In this document: positions 1-56,477 of the stretch, piece after piece
How the letters are laid out: each line of letters starts with the position of its first letter
Position numbering within the stretch: position 1 is the first letter of the stretch
IMG/VR virus record: IMGVR_UViG_3300043173_000175
Span: 1 to 56,477 of that record
Direction: 5' to 3' (one strand)
Source of the DNA: a virus
Lineage: Duplodnaviria > Caudoviricetes
DNA: 56,477 bases
The notes under the pieces: model-generated
Seen by the model: only the letters and a program-made list of their open reading frames with translations
Told to the model about the DNA's origin: nothing
Databases searched by the model: none
Program-made: the position numbers and the translations under genes

Positions 1-603
1 CGAATGAAAGCCGACGCCAAGCTCCTGCGTGGAAAGGTAGTCGTCATCGAACTCAGTAGATCCGACGCGCATCGTGACCGTGCCGCGAACGACCGTGACG
101 TTAAGAGCGTGTTCCTTGCCCCGATCGCCTACGGCTATCGAAACGTCCTGAGTCCTGCGAGCAGCCAGATCCCCGGTGCCGATCAGAGATAGAACCCAGC
201 CATGCACGGCATCGTTCTTGTTGGTCGATACGGCTCCAGACTCATCGCGATCAGTCCATGTCGTCAAGGCGGTAAAGCCCGGTTCCGTCACCAAAGAGGA
301 GACATTCGGCCTCGAGATCAGGACGTCATCGATGCGTACCCGCAACAGGTTGTTGGTGAGTTCGATCTGAGCGGTGTCATCAACACCAAACGTGAACGGG
401 AGCTGGCGGGCCTTGTTGTTGCTCTGAGAATTATCGATGAACCCCATACCGGGCCTGAGCATCATGGATCCGAGCACCCTGGGCATCCAGTTTGACTGGA
501 TCTCGCCCGACATGGCCATGCGCTCGAGGTCGATCCGGGCAAGGCCCTTAGCGTCGATAACGCCTCGGTTGAAGGCGAGAATCTCTGTGTTTTGGTCGGT
601 CAT
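1..603 (-). CDS. Tail tubular protein B / stabilisation protein, N-terminal part (runs off window)
   Basis: Read manually: ATG overlaps the tube A stop; MTDQNTEILAFNRGVIDAKGLARIDLERMAMSGEIQSNWMPRVLGSMMLRPG resembles the N-terminus of T7 gp12/P22 gp10-type proteins; gene order fits. Confidence 0.75.
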   Translation of the reverse strand, partial: MTDQNTEILAFNRGVIDAKGLARIDLERMAMSGEIQSNWMPRVLGSMMLRPGMGFIDNSQSNNKARQLPFTFGVDDTAQIELTNNLLRVRIDDVLISRPNVSSLVTEPGFTALTTWTDRDESGAVSTNKNDAVHGWVLSLIGTGDLAARRTQDVSIAVGDRGKEHALNVTVVRGTVTMRVGSTEFDDDYLSTQELGVGFHS

Positions 604-1250
604 CAGCCGATCAATCGGCTGCGATTACCACGGTCAGTCGTGCCGGATCTGAAGCCTTGCCGAGACTGAGCCCAGCCGCCTTTTGGCGGGAACTTCGCAG
701 GCGACTCCATGGCGTCAGTTGCCTTGGCTTTCAGCAGCGACCGTTCGAACTTGGCCTCCATGGTGCGTTCCTTCATGTCGAGCCCGACAATCCGAGGGGC
801 CACCTTGTACGCCAGATAGTGCTCCACAAATTCAGTGAAATTCGCCGGCCAGAGCGAGAAGTCATTGCCGAATTGCTCATCGCTGGACACGTACTTGAGG
901 TAGATCAGCTCGGTGTCACAGAAAATCCAGTTGCCCTCGTCGGAGTAGCGCGTGATCGGCTGATTAAAGTACTCGTCGTAGCAGACCATCATCGTGCGCA
1001 CGAAGTCTGCTGGCGGCTTGTCGAATGCGAACTGGTAGCCGAAGGACGGCGTCACCGAGGGGGATGCGGCCAGCTCCACTGAGCGAGCTGCAAAATTCCA
1101 CTGGCCCATCTGCAGACAGCGCAAAATCATGTCGTTGTCCCAGATGTCCTCGAGCTGGAATCGCGGCTCGCGATTTTCGTCGAGATCCGCAAGTTTACGC
1201 TCACCCAAGATGTTCAGGGCGCCGTTGTAAATCGAGAGTCTATCGGTCAT
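603..1250 (-). CDS. Tail tubular protein A (T7 gp11-like)
   Basis: I.N.AL..LGE start, WNFA, FGYQFAF..P.DF.R motifs; downstream of capsid. Confidence 0.8.
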   Translation of the reverse strand: MTDRLSIYNGALNILGERKLADLDENREPRFQLEDIWDNDMILRCLQMGQWNFAARSVELAASPSVTPSFGYQFAFDKPPADFVRTMMVCYDEYFNQPITRYSDEGNWIFCDTELIYLKYVSSDEQFGNDFSLWPANFTEFVEHYLAYKVAPRIVGLDMKERTMEAKFERSLLKAKATDAMESPAKFPPKGGWAQSRQGFRSGTTDRGNRSRLIG

Positions 1251-1301
1251 GTCCTGCTCCAGGCCAGCGCATCCCTGCGCTTGTGTTCAATCCTTGATCG
1301 G

Positions 1302-1871
1302 CTACTTGGGCACCGACCTGTTTACAGCCATTTCATGCTGTTGGGCGGCGCGTTGTGCCAAGGCCTCGGTTGCGAAGCCGTCGCGCATCATCTTGCCTTC
1401 ACGCAAGAATCGGTACTTATGCACCGGGCCGGCATATTCGACCTTGTAGATCGACGGCAGCGCTTCACGTGCGATTGCAGGGACCAGATCGTAGTACACC
1501 TTTTTGTGAACGTGCGCGAAGTTCGGGCCGACATTGACGATATTGAGAACCAGCTCCCATGCTGAATCGTCAGGCCTGACAATCAGCGTATCGCCCGGAA
1601 TCAGGCGAGTGGTCAGGTGAGCCCAGAACCCTTCATCCATGCACTGTTCAGGCGTGACGCCCTGCTTCACAGTGATGCGGAAGTGAGTATTTATCTCAGC
1701 ATCCAGGGCCATGCGGTGCATGGTCACCGGCTCGGCTTTCTTGACTACAGTCAGCTCAGGGGCCGCAGCCTCAGGTTCCGCGTCCACTTCCGGTTTTTCA
1801 TCAATCGGTGTGGAATTTTCGGAAGTATCCGGCTCAGGAGTCGGTACATCTTTTTTCTTTGCTTCAGCCAT
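1302..1871 (-). CDS. Hypothetical virion-module protein
   Basis: 189 aa ORF with GGAG RBS, colinear with structural genes. Confidence 0.6.
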   Translation of the reverse strand: MAEAKKKDVPTPEPDTSENSTPIDEKPEVDAEPEAAAPELTVVKKAEPVTMHRMALDAEINTHFRITVKQGVTPEQCMDEGFWAHLTTRLIPGDTLIVRPDDSAWELVLNIVNVGPNFAHVHKKVYYDLVPAIAREALPSIYKVEYAGPVHKYRFLREGKMMRDGFATEALAQRAAQQHEMAVNRSVPK

Positions 1872-1882
1872 TCATCTTCTCC

Positions 1883-1920
1883 AAACAAGAAAGGAGCAGA
1901 CCCGGAATGAGTCTGCCCCT
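1883..1920 (-). terminator. Rho-independent terminator after capsid and adjacent gene
   Basis: Minus strand GGGGCAGAC...GTCTGCTCC stem followed by TTTCTTGTTT. Confidence 0.65.
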
Positions 1921-1952
1921 CGCATTGTCGCGCAAAGCGTCCCGCTCCGCTA

Positions 1953-2249
1953 CTACGGGTTGCTGACCGTGATAAACGTCACCAGACCTGCAGCGGATAC
2001 CGTGTTGACCTGTTTCCACGACGAGTCCACGGTGTCCTCCACGAAAATGACGATGTCGCCGACCTTCAGGCCTTTGTCATTGCCATCCGTGATGTAGTTG
2101 TCGGCCACCATCGTCGCCAAGTCGCCGTCGCCGGTTATCTGGCGATACGACCAAAGGGCAACTGAGTAACCGCCATCGTCTGCAGCGAGGTTGTCGCCTG
2201 TGCCAAGGCGCGGGATCATCTGTACTAAATTATCAGGTTTGTAAGCCAC
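1953..2249 (-). CDS. Small protein after capsid, possible decoration/cement protein
   Basis: 98 aa, GTG start with AGGAG RBS, directly after the capsid gene and before a terminator. Confidence 0.5.
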   Translation of the reverse strand: MAYKPDNLVQMIPRLGTGDNLAADDGGYSVALWSYRQITGDGDLATMVADNYITDGNDKGLKVGDIVIFVEDTVDSSWKQVNTVSAAGLVTFITVSNP

Positions 2250-2260
2250 GATAGAATCTC

Positions 2261-3121
2261 CTATGCAGCAGCGAGAGCAGAGCCGTCATGTGCAACGATG
2301 CACACGCCAGAATTCTGCAAGAGCTGTGAGCCCATGTAAATGCTGCAACGAGCCCAGGAATAATCCTGTTCCTCGTCGTAGCCCGCTTTTGCTTCCAGAT
2401 CGTCAGCGTTGTAGGCATGGCCGATCGCTGACTTGTGGAACATATAGCATTCCTCAGTCGCGCTACCGGGGCCGCCGCCACCGTTCAGATTAGGATGCAC
2501 GATCCAGTTGATACCGAGCCAACGGTACGCAACAGGACGATCACGCCATGCCGGATCCGCTGCATCGAACGGCCCGTTCATGGTGTAGTCGCGAGAACTA
2601 AAATCATTCTCGCCCATCATGTAGGCCTCGTAAGCAGGGGTTACGACAAAGGTGATGTTACCGTCCCACGGCACATCGTTGTTGCCCAGAACCGTCTTGG
2701 CCCGCAACGTGCGAAGTGTGTTCGCAACGACTGCAGCGCCGATATTGACAGTGGTCGTGGCAAGCTCGCTGAGGATGTCCTGATCGATCTTACGATTGAT
2801 GACACCCATCGACGTTTTCTGCATGATCGCCCGCTGGTTGCCCTGCGATGCGAAGATGTTGAAATCCGTCTTACGAACCAGATCATGCCATTCGACCAAG
2901 GTCGCGACAGGCTGGGTCAGGTTATCGCCACGAGCCGGAATCAATCCGTTCACGCCGCGAGTCTTGGCGGTTGCGCCGCCAGAATCAGCTACCAAGAAAG
3001 TCGCCTGATTGCCTTTGATGACCGCTTCCGTGGTCGTAAAGGATCTCAGGAGAGACTGGAGCTGCTCGAAACCGGAGATGAATTCCTGCCGGTATTGAAT
3101 TTGAAATGCTGTTTCAGCCAT
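2261..3121 (-). CDS. Major capsid protein
   Basis: 286 aa after scaffold; Q..S.LR, R..D..I, WLG..WI.H and HKSAIG motifs typical of podovirus capsids. Confidence 0.85.
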   Translation of the reverse strand: MAETAFQIQYRQEFISGFEQLQSLLRSFTTTEAVIKGNQATFLVADSGGATAKTRGVNGLIPARGDNLTQPVATLVEWHDLVRKTDFNIFASQGNQRAIMQKTSMGVINRKIDQDILSELATTTVNIGAAVVANTLRTLRAKTVLGNNDVPWDGNITFVVTPAYEAYMMGENDFSSRDYTMNGPFDAADPAWRDRPVAYRWLGINWIVHPNLNGGGGPGSATEECYMFHKSAIGHAYNADDLEAKAGYDEEQDYSWARCSIYMGSQLLQNSGVCIVAHDGSALAAA

Positions 3122-3285
3122 TTGGCTTCTCCCAGATGAAAAGAATAATCCGTTATTCCACTATCGGGTTGGCCTGATTGGCTGTGAGAGGGTTAGCCTT
3201 GCGGGGCCGCTCACATTGCCGGCTCAGGGGCCGGGGAGTCGGTCAGGGCTCAGAGGAGGTTGGCTGACCTTGGTGTGGTATGCGA

Positions 3286-3314
3286 AATTTAAGACAAGCG
3301 GCCCGCCGTGTCAA
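3286..3314 (-). promoter_or_regulatory. sigma70-type promoter for the capsid gene
   Basis: TTGACA-17 nt-TAAATT on the minus strand, intergenic, ~165 nt before the capsid ATG. Confidence 0.7.
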
Positions 3315-3333
3315 CAGGCCGCTGGCCTTTTAA

Positions 3334-3564
3334 CTATCGCCCCGCGGCTGAGTCGGTGTAGACCTGTCGAGCCATGGGCGTTTTGGCCTTTCTGGCATCG
3401 CGGATCTTCTTGTCAGCAATCTGCGCATCAGTCATGGGCGTCACTCCAATCTTACCCTCACCCAGCTCAGGATCGCCCTTGTGCTTCTGGTACTCACGGA
3501 TGTCGCCCCAGTGCCTTGCGACACTTGTCCAGCGAGAGCCATCTCTTCCCCACAGGCGGGCCAT
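3334..3564 (-). CDS. Small basic hypothetical protein
   Basis: 76 aa, start coupled to the upstream stop. Confidence 0.5.
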   Translation of the reverse strand: MARLWGRDGSRWTSVARHWGDIREYQKHKGDPELGEGKIGVTPMTDAQIADKKIRDARKAKTPMARQVYTDSAAGR

Positions 3565-3815
3565 TATGGTGCCATCGGTGTACGGGCCCCACCGAGCCTC
3601 TTGTTAAGCCTTTGGCCCGGTCGGTTGCCCGGTAGCGGAGCCGCTCCGGGAGCCTGACCCGGCTTGATGCCAGTGTATTGCTCAGAGGCACCGGGCGCCC
3701 CGGTTTTGCTGTAATGGCCGCCCTCTCTGAGCTTGGCCTCCTTTGCTTTCTGCTTGGCCGATTTTTTACCCGAGGCCTTAGTGGTGGCTAACGCCATGGT
3801 TTCGAGTGAGCCCAT
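3564..3815 (-). CDS. Small basic hypothetical protein
   Basis: 83 aa, AAGGAG RBS. Confidence 0.5.
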   Translation of the reverse strand: MGSLETMALATTKASGKKSAKQKAKEAKLREGGHYSKTGAPGASEQYTGIKPGQAPGAAPLPGNRPGQRLNKRLGGARTPMAP

Positions 3816-3827
3816 TACCGCATCTCC

Positions 3828-4796
3828 TTATGCTGCTGCTGCCTGATCGATCCTGATTTGATAGAGCTGGCGCAGACGCTCCTGCTTGCCAACATCCTTG
3901 TTGTACTCGGTGCGGTGCTCTGACATGAATTTCTCGAGTTCGGAGATCTCGTCATTGAGAGTCTGGCTCGGATCATGCCCTGGAGGTGTGATCTGGTGGA
4001 TCGGATTGAGCGCACGAGCCATCTCGGCGAACCCCTTGAGCACCTTGGGATCGTTGAGGAAGGCCCTGCCGTCAGCGTAGCGACCATTCAAGAGCTGTTC
4101 CTTGGCGTCCTTGCCGAATTGACCCTCGAGCAGACCGTGAACCAGATTCAGATTCGCCTGATAATCGGCGCCCCACGCGCCGCGCAGCTCAGTCGTCGTT
4201 TCAGCGGAATGATCGTCGTCAAGCGCAAGCTGGATCGCCTGCTGCTGCTCAGCAAAGCCGTTGTACCACTCGAGGGTCGCGTGAGCGATCTCGGGAGGCG
4301 CATTATGGCCGTGAATCGCCAAGAGGTAGTCCTCGAAAATCTCCTTGTCGTTCTCACCCAGGACCAGCCCCTCCGGCAGATTCTCCAGATAGCCGGAAGG
4401 CTCCAGCGGAATGCCGTTCTCTTCGCGGTAGGCCTTGACGTCATCCTCGGTCGCGTCGTCCTTGAGGGCCGCTTTCAGATTGCCGGAGCGAATCGTCTGC
4501 TGGGCCTCGCGGAACGAATTACCGTAGTCCAGCGCCGCGTTGAAGCGCTGCAGCTCCGCGTAATACTTGTCATCGTCGCCGGCAATGCCGCGGCGCCAGT
4601 CCAGCGCTGTGTCATTGGCCTCGAAAAACTTCTCAGGTGTCTCAAAGGCTTTCATCGCCTCAGCGCGTTCGGCGTTATCGCCGACGATCGTCGTCGACCA
4701 GTGCTCCTCGCCCGGGTTGATCGTGGTTACTACGGGCTTGCCCGTTGTTGGGTCTAATGTTGGGTCTACTGTTGGGTCTACTACTGGATCAGGCAT
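3828..4796 (-). CDS. Capsid assembly/scaffolding protein
   Basis: Acidic helical 322 aa protein with L...WG.DY..N motif, between portal and capsid. Confidence 0.7.
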   Translation of the reverse strand: MPDPVVDPTVDPTLDPTTGKPVVTTINPGEEHWSTTIVGDNAERAEAMKAFETPEKFFEANDTALDWRRGIAGDDDKYYAELQRFNAALDYGNSFREAQQTIRSGNLKAALKDDATEDDVKAYREENGIPLEPSGYLENLPEGLVLGENDKEIFEDYLLAIHGHNAPPEIAHATLEWYNGFAEQQQAIQLALDDDHSAETTTELRGAWGADYQANLNLVHGLLEGQFGKDAKEQLLNGRYADGRAFLNDPKVLKGFAEMARALNPIHQITPPGHDPSQTLNDEISELEKFMSEHRTEYNKDVGKQERLRQLYQIRIDQAAAA

Positions 4797-5142
4797 GTCC
4801 TTGTTCCTCAGATTGTGTTGATCGCCTTGCCGCGATCTTGTCGGGATCCGTCCTCGTGGGTGCCGACCTTAACATCCATATGAAAGTCGTTCCGACAAAG
4901 CGCTTGCCAGCGGCAAACGCGGTCGCATGTGTATCTCCGGGCCGATAGGTCTCGTCGTGAGTACCAGCCGCCCGTATCCAAAAATCACACAAAAGCCGTT
5001 GCTGGCGCGCATCGGCCTCGCCACGATGGACCGCACGGAGAGCCTGAATTTCGGCCTCCGTGTAGTCCGGTCGCACCAAAGGATCTTTGTGCGGCAGACA
5101 TTCGTCGATCGACCGCTGGATTTGTGTGAATTCTGGCTTCAT
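4789..5142 (-). CDS. Bbp19-like phage protein
   Basis: D..ATAF..G.R.VG motif, immediately after portal as in BPP-1-like phages. Confidence 0.6.
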   Translation of the reverse strand: MKPEFTQIQRSIDECLPHKDPLVRPDYTEAEIQALRAVHRGEADARQQRLLCDFWIRAAGTHDETYRPGDTHATAFAAGKRFVGTTFIWMLRSAPTRTDPDKIAARRSTQSEEQGHA

Positions 5143-6764
5143 TGCTCCATAGCCTGCTGAGCCTGAGCCGCATCACGAGCTGCCACCGCCCCGCCCTTGG
5201 CGAGTTCGACTTGCTCCTCCATCTCGGCCTGCTCTGCCTGCGCCGCGACAATCTCCTTAACCTGATCCAGGGTGCGCATGTGCTTGGCTTGCACACCAAT
5301 GGCCTCGAGAGAATCGCGAAGCTGCAAACCCATATCCACATGAGCGCCAGCAACAGGATCGAATGCCATCGCCCGCTCAATGAGATCGGCAGACTCGAGG
5401 AATGTCGAGGCCTCTTTGCGCTCGATCGCCTCGTGCAGCGGAGATACAAATTTGAAGTGAATATCCCGACCCTGCAGCTCTCGCGGCATGTCCTGGAGAG
5501 ATCCGAAAGTGCCAGCGCGCAGAAGGCCGTCGAAGGTATCTTCACAAAGTTGGCCGTTGTATTCATGCTCCATCGGCTCGAATAGTGGCAAGGCTGCCCT
5601 GACGTACTCCTCCACGCGCTGACCCGTTTCGAACGCTGTCATGTCGCCCTCAGGCGGCGGCAGCGTTAGTTTGTTGATGTAAAACGCCTCGGCGAGCATC
5701 GACATCTGCGTGTCGCGCTGCTCAAAGCCACGCGGCAAACCACGACGATCCTGAGTGATAGGCCTCAGGACGTCGCCCTTGCGCTCGTCGTACTCGACGT
5801 CAGCCCAAGTGATGCCGCCAGAATAAAGCTGGACGTCGCCGCGAACGGCGTCTTGAGTGGCGATCATAGGGGGTCTGACCGACATCTCACCAGCCTCCAA
5901 CAGCGTCAGGCTCATCGCTTGCAGTAAACGGGCATCCGGCAACCCGGCAACAGCGGCAGGGGAATACGCATATTGCGAGCCGGAGACCGTCTGCCAGCGC
6001 GGGAGGGTGATGCCGTGACTGAAGAGGCCGACCTCGCCCATAATGTGCATATTGGCGACGTCCAGATACACCATGATCCACGGATAGCCCTCACCCTCAC
6101 CATTCTGGCCGCGGTAAATGTCCGTGGAAACTGCGAGCCGCATACACTGGTGCTTGCTCAGCGACTCCTTGTGATCCTTTTTCGAAACCTCGTAATGCAG
6201 GTTGAGGTTCATCTCCTTGAGCTGCTTGATGGTCGGCTTCCACTTAATGTAGATCTCGCCGATCGAACCGTCAGCCATCTCAGCCCACGCAACATCCCTG
6301 AGGTGCCACGTGCGATACAGCAAATGCGGCCTCATCGCGTGATACACCATCTCGCGAGTAATGCAGCACTGGCCGGTCAGCGCGAAATCAGCATCGCCCT
6401 CACTGGTGGCGCGGATAAACTGCGAGCGCCGATCGTACATCATCGCCCGCTGACGCTTGGTGGCCCATTGCAGCCAGCCCTTTGCCTCTTGGCCCAGATC
6501 CTCGTAACCGTCGACCGAGGTCTCAAACCACGCTTTCGCCCTGGGCCTGAGCATCGCCGCAAACGAATTCGATAGGTCGCGGTGCACAAGAATCGGATAA
6601 CTCGAGTACAGGTGCTCGGCGAATTCCTCGCCAATGTACCGGTTGATCGTGAAATCGGCCCGCTGCGGATAGAAGTTTTCAGCGAGTTCCTGCCACAGCG
6701 TCGTGATGGCTTTTCGATCTTTGAAAAGCTGCATCCCGCGCAGAATCAGATCTTGCGGTCTCAT
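5139..6764 (-). CDS. Portal / head-to-tail connector
   Basis: 541 aa; WQELAE..YP.R, RW....G..Y..SPA...LPD...L and MTA.E...R motifs. Confidence 0.9.
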   Translation of the reverse strand: MRPQDLILRGMQLFKDRKAITTLWQELAENFYPQRADFTINRYIGEEFAEHLYSSYPILVHRDLSNSFAAMLRPRAKAWFETSVDGYEDLGQEAKGWLQWATKRQRAMMYDRRSQFIRATSEGDADFALTGQCCITREMVYHAMRPHLLYRTWHLRDVAWAEMADGSIGEIYIKWKPTIKQLKEMNLNLHYEVSKKDHKESLSKHQCMRLAVSTDIYRGQNGEGEGYPWIMVYLDVANMHIMGEVGLFSHGITLPRWQTVSGSQYAYSPAAVAGLPDARLLQAMSLTLLEAGEMSVRPPMIATQDAVRGDVQLYSGGITWADVEYDERKGDVLRPITQDRRGLPRGFEQRDTQMSMLAEAFYINKLTLPPPEGDMTAFETGQRVEEYVRAALPLFEPMEHEYNGQLCEDTFDGLLRAGTFGSLQDMPRELQGRDIHFKFVSPLHEAIERKEASTFLESADLIERAMAFDPVAGAHVDMGLQLRDSLEAIGVQAKHMRTLDQVKEIVAAQAEQAEMEEQVELAKGGAVAARDAAQAQQAMEQ

Positions 6765-7108
6765 TATGGCGTTCCGATTGCGCCCACCGTGAAGTCAAAT
6801 GTCGGCGTTGCGCTGCCGCCAATGACCTGCACACAGCGGATCCGTAGCGCGTTGACCGCGAACGTGATGCGCTCATTGGTAACACCAGTGGCTTCAGTAA
6901 ATGCAGCGCCAGCGATGTCGTACCACTTCTCGGAGGCCTGATCCCATTCCTGAAATTTCACGTTCAGCGTTTCGGCGGTGCCGCTATTCCCGGTGACATC
7001 GAGGAAGGCTGAAAAGTTTTTGGATTCGCCAACTCCGCGATCGTTGTTGGCGGTGCCGAGGCCTTGGCCAACGGCCTGAACAAAAATAATTTCCTGTTTA
7101 CGTGCCAT
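6764..7108 (-). CDS. Hypothetical beta-rich virion-associated protein
   Basis: 114 aa, AAGGAG RBS. Confidence 0.55.
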   Translation of the reverse strand: MARKQEIIFVQAVGQGLGTANNDRGVGESKNFSAFLDVTGNSGTAETLNVKFQEWDQASEKWYDIAGAAFTEATGVTNERITFAVNALRIRCVQVIGGSATPTFDFTVGAIGTP

Positions 7109-7119
7109 GGTGGATCTCC

Positions 7120-7362
7120 TTATCCGAGCCTATCTTCCTCGGTGAGTACAGTTTTTGCGCGGGAGCCACTTCTCATGGCGGCTTTGCGACGTTCGTTGCG
7201 TTTGATGACTTCCTCGTCTGGGACTTCGGCGCTGTGGAATATCTTGTCTTTGCCCTTTTGGATTTTCGCCTCTTTTTCGAGCTGGACTTCGCGATTGGTT
7301 TTGTAGCCCTTACCTACGCCCAGATTCCAGAGTCGCTTGCCGGTGTTTTTCAATCCACTCAT
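7120..7362 (-). CDS. Small basic hypothetical protein
   Basis: ATG at 7362 overlaps the terL stop (ATGA); typical small gene between terL and portal. Confidence 0.55.
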   Translation of the reverse strand: MSGLKNTGKRLWNLGVGKGYKTNREVQLEKEAKIQKGKDKIFHSAEVPDEEVIKRNERRKAAMRSGSRAKTVLTEEDRLG

Positions 7363-9002
7363 CGCCCTCTCCTGTGGCCTTTCCTTGGCCCGTAGTTTAC
7401 TTGCGGCCTGCGCTTGTCGGCCATAGTACCCACTCTCTGATCGGGCCGCCAATCTGGCAGTAATGCCTGTGACTTGTCGCCCTCGCTCCAGCACATCTGC
7501 ACGGCATCGCCGCGATCCGGTGAGCGCTTGAGTAATTTCACGACATCCTTTTTCGGTGTGACCTTGATGCCATTGGGCGTCAGCTCCCAGTGGACTGCCG
7601 TGAGATCCGAGACAAGCATCTGATCGTCGGGCAGCGCGATCGGTGAACCACCGTCCTGCCCAGGATCCAGAGCCTCGCGAAAGCGCCAGATGATCTCTGC
7701 TCGCTTGTTGAAAAATCGCAACTTCTGGTCGACCGTGCGCCGAATCGACTTGTCCATGCCCAGATGCACGTGAATGTCCATGCCCTTTTCTTTGAGATGG
7801 CCTGCGGCCTGTGCACCTGTTGTCTCACCGCCATCGAAGATGATTTTCGCCGCATTGCGGTGATGCTTGACCACGTAGCCGGCCAGATCCGAACCGTGTG
7901 GCTCAGTGCCCTCACTGGCAATATCGCGGCCCTTACAGACTAAAAGCGGCGCGAACCAGCCATCGTGACGCCGTGCGATCGCGATGTCGTCGACGCCGCG
8001 GGCACCGTCAACACCAAGCGCGCATTGGGGGATCTGAAACGGCGGGTCGGGTCGCCAGCGAGCTTGCGCCAGTCGGATCCACTCGGTCGGGATAACCTGT
8101 TCAGGATCATCCTGGCGAGCCGCCATGAAGTTGCCATCTCGGATCGCCGAGCGCAGCGGCTCGGGTAGAGCGTCCAACTGTGCGGCGTAACCCGAATCAG
8201 CGTAGAACGGATTGTCACTAAGAGTGCCGGGTATGAAGGTTCGCGACATAGGAATGAGAAACCGGGTCGTGCCGTCATCATTGAATTGACCACTATCGAT
8301 TTTTGCATCGGGCCCCGAGACCCAGAAGTCCTGACCGTCCTCATCGGAAACACACCATCGCAGCTCTCCCGGCTTGGCCGGATTCGGATAGCGATTATCC
8401 AGCCACGGCGCGAACATCGGAATAATCCAGTCACCAGCCGAACTGGTCGGCGGGTTGCTGGCGAATACGGTCCTGCAGCGCTGAGTCGGATCCTCAGAGC
8501 GCACCCAGCCCATCAAAAACCTGACTTGGTCCTCGCGATTCTGCACCACCTCGTCGATCGCCAAAAGATCGTGCGCTTGGCCCTGCCAGTGCTCGTGATC
8601 GGTCGACTTAGCCAAACCACCGAAATCAATGACCTTGCCGTTCACCGTTTTCAATCTGGGCGGTATCGAGCCGTTGTAGCCCTTTTCGGTGCCATTGATC
8701 GCCTTGGCGCGGTCGGTCAGCGCGTTCAAATCGGTGTAATGCTTGCGAATAATCAGCGTTCGCTGGTGATACTCGGTCGCAAGGCCCAGGATCAGATCCG
8801 TCTTACCACAGCCACCTGAGCCGCCGTAGAGCATAATATCGGCCTTGCAATTCACCGCATCGAGCTGCTTGCCCGGTGTCGGGAACCACAGCCGGTGCGC
8901 GGAGCGCTCGCTCAAAAACTGGTCGATCTCGTTCTTTTTCTCATCCGACATGACGCCATAATTGGCCATCAAGTCCTGCATCAATGCGCTTTGTTCACTC
9001 AC
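7359..9002 (-). CDS. terL: Terminase large subunit
   Basis: Walker A YGGSGGCGKT, Walker B LLAIDE, ASNPP, nuclease GVD.A and SPDRGDA; GTG at 9002 overlapping the upstream stop is preferred to the track start at 9170. Confidence 0.92.
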   Translation of the reverse strand: MSEQSALMQDLMANYGVMSDEKKNEIDQFLSERSAHRLWFPTPGKQLDAVNCKADIMLYGGSGGCGKTDLILGLATEYHQRTLIIRKHYTDLNALTDRAKAINGTEKGYNGSIPPRLKTVNGKVIDFGGLAKSTDHEHWQGQAHDLLAIDEVVQNREDQVRFLMGWVRSEDPTQRCRTVFASNPPTSSAGDWIIPMFAPWLDNRYPNPAKPGELRWCVSDEDGQDFWVSGPDAKIDSGQFNDDGTTRFLIPMSRTFIPGTLSDNPFYADSGYAAQLDALPEPLRSAIRDGNFMAARQDDPEQVIPTEWIRLAQARWRPDPPFQIPQCALGVDGARGVDDIAIARRHDGWFAPLLVCKGRDIASEGTEPHGSDLAGYVVKHHRNAAKIIFDGGETTGAQAAGHLKEKGMDIHVHLGMDKSIRRTVDQKLRFFNKRAEIIWRFREALDPGQDGGSPIALPDDQMLVSDLTAVHWELTPNGIKVTPKKDVVKLLKRSPDRGDAVQMCWSEGDKSQALLPDWRPDQRVGTMADKRRPQVNYGPRKGHRRGR

Positions 9003-9235
9003 ATGCAGCACCCCCACAGTGGAGGACCAGAACCGACCCAGATCAACGGATAGCGCATTTCGATCGCCTCCATGCGGCGGCGAATGATGTCGGCCTTGCT
9101 CATCGGTTCGGCATCCTTGACCGTAATCATCTCGCCCTTGATCGTGACCAGCGTCCTGTCCGACAACCACACGCCTTGCTCGTCATAACGATCGAGCAAT
9201 TCCCGCTGTGCCCTGCTAAGCCAATTACTCGTCAT
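8999..9235 (-). CDS. Hypothetical protein
   Basis: 78 aa, overlaps both neighbours. Confidence 0.5.
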   Translation of the reverse strand: MTSNWLSRAQRELLDRYDEQGVWLSDRTLVTIKGEMITVKDAEPMSKADIIRRRMEAIEMRYPLIWVGSGPPLWGCCM

Positions 9236-9560
9236 CTTTTGCCCAGACCTTTTTGTAATTCATCGCGAACCACTTGGCCTCTTCGTCCGAGGCAAACTCA
9301 ATCAGTTCGCCATTGGACACCGCCTGCTGAAACGCCTCATTGGCCTCCATTTTTTTCAGCGAGCCATCTGCCATGCGCTGAATCGTAGGGTAGGCGTAGA
9401 ATTTTCCGTCAGCCTCACCAGACGCCATGAAATGCGTCCCGGTCATGCCGCCGCCCATATCGATGCTCGGCGAATTTTCAGGGTCCAGGATGCGCTTTAC
9501 AAAATCCTTTTCCTTGTTCGCCTGCAGAATCGCGTTGATTCGATCGGTTTCGTCACTCAT
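9225..9560 (-). CDS. Hypothetical protein
   Basis: 111 aa, ATGA-coupled to upstream ORF. Confidence 0.6.
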   Translation of the reverse strand: MSDETDRINAILQANKEKDFVKRILDPENSPSIDMGGGMTGTHFMASGEADGKFYAYPTIQRMADGSLKKMEANEAFQQAVSNGELIEFASDEEAKWFAMNYKKVWAKDDE

Positions 9561-9697
9561 TCCCAGTCCTCATTCGCTACCGGATCGGTCGCCGGCAACA
9601 CCGCCAGCATCACCGTGCCGTCCAGCGTAAACGCCAGATGCCGCTCACCAATCACCAAAACCCCAAAATGTGCATCATTCCAGACCCGCTCGCTCAT
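9557..9697 (-). CDS. Small hypothetical protein (46 aa)
   Basis: Read manually (MSERVWNDAHFGVLVIGERH...); ATGA overlaps at both ends. Confidence 0.45.
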   Translation of the reverse strand: MSERVWNDAHFGVLVIGERHLAFTLDGTVMLAVLPATDPVANEDWE

Positions 9698-10203
9698 TGA
9701 ATCGCCTTTATCGCTTCGGAAACCGTGATTATGCCACCGTACATCGGCTTGGCCAGCTTGCCAGCAATAACCCGCAAGGCCCGCTGGCGCTCGTTCCGAT
9801 CACTGTGCAAACGGCAAAATTCACGATATTCAGCCCGGTGCGCCTCAAGCTCCTGCTCCAATCGGAACTCAGGATCCCGCAAAAACCGCCGCCACCAGAC
9901 CTCAGCACCATTGCGACGATACCAGCGATTCAATTTCCGCTGCTGCTCGAAATGCACCGCCTCGTGCGCCACCAGCTCCGGGGAGAGCCCACCTCCCCCC
10001 GGATTGTAGATAATGCCGCCGTAAGCGAAGATATTGCGCTCCGATACCGGCAAAACCGCCCGGATCGAGCGAATGTTCGGCGGCCAGTCATTGACGATCG
10101 ATATACTCACTTCAATCGCCGGCACTTGCCACAGCGGATCACAGGTGGCCTGTTTTTCCGGTATTTTGGAATCATCAGGCCAAGACAGCCCAGAAGGCCA
10201 CAA
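9694..10203 (-). CDS. HExxH zincin-like metalloprotease domain protein (start uncertain)
   Basis: LVAHEAVH followed by E.ELEA motif. Confidence 0.6.
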   Translation of the reverse strand: MWPSGLSWPDDSKIPEKQATCDPLWQVPAIEVSISIVNDWPPNIRSIRAVLPVSERNIFAYGGIIYNPGGGGLSPELVAHEAVHFEQQRKLNRWYRRNGAEVWWRRFLRDPEFRLEQELEAHRAEYREFCRLHSDRNERQRALRVIAGKLAKPMYGGIITVSEAIKAIQ

Positions 10204-10237
10204 ACTACGCCGTTACGGGCTGGCCTACTTTTCCAGC

Positions 10238-10582
10238 TCACCCGATTTTCCGGGCCGCCTTGGCAGCGCCATGCTCAGCAGCACCCCCCAGATAGGACGC
10301 CTTTTTGTCGTCATGCACCTCAGCCTCAGTGGGCTCGGGCGGAACCTCACCCGCCGCAGGATCCTCACCCAGCTCGTCGGGAGCATCATCCTCAGCAGGA
10401 GCCTCGTCCTGGATCTCGGGCACCGGATCAGCAGCAGCATCCTCGCCAGCAGGATCAGCCACAGGAGCAGCCGGATCCGTACCCAGTATCTCCTCAGCAC
10501 TCACCACAGCCACATCATCGGGCCCAATTACGACCTCTTCTCTTGTTTCACTCACATCACTCTCCTCGTCCAAAACGGACAT
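10238..10582 (-). CDS. Highly acidic low-complexity protein
   Basis: D/E/A/P-rich ORF beginning MSVLDEESD; start chosen by inspection. Confidence 0.5.
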   Translation of the reverse strand: MSVLDEESDVSETREEVVIGPDDVAVVSAEEILGTDPAAPVADPAGEDAAADPVPEIQDEAPAEDDAPDELGEDPAAGEVPPEPTEAEVHDDKKASYLGGAAEHGAAKAARKIG

Positions 10583-10616
10583 CACAAAATCAAAATCCCG
10601 CAATAACGGGAATTCC

Positions 10617-10919
10617 TCAGCCGGCCTGCACATCGCAAAGCCGAAACGCGCACAGCGCAAATATCTGCTGCTTGGCATCGTCATACGCCAGCTCACGACC
10701 CAGCGACTCCTCAAAATTGTCGGGATTCGCACACGCCGACTTGCCGACCACCGTAAAGCCATTCCGCAGCGTGATAACGCACACCGTCACCGTGGTCCCA
10801 ATAAAATACTGATACTGCGATGCCAGTATCTCGTTCTCAACCATCTCCGTGGTCACGTACCGCGTCTTACCATCTGCTTCGAACTGCTTTTGCAGCTCCT
10901 CTCTATTGCGACTTGCCAT
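10617..10919 (-). CDS. N4 Gp49 / Sf6 gp66 family protein
   Basis: TTVTVC.ITLRNGFTVVG.SAC..P.NF...LGR..A signature; GGAG RBS before ATG at 10919. Confidence 0.8.
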   Translation of the reverse strand: MASRNREELQKQFEADGKTRYVTTEMVENEILASQYQYFIGTTVTVCVITLRNGFTVVGKSACANPDNFEESLGRELAYDDAKQQIFALCAFRLCDVQAG

Positions 10920-11343
10920 CTTCACTCTCCAGTTGCGGGCCCTCCTTGGCCACGATAAATGCCCTCTCGGGCGAAATTTTCGACATCTGCGCAGCAGCAA
11001 CTCGACCAAGCCGGTCAGGCCTCAAATCGATGCCACTCAACGAACCACCGGGCAACTCACAACCCTCAATAGCCGCGGGCTCCGGCAGGCCAGCGGGCAC
11101 GATGGAACTACGCGACCGCAGCCACTCGCGGCGATCCGGGCTCAGTGCATAGCCCAGGACACCCAAGAGCTTCTCGGTGCCACGCGGGCAGGCCTCAAAA
11201 TCAGAAAAAGACACTTTTTTCTCCGGGCTGAATTTTTTGGAAAATCGTGAGAGCTGGGCCCACCCACTCTGACCCGGCGCCATCAGCGGCCCCCCCCGGT
11301 CGCGGAAGGCACCCCCCTCGAAAAACTGCTCGCTCGTGGTCGG

Positions 11344-12030
11344 TCATTCCTTATCCATTGGGCTGGTGGCGGTGGCCGGGTTTGGCTCTACCACTGGGCC
11401 CGTTGCAGGCTGCGACACCTTAGGTGTCGGCTGGGCTGGGCTGGCTGGCATGGTGGCGGGCATGGCGTGTCCTTCAATGGTGACGCCCGCGGCCTGATCC
11501 TCGAGCATGAATAGAGCGAAGCGGCGCATCTTCTCCCGCTCACTGAGCCCGGTGATGTCTACCCGGTGGGACACCTCGCCGCCGTGCTCGTGCTCGACCC
11601 GGTCGCCGAAGGTCTTAGGCAGCAGCTTGGACAGCAGCCACTTGCGAGAGTCAACACGGAGCCGGCTGCGCTGTATGTGCTCCTGATCGACGGCCTCATA
11701 CTCGTGCCCGTTCCTGCCTATCCGGGTCACATAGTCTGTGGTGCCATCGTCGGCGATCTCGAGTATTTCCTCAGCCCAAGCCTGATAGAGGCCCTCCCGC
11801 GCCCGAGCGTATTGGACGGCGAACCCAGCATTCTCGACCAGCTCCTTATGGATGCGCTCCCTGCTGGGCATGTCCGGGTCGCGGGCTATGCTCCGCATGG
11901 ACTCGCCCTCGAATGTGCGCAGACATATAGACTCGAGCAAGGAGGGCGCCAGAACCATGGGCGGGCGGCCTATACGTCCTGAAGGGCTATTGCTTACAGG
12001 ATCCTTGCTATTGCTGGTTTTCGAGGTCAT
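11344..12030 (-). CDS. terS: Terminase small subunit
   Basis: GRP, GESMRSI..D..MPS, YARARE, EI.EIADD and RLRVDSRKWLLSKLLPK.FGDR motifs. Confidence 0.85.
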   Translation of the reverse strand: MTSKTSNSKDPVSNSPSGRIGRPPMVLAPSLLESICLRTFEGESMRSIARDPDMPSRERIHKELVENAGFAVQYARAREGLYQAWAEEILEIADDGTTDYVTRIGRNGHEYEAVDQEHIQRSRLRVDSRKWLLSKLLPKTFGDRVEHEHGGEVSHRVDITGLSEREKMRRFALFMLEDQAAGVTIEGHAMPATMPASPAQPTPKVSQPATGPVVEPNPATATSPMDKE

Positions 12031-12089
12031 TGGTCGCTCAGGGTTACAGGCCTGCCGGCTTGGCTCGAGTCTATCCTTTAATGGGCCAC

Positions 12090-12119
12090 TTGACACCCGG
12101 GCATTCTGTCCGGTAAGGT
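12090..12119 (+). promoter_or_regulatory. sigma70-type promoter of the plus-strand operon with operator-like inverted repeat
   Basis: TTGACA-18 nt-TAAGGT; the spacer holds the imperfect palindrome CGGGCA-TTC-TGTCCG (12098-12112). Confidence 0.7.
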
Positions 12120-12153
12120 CGGAGACCTTCACTTACTACGACAGGCCCCACCC

Positions 12154-12336
12154 ATGAACGAGCACGACATCGCCGGTTTAATCTTCGCCGCCCTTTTCGG
12201 CTGGGCACTTCTAAGGCCACTATTCATGGCCACCACCACATGCCCCGGTCATGGTTCAGACCTGATCGCCGGCACTTGCCCAGATTGCACCATTGAGGCT
12301 GACGACTGGGCCACCACTACGAGGAGCACGACATGA
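12154..12336 (+). CDS. Small protein with N-terminal hydrophobic helix and Cys/His cluster
   Basis: 60 aa first ORF after the promoter; CPGH...CPDC. Confidence 0.45.
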   Translation: MNEHDIAGLIFAALFGWALLRPLFMATTTCPGHGSDLIAGTCPDCTIEADDWATTTRSTT

Positions 12337-12722
12337 GACCAGCACCATGGAACAACGCAGAGAATAGGGCGCTCATCGCTCTATATTTCGCCATGCTTGG
12401 CCGAGCCAAGACTGGCACCGCCTACGTCAAAGCGGCCATGATTCGAAAGGCCCAGAAAAACGACCAACGAACATGGCAACACCCTTACGCCGGCCAGCTC
12501 GAGAAGCGCAGCCGCGGCAGCATCGAGGCCAAGCTAATGAACGCAAGCGCCGCCCATGCAGCGCTCAGGCCAGACGCCGAGACCATGGCGGCCCACGGTT
12601 ACAAAGCATGGGGCAATTATCAGGCTTCACTAAAGGATGCCATGCGCCGCATGATCGAAAGCCGCGAGAGCCAAACCGGCCCCGACTCCGAAAGCCTGCC
12701 AGCTCGTGAGCTGTTCTCGTGA
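12333..12722 (+). CDS. Stand-alone domain resembling the N-terminus of HNH/DUF3883-type endonucleases
   Basis: W...E.......YF.ML, RS.GSIE.K..N.SA and NYQ..L motifs; no nuclease domain. Confidence 0.55.
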   Translation: MRPAPWNNAENRALIALYFAMLGRAKTGTAYVKAAMIRKAQKNDQRTWQHPYAGQLEKRSRGSIEAKLMNASAAHAALRPDAETMAAHGYKAWGNYQASLKDAMRRMIESRESQTGPDSESLPARELFS

Positions 12723-13672
12723 CAGTAGTCACACTCCCACGGCTGGACGTCACCCGGCTGGCTGCAGACTACTCGCAGGCAGTCAGGGAGGCGCTCACCG
12801 CTGGCCAGCTCGAGAAGGTTAGGCGCGGCGATGCCATCGCCGACGATTACACCGACCCGGGCGAGCTGATGGCCGAGGCCATCTATCTACAGCGACCCAA
12901 CGCGGCCAGCATCGCCGACTATGCCGACGACATGACCACGGCCCACGATAGGGCCGAGGCTGCCGGCTGGCACTTGTCGCGCATCCTTATTGCTTGCGAG
13001 TTCTCGGGCACCGTTCGCGATGCTTTCGCGGCTCGAGGTCACAGCGTTATGAGCTGCGACATTCTCGAGACCGAGGCCCCGGGCGCTCACTATGTCGGCG
13101 ATGTTCGCGACGTACTGGCCGATGGCTGGCACCTCGCCGTGATGCACCCACCTTGTACTTATCTCGCAGCCTGCCAGCTCTGGCGCTGTCTGCCGAAACA
13201 TGCAGCCAAGCACCCGGGCCGCGCCGCCAAGAAAGCCGAAGCGCTCGAGTTTATCCGCGATCTAATGGCCGCGCCGATCCCACGCTGGGCGCTCGAGAAT
13301 CCCAAGGGCGCCATCGGTACAGAGATCCGGCCCATGGCGCAGATGATCCAGCCGTATGAATTCGGCCATGACCATTCGAAGCAGACCGGGCTATGGCTCG
13401 AGAACCTGCCGCCCCTTGTCAAGGATCCCGCCCAGTTCATACCGGGCCGCGATGCCATCGACAACAACGGCAACCCCTGCAAACGCTGGGCGAATCAATG
13501 CGACGGCTCAGGCGCCGACCGCATGGGCCCCAGCGCCGACCGCGGCCATAAGCGCTCCCGGTTCTTTGCCGGCATCGCCGACGCCATGGCAGCCCAGTGG
13601 GGCGGCATCGCCGAAACACTGACAGCGCCGGCACACGCGGCGCCCATTGGACAGCTCGAGCTATTCGCATGA
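12719..13672 (+). CDS. Phage DNA cytosine methyltransferase with ~85 aa N-terminal extension
   Basis: LIACEFSG.VR.AF...GH...SCD, HPPCTYL (PC catalytic), ALENP and K.T.LWL motifs. Confidence 0.75.
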   Translation: MTVVTLPRLDVTRLAADYSQAVREALTAGQLEKVRRGDAIADDYTDPGELMAEAIYLQRPNAASIADYADDMTTAHDRAEAAGWHLSRILIACEFSGTVRDAFAARGHSVMSCDILETEAPGAHYVGDVRDVLADGWHLAVMHPPCTYLAACQLWRCLPKHAAKHPGRAAKKAEALEFIRDLMAAPIPRWALENPKGAIGTEIRPMAQMIQPYEFGHDHSKQTGLWLENLPPLVKDPAQFIPGRDAIDNNGNPCKRWANQCDGSGADRMGPSADRGHKRSRFFAGIADAMAAQWGGIAETLTAPAHAAPIGQLELFA

Positions 13673-13676
13673 AATC

Positions 13677-13743
13677 GAGTGACCGCCTCAAGCAGACCGG
13701 GCCCACCATCCTGGGTCTGGCCTGCTTGGGGGGAATCATTCCC
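13677..13743 (+). repeat. Intergenic hairpin repeat, copy 1
   Basis: GAGTGACCGCCTCAAG-[CAGACCGGGCCCA...TGGGTCTGGCCTG]-CTTGGGGGGAATCATTCCC. Confidence 0.95.
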
Positions 13744-13781
13744 CGGGCGCCGTTTGGCGTCATCATTGAAAGGAGCACGAC

Positions 13782-14099
13782 ATGAGCGCAACACAAGAGC
13801 AACGCGCCGAAAGCGTCGACCGGGCTGTAAACGGTCAGAGCGTCAGGAACTACGAGGCCATCATTGCCGGCTTTGCAGAGCGCGGCATTGCAGCCACGCC
13901 ACGTGAGGACGTTTTCACCTATAACGCATGGCGCGGCCTTGGCCGGCAAGTTCGAAAGGGCGAGCACGGCATCAAGATCGAGACATGGATACCTTGTAAG
14001 AGCAAGGCCGACGAGAACGGCGAGCGCGAAAGCTACAAGCGCCGCAAGGTCACGGCGGTTTTTCACGTATCGCAGACCGACGCCACCGAGGAGGGCTAA
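13782..14099 (+). CDS. ArdC-like N-terminal ssDNA-binding domain (antirestriction-associated)
   Basis: TYNAW..LGRQVRKGEHG..I and VFHVSQTD motifs of ArdC-N/DUF1738. Confidence 0.75.
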   Translation: MSATQEQRAESVDRAVNGQSVRNYEAIIAGFAERGIAATPREDVFTYNAWRGLGRQVRKGEHGIKIETWIPCKSKADENGERESYKRRKVTAVFHVSQTDATEEG

Positions 14100-14102
14100 G
14101 CC

Positions 14103-14381
14103 ATGGCCACCACTAAAAAGCCGTGGACGCGGCACAAGATCAAGGACAGCGCTCTCAAGCAGCTTGCAGCAGCCGCCAACAGGCCGACCGGCAGCCTATA
14201 CCCGGGCATCGGTTACGGGGCGCCCTCGAGCCGTGCGGCGCTGATTGCCCGCGGGCTGGCCGTTGACGTCAAAATCGAGAGCGACGGACGCGGCCCCTAC
14301 AGTTCCGGCAATGTCTGGGACTGCCGCATAACTGAAGAGGGCCGGCAGGCCCTCGAGGAGGCCCGGGCCGCTGGCTGGTGA
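14103..14381 (+). CDS. Hypothetical protein (possible winged helix)
   Basis: 92 aa; AL..RGL...ITEEGR.AL pattern. Confidence 0.55.
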   Translation: MATTKKPWTRHKIKDSALKQLAAAANRPTGSLYPGIGYGAPSSRAALIARGLAVDVKIESDGRGPYSSGNVWDCRITEEGRQALEEARAAGW

Positions 14382-14437
14382 GTGACTGCCTCAAGGGCCC
14401 GGGCCGCTGGCTCGGATCCTTGGGGGGAATCATTCCC
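14380..14437 (+). repeat. Intergenic hairpin repeat, copy 2
   Basis: GAGTGACTGCCTCAAG-[GGCCCGGGCCGCTGGCTCGGATC]-CTTGGGGGGAATCATTCCC. Confidence 0.95.
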
Positions 14438-14457
14438 GACAACACAAGGAGCACGAC

Positions 14458-14619
14458 ATGAGAACAGCACAAGCCGCGGCGCTGGCCGCTTTGACCCTCG
14501 CCCTTGGGGCGCTGGCCTATGAATTGACAATGACGGCCACCCTGCTGGGCGGTTATCTACCGCTGGCATTTATCACCGCCGCCCCGGTTCTTGGCTTTGC
14601 ACTGGGGAGGGCGGCATGA
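14458..14619 (+). CDS. Small membrane protein (53 aa, two hydrophobic segments)
   Basis: Read manually: MRTAQAAALAALTLALGALAYELTMTATLLGGYLPLAFITAAPVLGFALGRAA; AAGGAG RBS. Confidence 0.65.
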   Translation: MRTAQAAALAALTLALGALAYELTMTATLLGGYLPLAFITAAPVLGFALGRAA

Positions 14620-14960
14620 GGAACGCGAGATTCTGGGAGTTTATCAACGGGGCCCCGGTCAAGCTGACGCTGACACCGGGCCAGACCTTGCACCATTACC
14701 AAGGCGGGCCGACTGATGAGGGCTGGAGCAGCGAGGCGACGAGCTGGCGCCTTTCGAACAATGGCCGGATGCTGCGCCGCGAGCATACCAGCGACGGCGC
14801 CGACTGTGACGGCAGGGTGTCGAGCGGCTGCGATGCCGTGGCCTTGCCGGATCCTGCCGACTTCGTGCCGCTCTACTATTCGCCGGAGCTGAGCCGGCCA
14901 TACTGGCGCGATGCCGGAGGCTGGCAGCGCGACCGGCAGGCCGAGGCTGCAGGTTACTGA
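14616..14960 (+). CDS. Hypothetical protein
   Basis: 114 aa, ATGA overlap; stop abuts repeat 3. Confidence 0.65.
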   Translation: MRNARFWEFINGAPVKLTLTPGQTLHHYQGGPTDEGWSSEATSWRLSNNGRMLRREHTSDGADCDGRVSSGCDAVALPDPADFVPLYYSPELSRPYWRDAGGWQRDRQAEAAGY

Positions 14961-15016
14961 GTGACCGCCTCAAGTGCCGGGGCCCAGGGTGCCGGCACTT
15001 GGGGGGAATCATTCCC
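14959..15016 (+). repeat. Intergenic hairpin repeat, copy 3
   Basis: GAGTGACCGCCTCAAG-[TGCCGGGGCCCAGGGTGCCGGCA]-CTTGGGGGGAATCATTCCC. Confidence 0.95.
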
Positions 15017-15054
15017 GCGGGGCCGTTTGGCCTCTCACTGAAAAAGGACAAATC

Positions 15055-15549
15055 ATGTTCACATCACAACGATACATCGACGACCGGAGCGGCGAGATTG
15101 TGACCCAGATCCCGCTAATGGAGATCGCCCACTTTGACGAGTACAACGGCCCGCTACAGGCTGGCGACGTCAAGCTGCCAGACGCCAAGCCGGAGCCGGA
15201 AGCCGACCCGCTGGCCGCTGCAATCGTGGGCGCCATTTTCGTCTATACGTGGGGATACGATCAGACGAACGCTTACTTTTACGAGGTCGTTAAGCGCACT
15301 CCCAAGTCAGTCATGGTGCGCCGGCTCGAGGCCATCGAAACTCCCGACCCTGACGGCTTTATGACCGGCCAGACCGTGCCGCAGCCCGGGCAATTCTGCC
15401 GGGATCAGTTCCAGCACGTTATCCCGGCCCAGCGCAAGGCCCTGAAGGCCTACCGCTACGGCGACGAGGCCGAGCCGATGCTGACGTTCGATTATGGCGT
15501 GGGCACCCTTTGGAACGGCGAGCCGGTACGGGTTAGCCATTACGCATAG
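15055..15549 (+). CDS. Hypothetical protein (WGYDQTN motif)
   Basis: AAGGA RBS before ATG at 15055; 164 aa. Confidence 0.65.
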   Translation: MFTSQRYIDDRSGEIVTQIPLMEIAHFDEYNGPLQAGDVKLPDAKPEPEADPLAAAIVGAIFVYTWGYDQTNAYFYEVVKRTPKSVMVRRLEAIETPDPDGFMTGQTVPQPGQFCRDQFQHVIPAQRKALKAYRYGDEAEPMLTFDYGVGTLWNGEPVRVSHYA

Positions 15550-15551
15550 GC

Positions 15552-15612
15552 GAGTGACCGCCTCAAGGGCCCGGGGCCGTTTGGCCTCGGATCCTTGGGG
15601 GGAATCATTCCC
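15552..15612 (+). repeat. Intergenic hairpin repeat, copy 4
   Basis: GAGTGACCGCCTCAAG-[GGCCCGGGGCCGTTTGGCCTCGGATC]-CTTGGGGGGAATCATTCCC. Confidence 0.95.
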
Positions 15613-15629
15613 GACACAAGGAGCACAAC

Positions 15630-15890
15630 ATGAGTATTTTCGAAGAACTGAAGGGCGCCGGCTGCGAGCTGGACAGCCACGAGGGCGATCTATACGTCAA
15701 GGACACGCCGGAAGCGCGGGCCATCCTGGATGGTAACGGTAAGAAGGTCGACGGCTGGAACGTGCAGCCGTTTACCAGCAACATCGACGGCGCCCGCTGG
15801 CTTGATATTCCTTTCGCTTATCGTCCCTACTGGGACAGGCTCGAGGCGCTGGCCGCCAAGATTATGAAGGGCCGCGAGGCGCGGGCATGA
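15630..15890 (+). CDS. Hypothetical protein
   Basis: 86 aa, AAGGAG RBS. Confidence 0.65.
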   Translation: MSIFEELKGAGCELDSHEGDLYVKDTPEARAILDGNGKKVDGWNVQPFTSNIDGARWLDIPFAYRPYWDRLEALAAKIMKGREARA

Positions 15891-16132
15891 GCTGGCCAAT
15901 CCGCTGGCGCGTCACGTTTTATCAGTGCGGCGTCACTGGCATAGAGCCGGAATTCTACCGGACGAAAGCGGCAGCCCAGCAGGCCGCCGCTGAGTTCCTG
16001 CGCGAGATGCTACCAATGCCCGGGCACCACCGGGCCGGCAGTATCTACCGCGACGGCTGGGCCCGTATCGTCGACGGTATGGGCGCCACTGAGGCGCTGG
16101 CCGAGGTTGAGGACAGGAGGGCCGAGCAATGA
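15887..16132 (+). CDS. Hypothetical protein
   Basis: 81 aa, ATGA overlap. Confidence 0.6.
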   Translation: MSWPIRWRVTFYQCGVTGIEPEFYRTKAAAQQAAAEFLREMLPMPGHHRAGSIYRDGWARIVDGMGATEALAEVEDRRAEQ

Positions 16133-16332
16133 ATAAGCGCGAGTTTATCAGGCAGAACCGGGCCGAGATTGACGCGGTAATTAACGCCGTGATTTATCGG
16201 CACGATGGCAACGGTGGGCGCGGCACTATCCCAGACCCGCCGCCAAGCCGTGACGACGACGAGCGGGCCGGCTGGCTCGCCAATGACGAGGGCCTGTACT
16301 GCTGGGCCCGATCGGAGGGCGTGAAGATCTAA
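16129..16332 (+). CDS. Hypothetical protein
   Basis: 67 aa, AGGAGG RBS; W..NDEGLY.W motif. Confidence 0.65.
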   Translation: MNKREFIRQNRAEIDAVINAVIYRHDGNGGRGTIPDPPPSRDDDERAGWLANDEGLYCWARSEGVKI

Positions 16333-16334
16333 GC

Positions 16335-16395
16335 GAGTGACCGCCTCAAGGGCCCGGGGCCGTTTGGCCTCGGATCCTTGGGGGGAATCATTCCC
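16335..16395 (+). repeat. Intergenic hairpin repeat, copy 5 (identical to copy 4)
   Basis: Same 61 bp as 15552-15612. Confidence 0.95.
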
Positions 16396-16416
16396 GCAAC
16401 CAAGGAGCACAAGACC

Positions 16417-16677
16417 ATGAAAAATAACCCGCAATTTGTCAATGGCTGGCAAGCGCCGAGCTATACCGCCAAGATCCAGCGCAGCGCTTATTTGCGCCGG
16501 CTGATTTGGTGGGCGTGGCGCCGCTACTGCCTGAACGAGGACTATTACCGAGTCATTCGGCGATTCACTGGGCCGCGGCCACGTGGCACTAATCAGGTCA
16601 GCACCATCAAGGCCAACGCTACCGCCTTTCGCTACTACATTGAGCCGCGCACTCGCCGGCCATGGGGGGCGGCGTGA
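16417..16677 (+). CDS. Basic hypothetical protein
   Basis: AAGGAG RBS, ATG at 16417. Confidence 0.6.
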   Translation: MKNNPQFVNGWQAPSYTAKIQRSAYLRRLIWWAWRRYCLNEDYYRVIRRFTGPRPRGTNQVSTIKANATAFRYYIEPRTRRPWGAA

Positions 16678-25996: not shown

Positions 25997-26302
25997 TCAC
26001 CAGCGAATGCCCATCTTTTTTTTTCGCAATGCCACGGTAAGTGCCGCCTTAATACCCTCATCGCGATCTGCGTCATTACACGACCTACATCGCTTGCTTT
26101 CTCTGCAGCCGGTATATGTCCTCTTTACAAAAACATCTCCACCGCAGCTTGCGCAAACGAGCCGATCCCATCGGTTTTGCTCGACATGGCGCACGGCGGT
26201 CTTGTGTCCACCAGTGATTTTCTTAGTAAATGCAGCGGCCCTGGATATGCCGTAATGGCAGCCAGTTCCGACCAGCCTTCCTTTGCCGCTATTACCCATC
26301 AC
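25997..26302 (-). CDS. Hypothetical Zn-finger protein
   Basis: CASC...CRSC pairs. Confidence 0.45.
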   Translation of the reverse strand: MMGNSGKGRLVGTGCHYGISRAAAFTKKITGGHKTAVRHVEQNRWDRLVCASCGGDVFVKRTYTGCRESKRCRSCNDADRDEGIKAALTVALRKKKMGIRW

Positions 26303-26513
26303 CCTCTCCCGCGTACTTCACAAGCGCTTGCGCGTAATGTTCAAAATCGTTCGGCAAATTAAGGTCATGCTGGCCGATCACCCGATGGATGTTGCGCTCG
26401 TAGGTCACACAGACGCCGCCGAGCGGTTGCCAGCCGTGGCAGATATGCTCGTAAACAGTCTCGACCAGCAGGCCGCTATTGATCGCTGAAACAACCGTGT
26501 AGTCGGTAATCAT
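26292..26513 (-). CDS. DUF1737-like protein
   Basis: Y.VV.....L...V...I..GWQP.GGV ... YAQALVK. Confidence 0.65.
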   Translation of the reverse strand: MITDYTVVSAINSGLLVETVYEHICHGWQPLGGVCVTYERNIHRVIGQHDLNLPNDFEHYAQALVKYAGEGDG

Positions 26514-26830
26514 GGCTCGACTCCCAGCCCATTGCAGGCGATCTCATAGAACGCCTTGATTCGATTCTCGAGGCTCAGGCTGATCGCGGTCGGGGCTGAG
26601 TTTGCGCGGATAGACTCGAGCGCCTCACGCATCCGACACAGCTCCTTGTAATCGTCGCCGCGCATCTTCGGATAGTCGTACTCCCGCCATGCCTCGTCGC
26701 CATCGATCGCGCTCTGACAGCGAGCGCGGATCCAGTACAGCCGGCGCGTAGGTCTGGCGCAATTCCGCGCCACCCGCACGACATGATCCAGGGCATCGAG
26801 CAGTCGCTCCTCGAGGTCAGCCATGCTCAT
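26510..26830 (-). CDS. Hypothetical protein
   Basis: ORF from MSMADLEE; start chosen by inspection. Confidence 0.5.
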   Translation of the reverse strand: MSMADLEERLLDALDHVVRVARNCARPTRRLYWIRARCQSAIDGDEAWREYDYPKMRGDDYKELCRMREALESIRANSAPTAISLSLENRIKAFYEIACNGLGVEP

Positions 26831-27020
26831 CCACGATCCTTTGCCGCTTAACACAAAAGTTGCACGGCTCGATAGTCGGATCGGCGCCAATACGCCCCCA
26901 CGGCAGCGTCTTAATTACCCCGCTCTTGCAGTCCACGTTCGGGCATACAGCTTCATTGAGTAGGTCACAGGCGTCGGTCAAGGCGCACCGCAGCTCAGTC
27001 ACTTCATGTTCAGCACTCAT
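26817..27020 (-). CDS. Small Cys-containing hypothetical protein
   Basis: 67 aa, GGAGG RBS. Confidence 0.5.
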   Translation of the reverse strand: MSAEHEVTELRCALTDACDLLNEAVCPNVDCKSGVIKTLPWGRIGADPTIEPCNFCVKRQRIVDEHG

Positions 27021-27283
27021 CCTGACCTCCTCACGAAATACCGACCCTGCACGGTAATTTCCTCATACCTGAGCGCCGCCATGAAGGCAGCATCGCGCAG
27101 CTCTCCGGGCGTGTACTTGTGTTGCATGGCATGGGCCAGCAGCAGATCCACCAAGTTGTGAAAAAGCGGATCGTTCTCATATCGATGCCGGCAGTCGTGA
27201 TAGGTGGTCTCTGCCTCCTCGAGTCGCCGCTCCCTTACCTCGAGCCGCAGCTCACGGTCACTCATCTTTGCTGGATCTTTCAT
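27017..27283 (-). CDS. Hypothetical protein
   Basis: 88 aa; Y.NDP.FH.LVD motif. Confidence 0.6.
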   Translation of the reverse strand: MKDPAKMSDRELRLEVRERRLEEAETTYHDCRHRYENDPLFHNLVDLLLAHAMQHKYTPGELRDAAFMAALRYEEITVQGRYFVRRSG

Positions 27284-27436
27284 CTCGTGCCCTCGTAAGT
27301 GCGCGCCACCGTACCAGCAGCGCGTGTCTGCGGAATGACTTGACCATCGGATCCCGCAGCGACGGATCTCGAAAATCGATACCCGGCAACAGCGTCACCT
27401 CATCGTCCTGATTGAGCGGTAATTGCACGACCCTCA

Positions 27437-27706
27437 TCAGTGAATCCCCACTTCATAGACGTACTCAGCGCCGCGGGCCACGTTCGGGCACTTTTCCATT
27501 ACCTCATCGGAAAGCTGCGACATCGAGATCCGCTTGAATATGAACTCAGCGTCATCGCCATCGCGGGCCTCGCGCAGCAAGTGGCTTTCGCCATCCATAT
27601 ACAGGCGCTCAGGAGGTGGCCAGTCAAACTCGAGATCCTCGAGCATGATCCGCCGCCGCCCCATAGCCATCATGTTCAGCAAAACGTGGTCGTGCTCAGC
27701 CATCAC
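27437..27706 (-). CDS. Hypothetical protein
   Basis: 89 aa. Confidence 0.5.
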   Translation of the reverse strand: MMAEHDHVLLNMMAMGRRRIMLEDLEFDWPPPERLYMDGESHLLREARDGDDAEFIFKRISMSQLSDEVMEKCPNVARGAEYVYEVGIH

Positions 27707-28100
27707 AGCTTGCTCGGAGGGGCGAGCCGGAGTCGATGGCAGGTCTCTGTGATGTTAGGAACGCCCATGGGGGATTTGCCGCGAAATCTTCGGCGGTCGG
27801 GAGTAGGTCCAACTGCTTCGCTATGATGCAGCGCCCGTACTTGTCGGCCTGACGCCTGCCGAAATGTCTCACCAGTTTGTCGTGGTAGGTGATCGTTCCT
27901 GGATGACACGGCGGCGCAACTGACCGCTTGATTCGCTCCACGGCAAACCGGCGTGACCCGGAGCCGGTTCCGCGCTTTTTTTTGCGGTCACGCGGATCCC
28001 TTGTCTTTGGATCTGGGTAGTGGTGAGTAACCGGGCGGCCAAAAACCCCTGCAATTATGCCGAATAGGCCGGCCATTCGTCTGATCGTTCCACCTTTCAT
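27696..28100 (-). CDS. Basic hypothetical protein
   Basis: 134 aa, ATGA-coupled to the RHH gene. Confidence 0.5.
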   Translation of the reverse strand: MKGGTIRRMAGLFGIIAGVFGRPVTHHYPDPKTRDPRDRKKKRGTGSGSRRFAVERIKRSVAPPCHPGTITYHDKLVRHFGRRQADKYGRCIIAKQLDLLPTAEDFAANPPWAFLTSQRPAIDSGSPLRASCDG

Positions 28101-28267
28101 ATTGGTATCCCCTGTTTTTTTGCCTCGTGACGAACGAATCTCCCCACGTAAGCGGCCATGGATAGCCCCTCACCAGCCGCCAGCGCCTTCAGCGCCTTAT
28201 GGTCGGCAAGGTACATCCGAATTGTTAGAACCTCCGTTTTGGTCCTGATGGTCGTTTTCTTGCTCAC
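28097..28267 (-). CDS. Ribbon-helix-helix (Arc/CopG-like) regulator, 56 aa
   Basis: Read manually: MSKKTTIRTKTEVLTIRMYLADHKALKALAAGEGLSMAAYVGRFVRHEAKKQGIPI; alternating beta strand then helix-G.S-helix. Confidence 0.65.
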   Translation of the reverse strand: MSKKTTIRTKTEVLTIRMYLADHKALKALAAGEGLSMAAYVGRFVRHEAKKQGIPI

Positions 28268-28273
28268 CCCGAG

Positions 28274-28321
28274 AGTGTAATGACATTTGTATAGACACGC
28301 AATACATATGCGAGTTAAAAT
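28274..28321. promoter_or_regulatory. Back-to-back divergent sigma70-type promoters
   Basis: Minus: TTGCGT-17-TACACT (28302-28274); plus: TAGACA-18-TAAAAT (28292-28321); AT-rich point where gene orientation switches. Confidence 0.65.
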
Positions 28322-28376
28322 CCCTTTTCGAGTTTTTCGATTTCGACACCTAAGGTGTCACTACGAGGAGAAAGCA

Positions 28377-29486
28377 ATGACCATGACAGACAAAGAGAAG
28401 CGGGCTCTGCACGACGCAGGCGCCACACACACCTACCAGAGCGCAGACGAGCTATTCAACGCACCGATCGCATTCAATGTGAACGATGCCACGATCGCCG
28501 AAATTGCTGAACAATGCAAAGAGGTCGACGCCTACAAGAACCTCGCGGGCGCCAAGCTCGCCAAGAAAGTCCTCACCAAAATGCGCACCACCCTGGGCGA
28601 TGCCCACAAAGAGGCCAAGTCTGGCGCACTCGAGTACGGGCGCAAGGTTGACGCCGAAAAGAACCGGCTGCTGGTCCTGATCCGAGAGATCGAGGATCCG
28701 ATCAGCAAGGATCTCGACGACATCAAAAACGAGGCCGCCCTCAAGGAAGCCGAACGAGTGCAGCACATTCTCACGCACATCGAACGACTGCAGTCCTATG
28801 CGCTGGACCGCCACACCTCTACGCTCGAGGAGCTGCAAGCAAAACGCGAGGCGCTGGCCGCCGAGGAGCTGACCGAAGAGGTGTATCAGGAAAGGCTCGA
28901 GGACGCCCAGCTCACCAAGGACGAGGCCGACATGAAGCTGCGCATTACCATCCAGAACGAGAAGGAGCGCATCGAGCAGGAGGAAGCGCAGCGCATGGCA
29001 GCCGAGGAGAATCAGCGCCTCGCCGATGAGCTGGCTGAGCGGCAGGCCGCCATGGATGCCGAGGACGTCAACCGCAAAGAGAAGCAGGCCGCCGCCGACG
29101 CTGAGCGCCGCAAGATAGACGACGCCGACGCCGCTAAGCGCAAGGCTGAGCAGGACAAGATCGCCGCGGAGCAGGCCGCTGCCCAGAAGATCATCGATGA
29201 CGAGAATGCTCGCATCGCTCAGGAGGCTGCCGACAAGGCGGTCAAGGAGCAGGCCGAGCGTGACGAGGAGGAGCGCAAGAACCTCGAAGCCGAGGCAGAG
29301 GCCAGAGCCATCGAGCAGGCGCCTGACCGTGACAAGCTGCTGCTGTATGCAGACGCGGTCGACCACCTCATCAAAGTAAAACCCACGCTCGCCACTGACG
29401 TCGCCAGCGAGGTGCTGCTGCAGGCAGTCTCTATGCTGATCGAGGTGGCCTACGACATCCGTAAACAAACAGAGGAAATGAAATGA
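28377..29486 (+). CDS. Coiled-coil phage protein of the recombination module (DUF1351-like)
   Basis: GAGGAG RBS; long E/K/A/R helical stretch; precedes ERF. Confidence 0.6.
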   Translation: MTMTDKEKRALHDAGATHTYQSADELFNAPIAFNVNDATIAEIAEQCKEVDAYKNLAGAKLAKKVLTKMRTTLGDAHKEAKSGALEYGRKVDAEKNRLLVLIREIEDPISKDLDDIKNEAALKEAERVQHILTHIERLQSYALDRHTSTLEELQAKREALAAEELTEEVYQERLEDAQLTKDEADMKLRITIQNEKERIEQEEAQRMAAEENQRLADELAERQAAMDAEDVNRKEKQAAADAERRKIDDADAAKRKAEQDKIAAEQAAAQKIIDDENARIAQEAADKAVKEQAERDEEERKNLEAEAEARAIEQAPDRDKLLLYADAVDHLIKVKPTLATDVASEVLLQAVSMLIEVAYDIRKQTEEMK

Positions 29487-30589
29487 ACGACACAGTAGAG
29501 GTAAACGTGAAGCGACTGGCCAATATCGAGGCCACTCAGGAGAAGCTGCACAGCAGCATCATCGAGTCAAACAAAGAGGCTCGTGGCTACGTCGACCAGC
29601 AGCTCAAGCGAGTCGACTTAAACCCCATCAGCCAGCGCCTTGCCACGGCTGAGGACATCATCAAGCAGTTCAGCAAGGACTTTATCGAGTCGCACGACGA
29701 CCTTGGGGCAAGGATCCACGGCCACACCGAGGCGCTCACCAAGCTGCATGTCAGGCTCGAGAGCACCGAGGGCCGCTCGGATTTAGTGAAAGGCTTTACT
29801 GACAAGCTGCACAACAGGCTTGAGCTGGTCGAGAGCAGGCCAGAGAACGAGGAGCGATTTGGCGTCATTCACCACCAGATCGAAAGGATGGAAGCGCTCA
29901 TAAAGGAATCGCTCCAGCCGGAAACGCCCGACCTCTCTGAGATCTACACGGCATTGGCCGCTGCCCAGCTCGAGATCCAGAATGCCGAAGCCAACATCCA
30001 GAACGAGTTTCTCGACAAGCGGTACGCAGATCTGGCCTCGACCTTGAACGCCGTGCGCGAGCCGCTGGCCAAGAATGGCATCGCGCTGTTCCAGCAGACG
30101 GCTGACCCAGGACAGGGAGTGCTCGGCATCAAGACGACGCTGGCGCACACATCAGGCCAGACGCTCGAGGATCTCATTACGATGTCGCCGCCTAAGAACG
30201 ATCCTCAGGGCATCGGATCCTGCAGGACATACATGCGCAGGTACGCCGTGCTCGCCATGTGTGGCATCGCTGGGGCTCTCGACGACGACGCTGAGCGCAC
30301 CAAGATAGACCCAGATGACTACCCGCGGATCAATACCGGAGAGGTGGAGAAGATCATCTACCACGCCGACGAGCTGTTCGGCGAACACGCTGATGATGCA
30401 GTCAAGCTGATGCTCGACAGAGTGTTCAGCGCACAGGGCAAGATCACCGTGGTCGGTGACATTCGAGAGGGTGAGATGCAGACCGCGCTCACCTACCTGG
30501 ACAACGCCAAGAAGGCTCGGGACAAGCGCGAAGCCAAGGCCAAGGCTAACGAGAAGGTCGCCGCGAAAGCTGCAGCCGAGAAGAAATGA
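29483..30589 (+). CDS. erf: ERF-family ssDNA annealing protein with N-terminal coiled-coil extension
   Basis: YADL......V..PL.K.GI, T.L.H.SG and Q..GS..TY.RRY...A..GI...DDD motifs. Confidence 0.85.
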   Translation: MNDTVEVNVKRLANIEATQEKLHSSIIESNKEARGYVDQQLKRVDLNPISQRLATAEDIIKQFSKDFIESHDDLGARIHGHTEALTKLHVRLESTEGRSDLVKGFTDKLHNRLELVESRPENEERFGVIHHQIERMEALIKESLQPETPDLSEIYTALAAAQLEIQNAEANIQNEFLDKRYADLASTLNAVREPLAKNGIALFQQTADPGQGVLGIKTTLAHTSGQTLEDLITMSPPKNDPQGIGSCRTYMRRYAVLAMCGIAGALDDDAERTKIDPDDYPRINTGEVEKIIYHADELFGEHADDAVKLMLDRVFSAQGKITVVGDIREGEMQTALTYLDNAKKARDKREAKAKANEKVAAKAAAEKK

Positions 30590-30882
30590 GCCGCTCCATA
30601 CGGAATCGACATGCCGGCTACCGCGCCAAGGAGGAGCCCATCTGCGTGATTATCATGGAGTGTGACGTCGACGATCCATTCAGATCTCACGGCGCCATCA
30701 TCATGGAGCAGTACCCCAGTGACTCGCCGGAGCAAGTGATGGAGCGAGGCAAGGCGCTCGCTGATGGCGGTAAGTACGGGCGCGTCTGGACTGGCACGGT
30801 TAGGGACATCACCTTGGTCCCACCGACGCCGCTCGAGGATAACAACGACAACGCCAAACCGCTCGAAGGTGCGGAGGCATGA
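30586..30882 (+). CDS. Hypothetical protein
   Basis: 98 aa, coupled overlaps. Confidence 0.5.
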   Translation: MSRSIRNRHAGYRAKEEPICVIIMECDVDDPFRSHGAIIMEQYPSDSPEQVMERGKALADGGKYGRVWTGTVRDITLVPPTPLEDNNDNAKPLEGAEA

Positions 30883-31070
30883 GCGGCCAACAGAAATACC
30901 TCAGAGACACTGATCTTGCCACGCGCTACTCAATCAGCCGCTCGACCGTCTGGCGCTGGCGAGCAAGGGGCTTGCTGCCAGAGCCCATTGTTATTGGCGG
31001 TTCAACCCGATGGAAGTTGAGCGACATCGAGGAGTTTGATGCTCAGCGCGACAGCCTCGTGCATATCTGA
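30879..31070 (+). CDS. AlpA/excisionase-like HTH protein
   Basis: YLR..DLA.RY.ISRSTVWRW...G.LP.PI.IG..TRW....I. Confidence 0.8.
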   Translation: MSGQQKYLRDTDLATRYSISRSTVWRWRARGLLPEPIVIGGSTRWKLSDIEEFDAQRDSLVHI

Positions 31071-31720
31071 TGGACTGCCGCATCATCGAAGTCGAGCAGC
31101 CATCCGACAAGTGGCTGGATCTACGCCGCACCCGGATTACCTGCTCGCGGCTCGCCGATGTCATGGCCAAGAAGGACACCAAGCGCTACAAGCGATACCG
31201 CGAGGAGAAGATCAAAGAGCTGTGCGGCCACAAGGGAGTCGAGGAGACTCCTGAGTGGGCGCAGCACGGCAAGGAGAACGAGGGCCGTGCGCTGGCAGCC
31301 TACGAGTATCAGACTGGGCTCGAGGTCTCGCATAATCTGTTCCTGATCTCGAACAAGTACGACTGGCTGAGCTGCTCTCCCGACCTACTGCACCTACCTG
31401 ACTATGATGATGGAGGTGAGGTCAAGTGCCGAGCGCTGTATAAGAACTACCGGAAGTTCAGGCAGCTCGCGATCGACAAGGAGGGCGGCACCAATGCCTG
31501 CCCACCAGAGGACAGGCATCAGGTCCAGGGTGCCATCTGGGTCACTGGCCTGCCGCGCTGGGCGTTTATCAACTACTACATTGGGTCAGACTTGGAGGGC
31601 GGCATGGCCCAGAAGCTACACACGGTATGGATCCCAAGGGACCAGCGGCTCATTGACTTGATGGAGGTGAGGTGTCTGGAATTTATGAAGGAATGTTATG
31701 AGGGAGCGGGGCTGGCATGA
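31070..31720 (+). CDS. YqaJ / lambda exonuclease family protein
   Basis: Q.S..W...R...IT.S, G...E..A...Y, SPD, EVKC and QVQ motifs. Confidence 0.85.
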   Translation: MDCRIIEVEQPSDKWLDLRRTRITCSRLADVMAKKDTKRYKRYREEKIKELCGHKGVEETPEWAQHGKENEGRALAAYEYQTGLEVSHNLFLISNKYDWLSCSPDLLHLPDYDDGGEVKCRALYKNYRKFRQLAIDKEGGTNACPPEDRHQVQGAIWVTGLPRWAFINYYIGSDLEGGMAQKLHTVWIPRDQRLIDLMEVRCLEFMKECYEGAGLA

Positions 31721-31935
31721 TAAATTTCGGATTCGGATTTGTCACAGGAACGCTAATTACTGCTGCGACAATAGGCTTCCTGCTATCGCCAGCATTACCA
31801 CCCGAGCTGGAGCTGGAGGCCTACCAACTGTGTATGCAATCGGCGAGCACCACTCGATGTCAAATGACACCGCAGGATTTCGTGCGGTACTACGAACTGA
31901 AACACCAACTGGAGAACGACAATGGGGAAAAATAA
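31717..31935 (+). CDS. Small membrane-anchored protein
   Basis: N-terminal hydrophobic helix. Confidence 0.5.
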   Translation: MINFGFGFVTGTLITAATIGFLLSPALPPELELEAYQLCMQSASTTRCQMTPQDFVRYYELKHQLENDNGEK

Positions 31936-32221
31936 AATAGCTGAAGCGGTCAAGGCCGCAGTCAACTCGGAGAGGGCAATGGGTAACGAGCCACCGCCAC
32001 CGCCACCGCCACCGCCCAAGCCTGAGCCACTTGCTCCGTGCCCTTGTGGCAAGGTGCCTGAGTCGCTGATGCTTGAGCTGCCCAACCCGCCGATCAAGTA
32101 CGGTCGTGCAATCGGACAGTGCTGTGGCATCTGGGGCATCGAGTTCTTTAACGCCTACCAGACCGGCGAGGACACCATCAGGCTGGCAACCGAGGCGTGG
32201 AATAGCGCGGTGAGAGGGTGA
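31922..32221 (+). CDS. Lar-like Zn-finger protein with poly-Pro linker
   Basis: L.PCPCG ... CCG ... A.EAWN pattern reminiscent of the Lar restriction-alleviation family. Confidence 0.45.
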   Translation: MGKNKIAEAVKAAVNSERAMGNEPPPPPPPPPKPEPLAPCPCGKVPESLMLELPNPPIKYGRAIGQCCGIWGIEFFNAYQTGEDTIRLATEAWNSAVRG

Positions 32222-32369
32222 GGGCGCTGCCCTGGGTACTCCTCGCGCTCCTGTTTGGCGGCTTGGGATTGGCTCTATTGCTATTGTGGTGGATCCGCGA
32301 GGGCGGCTTGACTATGATGTAGCTCTCGTAGTGCCCGCCCCTGTCGTGGGTGAAGAAAAGAGCAGGATC

Positions 32370-32400
32370 AAGGCCCCAGAAATGGGGCCTTTTTACTTTT
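32370..32400 (+). terminator. Rho-independent terminator at convergent junction
   Basis: AAGGCCCCA-GAAA-TGGGGCCTT followed by TTTACTTTT. Confidence 0.85.
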
Positions 32401-32527
32401 TGGAGAGTGGCGTCTTGGCTTTTCGCTTGAAGCCCCCGGTTGCATAGTACATCGCCATTTGTTTCTTGGTAAACGTCCGACCGGATGGCGACTTGTATCG
32501 ATTCTTGCTTATTTTCTTGAATGGCAT
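32393..32527 (-). CDS. Small basic protein (44 aa)
   Basis: Read manually: MPFKKISKNRYKSPSGRTFTKKQMAMYYATGGFKRKAKTPLSKK. Confidence 0.5.
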   Translation of the reverse strand: MPFKKISKNRYKSPSGRTFTKKQMAMYYATGGFKRKAKTPLSKK

Positions 32528-32737
32528 TTAATTGCCGGCGTCGATTGCTTTGTTTCTACCCTCGAGGCGGGCAACAGCACGAGAGATCCCCGGCACGGTT
32601 GAACACACTGACTCAATGTGCTCGACCTTTTCCTCGACCCTTGTGATGCGGTGCTCACCACGCACAGCCATGCCGACCACGGCAATCAGTATCACAATAG
32701 TCTGGCCAACAATCGCCATCCACAGCTCAGGGCTCAT
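32528..32737 (-). CDS. Single-TM coiled-coil protein (lysis-associated)
   Basis: N-terminal TM, RITRVEE, ARLEG. Confidence 0.55.
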   Translation of the reverse strand: MSPELWMAIVGQTIVILIAVVGMAVRGEHRITRVEEKVEHIESVCSTVPGISRAVARLEGRNKAIDAGN

Positions 32738-33008
32738 TGTTCTCTCCCATCAGGGCCTTGAACGCATCGCGAACGGCTTGCTTATTCTCGGATATGTCCT
32801 CAGCATTTTCGGATCCAGTTCGGGTGTTGTCAGCAATATCAGTCCTGATGTCGACGATGTTGGTGTCGGTAGCGAGGTCGGTCTCAGCAAGCCGAGCCCT
32901 GACCCGCCAGTCGATCGCGACCAGATCAAGGAACGCCAGCACCACGAAGATCACAGTGACCTGAGCCCAGTTGTCCTTGACGGCCTGATACAGGCTGACC
33001 TTACTCAT
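32727..33008 (-). CDS. Single-TM protein
   Basis: TM helix WAQVTVIFVVLAFLDLVAI. Confidence 0.5.
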   Translation of the reverse strand: MSKVSLYQAVKDNWAQVTVIFVVLAFLDLVAIDWRVRARLAETDLATDTNIVDIRTDIADNTRTGSENAEDISENKQAVRDAFKALMGENNEP

Positions 33009-33669
33009 CCTCGTCATCATCCATGCCCAGCGCTGCGAACACGGCCATCTTCTGCTCGTAGCTGTACTGCTCAGGAGGTGGAGCTACAGCCTGCACGACA
33101 CGAGGCCGCGGCGCCGGCTTGCGCTCGAGAGTCTCGACACGCTGCTCGAGACTGACCTGAGCCATCTGCACCACCTGAATGTCCTCCTCGTGCTCCTCCT
33201 CGAGGATCATCTGCGAGACAGGTTTGCCCGGAGGCCTCGGAGCTGAGACCTTGTTGGCCACGATGCAATGCTTCGCGTCCTCAAAGTGCTTGGCAATCTC
33301 AGGGATGTCGCAGCGCATGACGGCGGCCATCTGCCGCAGCCCCTTGGCGTCATACATCTCAGCAGCACACCACTTATTCAGCACCAGCTTTTGCCTACCG
33401 ACGAGGATCGTATCCCACGCCGTTGAGCCCATGCAGTCATTGATGTCAACGTCGAATGACGAGCGACCGAAGCCGAGAGCCAGTGACTTGTCATCGATCG
33501 AGGTATCACCGCCGAGGATCTCATTGACCACCTCGATGTCACCGCCACCGTCATCATGGTGATTGTGGCCGTGGCCATCGTCGCCCCATGCCGTTCGGAT
33601 TGCCGACACGAATATCAGAGCTGCTATCACGAGCACCGCCAGCATCCAGTTACTTTTCAACCACTTCAT
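33001..33669 (-). CDS. Exported/membrane-anchored Cys-containing protein
   Basis: MKWLKSNW plus hydrophobic leader, His-rich patch, four Cys. Confidence 0.55.
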   Translation of the reverse strand: MKWLKSNWMLAVLVIAALIFVSAIRTAWGDDGHGHNHHDDGGGDIEVVNEILGGDTSIDDKSLALGFGRSSFDVDINDCMGSTAWDTILVGRQKLVLNKWCAAEMYDAKGLRQMAAVMRCDIPEIAKHFEDAKHCIVANKVSAPRPPGKPVSQMILEEEHEEDIQVVQMAQVSLEQRVETLERKPAPRPRVVQAVAPPPEQYSYEQKMAVFAALGMDDDEDE

Positions 33670-34094
33670 AATGCCACCGCTATCAGGCCCAGGGCGATGA
33701 CGCCGCGGTGCCAAAGGTTATCGATCTGGTGTGCGTTGCGCTCCTGCTCGAGCATGTCCTCGCGCACCTCCATCCAAACATTCTGGTGCCTGACGCACTC
33801 GATCAGGGCATTCACTTCATCGTTGCGGGCCTGCAAGGCCGCAGCGTTGAGGTCGCCGACCATCTTATTTCCCAGTGAGGCTTTGCGTAGGCGCTCAAAC
33901 TGCAGCATTCCCTCGAAGTCGAATGTAGCTGTGTCCTCAGTCCTGCTCACCTCTACGGGCATCTCAGGGACGCTCTGAAGCTGCGCGATCATATCAAGAG
34001 GCGCTGGAACCTCGCAGCTCGGCGGCGAGATCTGCGTGGTGCTACACGCTGTCAGGCTTGCGCCAAGAATCAAGAATGCTGCTAACCGTTTCAC
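33666..34094 (-). CDS. Lipoprotein, putative outer-membrane spanin
   Basis: Lipobox LTAC; overlaps the preceding i-spanin-like gene. Confidence 0.6.
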   Translation of the reverse strand: MKRLAAFLILGASLTACSTTQISPPSCEVPAPLDMIAQLQSVPEMPVEVSRTEDTATFDFEGMLQFERLRKASLGNKMVGDLNAAALQARNDEVNALIECVRHQNVWMEVREDMLEQERNAHQIDNLWHRGVIALGLIAVAL

Positions 34095-34335
34095 CTTGAG
34101 TACCTACCTTGTTGACTGTTGCCTTGCCGACCTCAGAGGCCTCGTCGGCTTGGGCCTGCAGCTTATCTGCTTTCGTGCCCAGCTTCTTGGCCTTGTCCTG
34201 AGAGGCTTTCGTGTTGTCGTGCATGAGATGGTCGCGCTGCGCCACCGCCTGCTTGAGCTTGCGCTCGGGCCTGCCCAGTATTGCGAACCCTACGATCGCA
34301 AGGAAAGACCCAAACGCAAGAAGCCACTTGTTCAC
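34042..34335 (-). CDS. Putative inner-membrane spanin
   Basis: N-terminal TM plus helical domain, in lysis cluster. Confidence 0.55.
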   Translation of the reverse strand: MNKWLLAFGSFLAIVGFAILGRPERKLKQAVAQRDHLMHDNTKASQDKAKKLGTKADKLQAQADEASEVGKATVNKVGTQGETVSSILDSWRKPDSV

Positions 34336-34511
34336 TTGAGCACCCGCTCCTTCTTGAAGTACCCAAAGACTGCAGCCACAAACGCAGTCGATCCACTGAC
34401 GACAGTGGCCGATACGGTTAGATCAGTGAAGTTATCGACCAACCCCCAAACGAGGGTGATCCCTGCTGCTGCCAGAGTTGCTGCTGTGATCGTGCTTGAT
34501 GGTCTGTCCAT
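34332..34511 (-). CDS. Putative holin (59 aa, two TM)
   Basis: Read manually: MDRPSSTITAATLAAAGITLVWGLVDNFTDLTVSATVVSGSTAFVAAVFGYFKKERVLK; AGGAGG RBS, basic tail. Confidence 0.65.
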   Translation of the reverse strand: MDRPSSTITAATLAAAGITLVWGLVDNFTDLTVSATVVSGSTAFVAAVFGYFKKERVLK

Positions 34512-34527
34512 GTCAGCCTCCTTGCTG

Positions 34528-34917
34528 TCACTCGAACTTTTTGAGTATCACGCGCCGCGGTTTACCAGTGTATTTCTTGAACAGCGGGACGCTCGGATCC
34601 GACTCAACACCACCGACCACGATCGCGTAGCCCTCTATCCGGTAGGTTCCGGGCTGAGGTATCGCCGCAGCAAACACCTCCTCCTGATCCAGCCCCTCAC
34701 CAGTATCGGGCACGGTCGCTGTGAACACCGGCACCGTGTCATTCTGCCGGTAGATCTCAATGCGAATCGCATCAAGATCGCCGGCCTCGATCAGAGTGTC
34801 ATCGACGTATGAGTCAGGATTTGTCCAGCCGACCGTGACGTCCTTCGGAAAATCCTGCTGCGCGAGCGCCGAAGCACTGAGCAAGCACAGCGCAATCGCG
34901 GCAAGAACAGCCCTCAT
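34528..34917 (-). CDS. Secreted fibronectin-III-like protein
   Basis: Signal peptide ending ALA; V.W.NP, Y, G.ES.PS pattern. Confidence 0.55.
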   Translation of the reverse strand: MRAVLAAIALCLLSASALAQQDFPKDVTVGWTNPDSYVDDTLIEAGDLDAIRIEIYRQNDTVPVFTATVPDTGEGLDQEEVFAAAIPQPGTYRIEGYAIVVGGVESDPSVPLFKKYTGKPRRVILKKFE

Positions 34918-35300
34918 TAGACTAAGCCGCCACGGCTTTCACGCTTGTTGTTGCGAGATCTCAAAACAATGTCAGGGCCAGCGATCTCAGCCGTGATCGT
35001 TTGTTCAACCATGTCGAGCTGGCCGACGACCACCGTGGCAACCGCGTAAGGCCTATCCTGGGCCACCGACCCCTCAGCCTCAACGATCTCCTCGAGATCA
35101 AACCTGCCGAGCTGGTCGGCTGTGTCGGTAATCTGGTCTGGACTCACGAAGGCCAGCGTGTCTGCCGCTAACTCTCTGTGCCGGCGATCCTGTTTGTTTC
35201 TCGTGTCATCGTGATCGCCGTTCAGGTCAGTGTACCTGCTGATCCTGCGGTTACGCTGGGTTGCGTCGTTCCTGAATCCCGGATTTTTAATACTTGCCAT
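34917..35300 (-). CDS. Hypothetical protein
   Basis: 127 aa; AAGGAGCACGACATG start context. Confidence 0.55.
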   Translation of the reverse strand: MASIKNPGFRNDATQRNRRISRYTDLNGDHDDTRNKQDRRHRELAADTLAFVSPDQITDTADQLGRFDLEEIVEAEGSVAQDRPYAVATVVVGQLDMVEQTITAEIAGPDIVLRSRNNKRESRGGLV

Positions 35301-35310
35301 GTCGTGCTCC

Positions 35311-35769
35311 TTAGCTTAGATCTTCGATGCGTAGAATGCCGTGCGAGTAGCGTGTCTTGGTGCCGTCTTTGTAGGCCGTGAGCTTCTCACCGCGGAGTAT
35401 ATCAGCCACTCCGAGATGAACCCATGAGGAAAATTCCAAAATTACCTGATCGAACGGCAGCTCCAGTTCGACGACCAGCTCAGCGGTCTCGAACGGAGGC
35501 CAGCCAGTGATCGTAAAATCACAGGCATTCCCATTGCGATGCTCCGAGGTTTTCGATCCATTTATCAGGCTGTTCAGCGCCTCGGGCCTGAAGCCAGAGC
35601 TGACGTTGACGCTCGCCTTCACATGATCGCGGAGTGGTTGTAAGCACCCATCGACCAAGCGCTGCAAGTTTTCCAGTACCCAGTCTGGCGGCGTCATGTC
35701 GATACCGTGGCGTGTTGCCGTCTGGGATCTCAGGAACTCCTCGAGTGTAAAATTCTTGCTTAGTTTCAT
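35311..35769 (-). CDS. Endolysin, peptidase M15A family
   Basis: LS.NF.L.EF..S, SGFR...LN, S.H..G.A.D, DQ.I.E and WVH motifs. Confidence 0.88.
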   Translation of the reverse strand: MKLSKNFTLEEFLRSQTATRHGIDMTPPDWVLENLQRLVDGCLQPLRDHVKASVNVSSGFRPEALNSLINGSKTSEHRNGNACDFTITGWPPFETAELVVELELPFDQVILEFSSWVHLGVADILRGEKLTAYKDGTKTRYSHGILRIEDLS

Positions 35770-35969
35770 TATCCAATTTCCTCAAAGAGATCCCTCAGGT
35801 TTTGGTCATCGGCACAAGTGCAGCGAACCACCTCTTCGGCAAAGGTCTCACAATACTCGGTGGATCCAATCGCGCACCCAGGGCCCTCGATGATGTTGTT
35901 GTTCCCGGTGTATGGAGTAGCAGCGCAGCCGGCTGCGAACACCACCATTGCAATCAGAATTAGTCTCAT
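35769..35969 (-). CDS. Small Cys-rich lipoprotein
   Basis: Lipobox AAGC. Confidence 0.55.
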   Translation of the reverse strand: MRLILIAMVVFAAGCAATPYTGNNNIIEGPGCAIGSTEYCETFAEEVVRCTCADDQNLRDLFEEIG

Positions 35970-36733
35970 GCTGCCGACGCCACCCTTATGTTGCCATTGT
36001 GAATTGAGCCCTGCTCTGTGGCGACCCAGTCAGGATTCGGCTCGGGCGGCCAGTTGTCCAAGGCATTATAGAGCCTGATGTCCTCGTGATACGAGTGCTC
36101 GAATCGCTCGATGTATTCCGGTGTCCAGAACTCCTCAGGCGTGAAGTCCCTGCTCCTGCGCTGATTCATCCTCGGGATGATCGGAAAGTCGAGGCCACCA
36201 ACACGCTTAATGATTCGACGCAGCTCGCTCTCGAAGTTTCCGAAATCGAGGGGCTCAATAAGCAGCTCACCGTTGACGTACAGATAGTCAGCCTGCGGAA
36301 TCGTTACCAAGCCCAGCAGTTGCTTCTGTCTCGGGTGCCCATCCATCTGGGCCAGCGTCTTGTTCATGTTGCTATGTACCCGCTTCGGCGTTGAGTGTCG
36401 GCCCAGCGCATGTACGACGCCCGATAAATGCCGACGCCGTGGCTCGCGCATGAAGGCATAGCAATCGTACTCACGAATCTGATCCACGGTCATCAGGCCA
36501 AGACCCACGATCTCCTGAGGTGTCATGTGTGCGCCGTTGATCCAAGCTGGCAGCACCCCATCGTTTACGTCCTTGTTGTCTATGTTGAACGCTGGGAACT
36601 GGCCAAGCGGTGCCTGCGTCATAATGTCGCGCTCGTCAAACGCACCGCACAGACGCAGCATGAACTCCTGCGTCGTGGAGCCGGTCTTTGGAGTGCGGAA
36701 GTAGGCGAACTTGTGGCGGTGCGAAATTATCAC
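35966..36733 (-). CDS. Sulfotransferase family 2 protein
   Basis: IISH.HKF.Y...PKTGSTT (5'-PSB loop), F.REP..R..S (3'-PB) and Y.EDI motifs. Confidence 0.75.
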   Translation of the reverse strand: MIISHRHKFAYFRTPKTGSTTQEFMLRLCGAFDERDIMTQAPLGQFPAFNIDNKDVNDGVLPAWINGAHMTPQEIVGLGLMTVDQIREYDCYAFMREPRRRHLSGVVHALGRHSTPKRVHSNMNKTLAQMDGHPRQKQLLGLVTIPQADYLYVNGELLIEPLDFGNFESELRRIIKRVGGLDFPIIPRMNQRRSRDFTPEEFWTPEYIERFEHSYHEDIRLYNALDNWPPEPNPDWVATEQGSIHNGNIRVASAA

Positions 36734-37305
36734 AATACCCACACCTCGAAGGGATCGGTGCCAGTGAACGGAGTAGCGGCGACAGAATCCCAGAACCATC
36801 CAGTGCCACCATCGACATTAGCCTGATAGTCAGTCGCAGCAGACCGAAGATAGGTAACACCATCAATGATGATCTTCTCGAACGTCTTGTCGGTATCAGG
36901 GATGGATGTCCCAGCCAAAACAAATATCAGAGTGTCAGGCACATCTTGGTTGCCGGAGCCACCACCCCGAGCGTCCTCCACCCAGTAACAGGAATCGATA
37001 GTTCTTGAGTTGCTGTCACCGTCCGTGTAGATCGCATCGCCGATACTGCCGAAACTACCGGCGTAGCTGTAATAGTCAGACCCGGCATCGAAGCCAAATG
37101 CTGTGATGTCCCACGTTTTCTGGGTCGGTGTGGTAGTCGAAGTTGTGTTGACGACCTGCTCTGCTTCCGTGATCGTCGTGTCGAGCGCTTGACCAGCACC
37201 GCCACCGCCGCCCTGCGACAAGTAGCCACCAGCAAGCATTCCCATGCTGCACAACTTGAAGCCCTCAGAGGTCAGAATGCCTTGCCTGTTTTTCCGGTAT
37301 CGCAT
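36730..37305 (-). CDS. Tail-associated hypothetical protein
   Basis: T/G/D-rich 191 aa ORF after fibre genes. Confidence 0.5.
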   Translation of the reverse strand: MRYRKNRQGILTSEGFKLCSMGMLAGGYLSQGGGGGAGQALDTTITEAEQVVNTTSTTTPTQKTWDITAFGFDAGSDYYSYAGSFGSIGDAIYTDGDSNSRTIDSCYWVEDARGGGSGNQDVPDTLIFVLAGTSIPDTDKTFEKIIIDGVTYLRSAATDYQANVDGGTGWFWDSVAATPFTGTDPFEVWVL

Positions 37306-37314
37306 AGTCGTGTC

Positions 37315-38709
37315 CTAATAGTTCAAGATGTAGCTGCCGTACCAACTGGCACCAGCGTCATCAGTCCAAAGATGTATGACATCGTGCTTGCCGCTGACTG
37401 AGGTGAGGGTCGGCTCTCCAGGATCGCCCCACTTCACACCGATGTCAGACCAGTCGATCGTCCGTGTTGTTGCTGAATTGTATATCAGCTTCAGCGTCAT
37501 CTCGCCATACCTGCCGCTCGCCGGCTCGTTCAAGATGTTCAGCGTGGTGATGCTCGCGTTCATCGTGATCGCGTACACCTGAGCCGTCGAGTAGTTCAGT
37601 GTCGTACTGGCTGTAGCGGTGAGGGTCGTCCTGAACAGCGCATAGTCATCGATGTACGGACGCTGAAGGACTCCATCAGCCATGCTGACATTACTCACGA
37701 CCATCGTGTTCGTTGATGGGTTGTACGTGAATGTGGCGCTGCTGTCCCTCAGTATCGAGGCGTTGCCAGCGGTGTGAACGGTTGAATTTATGAACGGGAT
37801 TTTGTAATTGAAGTTCCCAGCCGAGGAGCCGTAGTATGAATTAACGCCATTGGCCAAGCTGCCCGTAGCTAAATTGGCAGCACCAAAGGAGCGCGTTGCA
37901 ATCGCCGTGACGATGCCATCTGTGACCACGATGTTGCTGAATACATTGGCCCCACTGAGCACTGAGCTGGCTCGGTCGAATGCGCTGTGCGTGTGGCCTG
38001 AGCTGGCAAACGAAAGGGCCCCATTCAGGTAGTTGTTCAGCCGGCTGATGTCTGCTCGCCGGATCGTGCCAGCATCGCTGACAATGAACTCATCCGTGCC
38101 AACGAGGTTCGCACCGATGTCGGTCTGGCCAGTGATTGCTGCGACCACCACGGTCAGCGCAGTAGAGCCGGTCACATGGCCAGTGTGAGTGGCGTTAGAT
38201 ACGAGCCCTGAGTAAAGGGTGTTGACTGCATTGTTACCAGTGTTGGTGCCTGACAGGTTCGTCGCTGTAATGTTGCCAGTGACAATGGTCTGGTCTTGCA
38301 GTCGTATCTGCCCACCACCAGCAATCAGACGAATGTCACCGATGTCTGCATTGATGTAGAGGTCAGCATTGCCTGTATTGCCAAAGCCAACATAGCCCTG
38401 CCGCACAGCACCAGAGTCATCGAAGCCGATGAATGGATTGGCAACGACACCAGCCCCACCAGTGTCGGTGAGTAGTAGCATCTCACCGCCAGCAGAACGT
38501 GACAGCTTGGTGATGCCGGTGAATGTCCAGTTTGACGAGATAGTCTCAGCTACATTGTCGTAGACACCGACCCTGAAAACAGTGGTTGCTGTTTTCGAGT
38601 AGAGGATCTGGTCAGCGGTGTTGATCGCCAGCTCGCCCTGCACCAGCTCGCCAGCCGTAGGGACATTCGAGGGCGTCGAACTCTGCTTGATTATTATGGT
38701 GTTGGCCAC
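37315..38709 (-). CDS. Tail fibre protein
   Basis: I.IK.S.....VP....L..GELAINTAD N-terminal motif; T/G/N/S-rich. Confidence 0.75.
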   Translation of the reverse strand: MANTIIIKQSSTPSNVPTAGELVQGELAINTADQILYSKTATTVFRVGVYDNVAETISSNWTFTGITKLSRSAGGEMLLLTDTGGAGVVANPFIGFDDSGAVRQGYVGFGNTGNADLYINADIGDIRLIAGGGQIRLQDQTIVTGNITATNLSGTNTGNNAVNTLYSGLVSNATHTGHVTGSTALTVVVAAITGQTDIGANLVGTDEFIVSDAGTIRRADISRLNNYLNGALSFASSGHTHSAFDRASSVLSGANVFSNIVVTDGIVTAIATRSFGAANLATGSLANGVNSYYGSSAGNFNYKIPFINSTVHTAGNASILRDSSATFTYNPSTNTMVVSNVSMADGVLQRPYIDDYALFRTTLTATASTTLNYSTAQVYAITMNASITTLNILNEPASGRYGEMTLKLIYNSATTRTIDWSDIGVKWGDPGEPTLTSVSGKHDVIHLWTDDAGASWYGSYILNY

Positions 38710-38718
38710 GATCTTTCC

Positions 38719-40539
38719 TTAGAACGTGCCACCATCGATCGTGCTGTTGGCATACTTCAGCGGAGTGACCGCCCGAAGATCGTCAGTCGCGGTATTCATT
38801 TCAGTCTGGGTAGCCAGCTCGATGTAGCCCGGGACTGTTTCAGAGGCAGCTCCGATATTGCTCTGCACGATCGTCCAGTCAGCGATATTTGCTGCGTCGA
38901 CTGAGTCGACATCAGAGATCAGGACGTCGCCGATCTCCAGCTCTACCGTGAAGAACGTACCGGCTGCCGTGACCGTATACATATCACCGATCTCAAGTAC
39001 AGGAGATCCAGTGTCCAGGGCCGGCGAGTTGGTCGCAGCGTTGTAGCCGCCCTTGTGAGTCAGCGCACCAGTGACGGCGGTGTCGATGTAGGCCTTGATT
39101 GACTGCTGCGTTGCCAAATGGACAGCGGAGTTCGAGCCCATCAGATCCTCGTCGAGCACCCAGTTCCAGTCGGCAACGACCAGCGTGTCGTTCTCGCTGA
39201 CGTACTCGGTGACGGCGTTGTTGAATAGCCCCACGCTGATCGCGCTTATGAGCGCCTTTTTGGTGCTGTTGTCCGTGGCATCCTCAATGGCAATCCAGTC
39301 AGCGGCGGCTGCTGTGACCACGGACAGCTCGGTCAGGTGGAGATCGATGTCAGGCGTTAAACCACCACTCGAAAGAATACCGAGGCCGCCAGTGACGTCC
39401 GTGACAGTGCCGCCACCCACGCCAGCATTCAGCGAGAAGGTTCCAAACCATGTCGTGCCGCCGTCAACCGTGAACAGATGCACAAGATCCACCACGTTAT
39501 TGGTGGTCGTGAGAGTCGGCGGTGAGCCACCTTGCATCCACGTAATCGAACCCGGCCACGTAATGCCATGGGCCGGCGTACCCATGACGATCGCAATACT
39601 GACCTCGCCGTAGGTGCCGGAGGCTGGCGGGTTGATGACCGTCAGGGTCACATCAGCCGTGGCTGGATCCATCTCGATCAGAAATGAGTTGCCGTTCACA
39701 CAGTTGAGTTCAACTGCGTTGCCCGAAACAGTCGGCGCCGTGTGCTTGACCCCGTAGTCCTCGATGACAGGACGGTTGAGATCCTGGTCAGCACAGTTGA
39801 GCTGGCCAGTCAGCGTGGCACCATTGACCGCCATGATGTCGCCGGATCCACTCGTGTCGATCGCATGAGTGTGGCTGGTGGCGGCTACGGCGTTAGTGCT
39901 CCCACCGCTCAGGTTTGACGAGGGCGTACCCAGCACCACGTTGCCAGAGCCAGTGATGGCCGTGAAGTTCATGCCATTGCCGGAACCGACAGACGTTACT
40001 GTGCCAGGGTTGTTGGTGAAGGCCAGCGCACCATTGAAATAGGAATTGAACCGGCTGATGTCAGCGCGGCGAATGACACCGCCATCGTTGACGATGACCT
40101 CATCCGTTCCAGTGAGGTTTGCACCGATGTCGGTCTGGCCAGTGATCGCAGCCACCACCACAGTCTGAGCACCATCAGCGACAGACGTTACGTGGCCCGA
40201 GTGATTCGGATGCACGTAGTTGTTCCAGTTCGAGTCGTTGTTGAAGATGCTCAGTGGCAGGGCGCTAAACAGTACCCGCTTCGGTACGCTGTCAGTGACG
40301 TCCTCGAACACCGCGTAATCTGCCGTGACCGGAGTCGCGGCAGACAGGCCAGCAGTCGGCTGGGCCGGCTGGGCGTTGAGGTTCTGGACAATCTTTATAA
40401 GCGATGCCCCGGTGATACCAATGAATAGCTCATTGATGCCGTTAGGCGATGCCGATTCAGAGTTCGCCAGCTCTCCCTGAGCCAGTGACGGTGGAGTGTT
40501 GGTCGAAACCGACCTCGCAATCCTGATTGTATTAGCCAT
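38719..40539 (-). CDS. Tail fibre protein
   Basis: P.SLA.GELA N-terminus, ATQQSIKAY.D, ASET..G.IELAT..E and IDGGTF C-terminus. Confidence 0.75.
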   Translation of the reverse strand: MANTIRIARSVSTNTPPSLAQGELANSESASPNGINELFIGITGASLIKIVQNLNAQPAQPTAGLSAATPVTADYAVFEDVTDSVPKRVLFSALPLSIFNNDSNWNNYVHPNHSGHVTSVADGAQTVVVAAITGQTDIGANLTGTDEVIVNDGGVIRRADISRFNSYFNGALAFTNNPGTVTSVGSGNGMNFTAITGSGNVVLGTPSSNLSGGSTNAVAATSHTHAIDTSGSGDIMAVNGATLTGQLNCADQDLNRPVIEDYGVKHTAPTVSGNAVELNCVNGNSFLIEMDPATADVTLTVINPPASGTYGEVSIAIVMGTPAHGITWPGSITWMQGGSPPTLTTTNNVVDLVHLFTVDGGTTWFGTFSLNAGVGGGTVTDVTGGLGILSSGGLTPDIDLHLTELSVVTAAAADWIAIEDATDNSTKKALISAISVGLFNNAVTEYVSENDTLVVADWNWVLDEDLMGSNSAVHLATQQSIKAYIDTAVTGALTHKGGYNAATNSPALDTGSPVLEIGDMYTVTAAGTFFTVELEIGDVLISDVDSVDAANIADWTIVQSNIGAASETVPGYIELATQTEMNTATDDLRAVTPLKYANSTIDGGTF

Positions 40540-40566
40540 CTTAGTTCCCTCTACCTGCGAGTCTCA

Positions 40567-41133
40567 TCAGAAATATCCCGCGTCCGTTATCGAGCTTAGA
40601 TTCACTTTCTTGATCGAGCCGTCTGTGTCGTCATGGATGACTGCATCGTCAGCCGAATCAGCCACCACATCCGTCCTGTTTGTGATGGCGCTTACGTCCA
40701 GGGTGAGGTCAGTGTCGCCAGTCACCTCGCCCGTATGTGTTGGAGGAGCGCCGCCCGCTGTATCGGGATCGATGTAGACGCTGAATTCTATCTCATCCTC
40801 ACCGATGATGAACGGCGTAACCGTGTCTACCTTGTAGAGCAGCGGGGCACCAGCAGAGCGAGCAGCCAGTACCAATGAATCAGTGGTTGCATCTCGCCGG
40901 CCATCGAAGTCAGGCGCTCGATTCCACTCCGAGCTGGTGACAAGCCAGATGCCATTCTCGACAAGGTCGGTCTGCGCGACAACGAGGACGCGGTCGCCAG
41001 TGCCCACCGCCACCCCGTTGATTGTCTGCGTACCGTACAGCGTGATGTTGACGTCAGTCGCAACGACACACGGAACCTTGACCGCCAAGCTGGCGACGTA
41101 TCCGTTGAATCTATCTGTGGTCTGGCTAACCAT
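40567..41133 (-). CDS. Tail fibre-associated protein
   Basis: NITL.G.QTI.GV....GDRVLV..QT...ENGI motif. Confidence 0.7.
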   Translation of the reverse strand: MVSQTTDRFNGYVASLAVKVPCVVATDVNITLYGTQTINGVAVGTGDRVLVVAQTDLVENGIWLVTSSEWNRAPDFDGRRDATTDSLVLAARSAGAPLLYKVDTVTPFIIGEDEIEFSVYIDPDTAGGAPPTHTGEVTGDTDLTLDVSAITNRTDVVADSADDAVIHDDTDGSIKKVNLSSITDAGYF

Positions 41134-44100
41134 TATCGATCTTCATTGACTCCGAGGAACCACTCGTACCATTCGGCTCCGTCCTCCTCGAACAGGGCCT
41201 CGACTGCCCGATTGGGCTGACTGGCCGGCAGATGGAACAGTGTACCCGTAACCTTGACGGCTGCCTTAGTCAGCGCCTCATCCATCTCGCCCTGCTCTGC
41301 CTGACGAATGAACTCGAATGCGTCCTTCACGACTGCACCGACTGGCGTGTTGCCGGAGCCGTACTTGGCCGCGGAGTATTCACGGATCATCGGTATGCCG
41401 GAGAGCATTGAATCGATTGTCACATCAACGGTCCAGCCGACCCAGGTCTCATCCTCGTCCTCATCACCGGGCCACCTATCGTATAGGATAGATGACGCAA
41501 TGCCCTCGACCATGAACAGCAGCAGCATGTCGGTCCCGAAATTTACAACCTGCTTCGGATCCTTGAAGTCTGTTCGAACTCCCTTTTCGTAAGCGATGTT
41601 GCCCTTGGCCAGCATGTAGGAGATCAGGGTAGTCCACAGTCGCACGAACTGACCCTGACGAGTGCGAGTGCCAAGGGTGCCTCGCTCGATGCCTGAGCGG
41701 TCACTGAAGAGGCCCGAGGTCTGGGAATTCTCGACGGCGGCATCAGCCGCATAGATCGCCTGCTCGTCGTTCGCGACATTCGGATCGTTGAGCGCAGCCT
41801 CGTAGGCTCCCATCCAAGTAGTGACGTCGACCACCGACTGCATCTTGGCGATCGGATAGAAATAGTAGTGCCCCATCAGCTCGACGCCCTGCTTGAACTT
41901 CGTCGGCGCTGGGCCAAACACGGAATTCAGGTAGCCGGCTGTATCGCTGACGTCCTTGTCCCATGTCTGCAGGATGCCGTAGCGGGCCTCCATGAACTTC
42001 GAACGCTCCATGACCATCTTGTAATTGCCGACCGGATCCCTCAGGAACTTGCCGAAGCCGCGGGCATAGGCCACCTTGCCGATGACGGCCATCGACTGAA
42101 AAATACCAGTGAGCTGCAGCGCCGTGACGTAGATGTTGAATGCCAGCTTCGATTTAGTGAAGCCGACCCGCGTCCAGGATAGGCTTTTCTCAACTATCGA
42201 CTGTGCCGGCAGCTCGCCGACCGCGGCATCACTGAGCCACAGCTTCAGCTCGTCCAGCATCTCCTTGTTGTTGGTGCCACGAGCTGCATCACCGACCTCC
42301 TTGCTGTTCAGGATCCTGTTGACCAGTTTGACCTCATCGCCGAGAGTCATGTCGCGGATCAGCTCTCTAAGATTATGGTCGACCGTGCTCAGGCTCAGCC
42401 GCACTACCCTGCCGTGGTTCTCGACGCGCTCGAACGTGGCGCCGGCCCTCGTGTTGGCACTCAGGTAGCCACCGCTCATCATCTTGTCGTAATACTTCTG
42501 GAACTCAGCCTCAGTATTTCCCAGCTTGCCGCTATGCCGAGAGTCGTACTGCAACGGGTGATAGCCGCCCTCGACTATAATGGTCTCGCCGTCACTGGTT
42601 TTGACTTCGAACGTCATGCCCTCGATCTTGGTCGGTGCAACGCCACGCCTGCGGATCTCAGTCTCAGCCAGCTCAGCGTAATAGGAGTCCTCGTATCGCC
42701 ACATGGCCTGCACGAACGCCCAGTCTCTTTTTTCCATGTTGTTGAGGCCCTGTGCTACGCCCTCCTGCGTGTAAGCTGGCGTCTGGTTGCCCTGCGCATC
42801 AGTGAGAACACCGCCGAGCAGGGCGCTGCGGTTGCTTTCCGAGCCCCAGTTGAGCGCCATCGCGAGGATGTCAGCCTTGGACATCTGCTCGCCCATGACG
42901 TCAGCGATCGGCTTGCCGAGCTTTGTCAGCTCCTCGTTGTTGTAGTGCTCCTGATAGATCTCAGCAATATCCTTGCCGGCCTGCTGCTGCCGCGGGATCA
43001 GCTTCTCAACATAGGCGCGACGGATCGGCACGATGATGTAGCGAGTGACGGCACCAAACCCAGCCTTGTCGAGCACTCGAGCGATCGAACTGGATCTCAG
43101 CCAGTGGCCAACACCCTCACGACTGCCGCGCTTAAATATATCCCAGCCGGTCTCACCTTTGCGTGGGGCGGGCCTCGCTACGTTGTTCTCGACAATGCTG
43201 CCGGCAACCGCGTCGACGGCATCCTGGATGATGACCTCTTCGCCATTGATGATCGCCTTGAGATCTGTGCGAGCCTGATGCTCGAGCTGCTTGACGACAT
43301 CCCTGACGCCAGCGAACTCCTGAAATGTCATGTCGCGCCAGCTCATCCCGGTGGAGCCCTTCAGTAAACGTAACACCTCAGGTGTCGTGACAATCTGGCC
43401 AGCCTCGATGCCGGCGATCAGCTCATCTTCGAGCTTGGCTTTGTCGATGTCGCTAAGCGATCGCTGCGCGAGGTCGATATTCTCGAGTACCGCGTCAATC
43501 TGTGGGAGCTGCCCAGCCTTACCCATGCGCTCACGAAGTCGATTACGGCGCTTGCCCTTGGGTTTCTCAAAGCCCCTCAGGTACTTGAGATCTCGTGCCG
43601 CCTGAGCCTTGGCCTTCACCGCTGCCCGATAGGCTTGGAAATTCATTATCTGCGCCCGCTTCTGGCGATATGCTTCGGCGAAGTCCTTTCGCTTCATGGC
43701 CTCGAACGCCAACCGGCCAGCCTTTTTCTCGGCCTGCAGGTAGGCATTCGGATTGACGTCGCGGATCCGCATGGCGCCGATTGCCTCAGCAGCAGCAGCT
43801 TTAATCGATGCCATGTTCTCACGCTTGGGAAGCTGACCCTTGTTGGCCTCAATGGCCTCACGCTCCTCGCGCTGGGTCTGATCCTTCACGGCCTTGACTA
43901 TCTTTGCGTCCTCCTTTTGCTGGCGCCTGAGCGCTCTCAGCTCAGCTCCGAGGATCTGGCTGCGCTTCTGGTTATGCACGGCCTTGGTTGTGTCGTCGAT
44001 CAGCTCCGGGCTGTTCATGGGATCAGGGTGATTGGTCTGCATGATCTCATTGGCCTTGGCTTTGATGTAGGCCTCCATGTTCGGCGCACCCTTGAGCGCC

Positions 44101-46010
44101 TCGATCATCGCATCGGCAGATGGAAAGCCAAACATGCTCGCAGCGAGATCCGCGTCCATGCCGCCCTTGGCTGAGTACACGTACTTGCCCGGGTTTTCTT
44201 TGTTGCGAGGATTCGGCAGCGTGTCCATGAAGTCCTTGCCGTAGCGGGCAATAAGGTCAGCACGATCCAACTTAAACGGCTGCACATTGACGGCCTCGCC
44301 ATTGGGGAGCTGGCCTTTCTGCAGCATGGCGAGCGCGATGTAGACCGGCATCTGCTCAGCCTCAGCCCTGACCCCATCGGCGACCTTGGCGAGTTCAGAT
44401 TTCCACCATTGCTGCTGGCCCCAGTACATCGCCTTAATCATCTTCTTGGACTGGGTATCGACCTCGTCGTCGTGGGCCTCCTGGATCTGGCGCTTGTAGA
44501 CGTTGAACACCTCCTCAGACACGCCCATAGCATCGGCGGTCTGGTAGAGCTGCACGTACATCATCATGTCCTCGGACTGCTTGATGGCAGACTCGCTGGC
44601 CACCAGCCGATCGAACACACCACGAATGTCGTCGCTGAGCTGCTCCTCAGCACCGAGTAGCTGCCCGAGCACTTGGTAGACACGAGTGAGCCAGCCCTTG
44701 AAGGTCGAAAAGAGGGGCTGTAATTCAGCCGTAGGCGCCACGCCCTCACGCAAGTAAGCCTCGAATGCTCGAGCAAACTTCTCGTGATGCTCGGTTGTGA
44801 TCTCCTCGCGGCTGGTCACGCCGAGGTACTTCATCGTCTGGTTGAAGTCGTCAATCAGCTTGGTGTCGACGTCCTTAATCAGCACCAGATCGCCCATCAT
44901 CTCGAGGTACAGGTGAGCCGCCTCGTGCAGGAATGAGCTGAGATCCTTTGACTCAGACATGCGAATGATCGCGCCGGCCTCAGCTTGGAACGTGATCGAT
45001 GCGCGGCCACGATCTTGCCGTAAAGTGACTGGCCTGTTTTGATTAAGTTCTCGCTCGCCTACTTTCTTGCGAATTGCCGACTCTACAGTTTCATGCGTTC
45101 CGTCAGCAGCAGGCCAAATCCATACATTGCCATCAGCGTCAAGAGTCTGGCGCGTCAGTGGGTTTGCGTTTGGATCTAATCCGCGACTGTGAAAATCAGC
45201 CCTTATGGTTTTTCGGAACTTGAAGAGTTCTTGCTCAGAAGGGTTTTGCAAAATCACCAGTGACGATCCAGGTAGCGATAAGTTTTTCCCCCAATTAGCA
45301 ATGGTCAGCCTGTCACTTGGCAGCTTGGGGCCAGTGGCCTGCTCTTGGTAGAGCGTTTGCGGCTTGGCGCCAGAGAATATGGTATCGACTCGATCCTGCG
45401 CAGCTCGCACCTTTTCAACCAGATCCCGCATCTCAGTGCCGAGCGCCTTGCCCTTGGCTTTCTGCTTATGCCAGCTCTTGAGAACTTGTTTGATGGTGGT
45501 CCCTTGGACACCCAGGATGCCGCGCTTCAGGGCTGAGCTATACCGAACATCCATGAGAAGCTGACCGATGACCATTTCACGCTCGGTCTCGAGCAGGTTC
45601 TCCATCTCAAACATCCTGCCTTTACCAATGTTGGGCATACGCTCCAGCACCACCTTAATAATAGCGGTGTCGAGTAGCTGATCGTTTCCATGCAGATCGA
45701 CCAGCTCGTTGTTGATCTCTGCGATGCGCTCCTTCATGGGCTCAATCTCAGCCTGCAGCGCGAGGAGAGCCTTGGACTGGAACTTAACCAGATCAGTGAC
45801 AGGCTGTTCTACCGGCGCCAGTGTGGCTCCCTCCTTGCGGGCTCGGTCGGCAATGTCGATGATGTTCTTGTGCTCGAGCAGCAAGGCGCGGCGCACGGCC
45901 ATGTCATCGCTCAGGCCATCAGCCAGCGCCTTGTTGAGCACCTCGAGCTGGTCGTCAGTCAGCTTGGCGCCCGCTCGCTCCAGCTTTCGTAGGCAGTCGT
46001 TGAGAGCCAT
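41133..46010 (-). CDS. Large internal virion / ejection protein (polyvalent type)
   Basis: 1625 aa helical; DLSSFLHEAAH..L and HEKFARAFEAYLREG.AP..EL...F..F..WL motifs. Confidence 0.7.
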   Translation of the reverse strand: MALNDCLRKLERAGAKLTDDQLEVLNKALADGLSDDMAVRRALLLEHKNIIDIADRARKEGATLAPVEQPVTDLVKFQSKALLALQAEIEPMKERIAEINNELVDLHGNDQLLDTAIIKVVLERMPNIGKGRMFEMENLLETEREMVIGQLLMDVRYSSALKRGILGVQGTTIKQVLKSWHKQKAKGKALGTEMRDLVEKVRAAQDRVDTIFSGAKPQTLYQEQATGPKLPSDRLTIANWGKNLSLPGSSLVILQNPSEQELFKFRKTIRADFHSRGLDPNANPLTRQTLDADGNVWIWPAADGTHETVESAIRKKVGERELNQNRPVTLRQDRGRASITFQAEAGAIIRMSESKDLSSFLHEAAHLYLEMMGDLVLIKDVDTKLIDDFNQTMKYLGVTSREEITTEHHEKFARAFEAYLREGVAPTAELQPLFSTFKGWLTRVYQVLGQLLGAEEQLSDDIRGVFDRLVASESAIKQSEDMMMYVQLYQTADAMGVSEEVFNVYKRQIQEAHDDEVDTQSKKMIKAMYWGQQQWWKSELAKVADGVRAEAEQMPVYIALAMLQKGQLPNGEAVNVQPFKLDRADLIARYGKDFMDTLPNPRNKENPGKYVYSAKGGMDADLAASMFGFPSADAMIEALKGAPNMEAYIKAKANEIMQTNHPDPMNSPELIDDTTKAVHNQKRSQILGAELRALRRQQKEDAKIVKAVKDQTQREEREAIEANKGQLPKRENMASIKAAAAEAIGAMRIRDVNPNAYLQAEKKAGRLAFEAMKRKDFAEAYRQKRAQIMNFQAYRAAVKAKAQAARDLKYLRGFEKPKGKRRNRLRERMGKAGQLPQIDAVLENIDLAQRSLSDIDKAKLEDELIAGIEAGQIVTTPEVLRLLKGSTGMSWRDMTFQEFAGVRDVVKQLEHQARTDLKAIINGEEVIIQDAVDAVAGSIVENNVARPAPRKGETGWDIFKRGSREGVGHWLRSSSIARVLDKAGFGAVTRYIIVPIRRAYVEKLIPRQQQAGKDIAEIYQEHYNNEELTKLGKPIADVMGEQMSKADILAMALNWGSESNRSALLGGVLTDAQGNQTPAYTQEGVAQGLNNMEKRDWAFVQAMWRYEDSYYAELAETEIRRRGVAPTKIEGMTFEVKTSDGETIIVEGGYHPLQYDSRHSGKLGNTEAEFQKYYDKMMSGGYLSANTRAGATFERVENHGRVVRLSLSTVDHNLRELIRDMTLGDEVKLVNRILNSKEVGDAARGTNNKEMLDELKLWLSDAAVGELPAQSIVEKSLSWTRVGFTKSKLAFNIYVTALQLTGIFQSMAVIGKVAYARGFGKFLRDPVGNYKMVMERSKFMEARYGILQTWDKDVSDTAGYLNSVFGPAPTKFKQGVELMGHYYFYPIAKMQSVVDVTTWMGAYEAALNDPNVANDEQAIYAADAAVENSQTSGLFSDRSGIERGTLGTRTRQGQFVRLWTTLISYMLAKGNIAYEKGVRTDFKDPKQVVNFGTDMLLLFMVEGIASSILYDRWPGDEDEDETWVGWTVDVTIDSMLSGIPMIREYSAAKYGSGNTPVGAVVKDAFEFIRQAEQGEMDEALTKAAVKVTGTLFHLPASQPNRAVEALFEEDGAEWYEWFLGVNEDR

Positions 46011-46201
46011 TAGCGTCTTGTCTCCAGGAAGGCGATGATGATAGCCATTATCATCTCATCCTCGTCCATGATCTGCTTGCGCCTGCCCATGCCCGGAGGG
46101 TGTACTTGCTCCTCCTCGATCGGCACTACGGCCAGCCGGCCATAGTGACTCGAGCCGTAGTGGCTCGGGCCGTAATGAGCGCTGAGGTAGTGGCTGCTCA
46201 C
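46010..46201 (-). CDS. Small protein with HY repeats
   Basis: SSHYLSAHYGPSHYGSSHYG; ends DEDE.I..II. Confidence 0.55.
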   Translation of the reverse strand: MSSHYLSAHYGPSHYGSSHYGRLAVVPIEEEQVHPPGMGRRKQIMDEDEMIMAIIIAFLETRR

Positions 46202-47487
46202 GAGCTGTCAACCGCTGAGATGTCGCGACCGCTGTTTGCAGAGTCATCGCCAGTGATGCGGTTAATCGTGCCGTCTGCAGACTTGATGACGTAGCTGCCA
46301 TCAGGCTGCTGCACAACAGTCCCAGCCGCCGCGGCCCGCAGCAGCTTAGCCTGATCGCCGAAGGTCTCGCCGTTCTCGAGGACATGAGAGAACACAAGAT
46401 TATGGTCGACAGCATCGGTGTCGACCGTAGTGCCTACCGAATTGTCGGTTATCAGGCAGCTTCCATGGAGGATGATATTGCCAGCGGTGCAGCTTGCGTC
46501 AATTTCAATGTGGCCACCACCGTCGAAGGTGATATGCAGGGTGTCGTCGACATGATCCATGTTCTTAATCAGGTAGTCGCCGCTACACTTCTCGACCGAG
46601 ATTACTGATGCGGCACCACCAAGCGACAGATCCAGCGTTATCAGAGCGTCACCGACAAACGGAATCAGCTCATCGAGTAGCGAGGTAGTTCCGTCCTTGA
46701 ATGCTATGAATCCAACACCGCCGACGACCAGCGCAGCGCCACTGAAGTCAGTCAGGTTTGTGAACTGACACTCAAAGGCCTTGAATGTCCCGCCATCGCC
46801 CTGGGTGCCGGTTGCATTCAGCAGCCGCAGGGTCGAGCCGTCCATGATCTGATCGTTCAGGTCAAGCTCAGGCAAGCCACCGATGCCGATGATCTCGAAG
46901 TTTTTGAGCTGGCGATCGACAACAGCATCGGCCTCGAGGTAGAGAGTCTGCAGACCATTGGCCTCAGCATCATCCACCGCGTCAGTGAAATTGTCGTAAG
47001 GCGTTTGCTGGTAGCCGTCGCCGTTGACCAGCGCCTCAGTGTTGATGAATACGCCACGGCGAATCTGGCCATGGATGTCAGCAAGCTGGGCCTGTTCACC
47101 TACCGACAGGCCGGATCCAACGGACACGATCTGCAGGCCAGCAGAGTTACTGGGCACCACCGAAACGCCAGTGACAATCAAGACGTCGACAAGGTCGTTG
47201 TTCGAGCCCAGTAGGTCGACGCGAGTAGCAACGCCAGAGAACTGTATCGTGTAGCCATTGATGACATCATCGAAGGGCGCGTAATCAACGCCAGCAAAGT
47301 CAAAGCGAGTATTGGAATGATCGACAATAGCAGGAGCCCACAGTCCCTCCGTGGGCTCCCATTCCAGCCGCCGTATCTCGGCCAGAAAATCTGCCATGTC
47401 AAGGGAGTAGCGAGTACCGCTGACCAGCGTGAGATCTGCGGTCGGTATCGTTACTTCCTTGGCGATCCAATCGACACTGTATGACAC
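46198..47487 (-). CDS. Acidic beta-rich structural protein
   Basis: 429 aa. Confidence 0.55.
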   Translation of the reverse strand: MSYSVDWIAKEVTIPTADLTLVSGTRYSLDMADFLAEIRRLEWEPTEGLWAPAIVDHSNTRFDFAGVDYAPFDDVINGYTIQFSGVATRVDLLGSNNDLVDVLIVTGVSVVPSNSAGLQIVSVGSGLSVGEQAQLADIHGQIRRGVFINTEALVNGDGYQQTPYDNFTDAVDDAEANGLQTLYLEADAVVDRQLKNFEIIGIGGLPELDLNDQIMDGSTLRLLNATGTQGDGGTFKAFECQFTNLTDFSGAALVVGGVGFIAFKDGTTSLLDELIPFVGDALITLDLSLGGAASVISVEKCSGDYLIKNMDHVDDTLHITFDGGGHIEIDASCTAGNIILHGSCLITDNSVGTTVDTDAVDHNLVFSHVLENGETFGDQAKLLRAAAAGTVVQQPDGSYVIKSADGTINRITGDDSANSGRDISAVDSS

Positions 47488-47490
47488 ACC

Positions 47491-49224
47491 TTAAACCTCG
47501 GCCTCTACCGTGCCTGAGAAGCTAAAGCCAGCCGCGCCAATCGTCCCAGAGATCGGGATGATCTTATCGACACCGGAGGCATCGCCGTGCCTGACCCAAC
47601 CGCGAACATCGATAGGTGAGCTAAAGATCAGGGTGTTGGAGAACGTCTTGGTGGTGCCGCCGCCGACCATGCTGTCATACATGATGGCGTGGAAACCCGC
47701 ATCGCCCGCGGTGATCGCATCGTCAGTAACCGTGCCGACCAAGTTGAACGTGTCAGTGCCGCTGTCCCATGAGCTGTACTCGTAGAATTTGCGAGTCGAG
47801 GTGCCAGTTTTCAGCACACCGAACCAGCCAGTTTGCGGCGTATCCGCTGCAATCACTTCGTTGACGCGGATCTCTGCCGAGGTGACGATCTCGCCGACAC
47901 AGGTGTAGACCGTGTAGTCAGGAGCCTCGAGGGCGCCGTCCTTGGTGGCGAGGAACACATGCAGATCATCAGCAGCATCAAGTGCCAAGATTGAGCCTGA
48001 AACACTGACAAAGTTAGGTGGCTGAACAGGAGTGCCGTCCAAGTCGATAAAGGAATCCACCGACCCGACCTCGCCCGGATCAAAGCCAATACCAAAGGCT
48101 CCGATCCATGCGCCAGTGAACTGCGCCAGATGCTCAGGCTTGGTGGTCAGCTTATCGACCGTGCCAGTCACCGTGCCAATCGCGCCGCCGAGGCCGGTAA
48201 TGGTATCGGTAGCGACAGGCGGTACGCCGGCGCCCATGTGCAGGATCAGTCTGACAGTGGCACCGCCAGTCAGCGTATCAACACCAACAAGATTGCCGTT
48301 GCCTGTGACCCAATCGACAGTCTCATTCTGAGCCCATGTTCCGCTACGTGGTGTCGTAATCGCCATGTCGAACAAGCGGCCAGTCCAGAGATCGCCGTCA
48401 ACGCCGTAGAGAGTGTCAGTGGTGCCGTCAACCAGCATGACCTTCACAAACTCGTACAGGTGTTTCTTGGTGGCCTGTGGGGCAAACGACCATGCGCCGA
48501 GGTACGGCTTGTCGCCATTGCCATCGAGATCGAGCAGGTTGTAACCCTCTGACGGAGTGATGCCGTAAGCCTCGACCGTCGCCTGCACCGAGGTATTCTG
48601 CGGATCATCTGAGGTCGTGATCGATGCTACCGCCTCACCAAGGGCCAGCGTGGTTTCCCAGATCGCATAGGTTTCGAGCCATGTGCTCGCTTTCACGACG
48701 ATGCGCAGGCCATCGGTATCAGTGCCGCCCGACCGTCCCTTGACCATGATGCGCAGCAATGTATTGGCATCTGTCTGGTTCTTGCCGTTGCCCCAGTGCG
48801 AAGTCAGCTCGACCTCGTTCTGAATGATCTTGATAGGCAGGGGTATCGAGGTCGTACCCAGCACGATCAGGCCATGGTAGATGTCCTCGCCATTGTTCTG
48901 CGAGACCGAGCCGCCAAAGTGAGACTCCATGACGAGATCCGTCACGGTGTAGTTCACGCTGTAGTCCGTGGTGTGATCGTTGAGCGTGACGATCTTGCCC
49001 AGGGCCTCCTCCTTGGAAGGATTCGGGAACGACAGATTGATCTCGTCATCGCCCGAGATAATGAAATCCCATGCGATTTTCTGCAGCGATCTGTTGATCC
49101 ACTTCACATGGAAGGTATCGGTGCCTGACACAAACGTAATCGAGCCATCAGCCGCCACCTTGAATTGAGACAACCACGCCGCTATTGCTGTGGCGCTGTC
49201 TGCATCTGTGTCATAAATGGTCAT
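47491..49224 (-). CDS. Acidic beta-rich structural protein
   Basis: 577 aa, T/G/D-rich. Confidence 0.55.
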   Translation of the reverse strand: MTIYDTDADSATAIAAWLSQFKVAADGSITFVSGTDTFHVKWINRSLQKIAWDFIISGDDEINLSFPNPSKEEALGKIVTLNDHTTDYSVNYTVTDLVMESHFGGSVSQNNGEDIYHGLIVLGTTSIPLPIKIIQNEVELTSHWGNGKNQTDANTLLRIMVKGRSGGTDTDGLRIVVKASTWLETYAIWETTLALGEAVASITTSDDPQNTSVQATVEAYGITPSEGYNLLDLDGNGDKPYLGAWSFAPQATKKHLYEFVKVMLVDGTTDTLYGVDGDLWTGRLFDMAITTPRSGTWAQNETVDWVTGNGNLVGVDTLTGGATVRLILHMGAGVPPVATDTITGLGGAIGTVTGTVDKLTTKPEHLAQFTGAWIGAFGIGFDPGEVGSVDSFIDLDGTPVQPPNFVSVSGSILALDAADDLHVFLATKDGALEAPDYTVYTCVGEIVTSAEIRVNEVIAADTPQTGWFGVLKTGTSTRKFYEYSSWDSGTDTFNLVGTVTDDAITAGDAGFHAIMYDSMVGGGTTKTFSNTLIFSSPIDVRGWVRHGDASGVDKIIPISGTIGAAGFSFSGTVEAEV

Positions 49225-49234
49225 TTTCTCGTCC

Positions 49235-50845
49235 CTAAGTTATTGGTCTCAGTGAGACCTGCAAATTGAGCCCAGCGCTCGTTATCTGTCCTGAGATGTC
49301 CTCAGGGTGATAGTCCTGTCCGGTTTCATCCATTTCCCTCGCCCAGCCAACAACATCAGTGTCGCCGGGATAGGCGATGTTGTCATTGACCTCGCCCTGC
49401 GCATCGCAATCAGCCTCGAAATAGACCGTGCCGGTATCCCCATCCTTGTGCAGGTATACGCGGGCATCAGCCAGTGGCGATCCGGTGTCCTTGTCGAGGA
49501 CTGTGACCTTGATCGGAACGGTGTCGAATACCAGAACAACCGTGAGCCCGACCGGCGCATCGATGCCGATGTTCGATGCAGAGGCCGCAGCCTCATCTGC
49601 AAAGCATCCGGTCATGCTGACCGTGATCGAGCCACTTGTGGCATCGAACCTGAGCGTCGATCCGTCGACATCATCCGTCCCAGAGAAGCCATTGAAGTTG
49701 ATGCCACTCAGGGAGATGTCGTCATCGACATTGACGCCGAATCGAATCGCGTGATGCGCGTTCGCGCCCTGAGAGAAAATGCAATCGTTCAGCTCGGTGA
49801 TATTTGTCGCGGCAGTCGTGGTGCGATCGTCAAATACCGCACCCTCGTCAGCGGCCACTGAAGGCGTCAGGATGCTCGAGCCAGAGATGTCACCCTCGCC
49901 CAGTATGATCTGGTCGCACAGCGTCCATTTGCTGTTGGTCATTGCCCCAGCGCTATTGAGTGTCGTTGTCGACGCGCCAGCGAATGCACAGGCATCGCCA
50001 GTGAATGTGCCAACGTCGAGCGTCAGCAGGAATGGCGATGTCGGGCCCAGGGCCGAGATGAGAACGGTATTCCAGACCACGACTGAGGAGGCGTTCCTGA
50101 TCTCAAACTCATTGAATCCAGCCGGCACGAACAGATCATCGAGTACCGAGATGACCACATCTGAGTCCTCGAAGTTGCAAGCCGTGGCAACCGTACCCAT
50201 GACGAATGCGCCATGCTGCTGGTAGCCACCAGCCACCTCGTAGAACAGACCCCAGCGAGGCGTCAGGCCTCCGGCAGCAGCCCCCGCAAATGTACCAGCC
50301 GCTACTGTGAATCCCTCGATGATCTGCAGCTCACGCCCGTAGTACGAGATGTCGATGCCGTTCGGGTTGCCCTTCAGAGCGCCGGTTCCCAGCATCTTCC
50401 ACTGAATGCCGATGAACGAGGTATCTGCTGGAGTTTCGTCGACCGTGGGCGCCACTTCTGGATCGATTGCATAGTTGCGCCAGCCGGCCAGATCCGAGCC
50501 ATCAGAGTTATTGCCGTCGATATACCACTGGTTGTAGACGCTCAAAGACTCTCCAAGGAGAAACTGCACACCGCCATTGGCAACCGTGTCCATCAGATTA
50601 CGGTTATTCTGCTTAGTCCAAATGAATACAGCGTCACCAGAGGGAATGACCAGTGTCACCTCGTCGTGCATGATGCCCTTGGTGTCAGCCGTAAAACCTG
50701 CCTTGCTGACGCACTGAGTCCCCTCGATAAAGTAGTCGGTCTCGTCAGCCAGACCCGCCTGACCACCACCTAATGCGTCCCAAAGACCAACATCCTCGGC
50801 GTCGTCGATCAGTGACAGGTCAGTGCCGTATTCCGCTGTAGCCAT
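49235..50845 (-). CDS. Acidic beta-rich (possible beta-helix) structural protein
   Basis: 536 aa; C-terminal V.V.D..TG.P...ARV motif. Confidence 0.55.
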   Translation of the reverse strand: MATAEYGTDLSLIDDAEDVGLWDALGGGQAGLADETDYFIEGTQCVSKAGFTADTKGIMHDEVTLVIPSGDAVFIWTKQNNRNLMDTVANGGVQFLLGESLSVYNQWYIDGNNSDGSDLAGWRNYAIDPEVAPTVDETPADTSFIGIQWKMLGTGALKGNPNGIDISYYGRELQIIEGFTVAAGTFAGAAAGGLTPRWGLFYEVAGGYQQHGAFVMGTVATACNFEDSDVVISVLDDLFVPAGFNEFEIRNASSVVVWNTVLISALGPTSPFLLTLDVGTFTGDACAFAGASTTTLNSAGAMTNSKWTLCDQIILGEGDISGSSILTPSVAADEGAVFDDRTTTAATNITELNDCIFSQGANAHHAIRFGVNVDDDISLSGINFNGFSGTDDVDGSTLRFDATSGSITVSMTGCFADEAAASASNIGIDAPVGLTVVLVFDTVPIKVTVLDKDTGSPLADARVYLHKDGDTGTVYFEADCDAQGEVNDNIAYPGDTDVVGWAREMDETGQDYHPEDISGQITSAGLNLQVSLRPIT

Positions 50846-51243
50846 TAGTGCCTCGTCGGTTCAATCGGTGTTGCGATAACCTTAGCCATCGGCGAGTGCT
50901 CACCCGGGCCATTGCGCTGTATGTCAAATTCCCACGCCACCATCCTGTTTTCCTGCAGCTCAGCGAGGATCGCTACCAGCGGGCTGAAATCGACCGGCGA
51001 CACCTTAGGTGTCGATCCCCGGGAGTTCTCGCGCATGGTTTTTTGCATCGTGGCCAGCACCTCGAGCTGCACCTGAGAGCGGGCCAGATCAGCCTGAGTC
51101 TCTGTGGCCCTCAGGGAGATCAGCTCGTTTAATTTGTCGATCAGCTCGCCAAATCGCGCAATGTTGTGGGTCTCAGGGTCGTACTCAACGGAGCCGATCC
51201 GCTTCAATTCAGCTAATTCTGCCGCTGTGAGCTTCTTAACCAT
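50845..51243 (-). CDS. Hypothetical protein
   Basis: 132 aa; WEFDI.R...G C-terminal motif. Confidence 0.55.
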   Translation of the reverse strand: MVKKLTAAELAELKRIGSVEYDPETHNIARFGELIDKLNELISLRATETQADLARSQVQLEVLATMQKTMRENSRGSTPKVSPVDFSPLVAILAELQENRMVAWEFDIQRNGPGEHSPMAKVIATPIEPTRH

Positions 51244-53830
51244 TCACACAATCCAGTAGTCGTTTCAATACGTTACGGCGTTCTATGGCGTTATCGTAGG
51301 CCTTTTGAGCATTTACCTTGACCGTTCCTGTCTTGCCGTCCTCGTCGATAAATTTATCAGTAAATGTGACCGAGGTGAAATCCTGCTCATCGCGCAGCCT
51401 GGGCATCTTGCGTAATGCCTGCCAATAGACAGTCGGATCCTCGCGGATAGCGATGGCAAGCAGCCGCGTGTAAGCCTCCAGATCTGACATGCTGGACTGG
51501 TCGAGCGTCTTGATGCCGTCGATCGCATCCCTGACTTCGGCATTCGTCATCTCGCTGAGGTCCATACCCTCGGTATCAAACCACTGGGCCGCCTGCTCCA
51601 TCTTCGCCCGCAGCTCGTCGAGCTGAGTATTGACGATCGCATCCCGGCTGAATACCTGATCGCCACCAAGTTCGCGGTCAATGGCCTCCATGAGTAAATT
51701 CTGATCGTGAGCGGTGATATAGCCTTGCTCGAATGCGATCTCGGCGATCGCATCCATGGTCTTGCCTTTCTTGGAGATGACGCCAACAAACTGCCTGCCG
51801 AAGTCTCGGGCTGACAGCTCGCCGCCTTGATCTTGGATGCCACCAGACTCACGAATCATGTCGATCAGGCTGTCACCGAAGATGTCGCTGTACTTCGGGA
51901 AATCCATTGCCCGGATCCGTTCGATCAGGGGATCGATCTCCATGTCGACGTCGCGGCCAGCCAGAGCTGCAGGAACCTCAGCCCGAATGCCAGCCAGAGT
52001 CTCCTCGTGGAGTTCTACCGGATCTTTGCCGGCTTGCTGGGCCTTATTGATGATGACCAGCGAGTGCAGCTTGGCCATCTTCTGAGCCGCCGCCTCGTTG
52101 TACTTGCCCTCACCCATGAGCATTCCGAGCGTGTCCTTTTCGATCTTCTCCTGAGCGGTGCGATCCACCTCGAGGCCAATGGCGGCCTCGACCTCAGCAA
52201 TGTGCATATCCTTGTTCTTATGCCACTCCTCAGCCTCGCGCTGCGTAGCCTCTTCAGCATGGACCCGCATGTCAGGGATCAGGCCATTGTGGTGCTCGGT
52301 CGCGGCAATCTGTTCGGCATAAGCATTGATCGGGATGATGACGTCAGTCTCGAGCGCTCCCTCCTCAGGGATCTTGACGCCCAACTTCTCAGCCACCTTG
52401 TTCGGATCCATTTGTTTGCTCTGCCAGTATTTTTTGAAGCCCTCACCGTCAATGCGGATCTCTTTGACATCACCGCTCTCGGTCAGATGATCGAGCCATT
52501 CTTTCCACTTGGCCGGCACCTCTTCGCGAACCTTTGATTCCTTGGTGTAGTTGCCCAGAGCCTTGAACATGGCAACCTGCTCGTTCGCCGCTGCAGCTCG
52601 ACGCGAATCGACATAGAAATTGTACGTGGGGCCAGCGCCAGCAATTATCGCTGCGCCCTGCAAAGTCTCGAGTGCGATGTCGACCCACATTTCTTGCCAC
52701 TCGTCCCAAGCCATCGGCTGCATCTGAGGACGATCGTCACCGGCAGCCCGTTGCTGGCTCTTGAGGTACTCACCAGCCAGCGAGTTCGTGGTCTCCTGCA
52801 GTACCTCAGTCAAAACCTCCGTGCCCAGAGCCTCACCATAGCGGGCCGCATACTGACGCGCCGCTGTACGCATGGTAGGTCGGCTGAGGGCCGCTGCGAC
52901 AAGCTGGCGGGACGCTACGCCATTGATCGACCGGAACCCCGGCATGTACTTCGTGATTTTGTTGAACCCGGTCATCTCGAGGATAGCGTTCACGCTGCCA
53001 ACGACATTGGCCATGTCACGAGCCTCCTTTTCAGGAATGCCCATATCGAGGAACTGACCGTAAGCCAGACCACGCTCCAGCCTGAAGGCTGCATCACCAG
53101 CACCGACGAGCATACCGTGGCCAGCGCCCATTAGCATGGAGGGAATTATCGAAGGTGCAGCCACGCCACCAGTAGAAACAGTAGCACCCATCGCTACAGT
53201 GCCATACGCCAGCGCACCAAGGGCCGCCTCGTCGATGCCCTCCTTTATCGTGTAGAACGTGGTCGGCATCATCTTCCAGTTCTTGACGAGGAACTTGGCA
53301 AAACCACCGGAAGCGCCAAATTCGTGCGCCACCTGTAGCTGCTCCAGCTCCTCCATCAGGCTTTTCTCTTCTGGCGTTAGATCACCACCCTCAGCGCGGA
53401 GCGACATCGCACGAGATTGCAGGTTGCCCAGCTCAGTCATGGCCCAGCCAGACTCCCAGCCGAGGCCCATGGCGGTCAACGTGCGCTCGACGCCGCTCAT
53501 ATTTTTTTGATCTTCCTCCAGGACAGAGAGGTGATATTTGTTTTTCGAGGCAAACTCAGTCCACAACGGGCTCTCAGCCAGATAGTTGTCGTAGTTGAAT
53601 TTGTCGGTTTTGACCTTGGCCTCGAGGCTCTCGAGATCCGCGTCAATAACCTCCTCGGGCAGCCCAGTGAAGGCCGCAACACCAGCAATACGTCTACCAC
53701 GGCCAGCGTCGAGCTGCATGGCATTGGCGAGTGTCAGGCGATAGCGCTGCTCACGATCCTTTTGCTCACGATTCCACTTGCTCTCGTAGAGGAGGCCGCT
53801 CTCTTCCGGTAATGTCTGCTCGTCTGGCAC
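51236..53830 (-). CDS. Internal virion protein
   Basis: 864 aa with Gly/Ala hydrophobic stretch and E..TE..QE motif typical of ejection proteins. Confidence 0.65.
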   Translation of the reverse strand: MPDEQTLPEESGLLYESKWNREQKDREQRYRLTLANAMQLDAGRGRRIAGVAAFTGLPEEVIDADLESLEAKVKTDKFNYDNYLAESPLWTEFASKNKYHLSVLEEDQKNMSGVERTLTAMGLGWESGWAMTELGNLQSRAMSLRAEGGDLTPEEKSLMEELEQLQVAHEFGASGGFAKFLVKNWKMMPTTFYTIKEGIDEAALGALAYGTVAMGATVSTGGVAAPSIIPSMLMGAGHGMLVGAGDAAFRLERGLAYGQFLDMGIPEKEARDMANVVGSVNAILEMTGFNKITKYMPGFRSINGVASRQLVAAALSRPTMRTAARQYAARYGEALGTEVLTEVLQETTNSLAGEYLKSQQRAAGDDRPQMQPMAWDEWQEMWVDIALETLQGAAIIAGAGPTYNFYVDSRRAAAANEQVAMFKALGNYTKESKVREEVPAKWKEWLDHLTESGDVKEIRIDGEGFKKYWQSKQMDPNKVAEKLGVKIPEEGALETDVIIPINAYAEQIAATEHHNGLIPDMRVHAEEATQREAEEWHKNKDMHIAEVEAAIGLEVDRTAQEKIEKDTLGMLMGEGKYNEAAAQKMAKLHSLVIINKAQQAGKDPVELHEETLAGIRAEVPAALAGRDVDMEIDPLIERIRAMDFPKYSDIFGDSLIDMIRESGGIQDQGGELSARDFGRQFVGVISKKGKTMDAIAEIAFEQGYITAHDQNLLMEAIDRELGGDQVFSRDAIVNTQLDELRAKMEQAAQWFDTEGMDLSEMTNAEVRDAIDGIKTLDQSSMSDLEAYTRLLAIAIREDPTVYWQALRKMPRLRDEQDFTSVTFTDKFIDEDGKTGTVKVNAQKAYDNAIERRNVLKRLLDCVNG

Positions 53831-56064
53831 TAATACTGGCCTCCACCGCCAAGCCTGCGCTTCATCTCAGCCTCACCGAGATTCTGCTGCTCAGCGTACA
53901 TCGCGTTCTCCATGTCCTTTCGATTTGGAACGTAGCCATCGAGGTGCGTCTTGGCATAATTCGTGAAATATACAGGCCACGTAACCGGCTTCTTGACAGC
54001 ATCATCGCCCTCACCAACCAGCATCGTCGTTTCAATGTTCTCGAATTTGACATAGTGGATGAATCCGAACTTGCGCATCCTCGGCGTCATCGTCATCGCA
54101 TTAAGTGGGTGCTCAAGGCGAAGATCGGTGCCACCCCAGTAGGTGAACGGACCCCAGCCCAACTCTTCCAGCTCATCCCAATTACTCGCGTCACGCACCC
54201 ATGCCTTTTCGCCCATCATCTTCAGCAGGATGTCACGGCGCTCAGTGTAGGGAACCTCACCGCCGCCATACTTCTGCTTAGAGACCTCGCCAACATGATT
54301 CTGGAAGAGGAATAGCTCGCGCTGCCATGTCTCCTCCTGTTCAGGAGTGCGCCCAGTTCTCGGCAGCAACATGCCAGAGCCGCTGATACCGCCGCCCATC
54401 AGCGAGGTGAAAATCTGCGGATTGGTCATTATGTTTTCAAGATTCGTCACGGCTTTCGGCTTCCTGAGATCGTCCTGATCCTCCTTCAGCTTAGCCCAGA
54501 CGCCCGGAGTGAACTGCGACATCCATTCAGCGCTATCGAGTATCTGATCCAGCTTCCACTCTCTTGTCTGACTCTCCCACTCAGACCATGAGTGTCGCGA
54601 CTGCTCCTCCTTGACCTCGGTGGATTTATTGCCATCTTTATCAGTTACGGTCCCAGTCTCCTGAGCCCAGGTAGTCACAGCAGCAAAGCCGGCGCGGCCA
54701 TTGAGTAGGCTGTCCTCGAGCGCATACAGGTCGCGCTTGTTGGCCTCGCCCATGCGCTCCCACATCGTAGGATCTTCGAGAGCGATGTCGTCAACACGGA
54801 AACCGTCCTCATCCCTGAGCCGCTGAGAGAACGACGCATTGGTCTCTTTGTTGAAGCGGATCTCGTCGTTGTTTTCATCGATTATGTGCTGGCGCTGCCG
54901 GCGCTCAGCCTTTTCCAGCGTCGAGCCCTCGACAAGGTTTTTCAGATGATCGTAGGCCGCCTCAGGATCCTCAGGATAGATCGAATTGACAGCAGCCACC
55001 GCTTCCTGAGCGGCTACAGACTGACGATTCTCCTTGTCCCGACCCAGCGCCGCCTTGAGCATCGTCGCCGCCGTGTCAGCGTGTAGAAAATCGCCGATAT
55101 TCTTGGCGCCGCCGCCAGCCATGAGATCCGCGCTGCTGACCGGGCCGGCACCTGAGGCACTCTTGCCTTGGCTGTCAAGGATCGACTGGCCCCACGCTGA
55201 GGTTTCGGCAGTAAAATCACCCTGATACGGAGAGCCCTTGTCACCGGGCTCGACACCCGGAGGGTACTCAGGCAATCCGGCAGCCTTGCGGTTCGCTCTG
55301 ACGCGCTCATCGGTAGCCGCAGGCGAGATGTCTCGGCCTCGTGCATCCCTGTCGACGTTGTCGCCGTAGCCCTTGCGGTGAGCCAGGGTGCCGCTGAGAA
55401 TCTCAATCTGCTCCTCGTCGCTCATGGCGGTGATCGACGCCATGGCAAAGTCCTGTGTCAGCTTTTGCCGCGCAGCCTCAGCCGGCACGGCGCCATTGAC
55501 GCCAAAATACCCAGCCGCTTCTGCCGCATTGATGGCTTCGAGCTGGCCCTGAATGATGGCGTTCCTGCTGGCGTAATCGGTCGCTCTGAGCAGGTTTTCC
55601 CGGGCTCGGGCCATACCGTCCATGAGTGCCGCGTAGCCCTGATCGACCTCGATCTCGCGGGCGCGGCCACGAACAGCAACACCGCCACGAGTGCCAATGA
55701 GATTAGCCTCGGCATTGAGGATCGCTTTATCGTGCGGATCCATGTTGGGGTATTTTTGAGCAATTTTCTCACGAGCCGTGCGAAACCCCAGATCGTAGCG
55801 ATCGCTCTGAGTGGCGTGATCGGTGTCGTTTGCCAGCTTCTCGCGCTCGAGCAGATCGGCCTCGACAATCTCGTTGCGGGCCAGCGCATAATTCAGGTCA
55901 TCCTGCTTACCCTGCTTCTCCTCGAGGATGTTCTTGAATTCGGTCGCCGCTGCCAGTATCGCCTGAGCGGATTCCTGAGATCCCGTTCCCGGCATATCGA
56001 GTCGATTTGACTGCAGGCTGGGCCGCTGGCCGTAATCAATAGCTTCTGGGAGGCGAACACCCAT
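53830..56064 (-). CDS. Internal virion protein
   Basis: Helical ~744 aa; ATG at 56064 coupled to the upstream stop. Confidence 0.6.
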   Translation of the reverse strand: MGVRLPEAIDYGQRPSLQSNRLDMPGTGSQESAQAILAAATEFKNILEEKQGKQDDLNYALARNEIVEADLLEREKLANDTDHATQSDRYDLGFRTAREKIAQKYPNMDPHDKAILNAEANLIGTRGGVAVRGRAREIEVDQGYAALMDGMARARENLLRATDYASRNAIIQGQLEAINAAEAAGYFGVNGAVPAEAARQKLTQDFAMASITAMSDEEQIEILSGTLAHRKGYGDNVDRDARGRDISPAATDERVRANRKAAGLPEYPPGVEPGDKGSPYQGDFTAETSAWGQSILDSQGKSASGAGPVSSADLMAGGGAKNIGDFLHADTAATMLKAALGRDKENRQSVAAQEAVAAVNSIYPEDPEAAYDHLKNLVEGSTLEKAERRQRQHIIDENNDEIRFNKETNASFSQRLRDEDGFRVDDIALEDPTMWERMGEANKRDLYALEDSLLNGRAGFAAVTTWAQETGTVTDKDGNKSTEVKEEQSRHSWSEWESQTREWKLDQILDSAEWMSQFTPGVWAKLKEDQDDLRKPKAVTNLENIMTNPQIFTSLMGGGISGSGMLLPRTGRTPEQEETWQRELFLFQNHVGEVSKQKYGGGEVPYTERRDILLKMMGEKAWVRDASNWDELEELGWGPFTYWGGTDLRLEHPLNAMTMTPRMRKFGFIHYVKFENIETTMLVGEGDDAVKKPVTWPVYFTNYAKTHLDGYVPNRKDMENAMYAEQQNLGEAEMKRRLGGGGQY

Positions 56065-56477
56065 TAGCTGAAGTCCTGCGCCACCGTGGCGTACCAAATA
56101 GCGCCGCCATCCCATGTCGCCAGATGCAGCAGATCAACGCCAGTCGTGAGAGTCGCGGTGAGTGTCGGAGCTATACCACCGGCCCACTTCACCGAAGCCG
56201 GCCAGCTCGTAACATTCCAGCCGCCAGTGGAGTCCTGCTTGAACTTGATCGTTATTTCGCCGTACTTGCCGGAGGCCGGAGGATTGCTCAACGTGACAGT
56301 ATCAATGTCCTCGGTCAGCTCGACCTCGAAAGCATTGCCCGCCTCACAATTAAACTCAATCGCGCCAGCGGCGCTGGCCGGTGAGGTCGAGGTGATCGCG
56401 TAGTCAAGGATCTCGGCCCGCTGCACCTGTTCATCGAGACAGCCAAGGGCACCACCAAGTTCCGGTGTCGCGTCCTC
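56064..56477 (-). CDS. Tail/fibre-type protein, C-terminal part (5' end outside window)
   Basis: Open to the window edge; shares the DY...NPP.SG.YGE...W..G..PTLT...D..HL.T.DGG..W module with both fibre genes. Confidence 0.65.
   Translation of the reverse strand, partial: EDATPELGGALGCLDEQVQRAEILDYAITSTSPASAAGAIEFNCEAGNAFEVELTEDIDTVTLSNPPASGKYGEITIKFKQDSTGGWNVTSWPASVKWAGGIAPTLTATLTTGVDLLHLATWDGGAIWYATVAQDFS

Follow-up and report, generated by a model that had tools for sequence, protein, structure and literature searches.

What does a hairpin do that returns five times between the genes of a phage early operon, and is it read as RNA or as DNA? The stretch of DNA analysed here (hereafter the window, 56,477 nucleotides) is a complete 56-kb podophage record, with a terminase ~40% identical to those of BPP-1-like podophages. 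The order of its early operon is a DNA methyltransferase gene, hairpin copy 1, an ArdC-N antirestriction gene with orf92, copy 2, orf53 and orf114, copy 3, orf164, copy 4, orf86 with orf81 and orf67, copy 5, and finally orf86 with a DarB-like methyltransferase-related protein; within these cassettes the genes overlap or abut without a hairpin. When the 7.9-kb region was compared with cultured phages, the sole match was to a methyltransferase fragment from a Stenotrophomonas phage. The features discussed below are as follows.

12719..17771, + strand: early operon stretch punctuated by the hairpins (ORF and domain scans)
13677..13741, + strand: hairpin copy 1, with a long apex; arms exact; -42.9 kcal/mol, z -5.5; 68.8 bits
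13746..13761, + strand: small second hairpin GGCGCC-GUUU-GGCGUC (fold of 13675-13775)
14380..14435, + strand: hairpin copy 2; arms exact, supported by fold; 74.4 bits
14959..15014, + strand: hairpin copy 3; arms exact, supported by fold; 73.9 bits
15019..15034, + strand: small second hairpin GGGGCC-GUUU-GGCCUC, after copy 3 (fold); next start 15055
15552..15610, + strand: hairpin copy 4; arms exact, supported by fold; 75.1 bits; stop 15547-15549, next start 15630
16335..16393, + strand: hairpin copy 5; arms exact, supported by fold; 74.8 bits; stop 16330-16332, next start 16417

Five hairpin copies between early cassettes

The earlier note had described five copies starting at 13677, 14380, 14959, 15552 and 16335, and all five are present there on the + strand with exact arms. 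The 5′ arm GAGTGACNGCCTCAAG has five exact matches in the window, and a sixth place at 38763 carries two mismatches, lacks a partner arm and lies inside a minus-strand ORF; the 3′ arm CTTGGGGGGAATCATTCCC likewise has five exact matches, against 0.01 expected. Folding reproduced the arm pairing that the note had drawn, GAGUGA/UCAUUC followed by CCUCAAG/CUUGGGG, and placed between these two helices a CC/GG step, next to which a G and an AA are bulged. The apex was said to vary among copy 1, copy 3 and copies 2, 4 and 5 while staying paired, which is borne out by both the folds and the alignment; copies 4 and 5 are 99% identical over 67 nt. As + strand RNA the window copies form 24-27 bp, with folding energies of -33.9 to -42.9 kcal/mol (z -3.0 to -5.5), compared with -24.0 to -33.8 kcal/mol for the - strand. 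Copies 4 and 5 have as their apex the GGCCGTTTGGCC module of the small hairpin at 15019..15034.

Each copy was claimed to sit at or within 4 nt of a stop codon and ahead of a ribosome-binding site (RBS), and the stop and start positions in the window agree. Copy 1 begins 4 nt after the stop of the DNA methyltransferase gene (13670-13672), and the small hairpin at 13746..13761 lies between it and the RBS of the ArdC-N gene (start 13782). The stops at 14379-14381 and 14958-14960 cover the first two hairpin bases of copies 2 and 3, respectively, with the start after copy 2 at 14458, and copies 4 and 5 begin 2 nt past theirs. Start codons in the window, with AGGA/AAGGAG sites, follow 19-40 nt past the last paired base.

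An uncatalogued RNA family in an uncultured-phage lineage

A covariance model, which the earlier note had proposed to build and to set against Rfam, was built, and with it 43 distinct copies were recovered from contigs of related phages in IMG/VR and metagenomes. Across these copies 92.7% of cells are paired and 171 cells carry changes on both sides, with two-sided changes in 19 of 25 pairs; none of 500 shuffles reached the observed pairing or covariation, and slid controls paired in 37-49%. The 43-copy alignment was fitted to the model, and an alignment of 8 copies made with MAFFT gave 92.5% paired and two-sided changes in 9 of 26 pairs. Compensation extends into the basal helix, where A-U is replaced by G-C in five copies and G-C by C-G in one. 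The conserved base of the hairpin, GAGUGAYC... / ...GGGAAUCAUYCC, includes a bulged AA and G; G5.U, U6-A and A8-U are invariant (43/43), and conservation is almost complete at the AA bulge and at the CC that follows the helix. Some copies also share a GUCAGAG heptaloop (9 of 43, once as GUGAGAG) on covarying stems. Elements are 53-76 nt long, with 15-28 pairs per copy among the 25 that were folded.

Searches of Rfam returned no match at gathering score over the whole window; at E up to 10, positions 13400-16700 gave chance-level matches only (≤21 bits), and the element itself gave none except an 18-bit microRNA chance match on the opposite strand. Family members score 26.5-75 bits with the covariance model, and a pattern scan of 185,579 prokaryote species genomes yielded 56 matches, one per contig, all at ≤25.3 bits. 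A blastn search of cultured phages with copy 4 found just a 20-nt chance match, and an exact 17-mer of the 3′ arm occurred in no other IMG/VR record. A looser IMG/VR pattern recovered real copies at two loci (L129 and L141) among the 80 listed of 107 stretches, and among 80 loci with methyltransferase relatives L006 is the sole carrier. Three of nine near-complete relatives carry the element, with zero to five copies per relative. The complete, syntenic relative G012 joins comparable genes by bare ribosome-binding spacers without it, and the element is therefore dispensable. Taken together, these results support well a previously uncatalogued structured RNA family in an uncultured-phage lineage, new as a sequence family and of an already known kind.

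Probable sense-strand RNA at stop codons

Among 25 distinct copies the + strand mostly folds far more strongly than the - strand, and G.U cells outnumber A.C cells by 80 to 11, in keeping with the proposal that the G-U pairs favour + strand RNA. The covariation, the invariant G.U pair and the excess of G.U over A.C therefore indicate an RNA of the sense strand. The placement seen in the window is also general: 40 of 41 evaluable copies lie between an ORF stop and a Shine-Dalgarno sequence with a start codon on the same strand, and one lies in a leader. In 23 of the 41 the conserved UGA of the 5′ arm is itself the stop codon of the upstream gene, and the remaining stops lie upstream of that UGA, by 4 nt in nine copies and by 3-10 nt in eight. 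The RBS follows about 10-41 nt downstream of the element and is never within the hairpin. Readthrough at the UGA, as a SECIS-like signal or a fusion to the next gene, was rejected, given that 12-13 of 43 copies have an open, in-frame path into the next gene, the one-third expected. On sequence evidence, the best reading is that the repeats represent a cis-acting structured RNA element on the sense strand of an early polycistronic mRNA.

Possible processing by RNase III

We tentatively favour, with a probability somewhat short of even, a role in punctuating the early anti-defence mRNA, with the hairpins as RNase III-type sites that process and stabilise it. The hairpin, imperfect, 2 to 2.5 turns long and beginning on or just past the stop codon of a cassette, would be cut in its stem by the double-strand-specific RNase III of the host, probably on a single strand at the conserved bulges. 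Such a cut would cap the upstream message at its 3′ end with a protective hairpin and give the downstream message a short leader ahead of its RBS, and the anti-defence cassettes would be expressed and decay as separate units. An idealised E. coli RNase III substrate is given as 22 bp in a passage of PMC3867540; passages there and in PMC6993053 describe loops, bulges or mismatches at the target as limiting the enzyme to one strand, and single-strand cuts as yielding stabilising 3′ hairpins. The window copies have the helix of a T7-type site, with 24-27 imperfect pairs making up about two turns, and their conserved AA and G bulges are candidate strand-limiting features with a putative relation to any cleavage site. 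Of the roles that the earlier note had offered, mRNA processing or stabilisation thus fits best in anatomy, strand asymmetry, position and comparison with T7; transcription through the element, cleavage, the identity of the enzyme and an effect on stability are what we infer from this fit.

This interpretation should be made cautiously. To our knowledge, bacterial RNase III has no need for an invariant G.U pair, a fixed AA bulge, a CC tail or a GUCAGAG loop, and this conservation beyond its needs therefore points equally to a specific protein partner. Where the stop codon lies within the stem, moreover, ribosomes that terminate there have to open the helix, and cleavage could be impeded as a result.

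Alternative explanations

The element may instead be a recombination linker resembling the promoter-early stem-loops (PeSLs) of T4-type phages, a short portable homology at which recombination by the phage itself (Erf/RecE type) or by its host swaps, duplicates or removes cassettes, with any RNA role secondary; we regard this as unlikely overall while giving it real weight, and it is compatible with processing by RNase III. Of the nine downstream gene families with at least two occurrences, eight have 2-6 different upstream families on the other side of the element, and seven of eight such upstream families precede 2-4 different downstream ones; these counts cover element-bearing junctions, and bare junctions of the early region may be equally mosaic, as is usual in phages. 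With copies at mosaic junctions, a homologous, PeSL-like role in recombination is therefore possible. It would also suit the variation in copy number among relatives (0 to 5), the Erf-like and RecE-like proteins that the ORF scan of the window found encoded by the phage, and the basal columns, in which the five window copies are 85-97% identical between unrelated intervening genes, against a mean of 68% between sources. Plain homology leaves unexplained, however, the compensatory changes, the G.U strand bias and the invariant unpaired bases. Contigs of the one DNA run with the phage, possibly its source sample and a weak indication at contig level, break at the repeats and contain no joint between copies; none of the four contig joints listed connects one copy with another, and their short sides measure 22-36 letters. 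A second alternative, which we judge rather improbable, is that an RNA-binding protein of the phage or its host recognises the conserved base or the GUCAGAG loop and tunes translation of the next cistron, or that the element is a switch in which a terminating ribosome melts the base and the 3′ arm refolds into a small hairpin, GGGAA-UCA-UUCCC. The invariant G5.U, U6-A and A8-U, the near-invariant AA bulge and CC and the recurring heptaloop are consistent with such a partner, and the stop, which in 40 of 41 copies falls inside or just ahead of the basal helix, with a ribosome-sensitive fold. The 3′ arm could pair with itself in 90.4% of cells, but shuffles reach 90.0%, the alternative hairpin lacks covariation and only a shifted register accommodates the short class. 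Other observations that argue against control of the next cistron are that the RBS is never sequestered in the hairpin, that G012 expresses comparable genes without the element, and that the ORFs scanned in the window and 10 flanking genes of relatives contain no RNA-binding or nuclease domain, the domains matched instead being methyltransferase, ArdC-N, RadC-JAB and queuine tRNA-ribosyltransferase-like. An operator at the DNA palindrome GGGAAT-C-ATTCCC was set aside because, where variants disrupt the palindrome, compensation in the 5′ arm preserves the long-range helix. We retain both a recombination role and a protein-read or ribosome-sensitive one because of the mosaic junctions and the element-free syntenic relative. 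One may also postulate, as something of a long shot, a junction module with two jobs, in which DNA homology serves to plug in cassettes and the RNA is read by a dedicated partner that would recognise the G.U pair, the AA bulge, the CC tail or the GUCAGAG loop; the ribosome would reset its folding and couple the fate of each cassette message to the preceding translation.

The remaining readings are not supported, nor is readthrough. Integron attC sites have constant ends and a variable paired centre and lie directly after ORFs, and the earlier note had suggested an analogy; the element recalls them in its constant ends and variable paired centre behind ORFs, DNA hairpins tolerate G.T pairs, and mosaic junctions would suit a DNA site. 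Even so, a single-stranded DNA site on the + strand, whether attC-like or a replication or priming hairpin, is a very improbable account. A GTTRRRY/RYYYAAC core is lacking from the arms GAGTGAY... and ...GGGAATCATYCC, the 40 window ORFs scanned yielded no integrase, the wobble bias favours the sense strand, and the evaluated copies are co-oriented with their flanking genes in a stop-then-RBS placement that fits an mRNA element. An excised small RNA that decoys host defence, such as the RNA anti-CRISPR mimicking a CRISPR repeat that had also been raised, appears very improbable. Copies do lie among anti-restriction genes, and basal cleavage would free a hairpin RNA of 50-60 nt, but no CRISPR direct-repeat model matched at E 10 in a comparison made with the Rfam repeat models, and an element of 53-76 nt with a variable apex within a coding operon is a poor fit to a repeat mimic; nor does a host array with this repeat appear, the element being absent from the 185,579 species genomes. 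We consider it highly unlikely that the hairpins are factor-dependent or U-less terminators or attenuators that meter read-through along the operon. They are strong, GC-rich and intercistronic, and PeSL stem-loops act as terminators according to a passage of PMC2839356. However, none of the 10 terminator-like sites found lies at a copy and no copy is followed by a T-run; among sigma-70-like promoters in 9000-21500, three sites were found against 4.3 expected, none at a copy where transcription might restart, with a consensus that may not be that of the host, and in the relative at L141 a copy lies within a 5′ leader. An RNase P or tRNA-like minihelix was also considered, 30 of 43 copies having CCA after the helix, and is unlikely because a cut on the 5′ side would strip the upstream stop codon.

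In these uncultured phages the family marks the borders of cassettes with anti-restriction and DNA-modification genes. If the element is an RNase III site, mRNA punctuation in the style of T7 reaches an unrelated, high-GC group of podophages, and the family would be a source of compact natural insulator parts. The in-stem stop, optional presence and mosaic junctions make it a tractable case for asking whether RNA processing, gene shuffling or both maintain hairpins of this kind.

Comparison with known systems

The likeness to attC sites is limited by the lack of an R/L box consensus and of an integrase, and the wobble bias and the tie to stop and RBS point to RNA. PeSLs of T4-type phages (PMC2839356; PMC4122927) are described in the former paper as regulatory cassettes between small non-essential genes; each joins a terminator stem-loop to a strong promoter of the sigma-70-like type, and PeSLs mediate modular shuffling and form mini-circles. 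Our element shares with them a repeated short stem-loop cassette among small non-essential genes of a plastic region in which flanking gene content differs among relatives. It is not a PeSL, because it lacks the promoter and the T-run terminator, and its constraint is RNA pairing on one strand. Among cellular repeats, the REP/BIME of enterobacteria are intergenic palindromes of the host chromosome, present in hundreds of copies and co-transcribed into mRNA, and the Correia/NEMIS elements of Neisseria are chromosomal families with reported RNase III cutting. Like these, the hairpins are repeated imperfect palindromes just past stop codons whose copy number varies between close genomes, and we liken the family to them as elements that would fold in mRNA and affect its processing or stability. 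Unlike them, it is confined to one uncultured phage lineage and absent from the species genomes scanned; no target-site duplication or transposase was seen with it.

The closest parallel is phage T7, whose early RNase III signals R0.3, R0.5, R1, R1.1 and R1.3 (Dunn and Studier, 1983) are reportedly cleaved. When positions 400-7000 of T7 were searched on both strands with model R2, the top match, a non-significant one (10.8 bits, E 0.13), was the hairpin in the gap between genes 0.4 and 0.5, and the third and fifth ranked matches fell in the gaps that precede genes 1.1 and 0.3; we take these hairpins to be R0.5, R1.1 and R0.3, respectively. The two systems differ in that the phages are unrelated and lack significant sequence similarity here, that our stems are GC-rich and longer, the long class having ~19-21 bp above the bulge compared with 9-13 bp in T7, and that our family is optional among close relatives. 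The resemblance is thus one of layout. In both, several sense-strand hairpins of ~50-60 nt stand between the cistrons of an early operon that bears anti-restriction genes, with a conserved lower part containing unpaired bases and a variable top. The 50-nt hairpin between genes 0.4 and 0.5 holds the stop codon of gene 0.4 in its basal 5′ strand, AGUGAUAG, and ends 17 nt ahead of the start of gene 0.5, and our element likewise has the upstream stop in its basal 5′ strand in 23 of 41 evaluable copies, and the next start shortly after the hairpin.

Structure of the five hairpins

Exact matches to the 16-nt 5′ arm and to the 19-nt 3′ arm each occur five times in the window, against an expectation of 0.01 for the 3′ arm, and place the hairpins where an earlier note had read them from the sequence:

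13677, + strand, copy 1
14380, + strand, copy 2
14959, + strand, copy 3
15552, + strand, copy 4
16335, + strand, copy 5

A sixth 5′ arm site at 38763, with 2 mismatches and no partner arm, was dismissed as chance. Folded as + strand RNA, the five copies reach −33.9 to −42.9 kcal/mol (z-scores −3.0 to −5.5), and their complementary strands fold 7–12 kcal/mol more weakly. The predicted fold reproduces the pairing that the note had proposed for the fixed arms, GAGUGA/UCAUUC and then CCUCAAG/CUUGGGG: the base is a helix of 6 bp that includes one G·U pair, and above it follow an AA bulge in the 3′ strand, two C–G pairs, a G bulge in the 5′ strand and the CCUCAAG/CUUGGGG helix. The apical stem differs among copy 1, copy 3 and copies 2/4/5 and is paired in each, also as noted.

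A second small hairpin lies downstream of copies 1 and 3. Copies 4 and 5 carry its GGCCGTTTGGCC core as their apex; the small hairpin looks like a module that can occur nested or in tandem.

13746-13761, variant of the GGCCGTTTGGCC mini-hairpin, after copy 1
15021-15032, GGCCGTTTGGCC mini-hairpin, separate, after copy 3
15575-15586, GGCCGTTTGGCC mini-hairpin, apex of copy 4
16358-16369, GGCCGTTTGGCC mini-hairpin, apex of copy 5

In addition, an exact 17-nt direct repeat (14360-14376 and 14396-14412; 0 expected by chance) is shared by the final codons of orf92, directly ahead of the stop codon, and a stretch inside the apex of copy 2, and may be a trace of the origin of this apex by slippage or conversion.

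A structured RNA family of uncultured podophages

The first covariance model, R1, was built from eight sequences, namely the five window copies and three diverged copies at L006, a related locus whose methyltransferase is 80% identical to that of the window. Scanning 80 of 107 loose-pattern stretches with R1 yielded five further copies in two IMG/VR contigs, and the model was rebuilt from 13 copies as R2. Among 38 related records (35 of 80 portal relatives, on contigs of at least 10 kb, and three known carriers), R2 identified the element in 14, including 3 of the 9 near-complete records, which hold 1, 1 and 3 copies. A stricter pattern recovered 20 metagenome contigs, all true members, with 27 hits of 27–70 bits. 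Pooling of non-duplicate sources, which omitted six loci duplicating others, gave 46 hits; the covariance-model search suggested in the earlier note thereby produced 43 distinct copies from IMG/VR and metagenome contigs, and the search against Rfam that it had also suggested, run on Rfam 15, did not find the family. By pattern and model score, no member was found in 185,579 prokaryote species (one genome each), where the 56 pattern hits, one per contig, all scored 25.3 bits or less, and a search of 50,697 cultured-phage records did not find the family either.

Of the cells in the 43 distinct copies, 92.7% are paired, and double-sided changes occur in 19 of 25 pairs (171 cells). None of 500 shuffles attained any of five measures, and in a control pairing fell to 37–49% when the partner was shifted by 1–3 columns. 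This alignment was model-fitted; an eight-copy MAFFT alignment, made independently, agreed with it. The basal helix covaries from A–U to G–C in five copies and from G–C to C–G in one, variants that break the DNA palindrome GGGAAT-C-ATTCCC yet keep the long-range helix, and three pairs (G·U, U–A and one A–U) are invariant in 43/43 copies. The claim that G–U pairs favour + strand RNA held up as well, with 80 G·U versus 11 A·C cells in 25 distinct copies, an A·C cell being a would-be wobble pair on the opposite strand. That the element is a real structured RNA family of uncultured podophages is strongly supported.

Two classes of apex were observed. The short class, 9 of the 43 members, carries the heptaloop GUCAGAG (once GUGAGAG) on a covarying 4–8 bp stem, and in the long class ...CCUGGG... 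is common to many apices; because these motifs are conserved, the apex is not free to vary in all lineages. Examples of the short class, in related contigs, are:

L349, 1259-1313
L349, 1501-1555
L351, 1501-1555
L373, 1839-1892
L363, 348-401

Genomic setting and position relative to genes

The window is an entire IMG/VR virus record (56,477 bp); it has a CheckV completeness of 100% and encodes a terminase, portal/adaptor, major head protein, tail fibres and helicase, together with an Erf-like annealing protein and a RecE-like exonuclease; no tRNA genes were found in the window. The terminase is ~40% identical to those of Limnohabitans phage DC33 and Bordetella BPP-1-like podophages. Distinct parts of phrog_9880 (a PHROG of 2231 positions, function unknown) are matched by two proteins, which may be separately encoded pieces of one giant virion protein or injected protein:

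41133-46010, − strand, 1625-aa protein matching phrog_9880 positions 931-2205
51236-53830, − strand, 864-aa protein matching phrog_9880 positions 269-744

The hairpins belong to a + strand operon directed away from the terminase gene, whose identifiable genes have anti-restriction or DNA-modification functions, with small ORFs without matches between them:

12719-13672, + strand, DNA methyltransferase
13782-14099, + strand, ArdC-N protein
16662-17771, + strand, protein matching the middle of giant DarB-like methyltransferase proteins

Hairpins are restricted to the boundaries of cassettes (the gene or gene group between two hairpins), and genes within a cassette abut or overlap. Of the 41 evaluable copies, 23 have an upstream ORF that terminates in frame at the conserved UGA within the 5′ arm; in 9/41 the stop is a UGA four bases earlier that overlaps the first two paired bases, in 8/41 it lies 3–10 nt ahead of the conserved UGA, and the remaining copy (1/41), at L141 in a lower-GC relative, is part of a 5′ leader and is preceded by a long non-coding stretch. 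The following start codon has an AGGA/GAGG-type site and lies ~10–41 nt past the element, a few automatic start calls at 7 nt or less being spurious; these distances fall into two groups, the longer of which contains the second small hairpin. Readthrough of the UGA was rejected, as the frame is open into the next gene in 12–13 of 43 copies, the third expected by chance.

A AAGGAGCACGACATGAG-like ribosome-binding leader recurs upstream of several early genes, whether or not a hairpin is present, and relatives have their own versions (CGAGGAGCACGA..., GCGAGGAAATA...). In the window it occurs at:

12317-12337
13766-13786
14442-14462
15614-15634

Mosaic junctions

At element-bearing junctions, 8 of the 9 downstream families seen at least twice have varying upstream families (one has six), and 7 of 8 upstream families precede varying downstream families. 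The element is optional: in G012, a complete syntenic relative with no copy of it, bare ribosome-binding spacers separate comparable genes, among them homologues of two cassette genes of the window. At this locus (L356, 15100-19000) only CCCGAGGAGGTA-type spacers connect the genes, and the variable region holds genes that, judged by eye from translation, are PP-loop ATPase/PAPS-reductase-like. Basal columns are 85–97% identical among the five window copies versus a mean of 68% between sources, although the genes between the window copies are unrelated, which suggests that the copies recently spread or were homogenised within this genome.

In relatives, the genes next to the element encode, among others, a RadC-like JAB protein and a queuine tRNA-ribosyltransferase (DpdA)-like protein, and a further neighbouring ORF is, by eye, PP-loop/PAPS-reductase-like; the element therefore accompanies DNA-modification and anti-restriction cargo generally. 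The adjoining genes are:

L344, 993-1493, − strand
L376, 1591-2325, + strand
L006, 9974-10977, + strand

Between two element copies of L141 (~4790-4880, minus strand as read), a non-coding stretch contains iteron-like tandem short repeats that may mark an origin: three of ~15 nt (GAAATTGAAGCGACC-like) and two of CAGTGGACAAT.

Possible functions and comparison with known systems

The best-supported mechanism in our analysis is RNase III-type mRNA processing and stabilisation, which we hold tentatively, with slightly less than even confidence. Some of the sequence conservation exceeds the expected needs of a double-strand-specific nuclease: the wobble pair never varies, the bulges are fixed, a conserved CC follows the helix and the GUCAGAG loop recurs on covarying stems. 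These features keep a specific protein partner in play; however, no candidate domain was recognised among the window ORFs or the flanking genes scanned in relatives. When a terminating ribosome melts the base, the 3′ arm could also fold back on itself, although its residues are too conserved for a covariation test of this.

The hairpin might also, or instead, serve as a linker at which gene cassettes are exchanged, as copies mark mosaic gene junctions and the phage carries Erf/RecE-type recombination genes of its own; this is compatible with RNase III processing, and the two are probably not exclusive. This arrangement resembles the PeSL cassettes of T4-type phages (PMC2839356), but PeSLs are promoter–terminator units, whereas neither a promoter nor a terminator was found at the window copies.

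For RNase III processing the relevant comparison is T7. When gaps in its early region were folded, that between genes 0.4 and 0.5 gave a 50-nt hairpin with the gene 0.4 stop codon within the basal 5′ strand, an upper stem closed by AAGG/CCUU and a spacing of 17 nt from its end to the start of gene 0.5. The remaining early gaps have common lower sequences and different tops. The 0.4/0.5 hairpin was the top R2 match in T7 400-7000 on both strands (10.8 bits, E 0.13, not significant), and two more of the top five, with lower insignificant scores, fell in the gaps that precede genes 1.1 and 0.3. We take the three to be the RNase III sites R0.5, R1.1 and R0.3 of Dunn and Studier (1983). Of the T7-like processing that the earlier note had offered as one option, the anatomy and layout match, but the model score in T7 is insignificant.

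PMC6993053 describes R0.5 and R1.1 as T7 RNase III sites and a message stabilised by a single cut that leaves a folded 3′ end. Nicholson's review (PMC3867540) describes an idealised substrate as a 22-bp helix, cutting limited to one strand by loops, bulges or mismatches, and such a site on most T7 transcripts. The layout of the hairpin family agrees with T7 on every anatomical point tested, a likeness of layout; the family is a new sequence family within the class of intercistronic early-mRNA hairpins.
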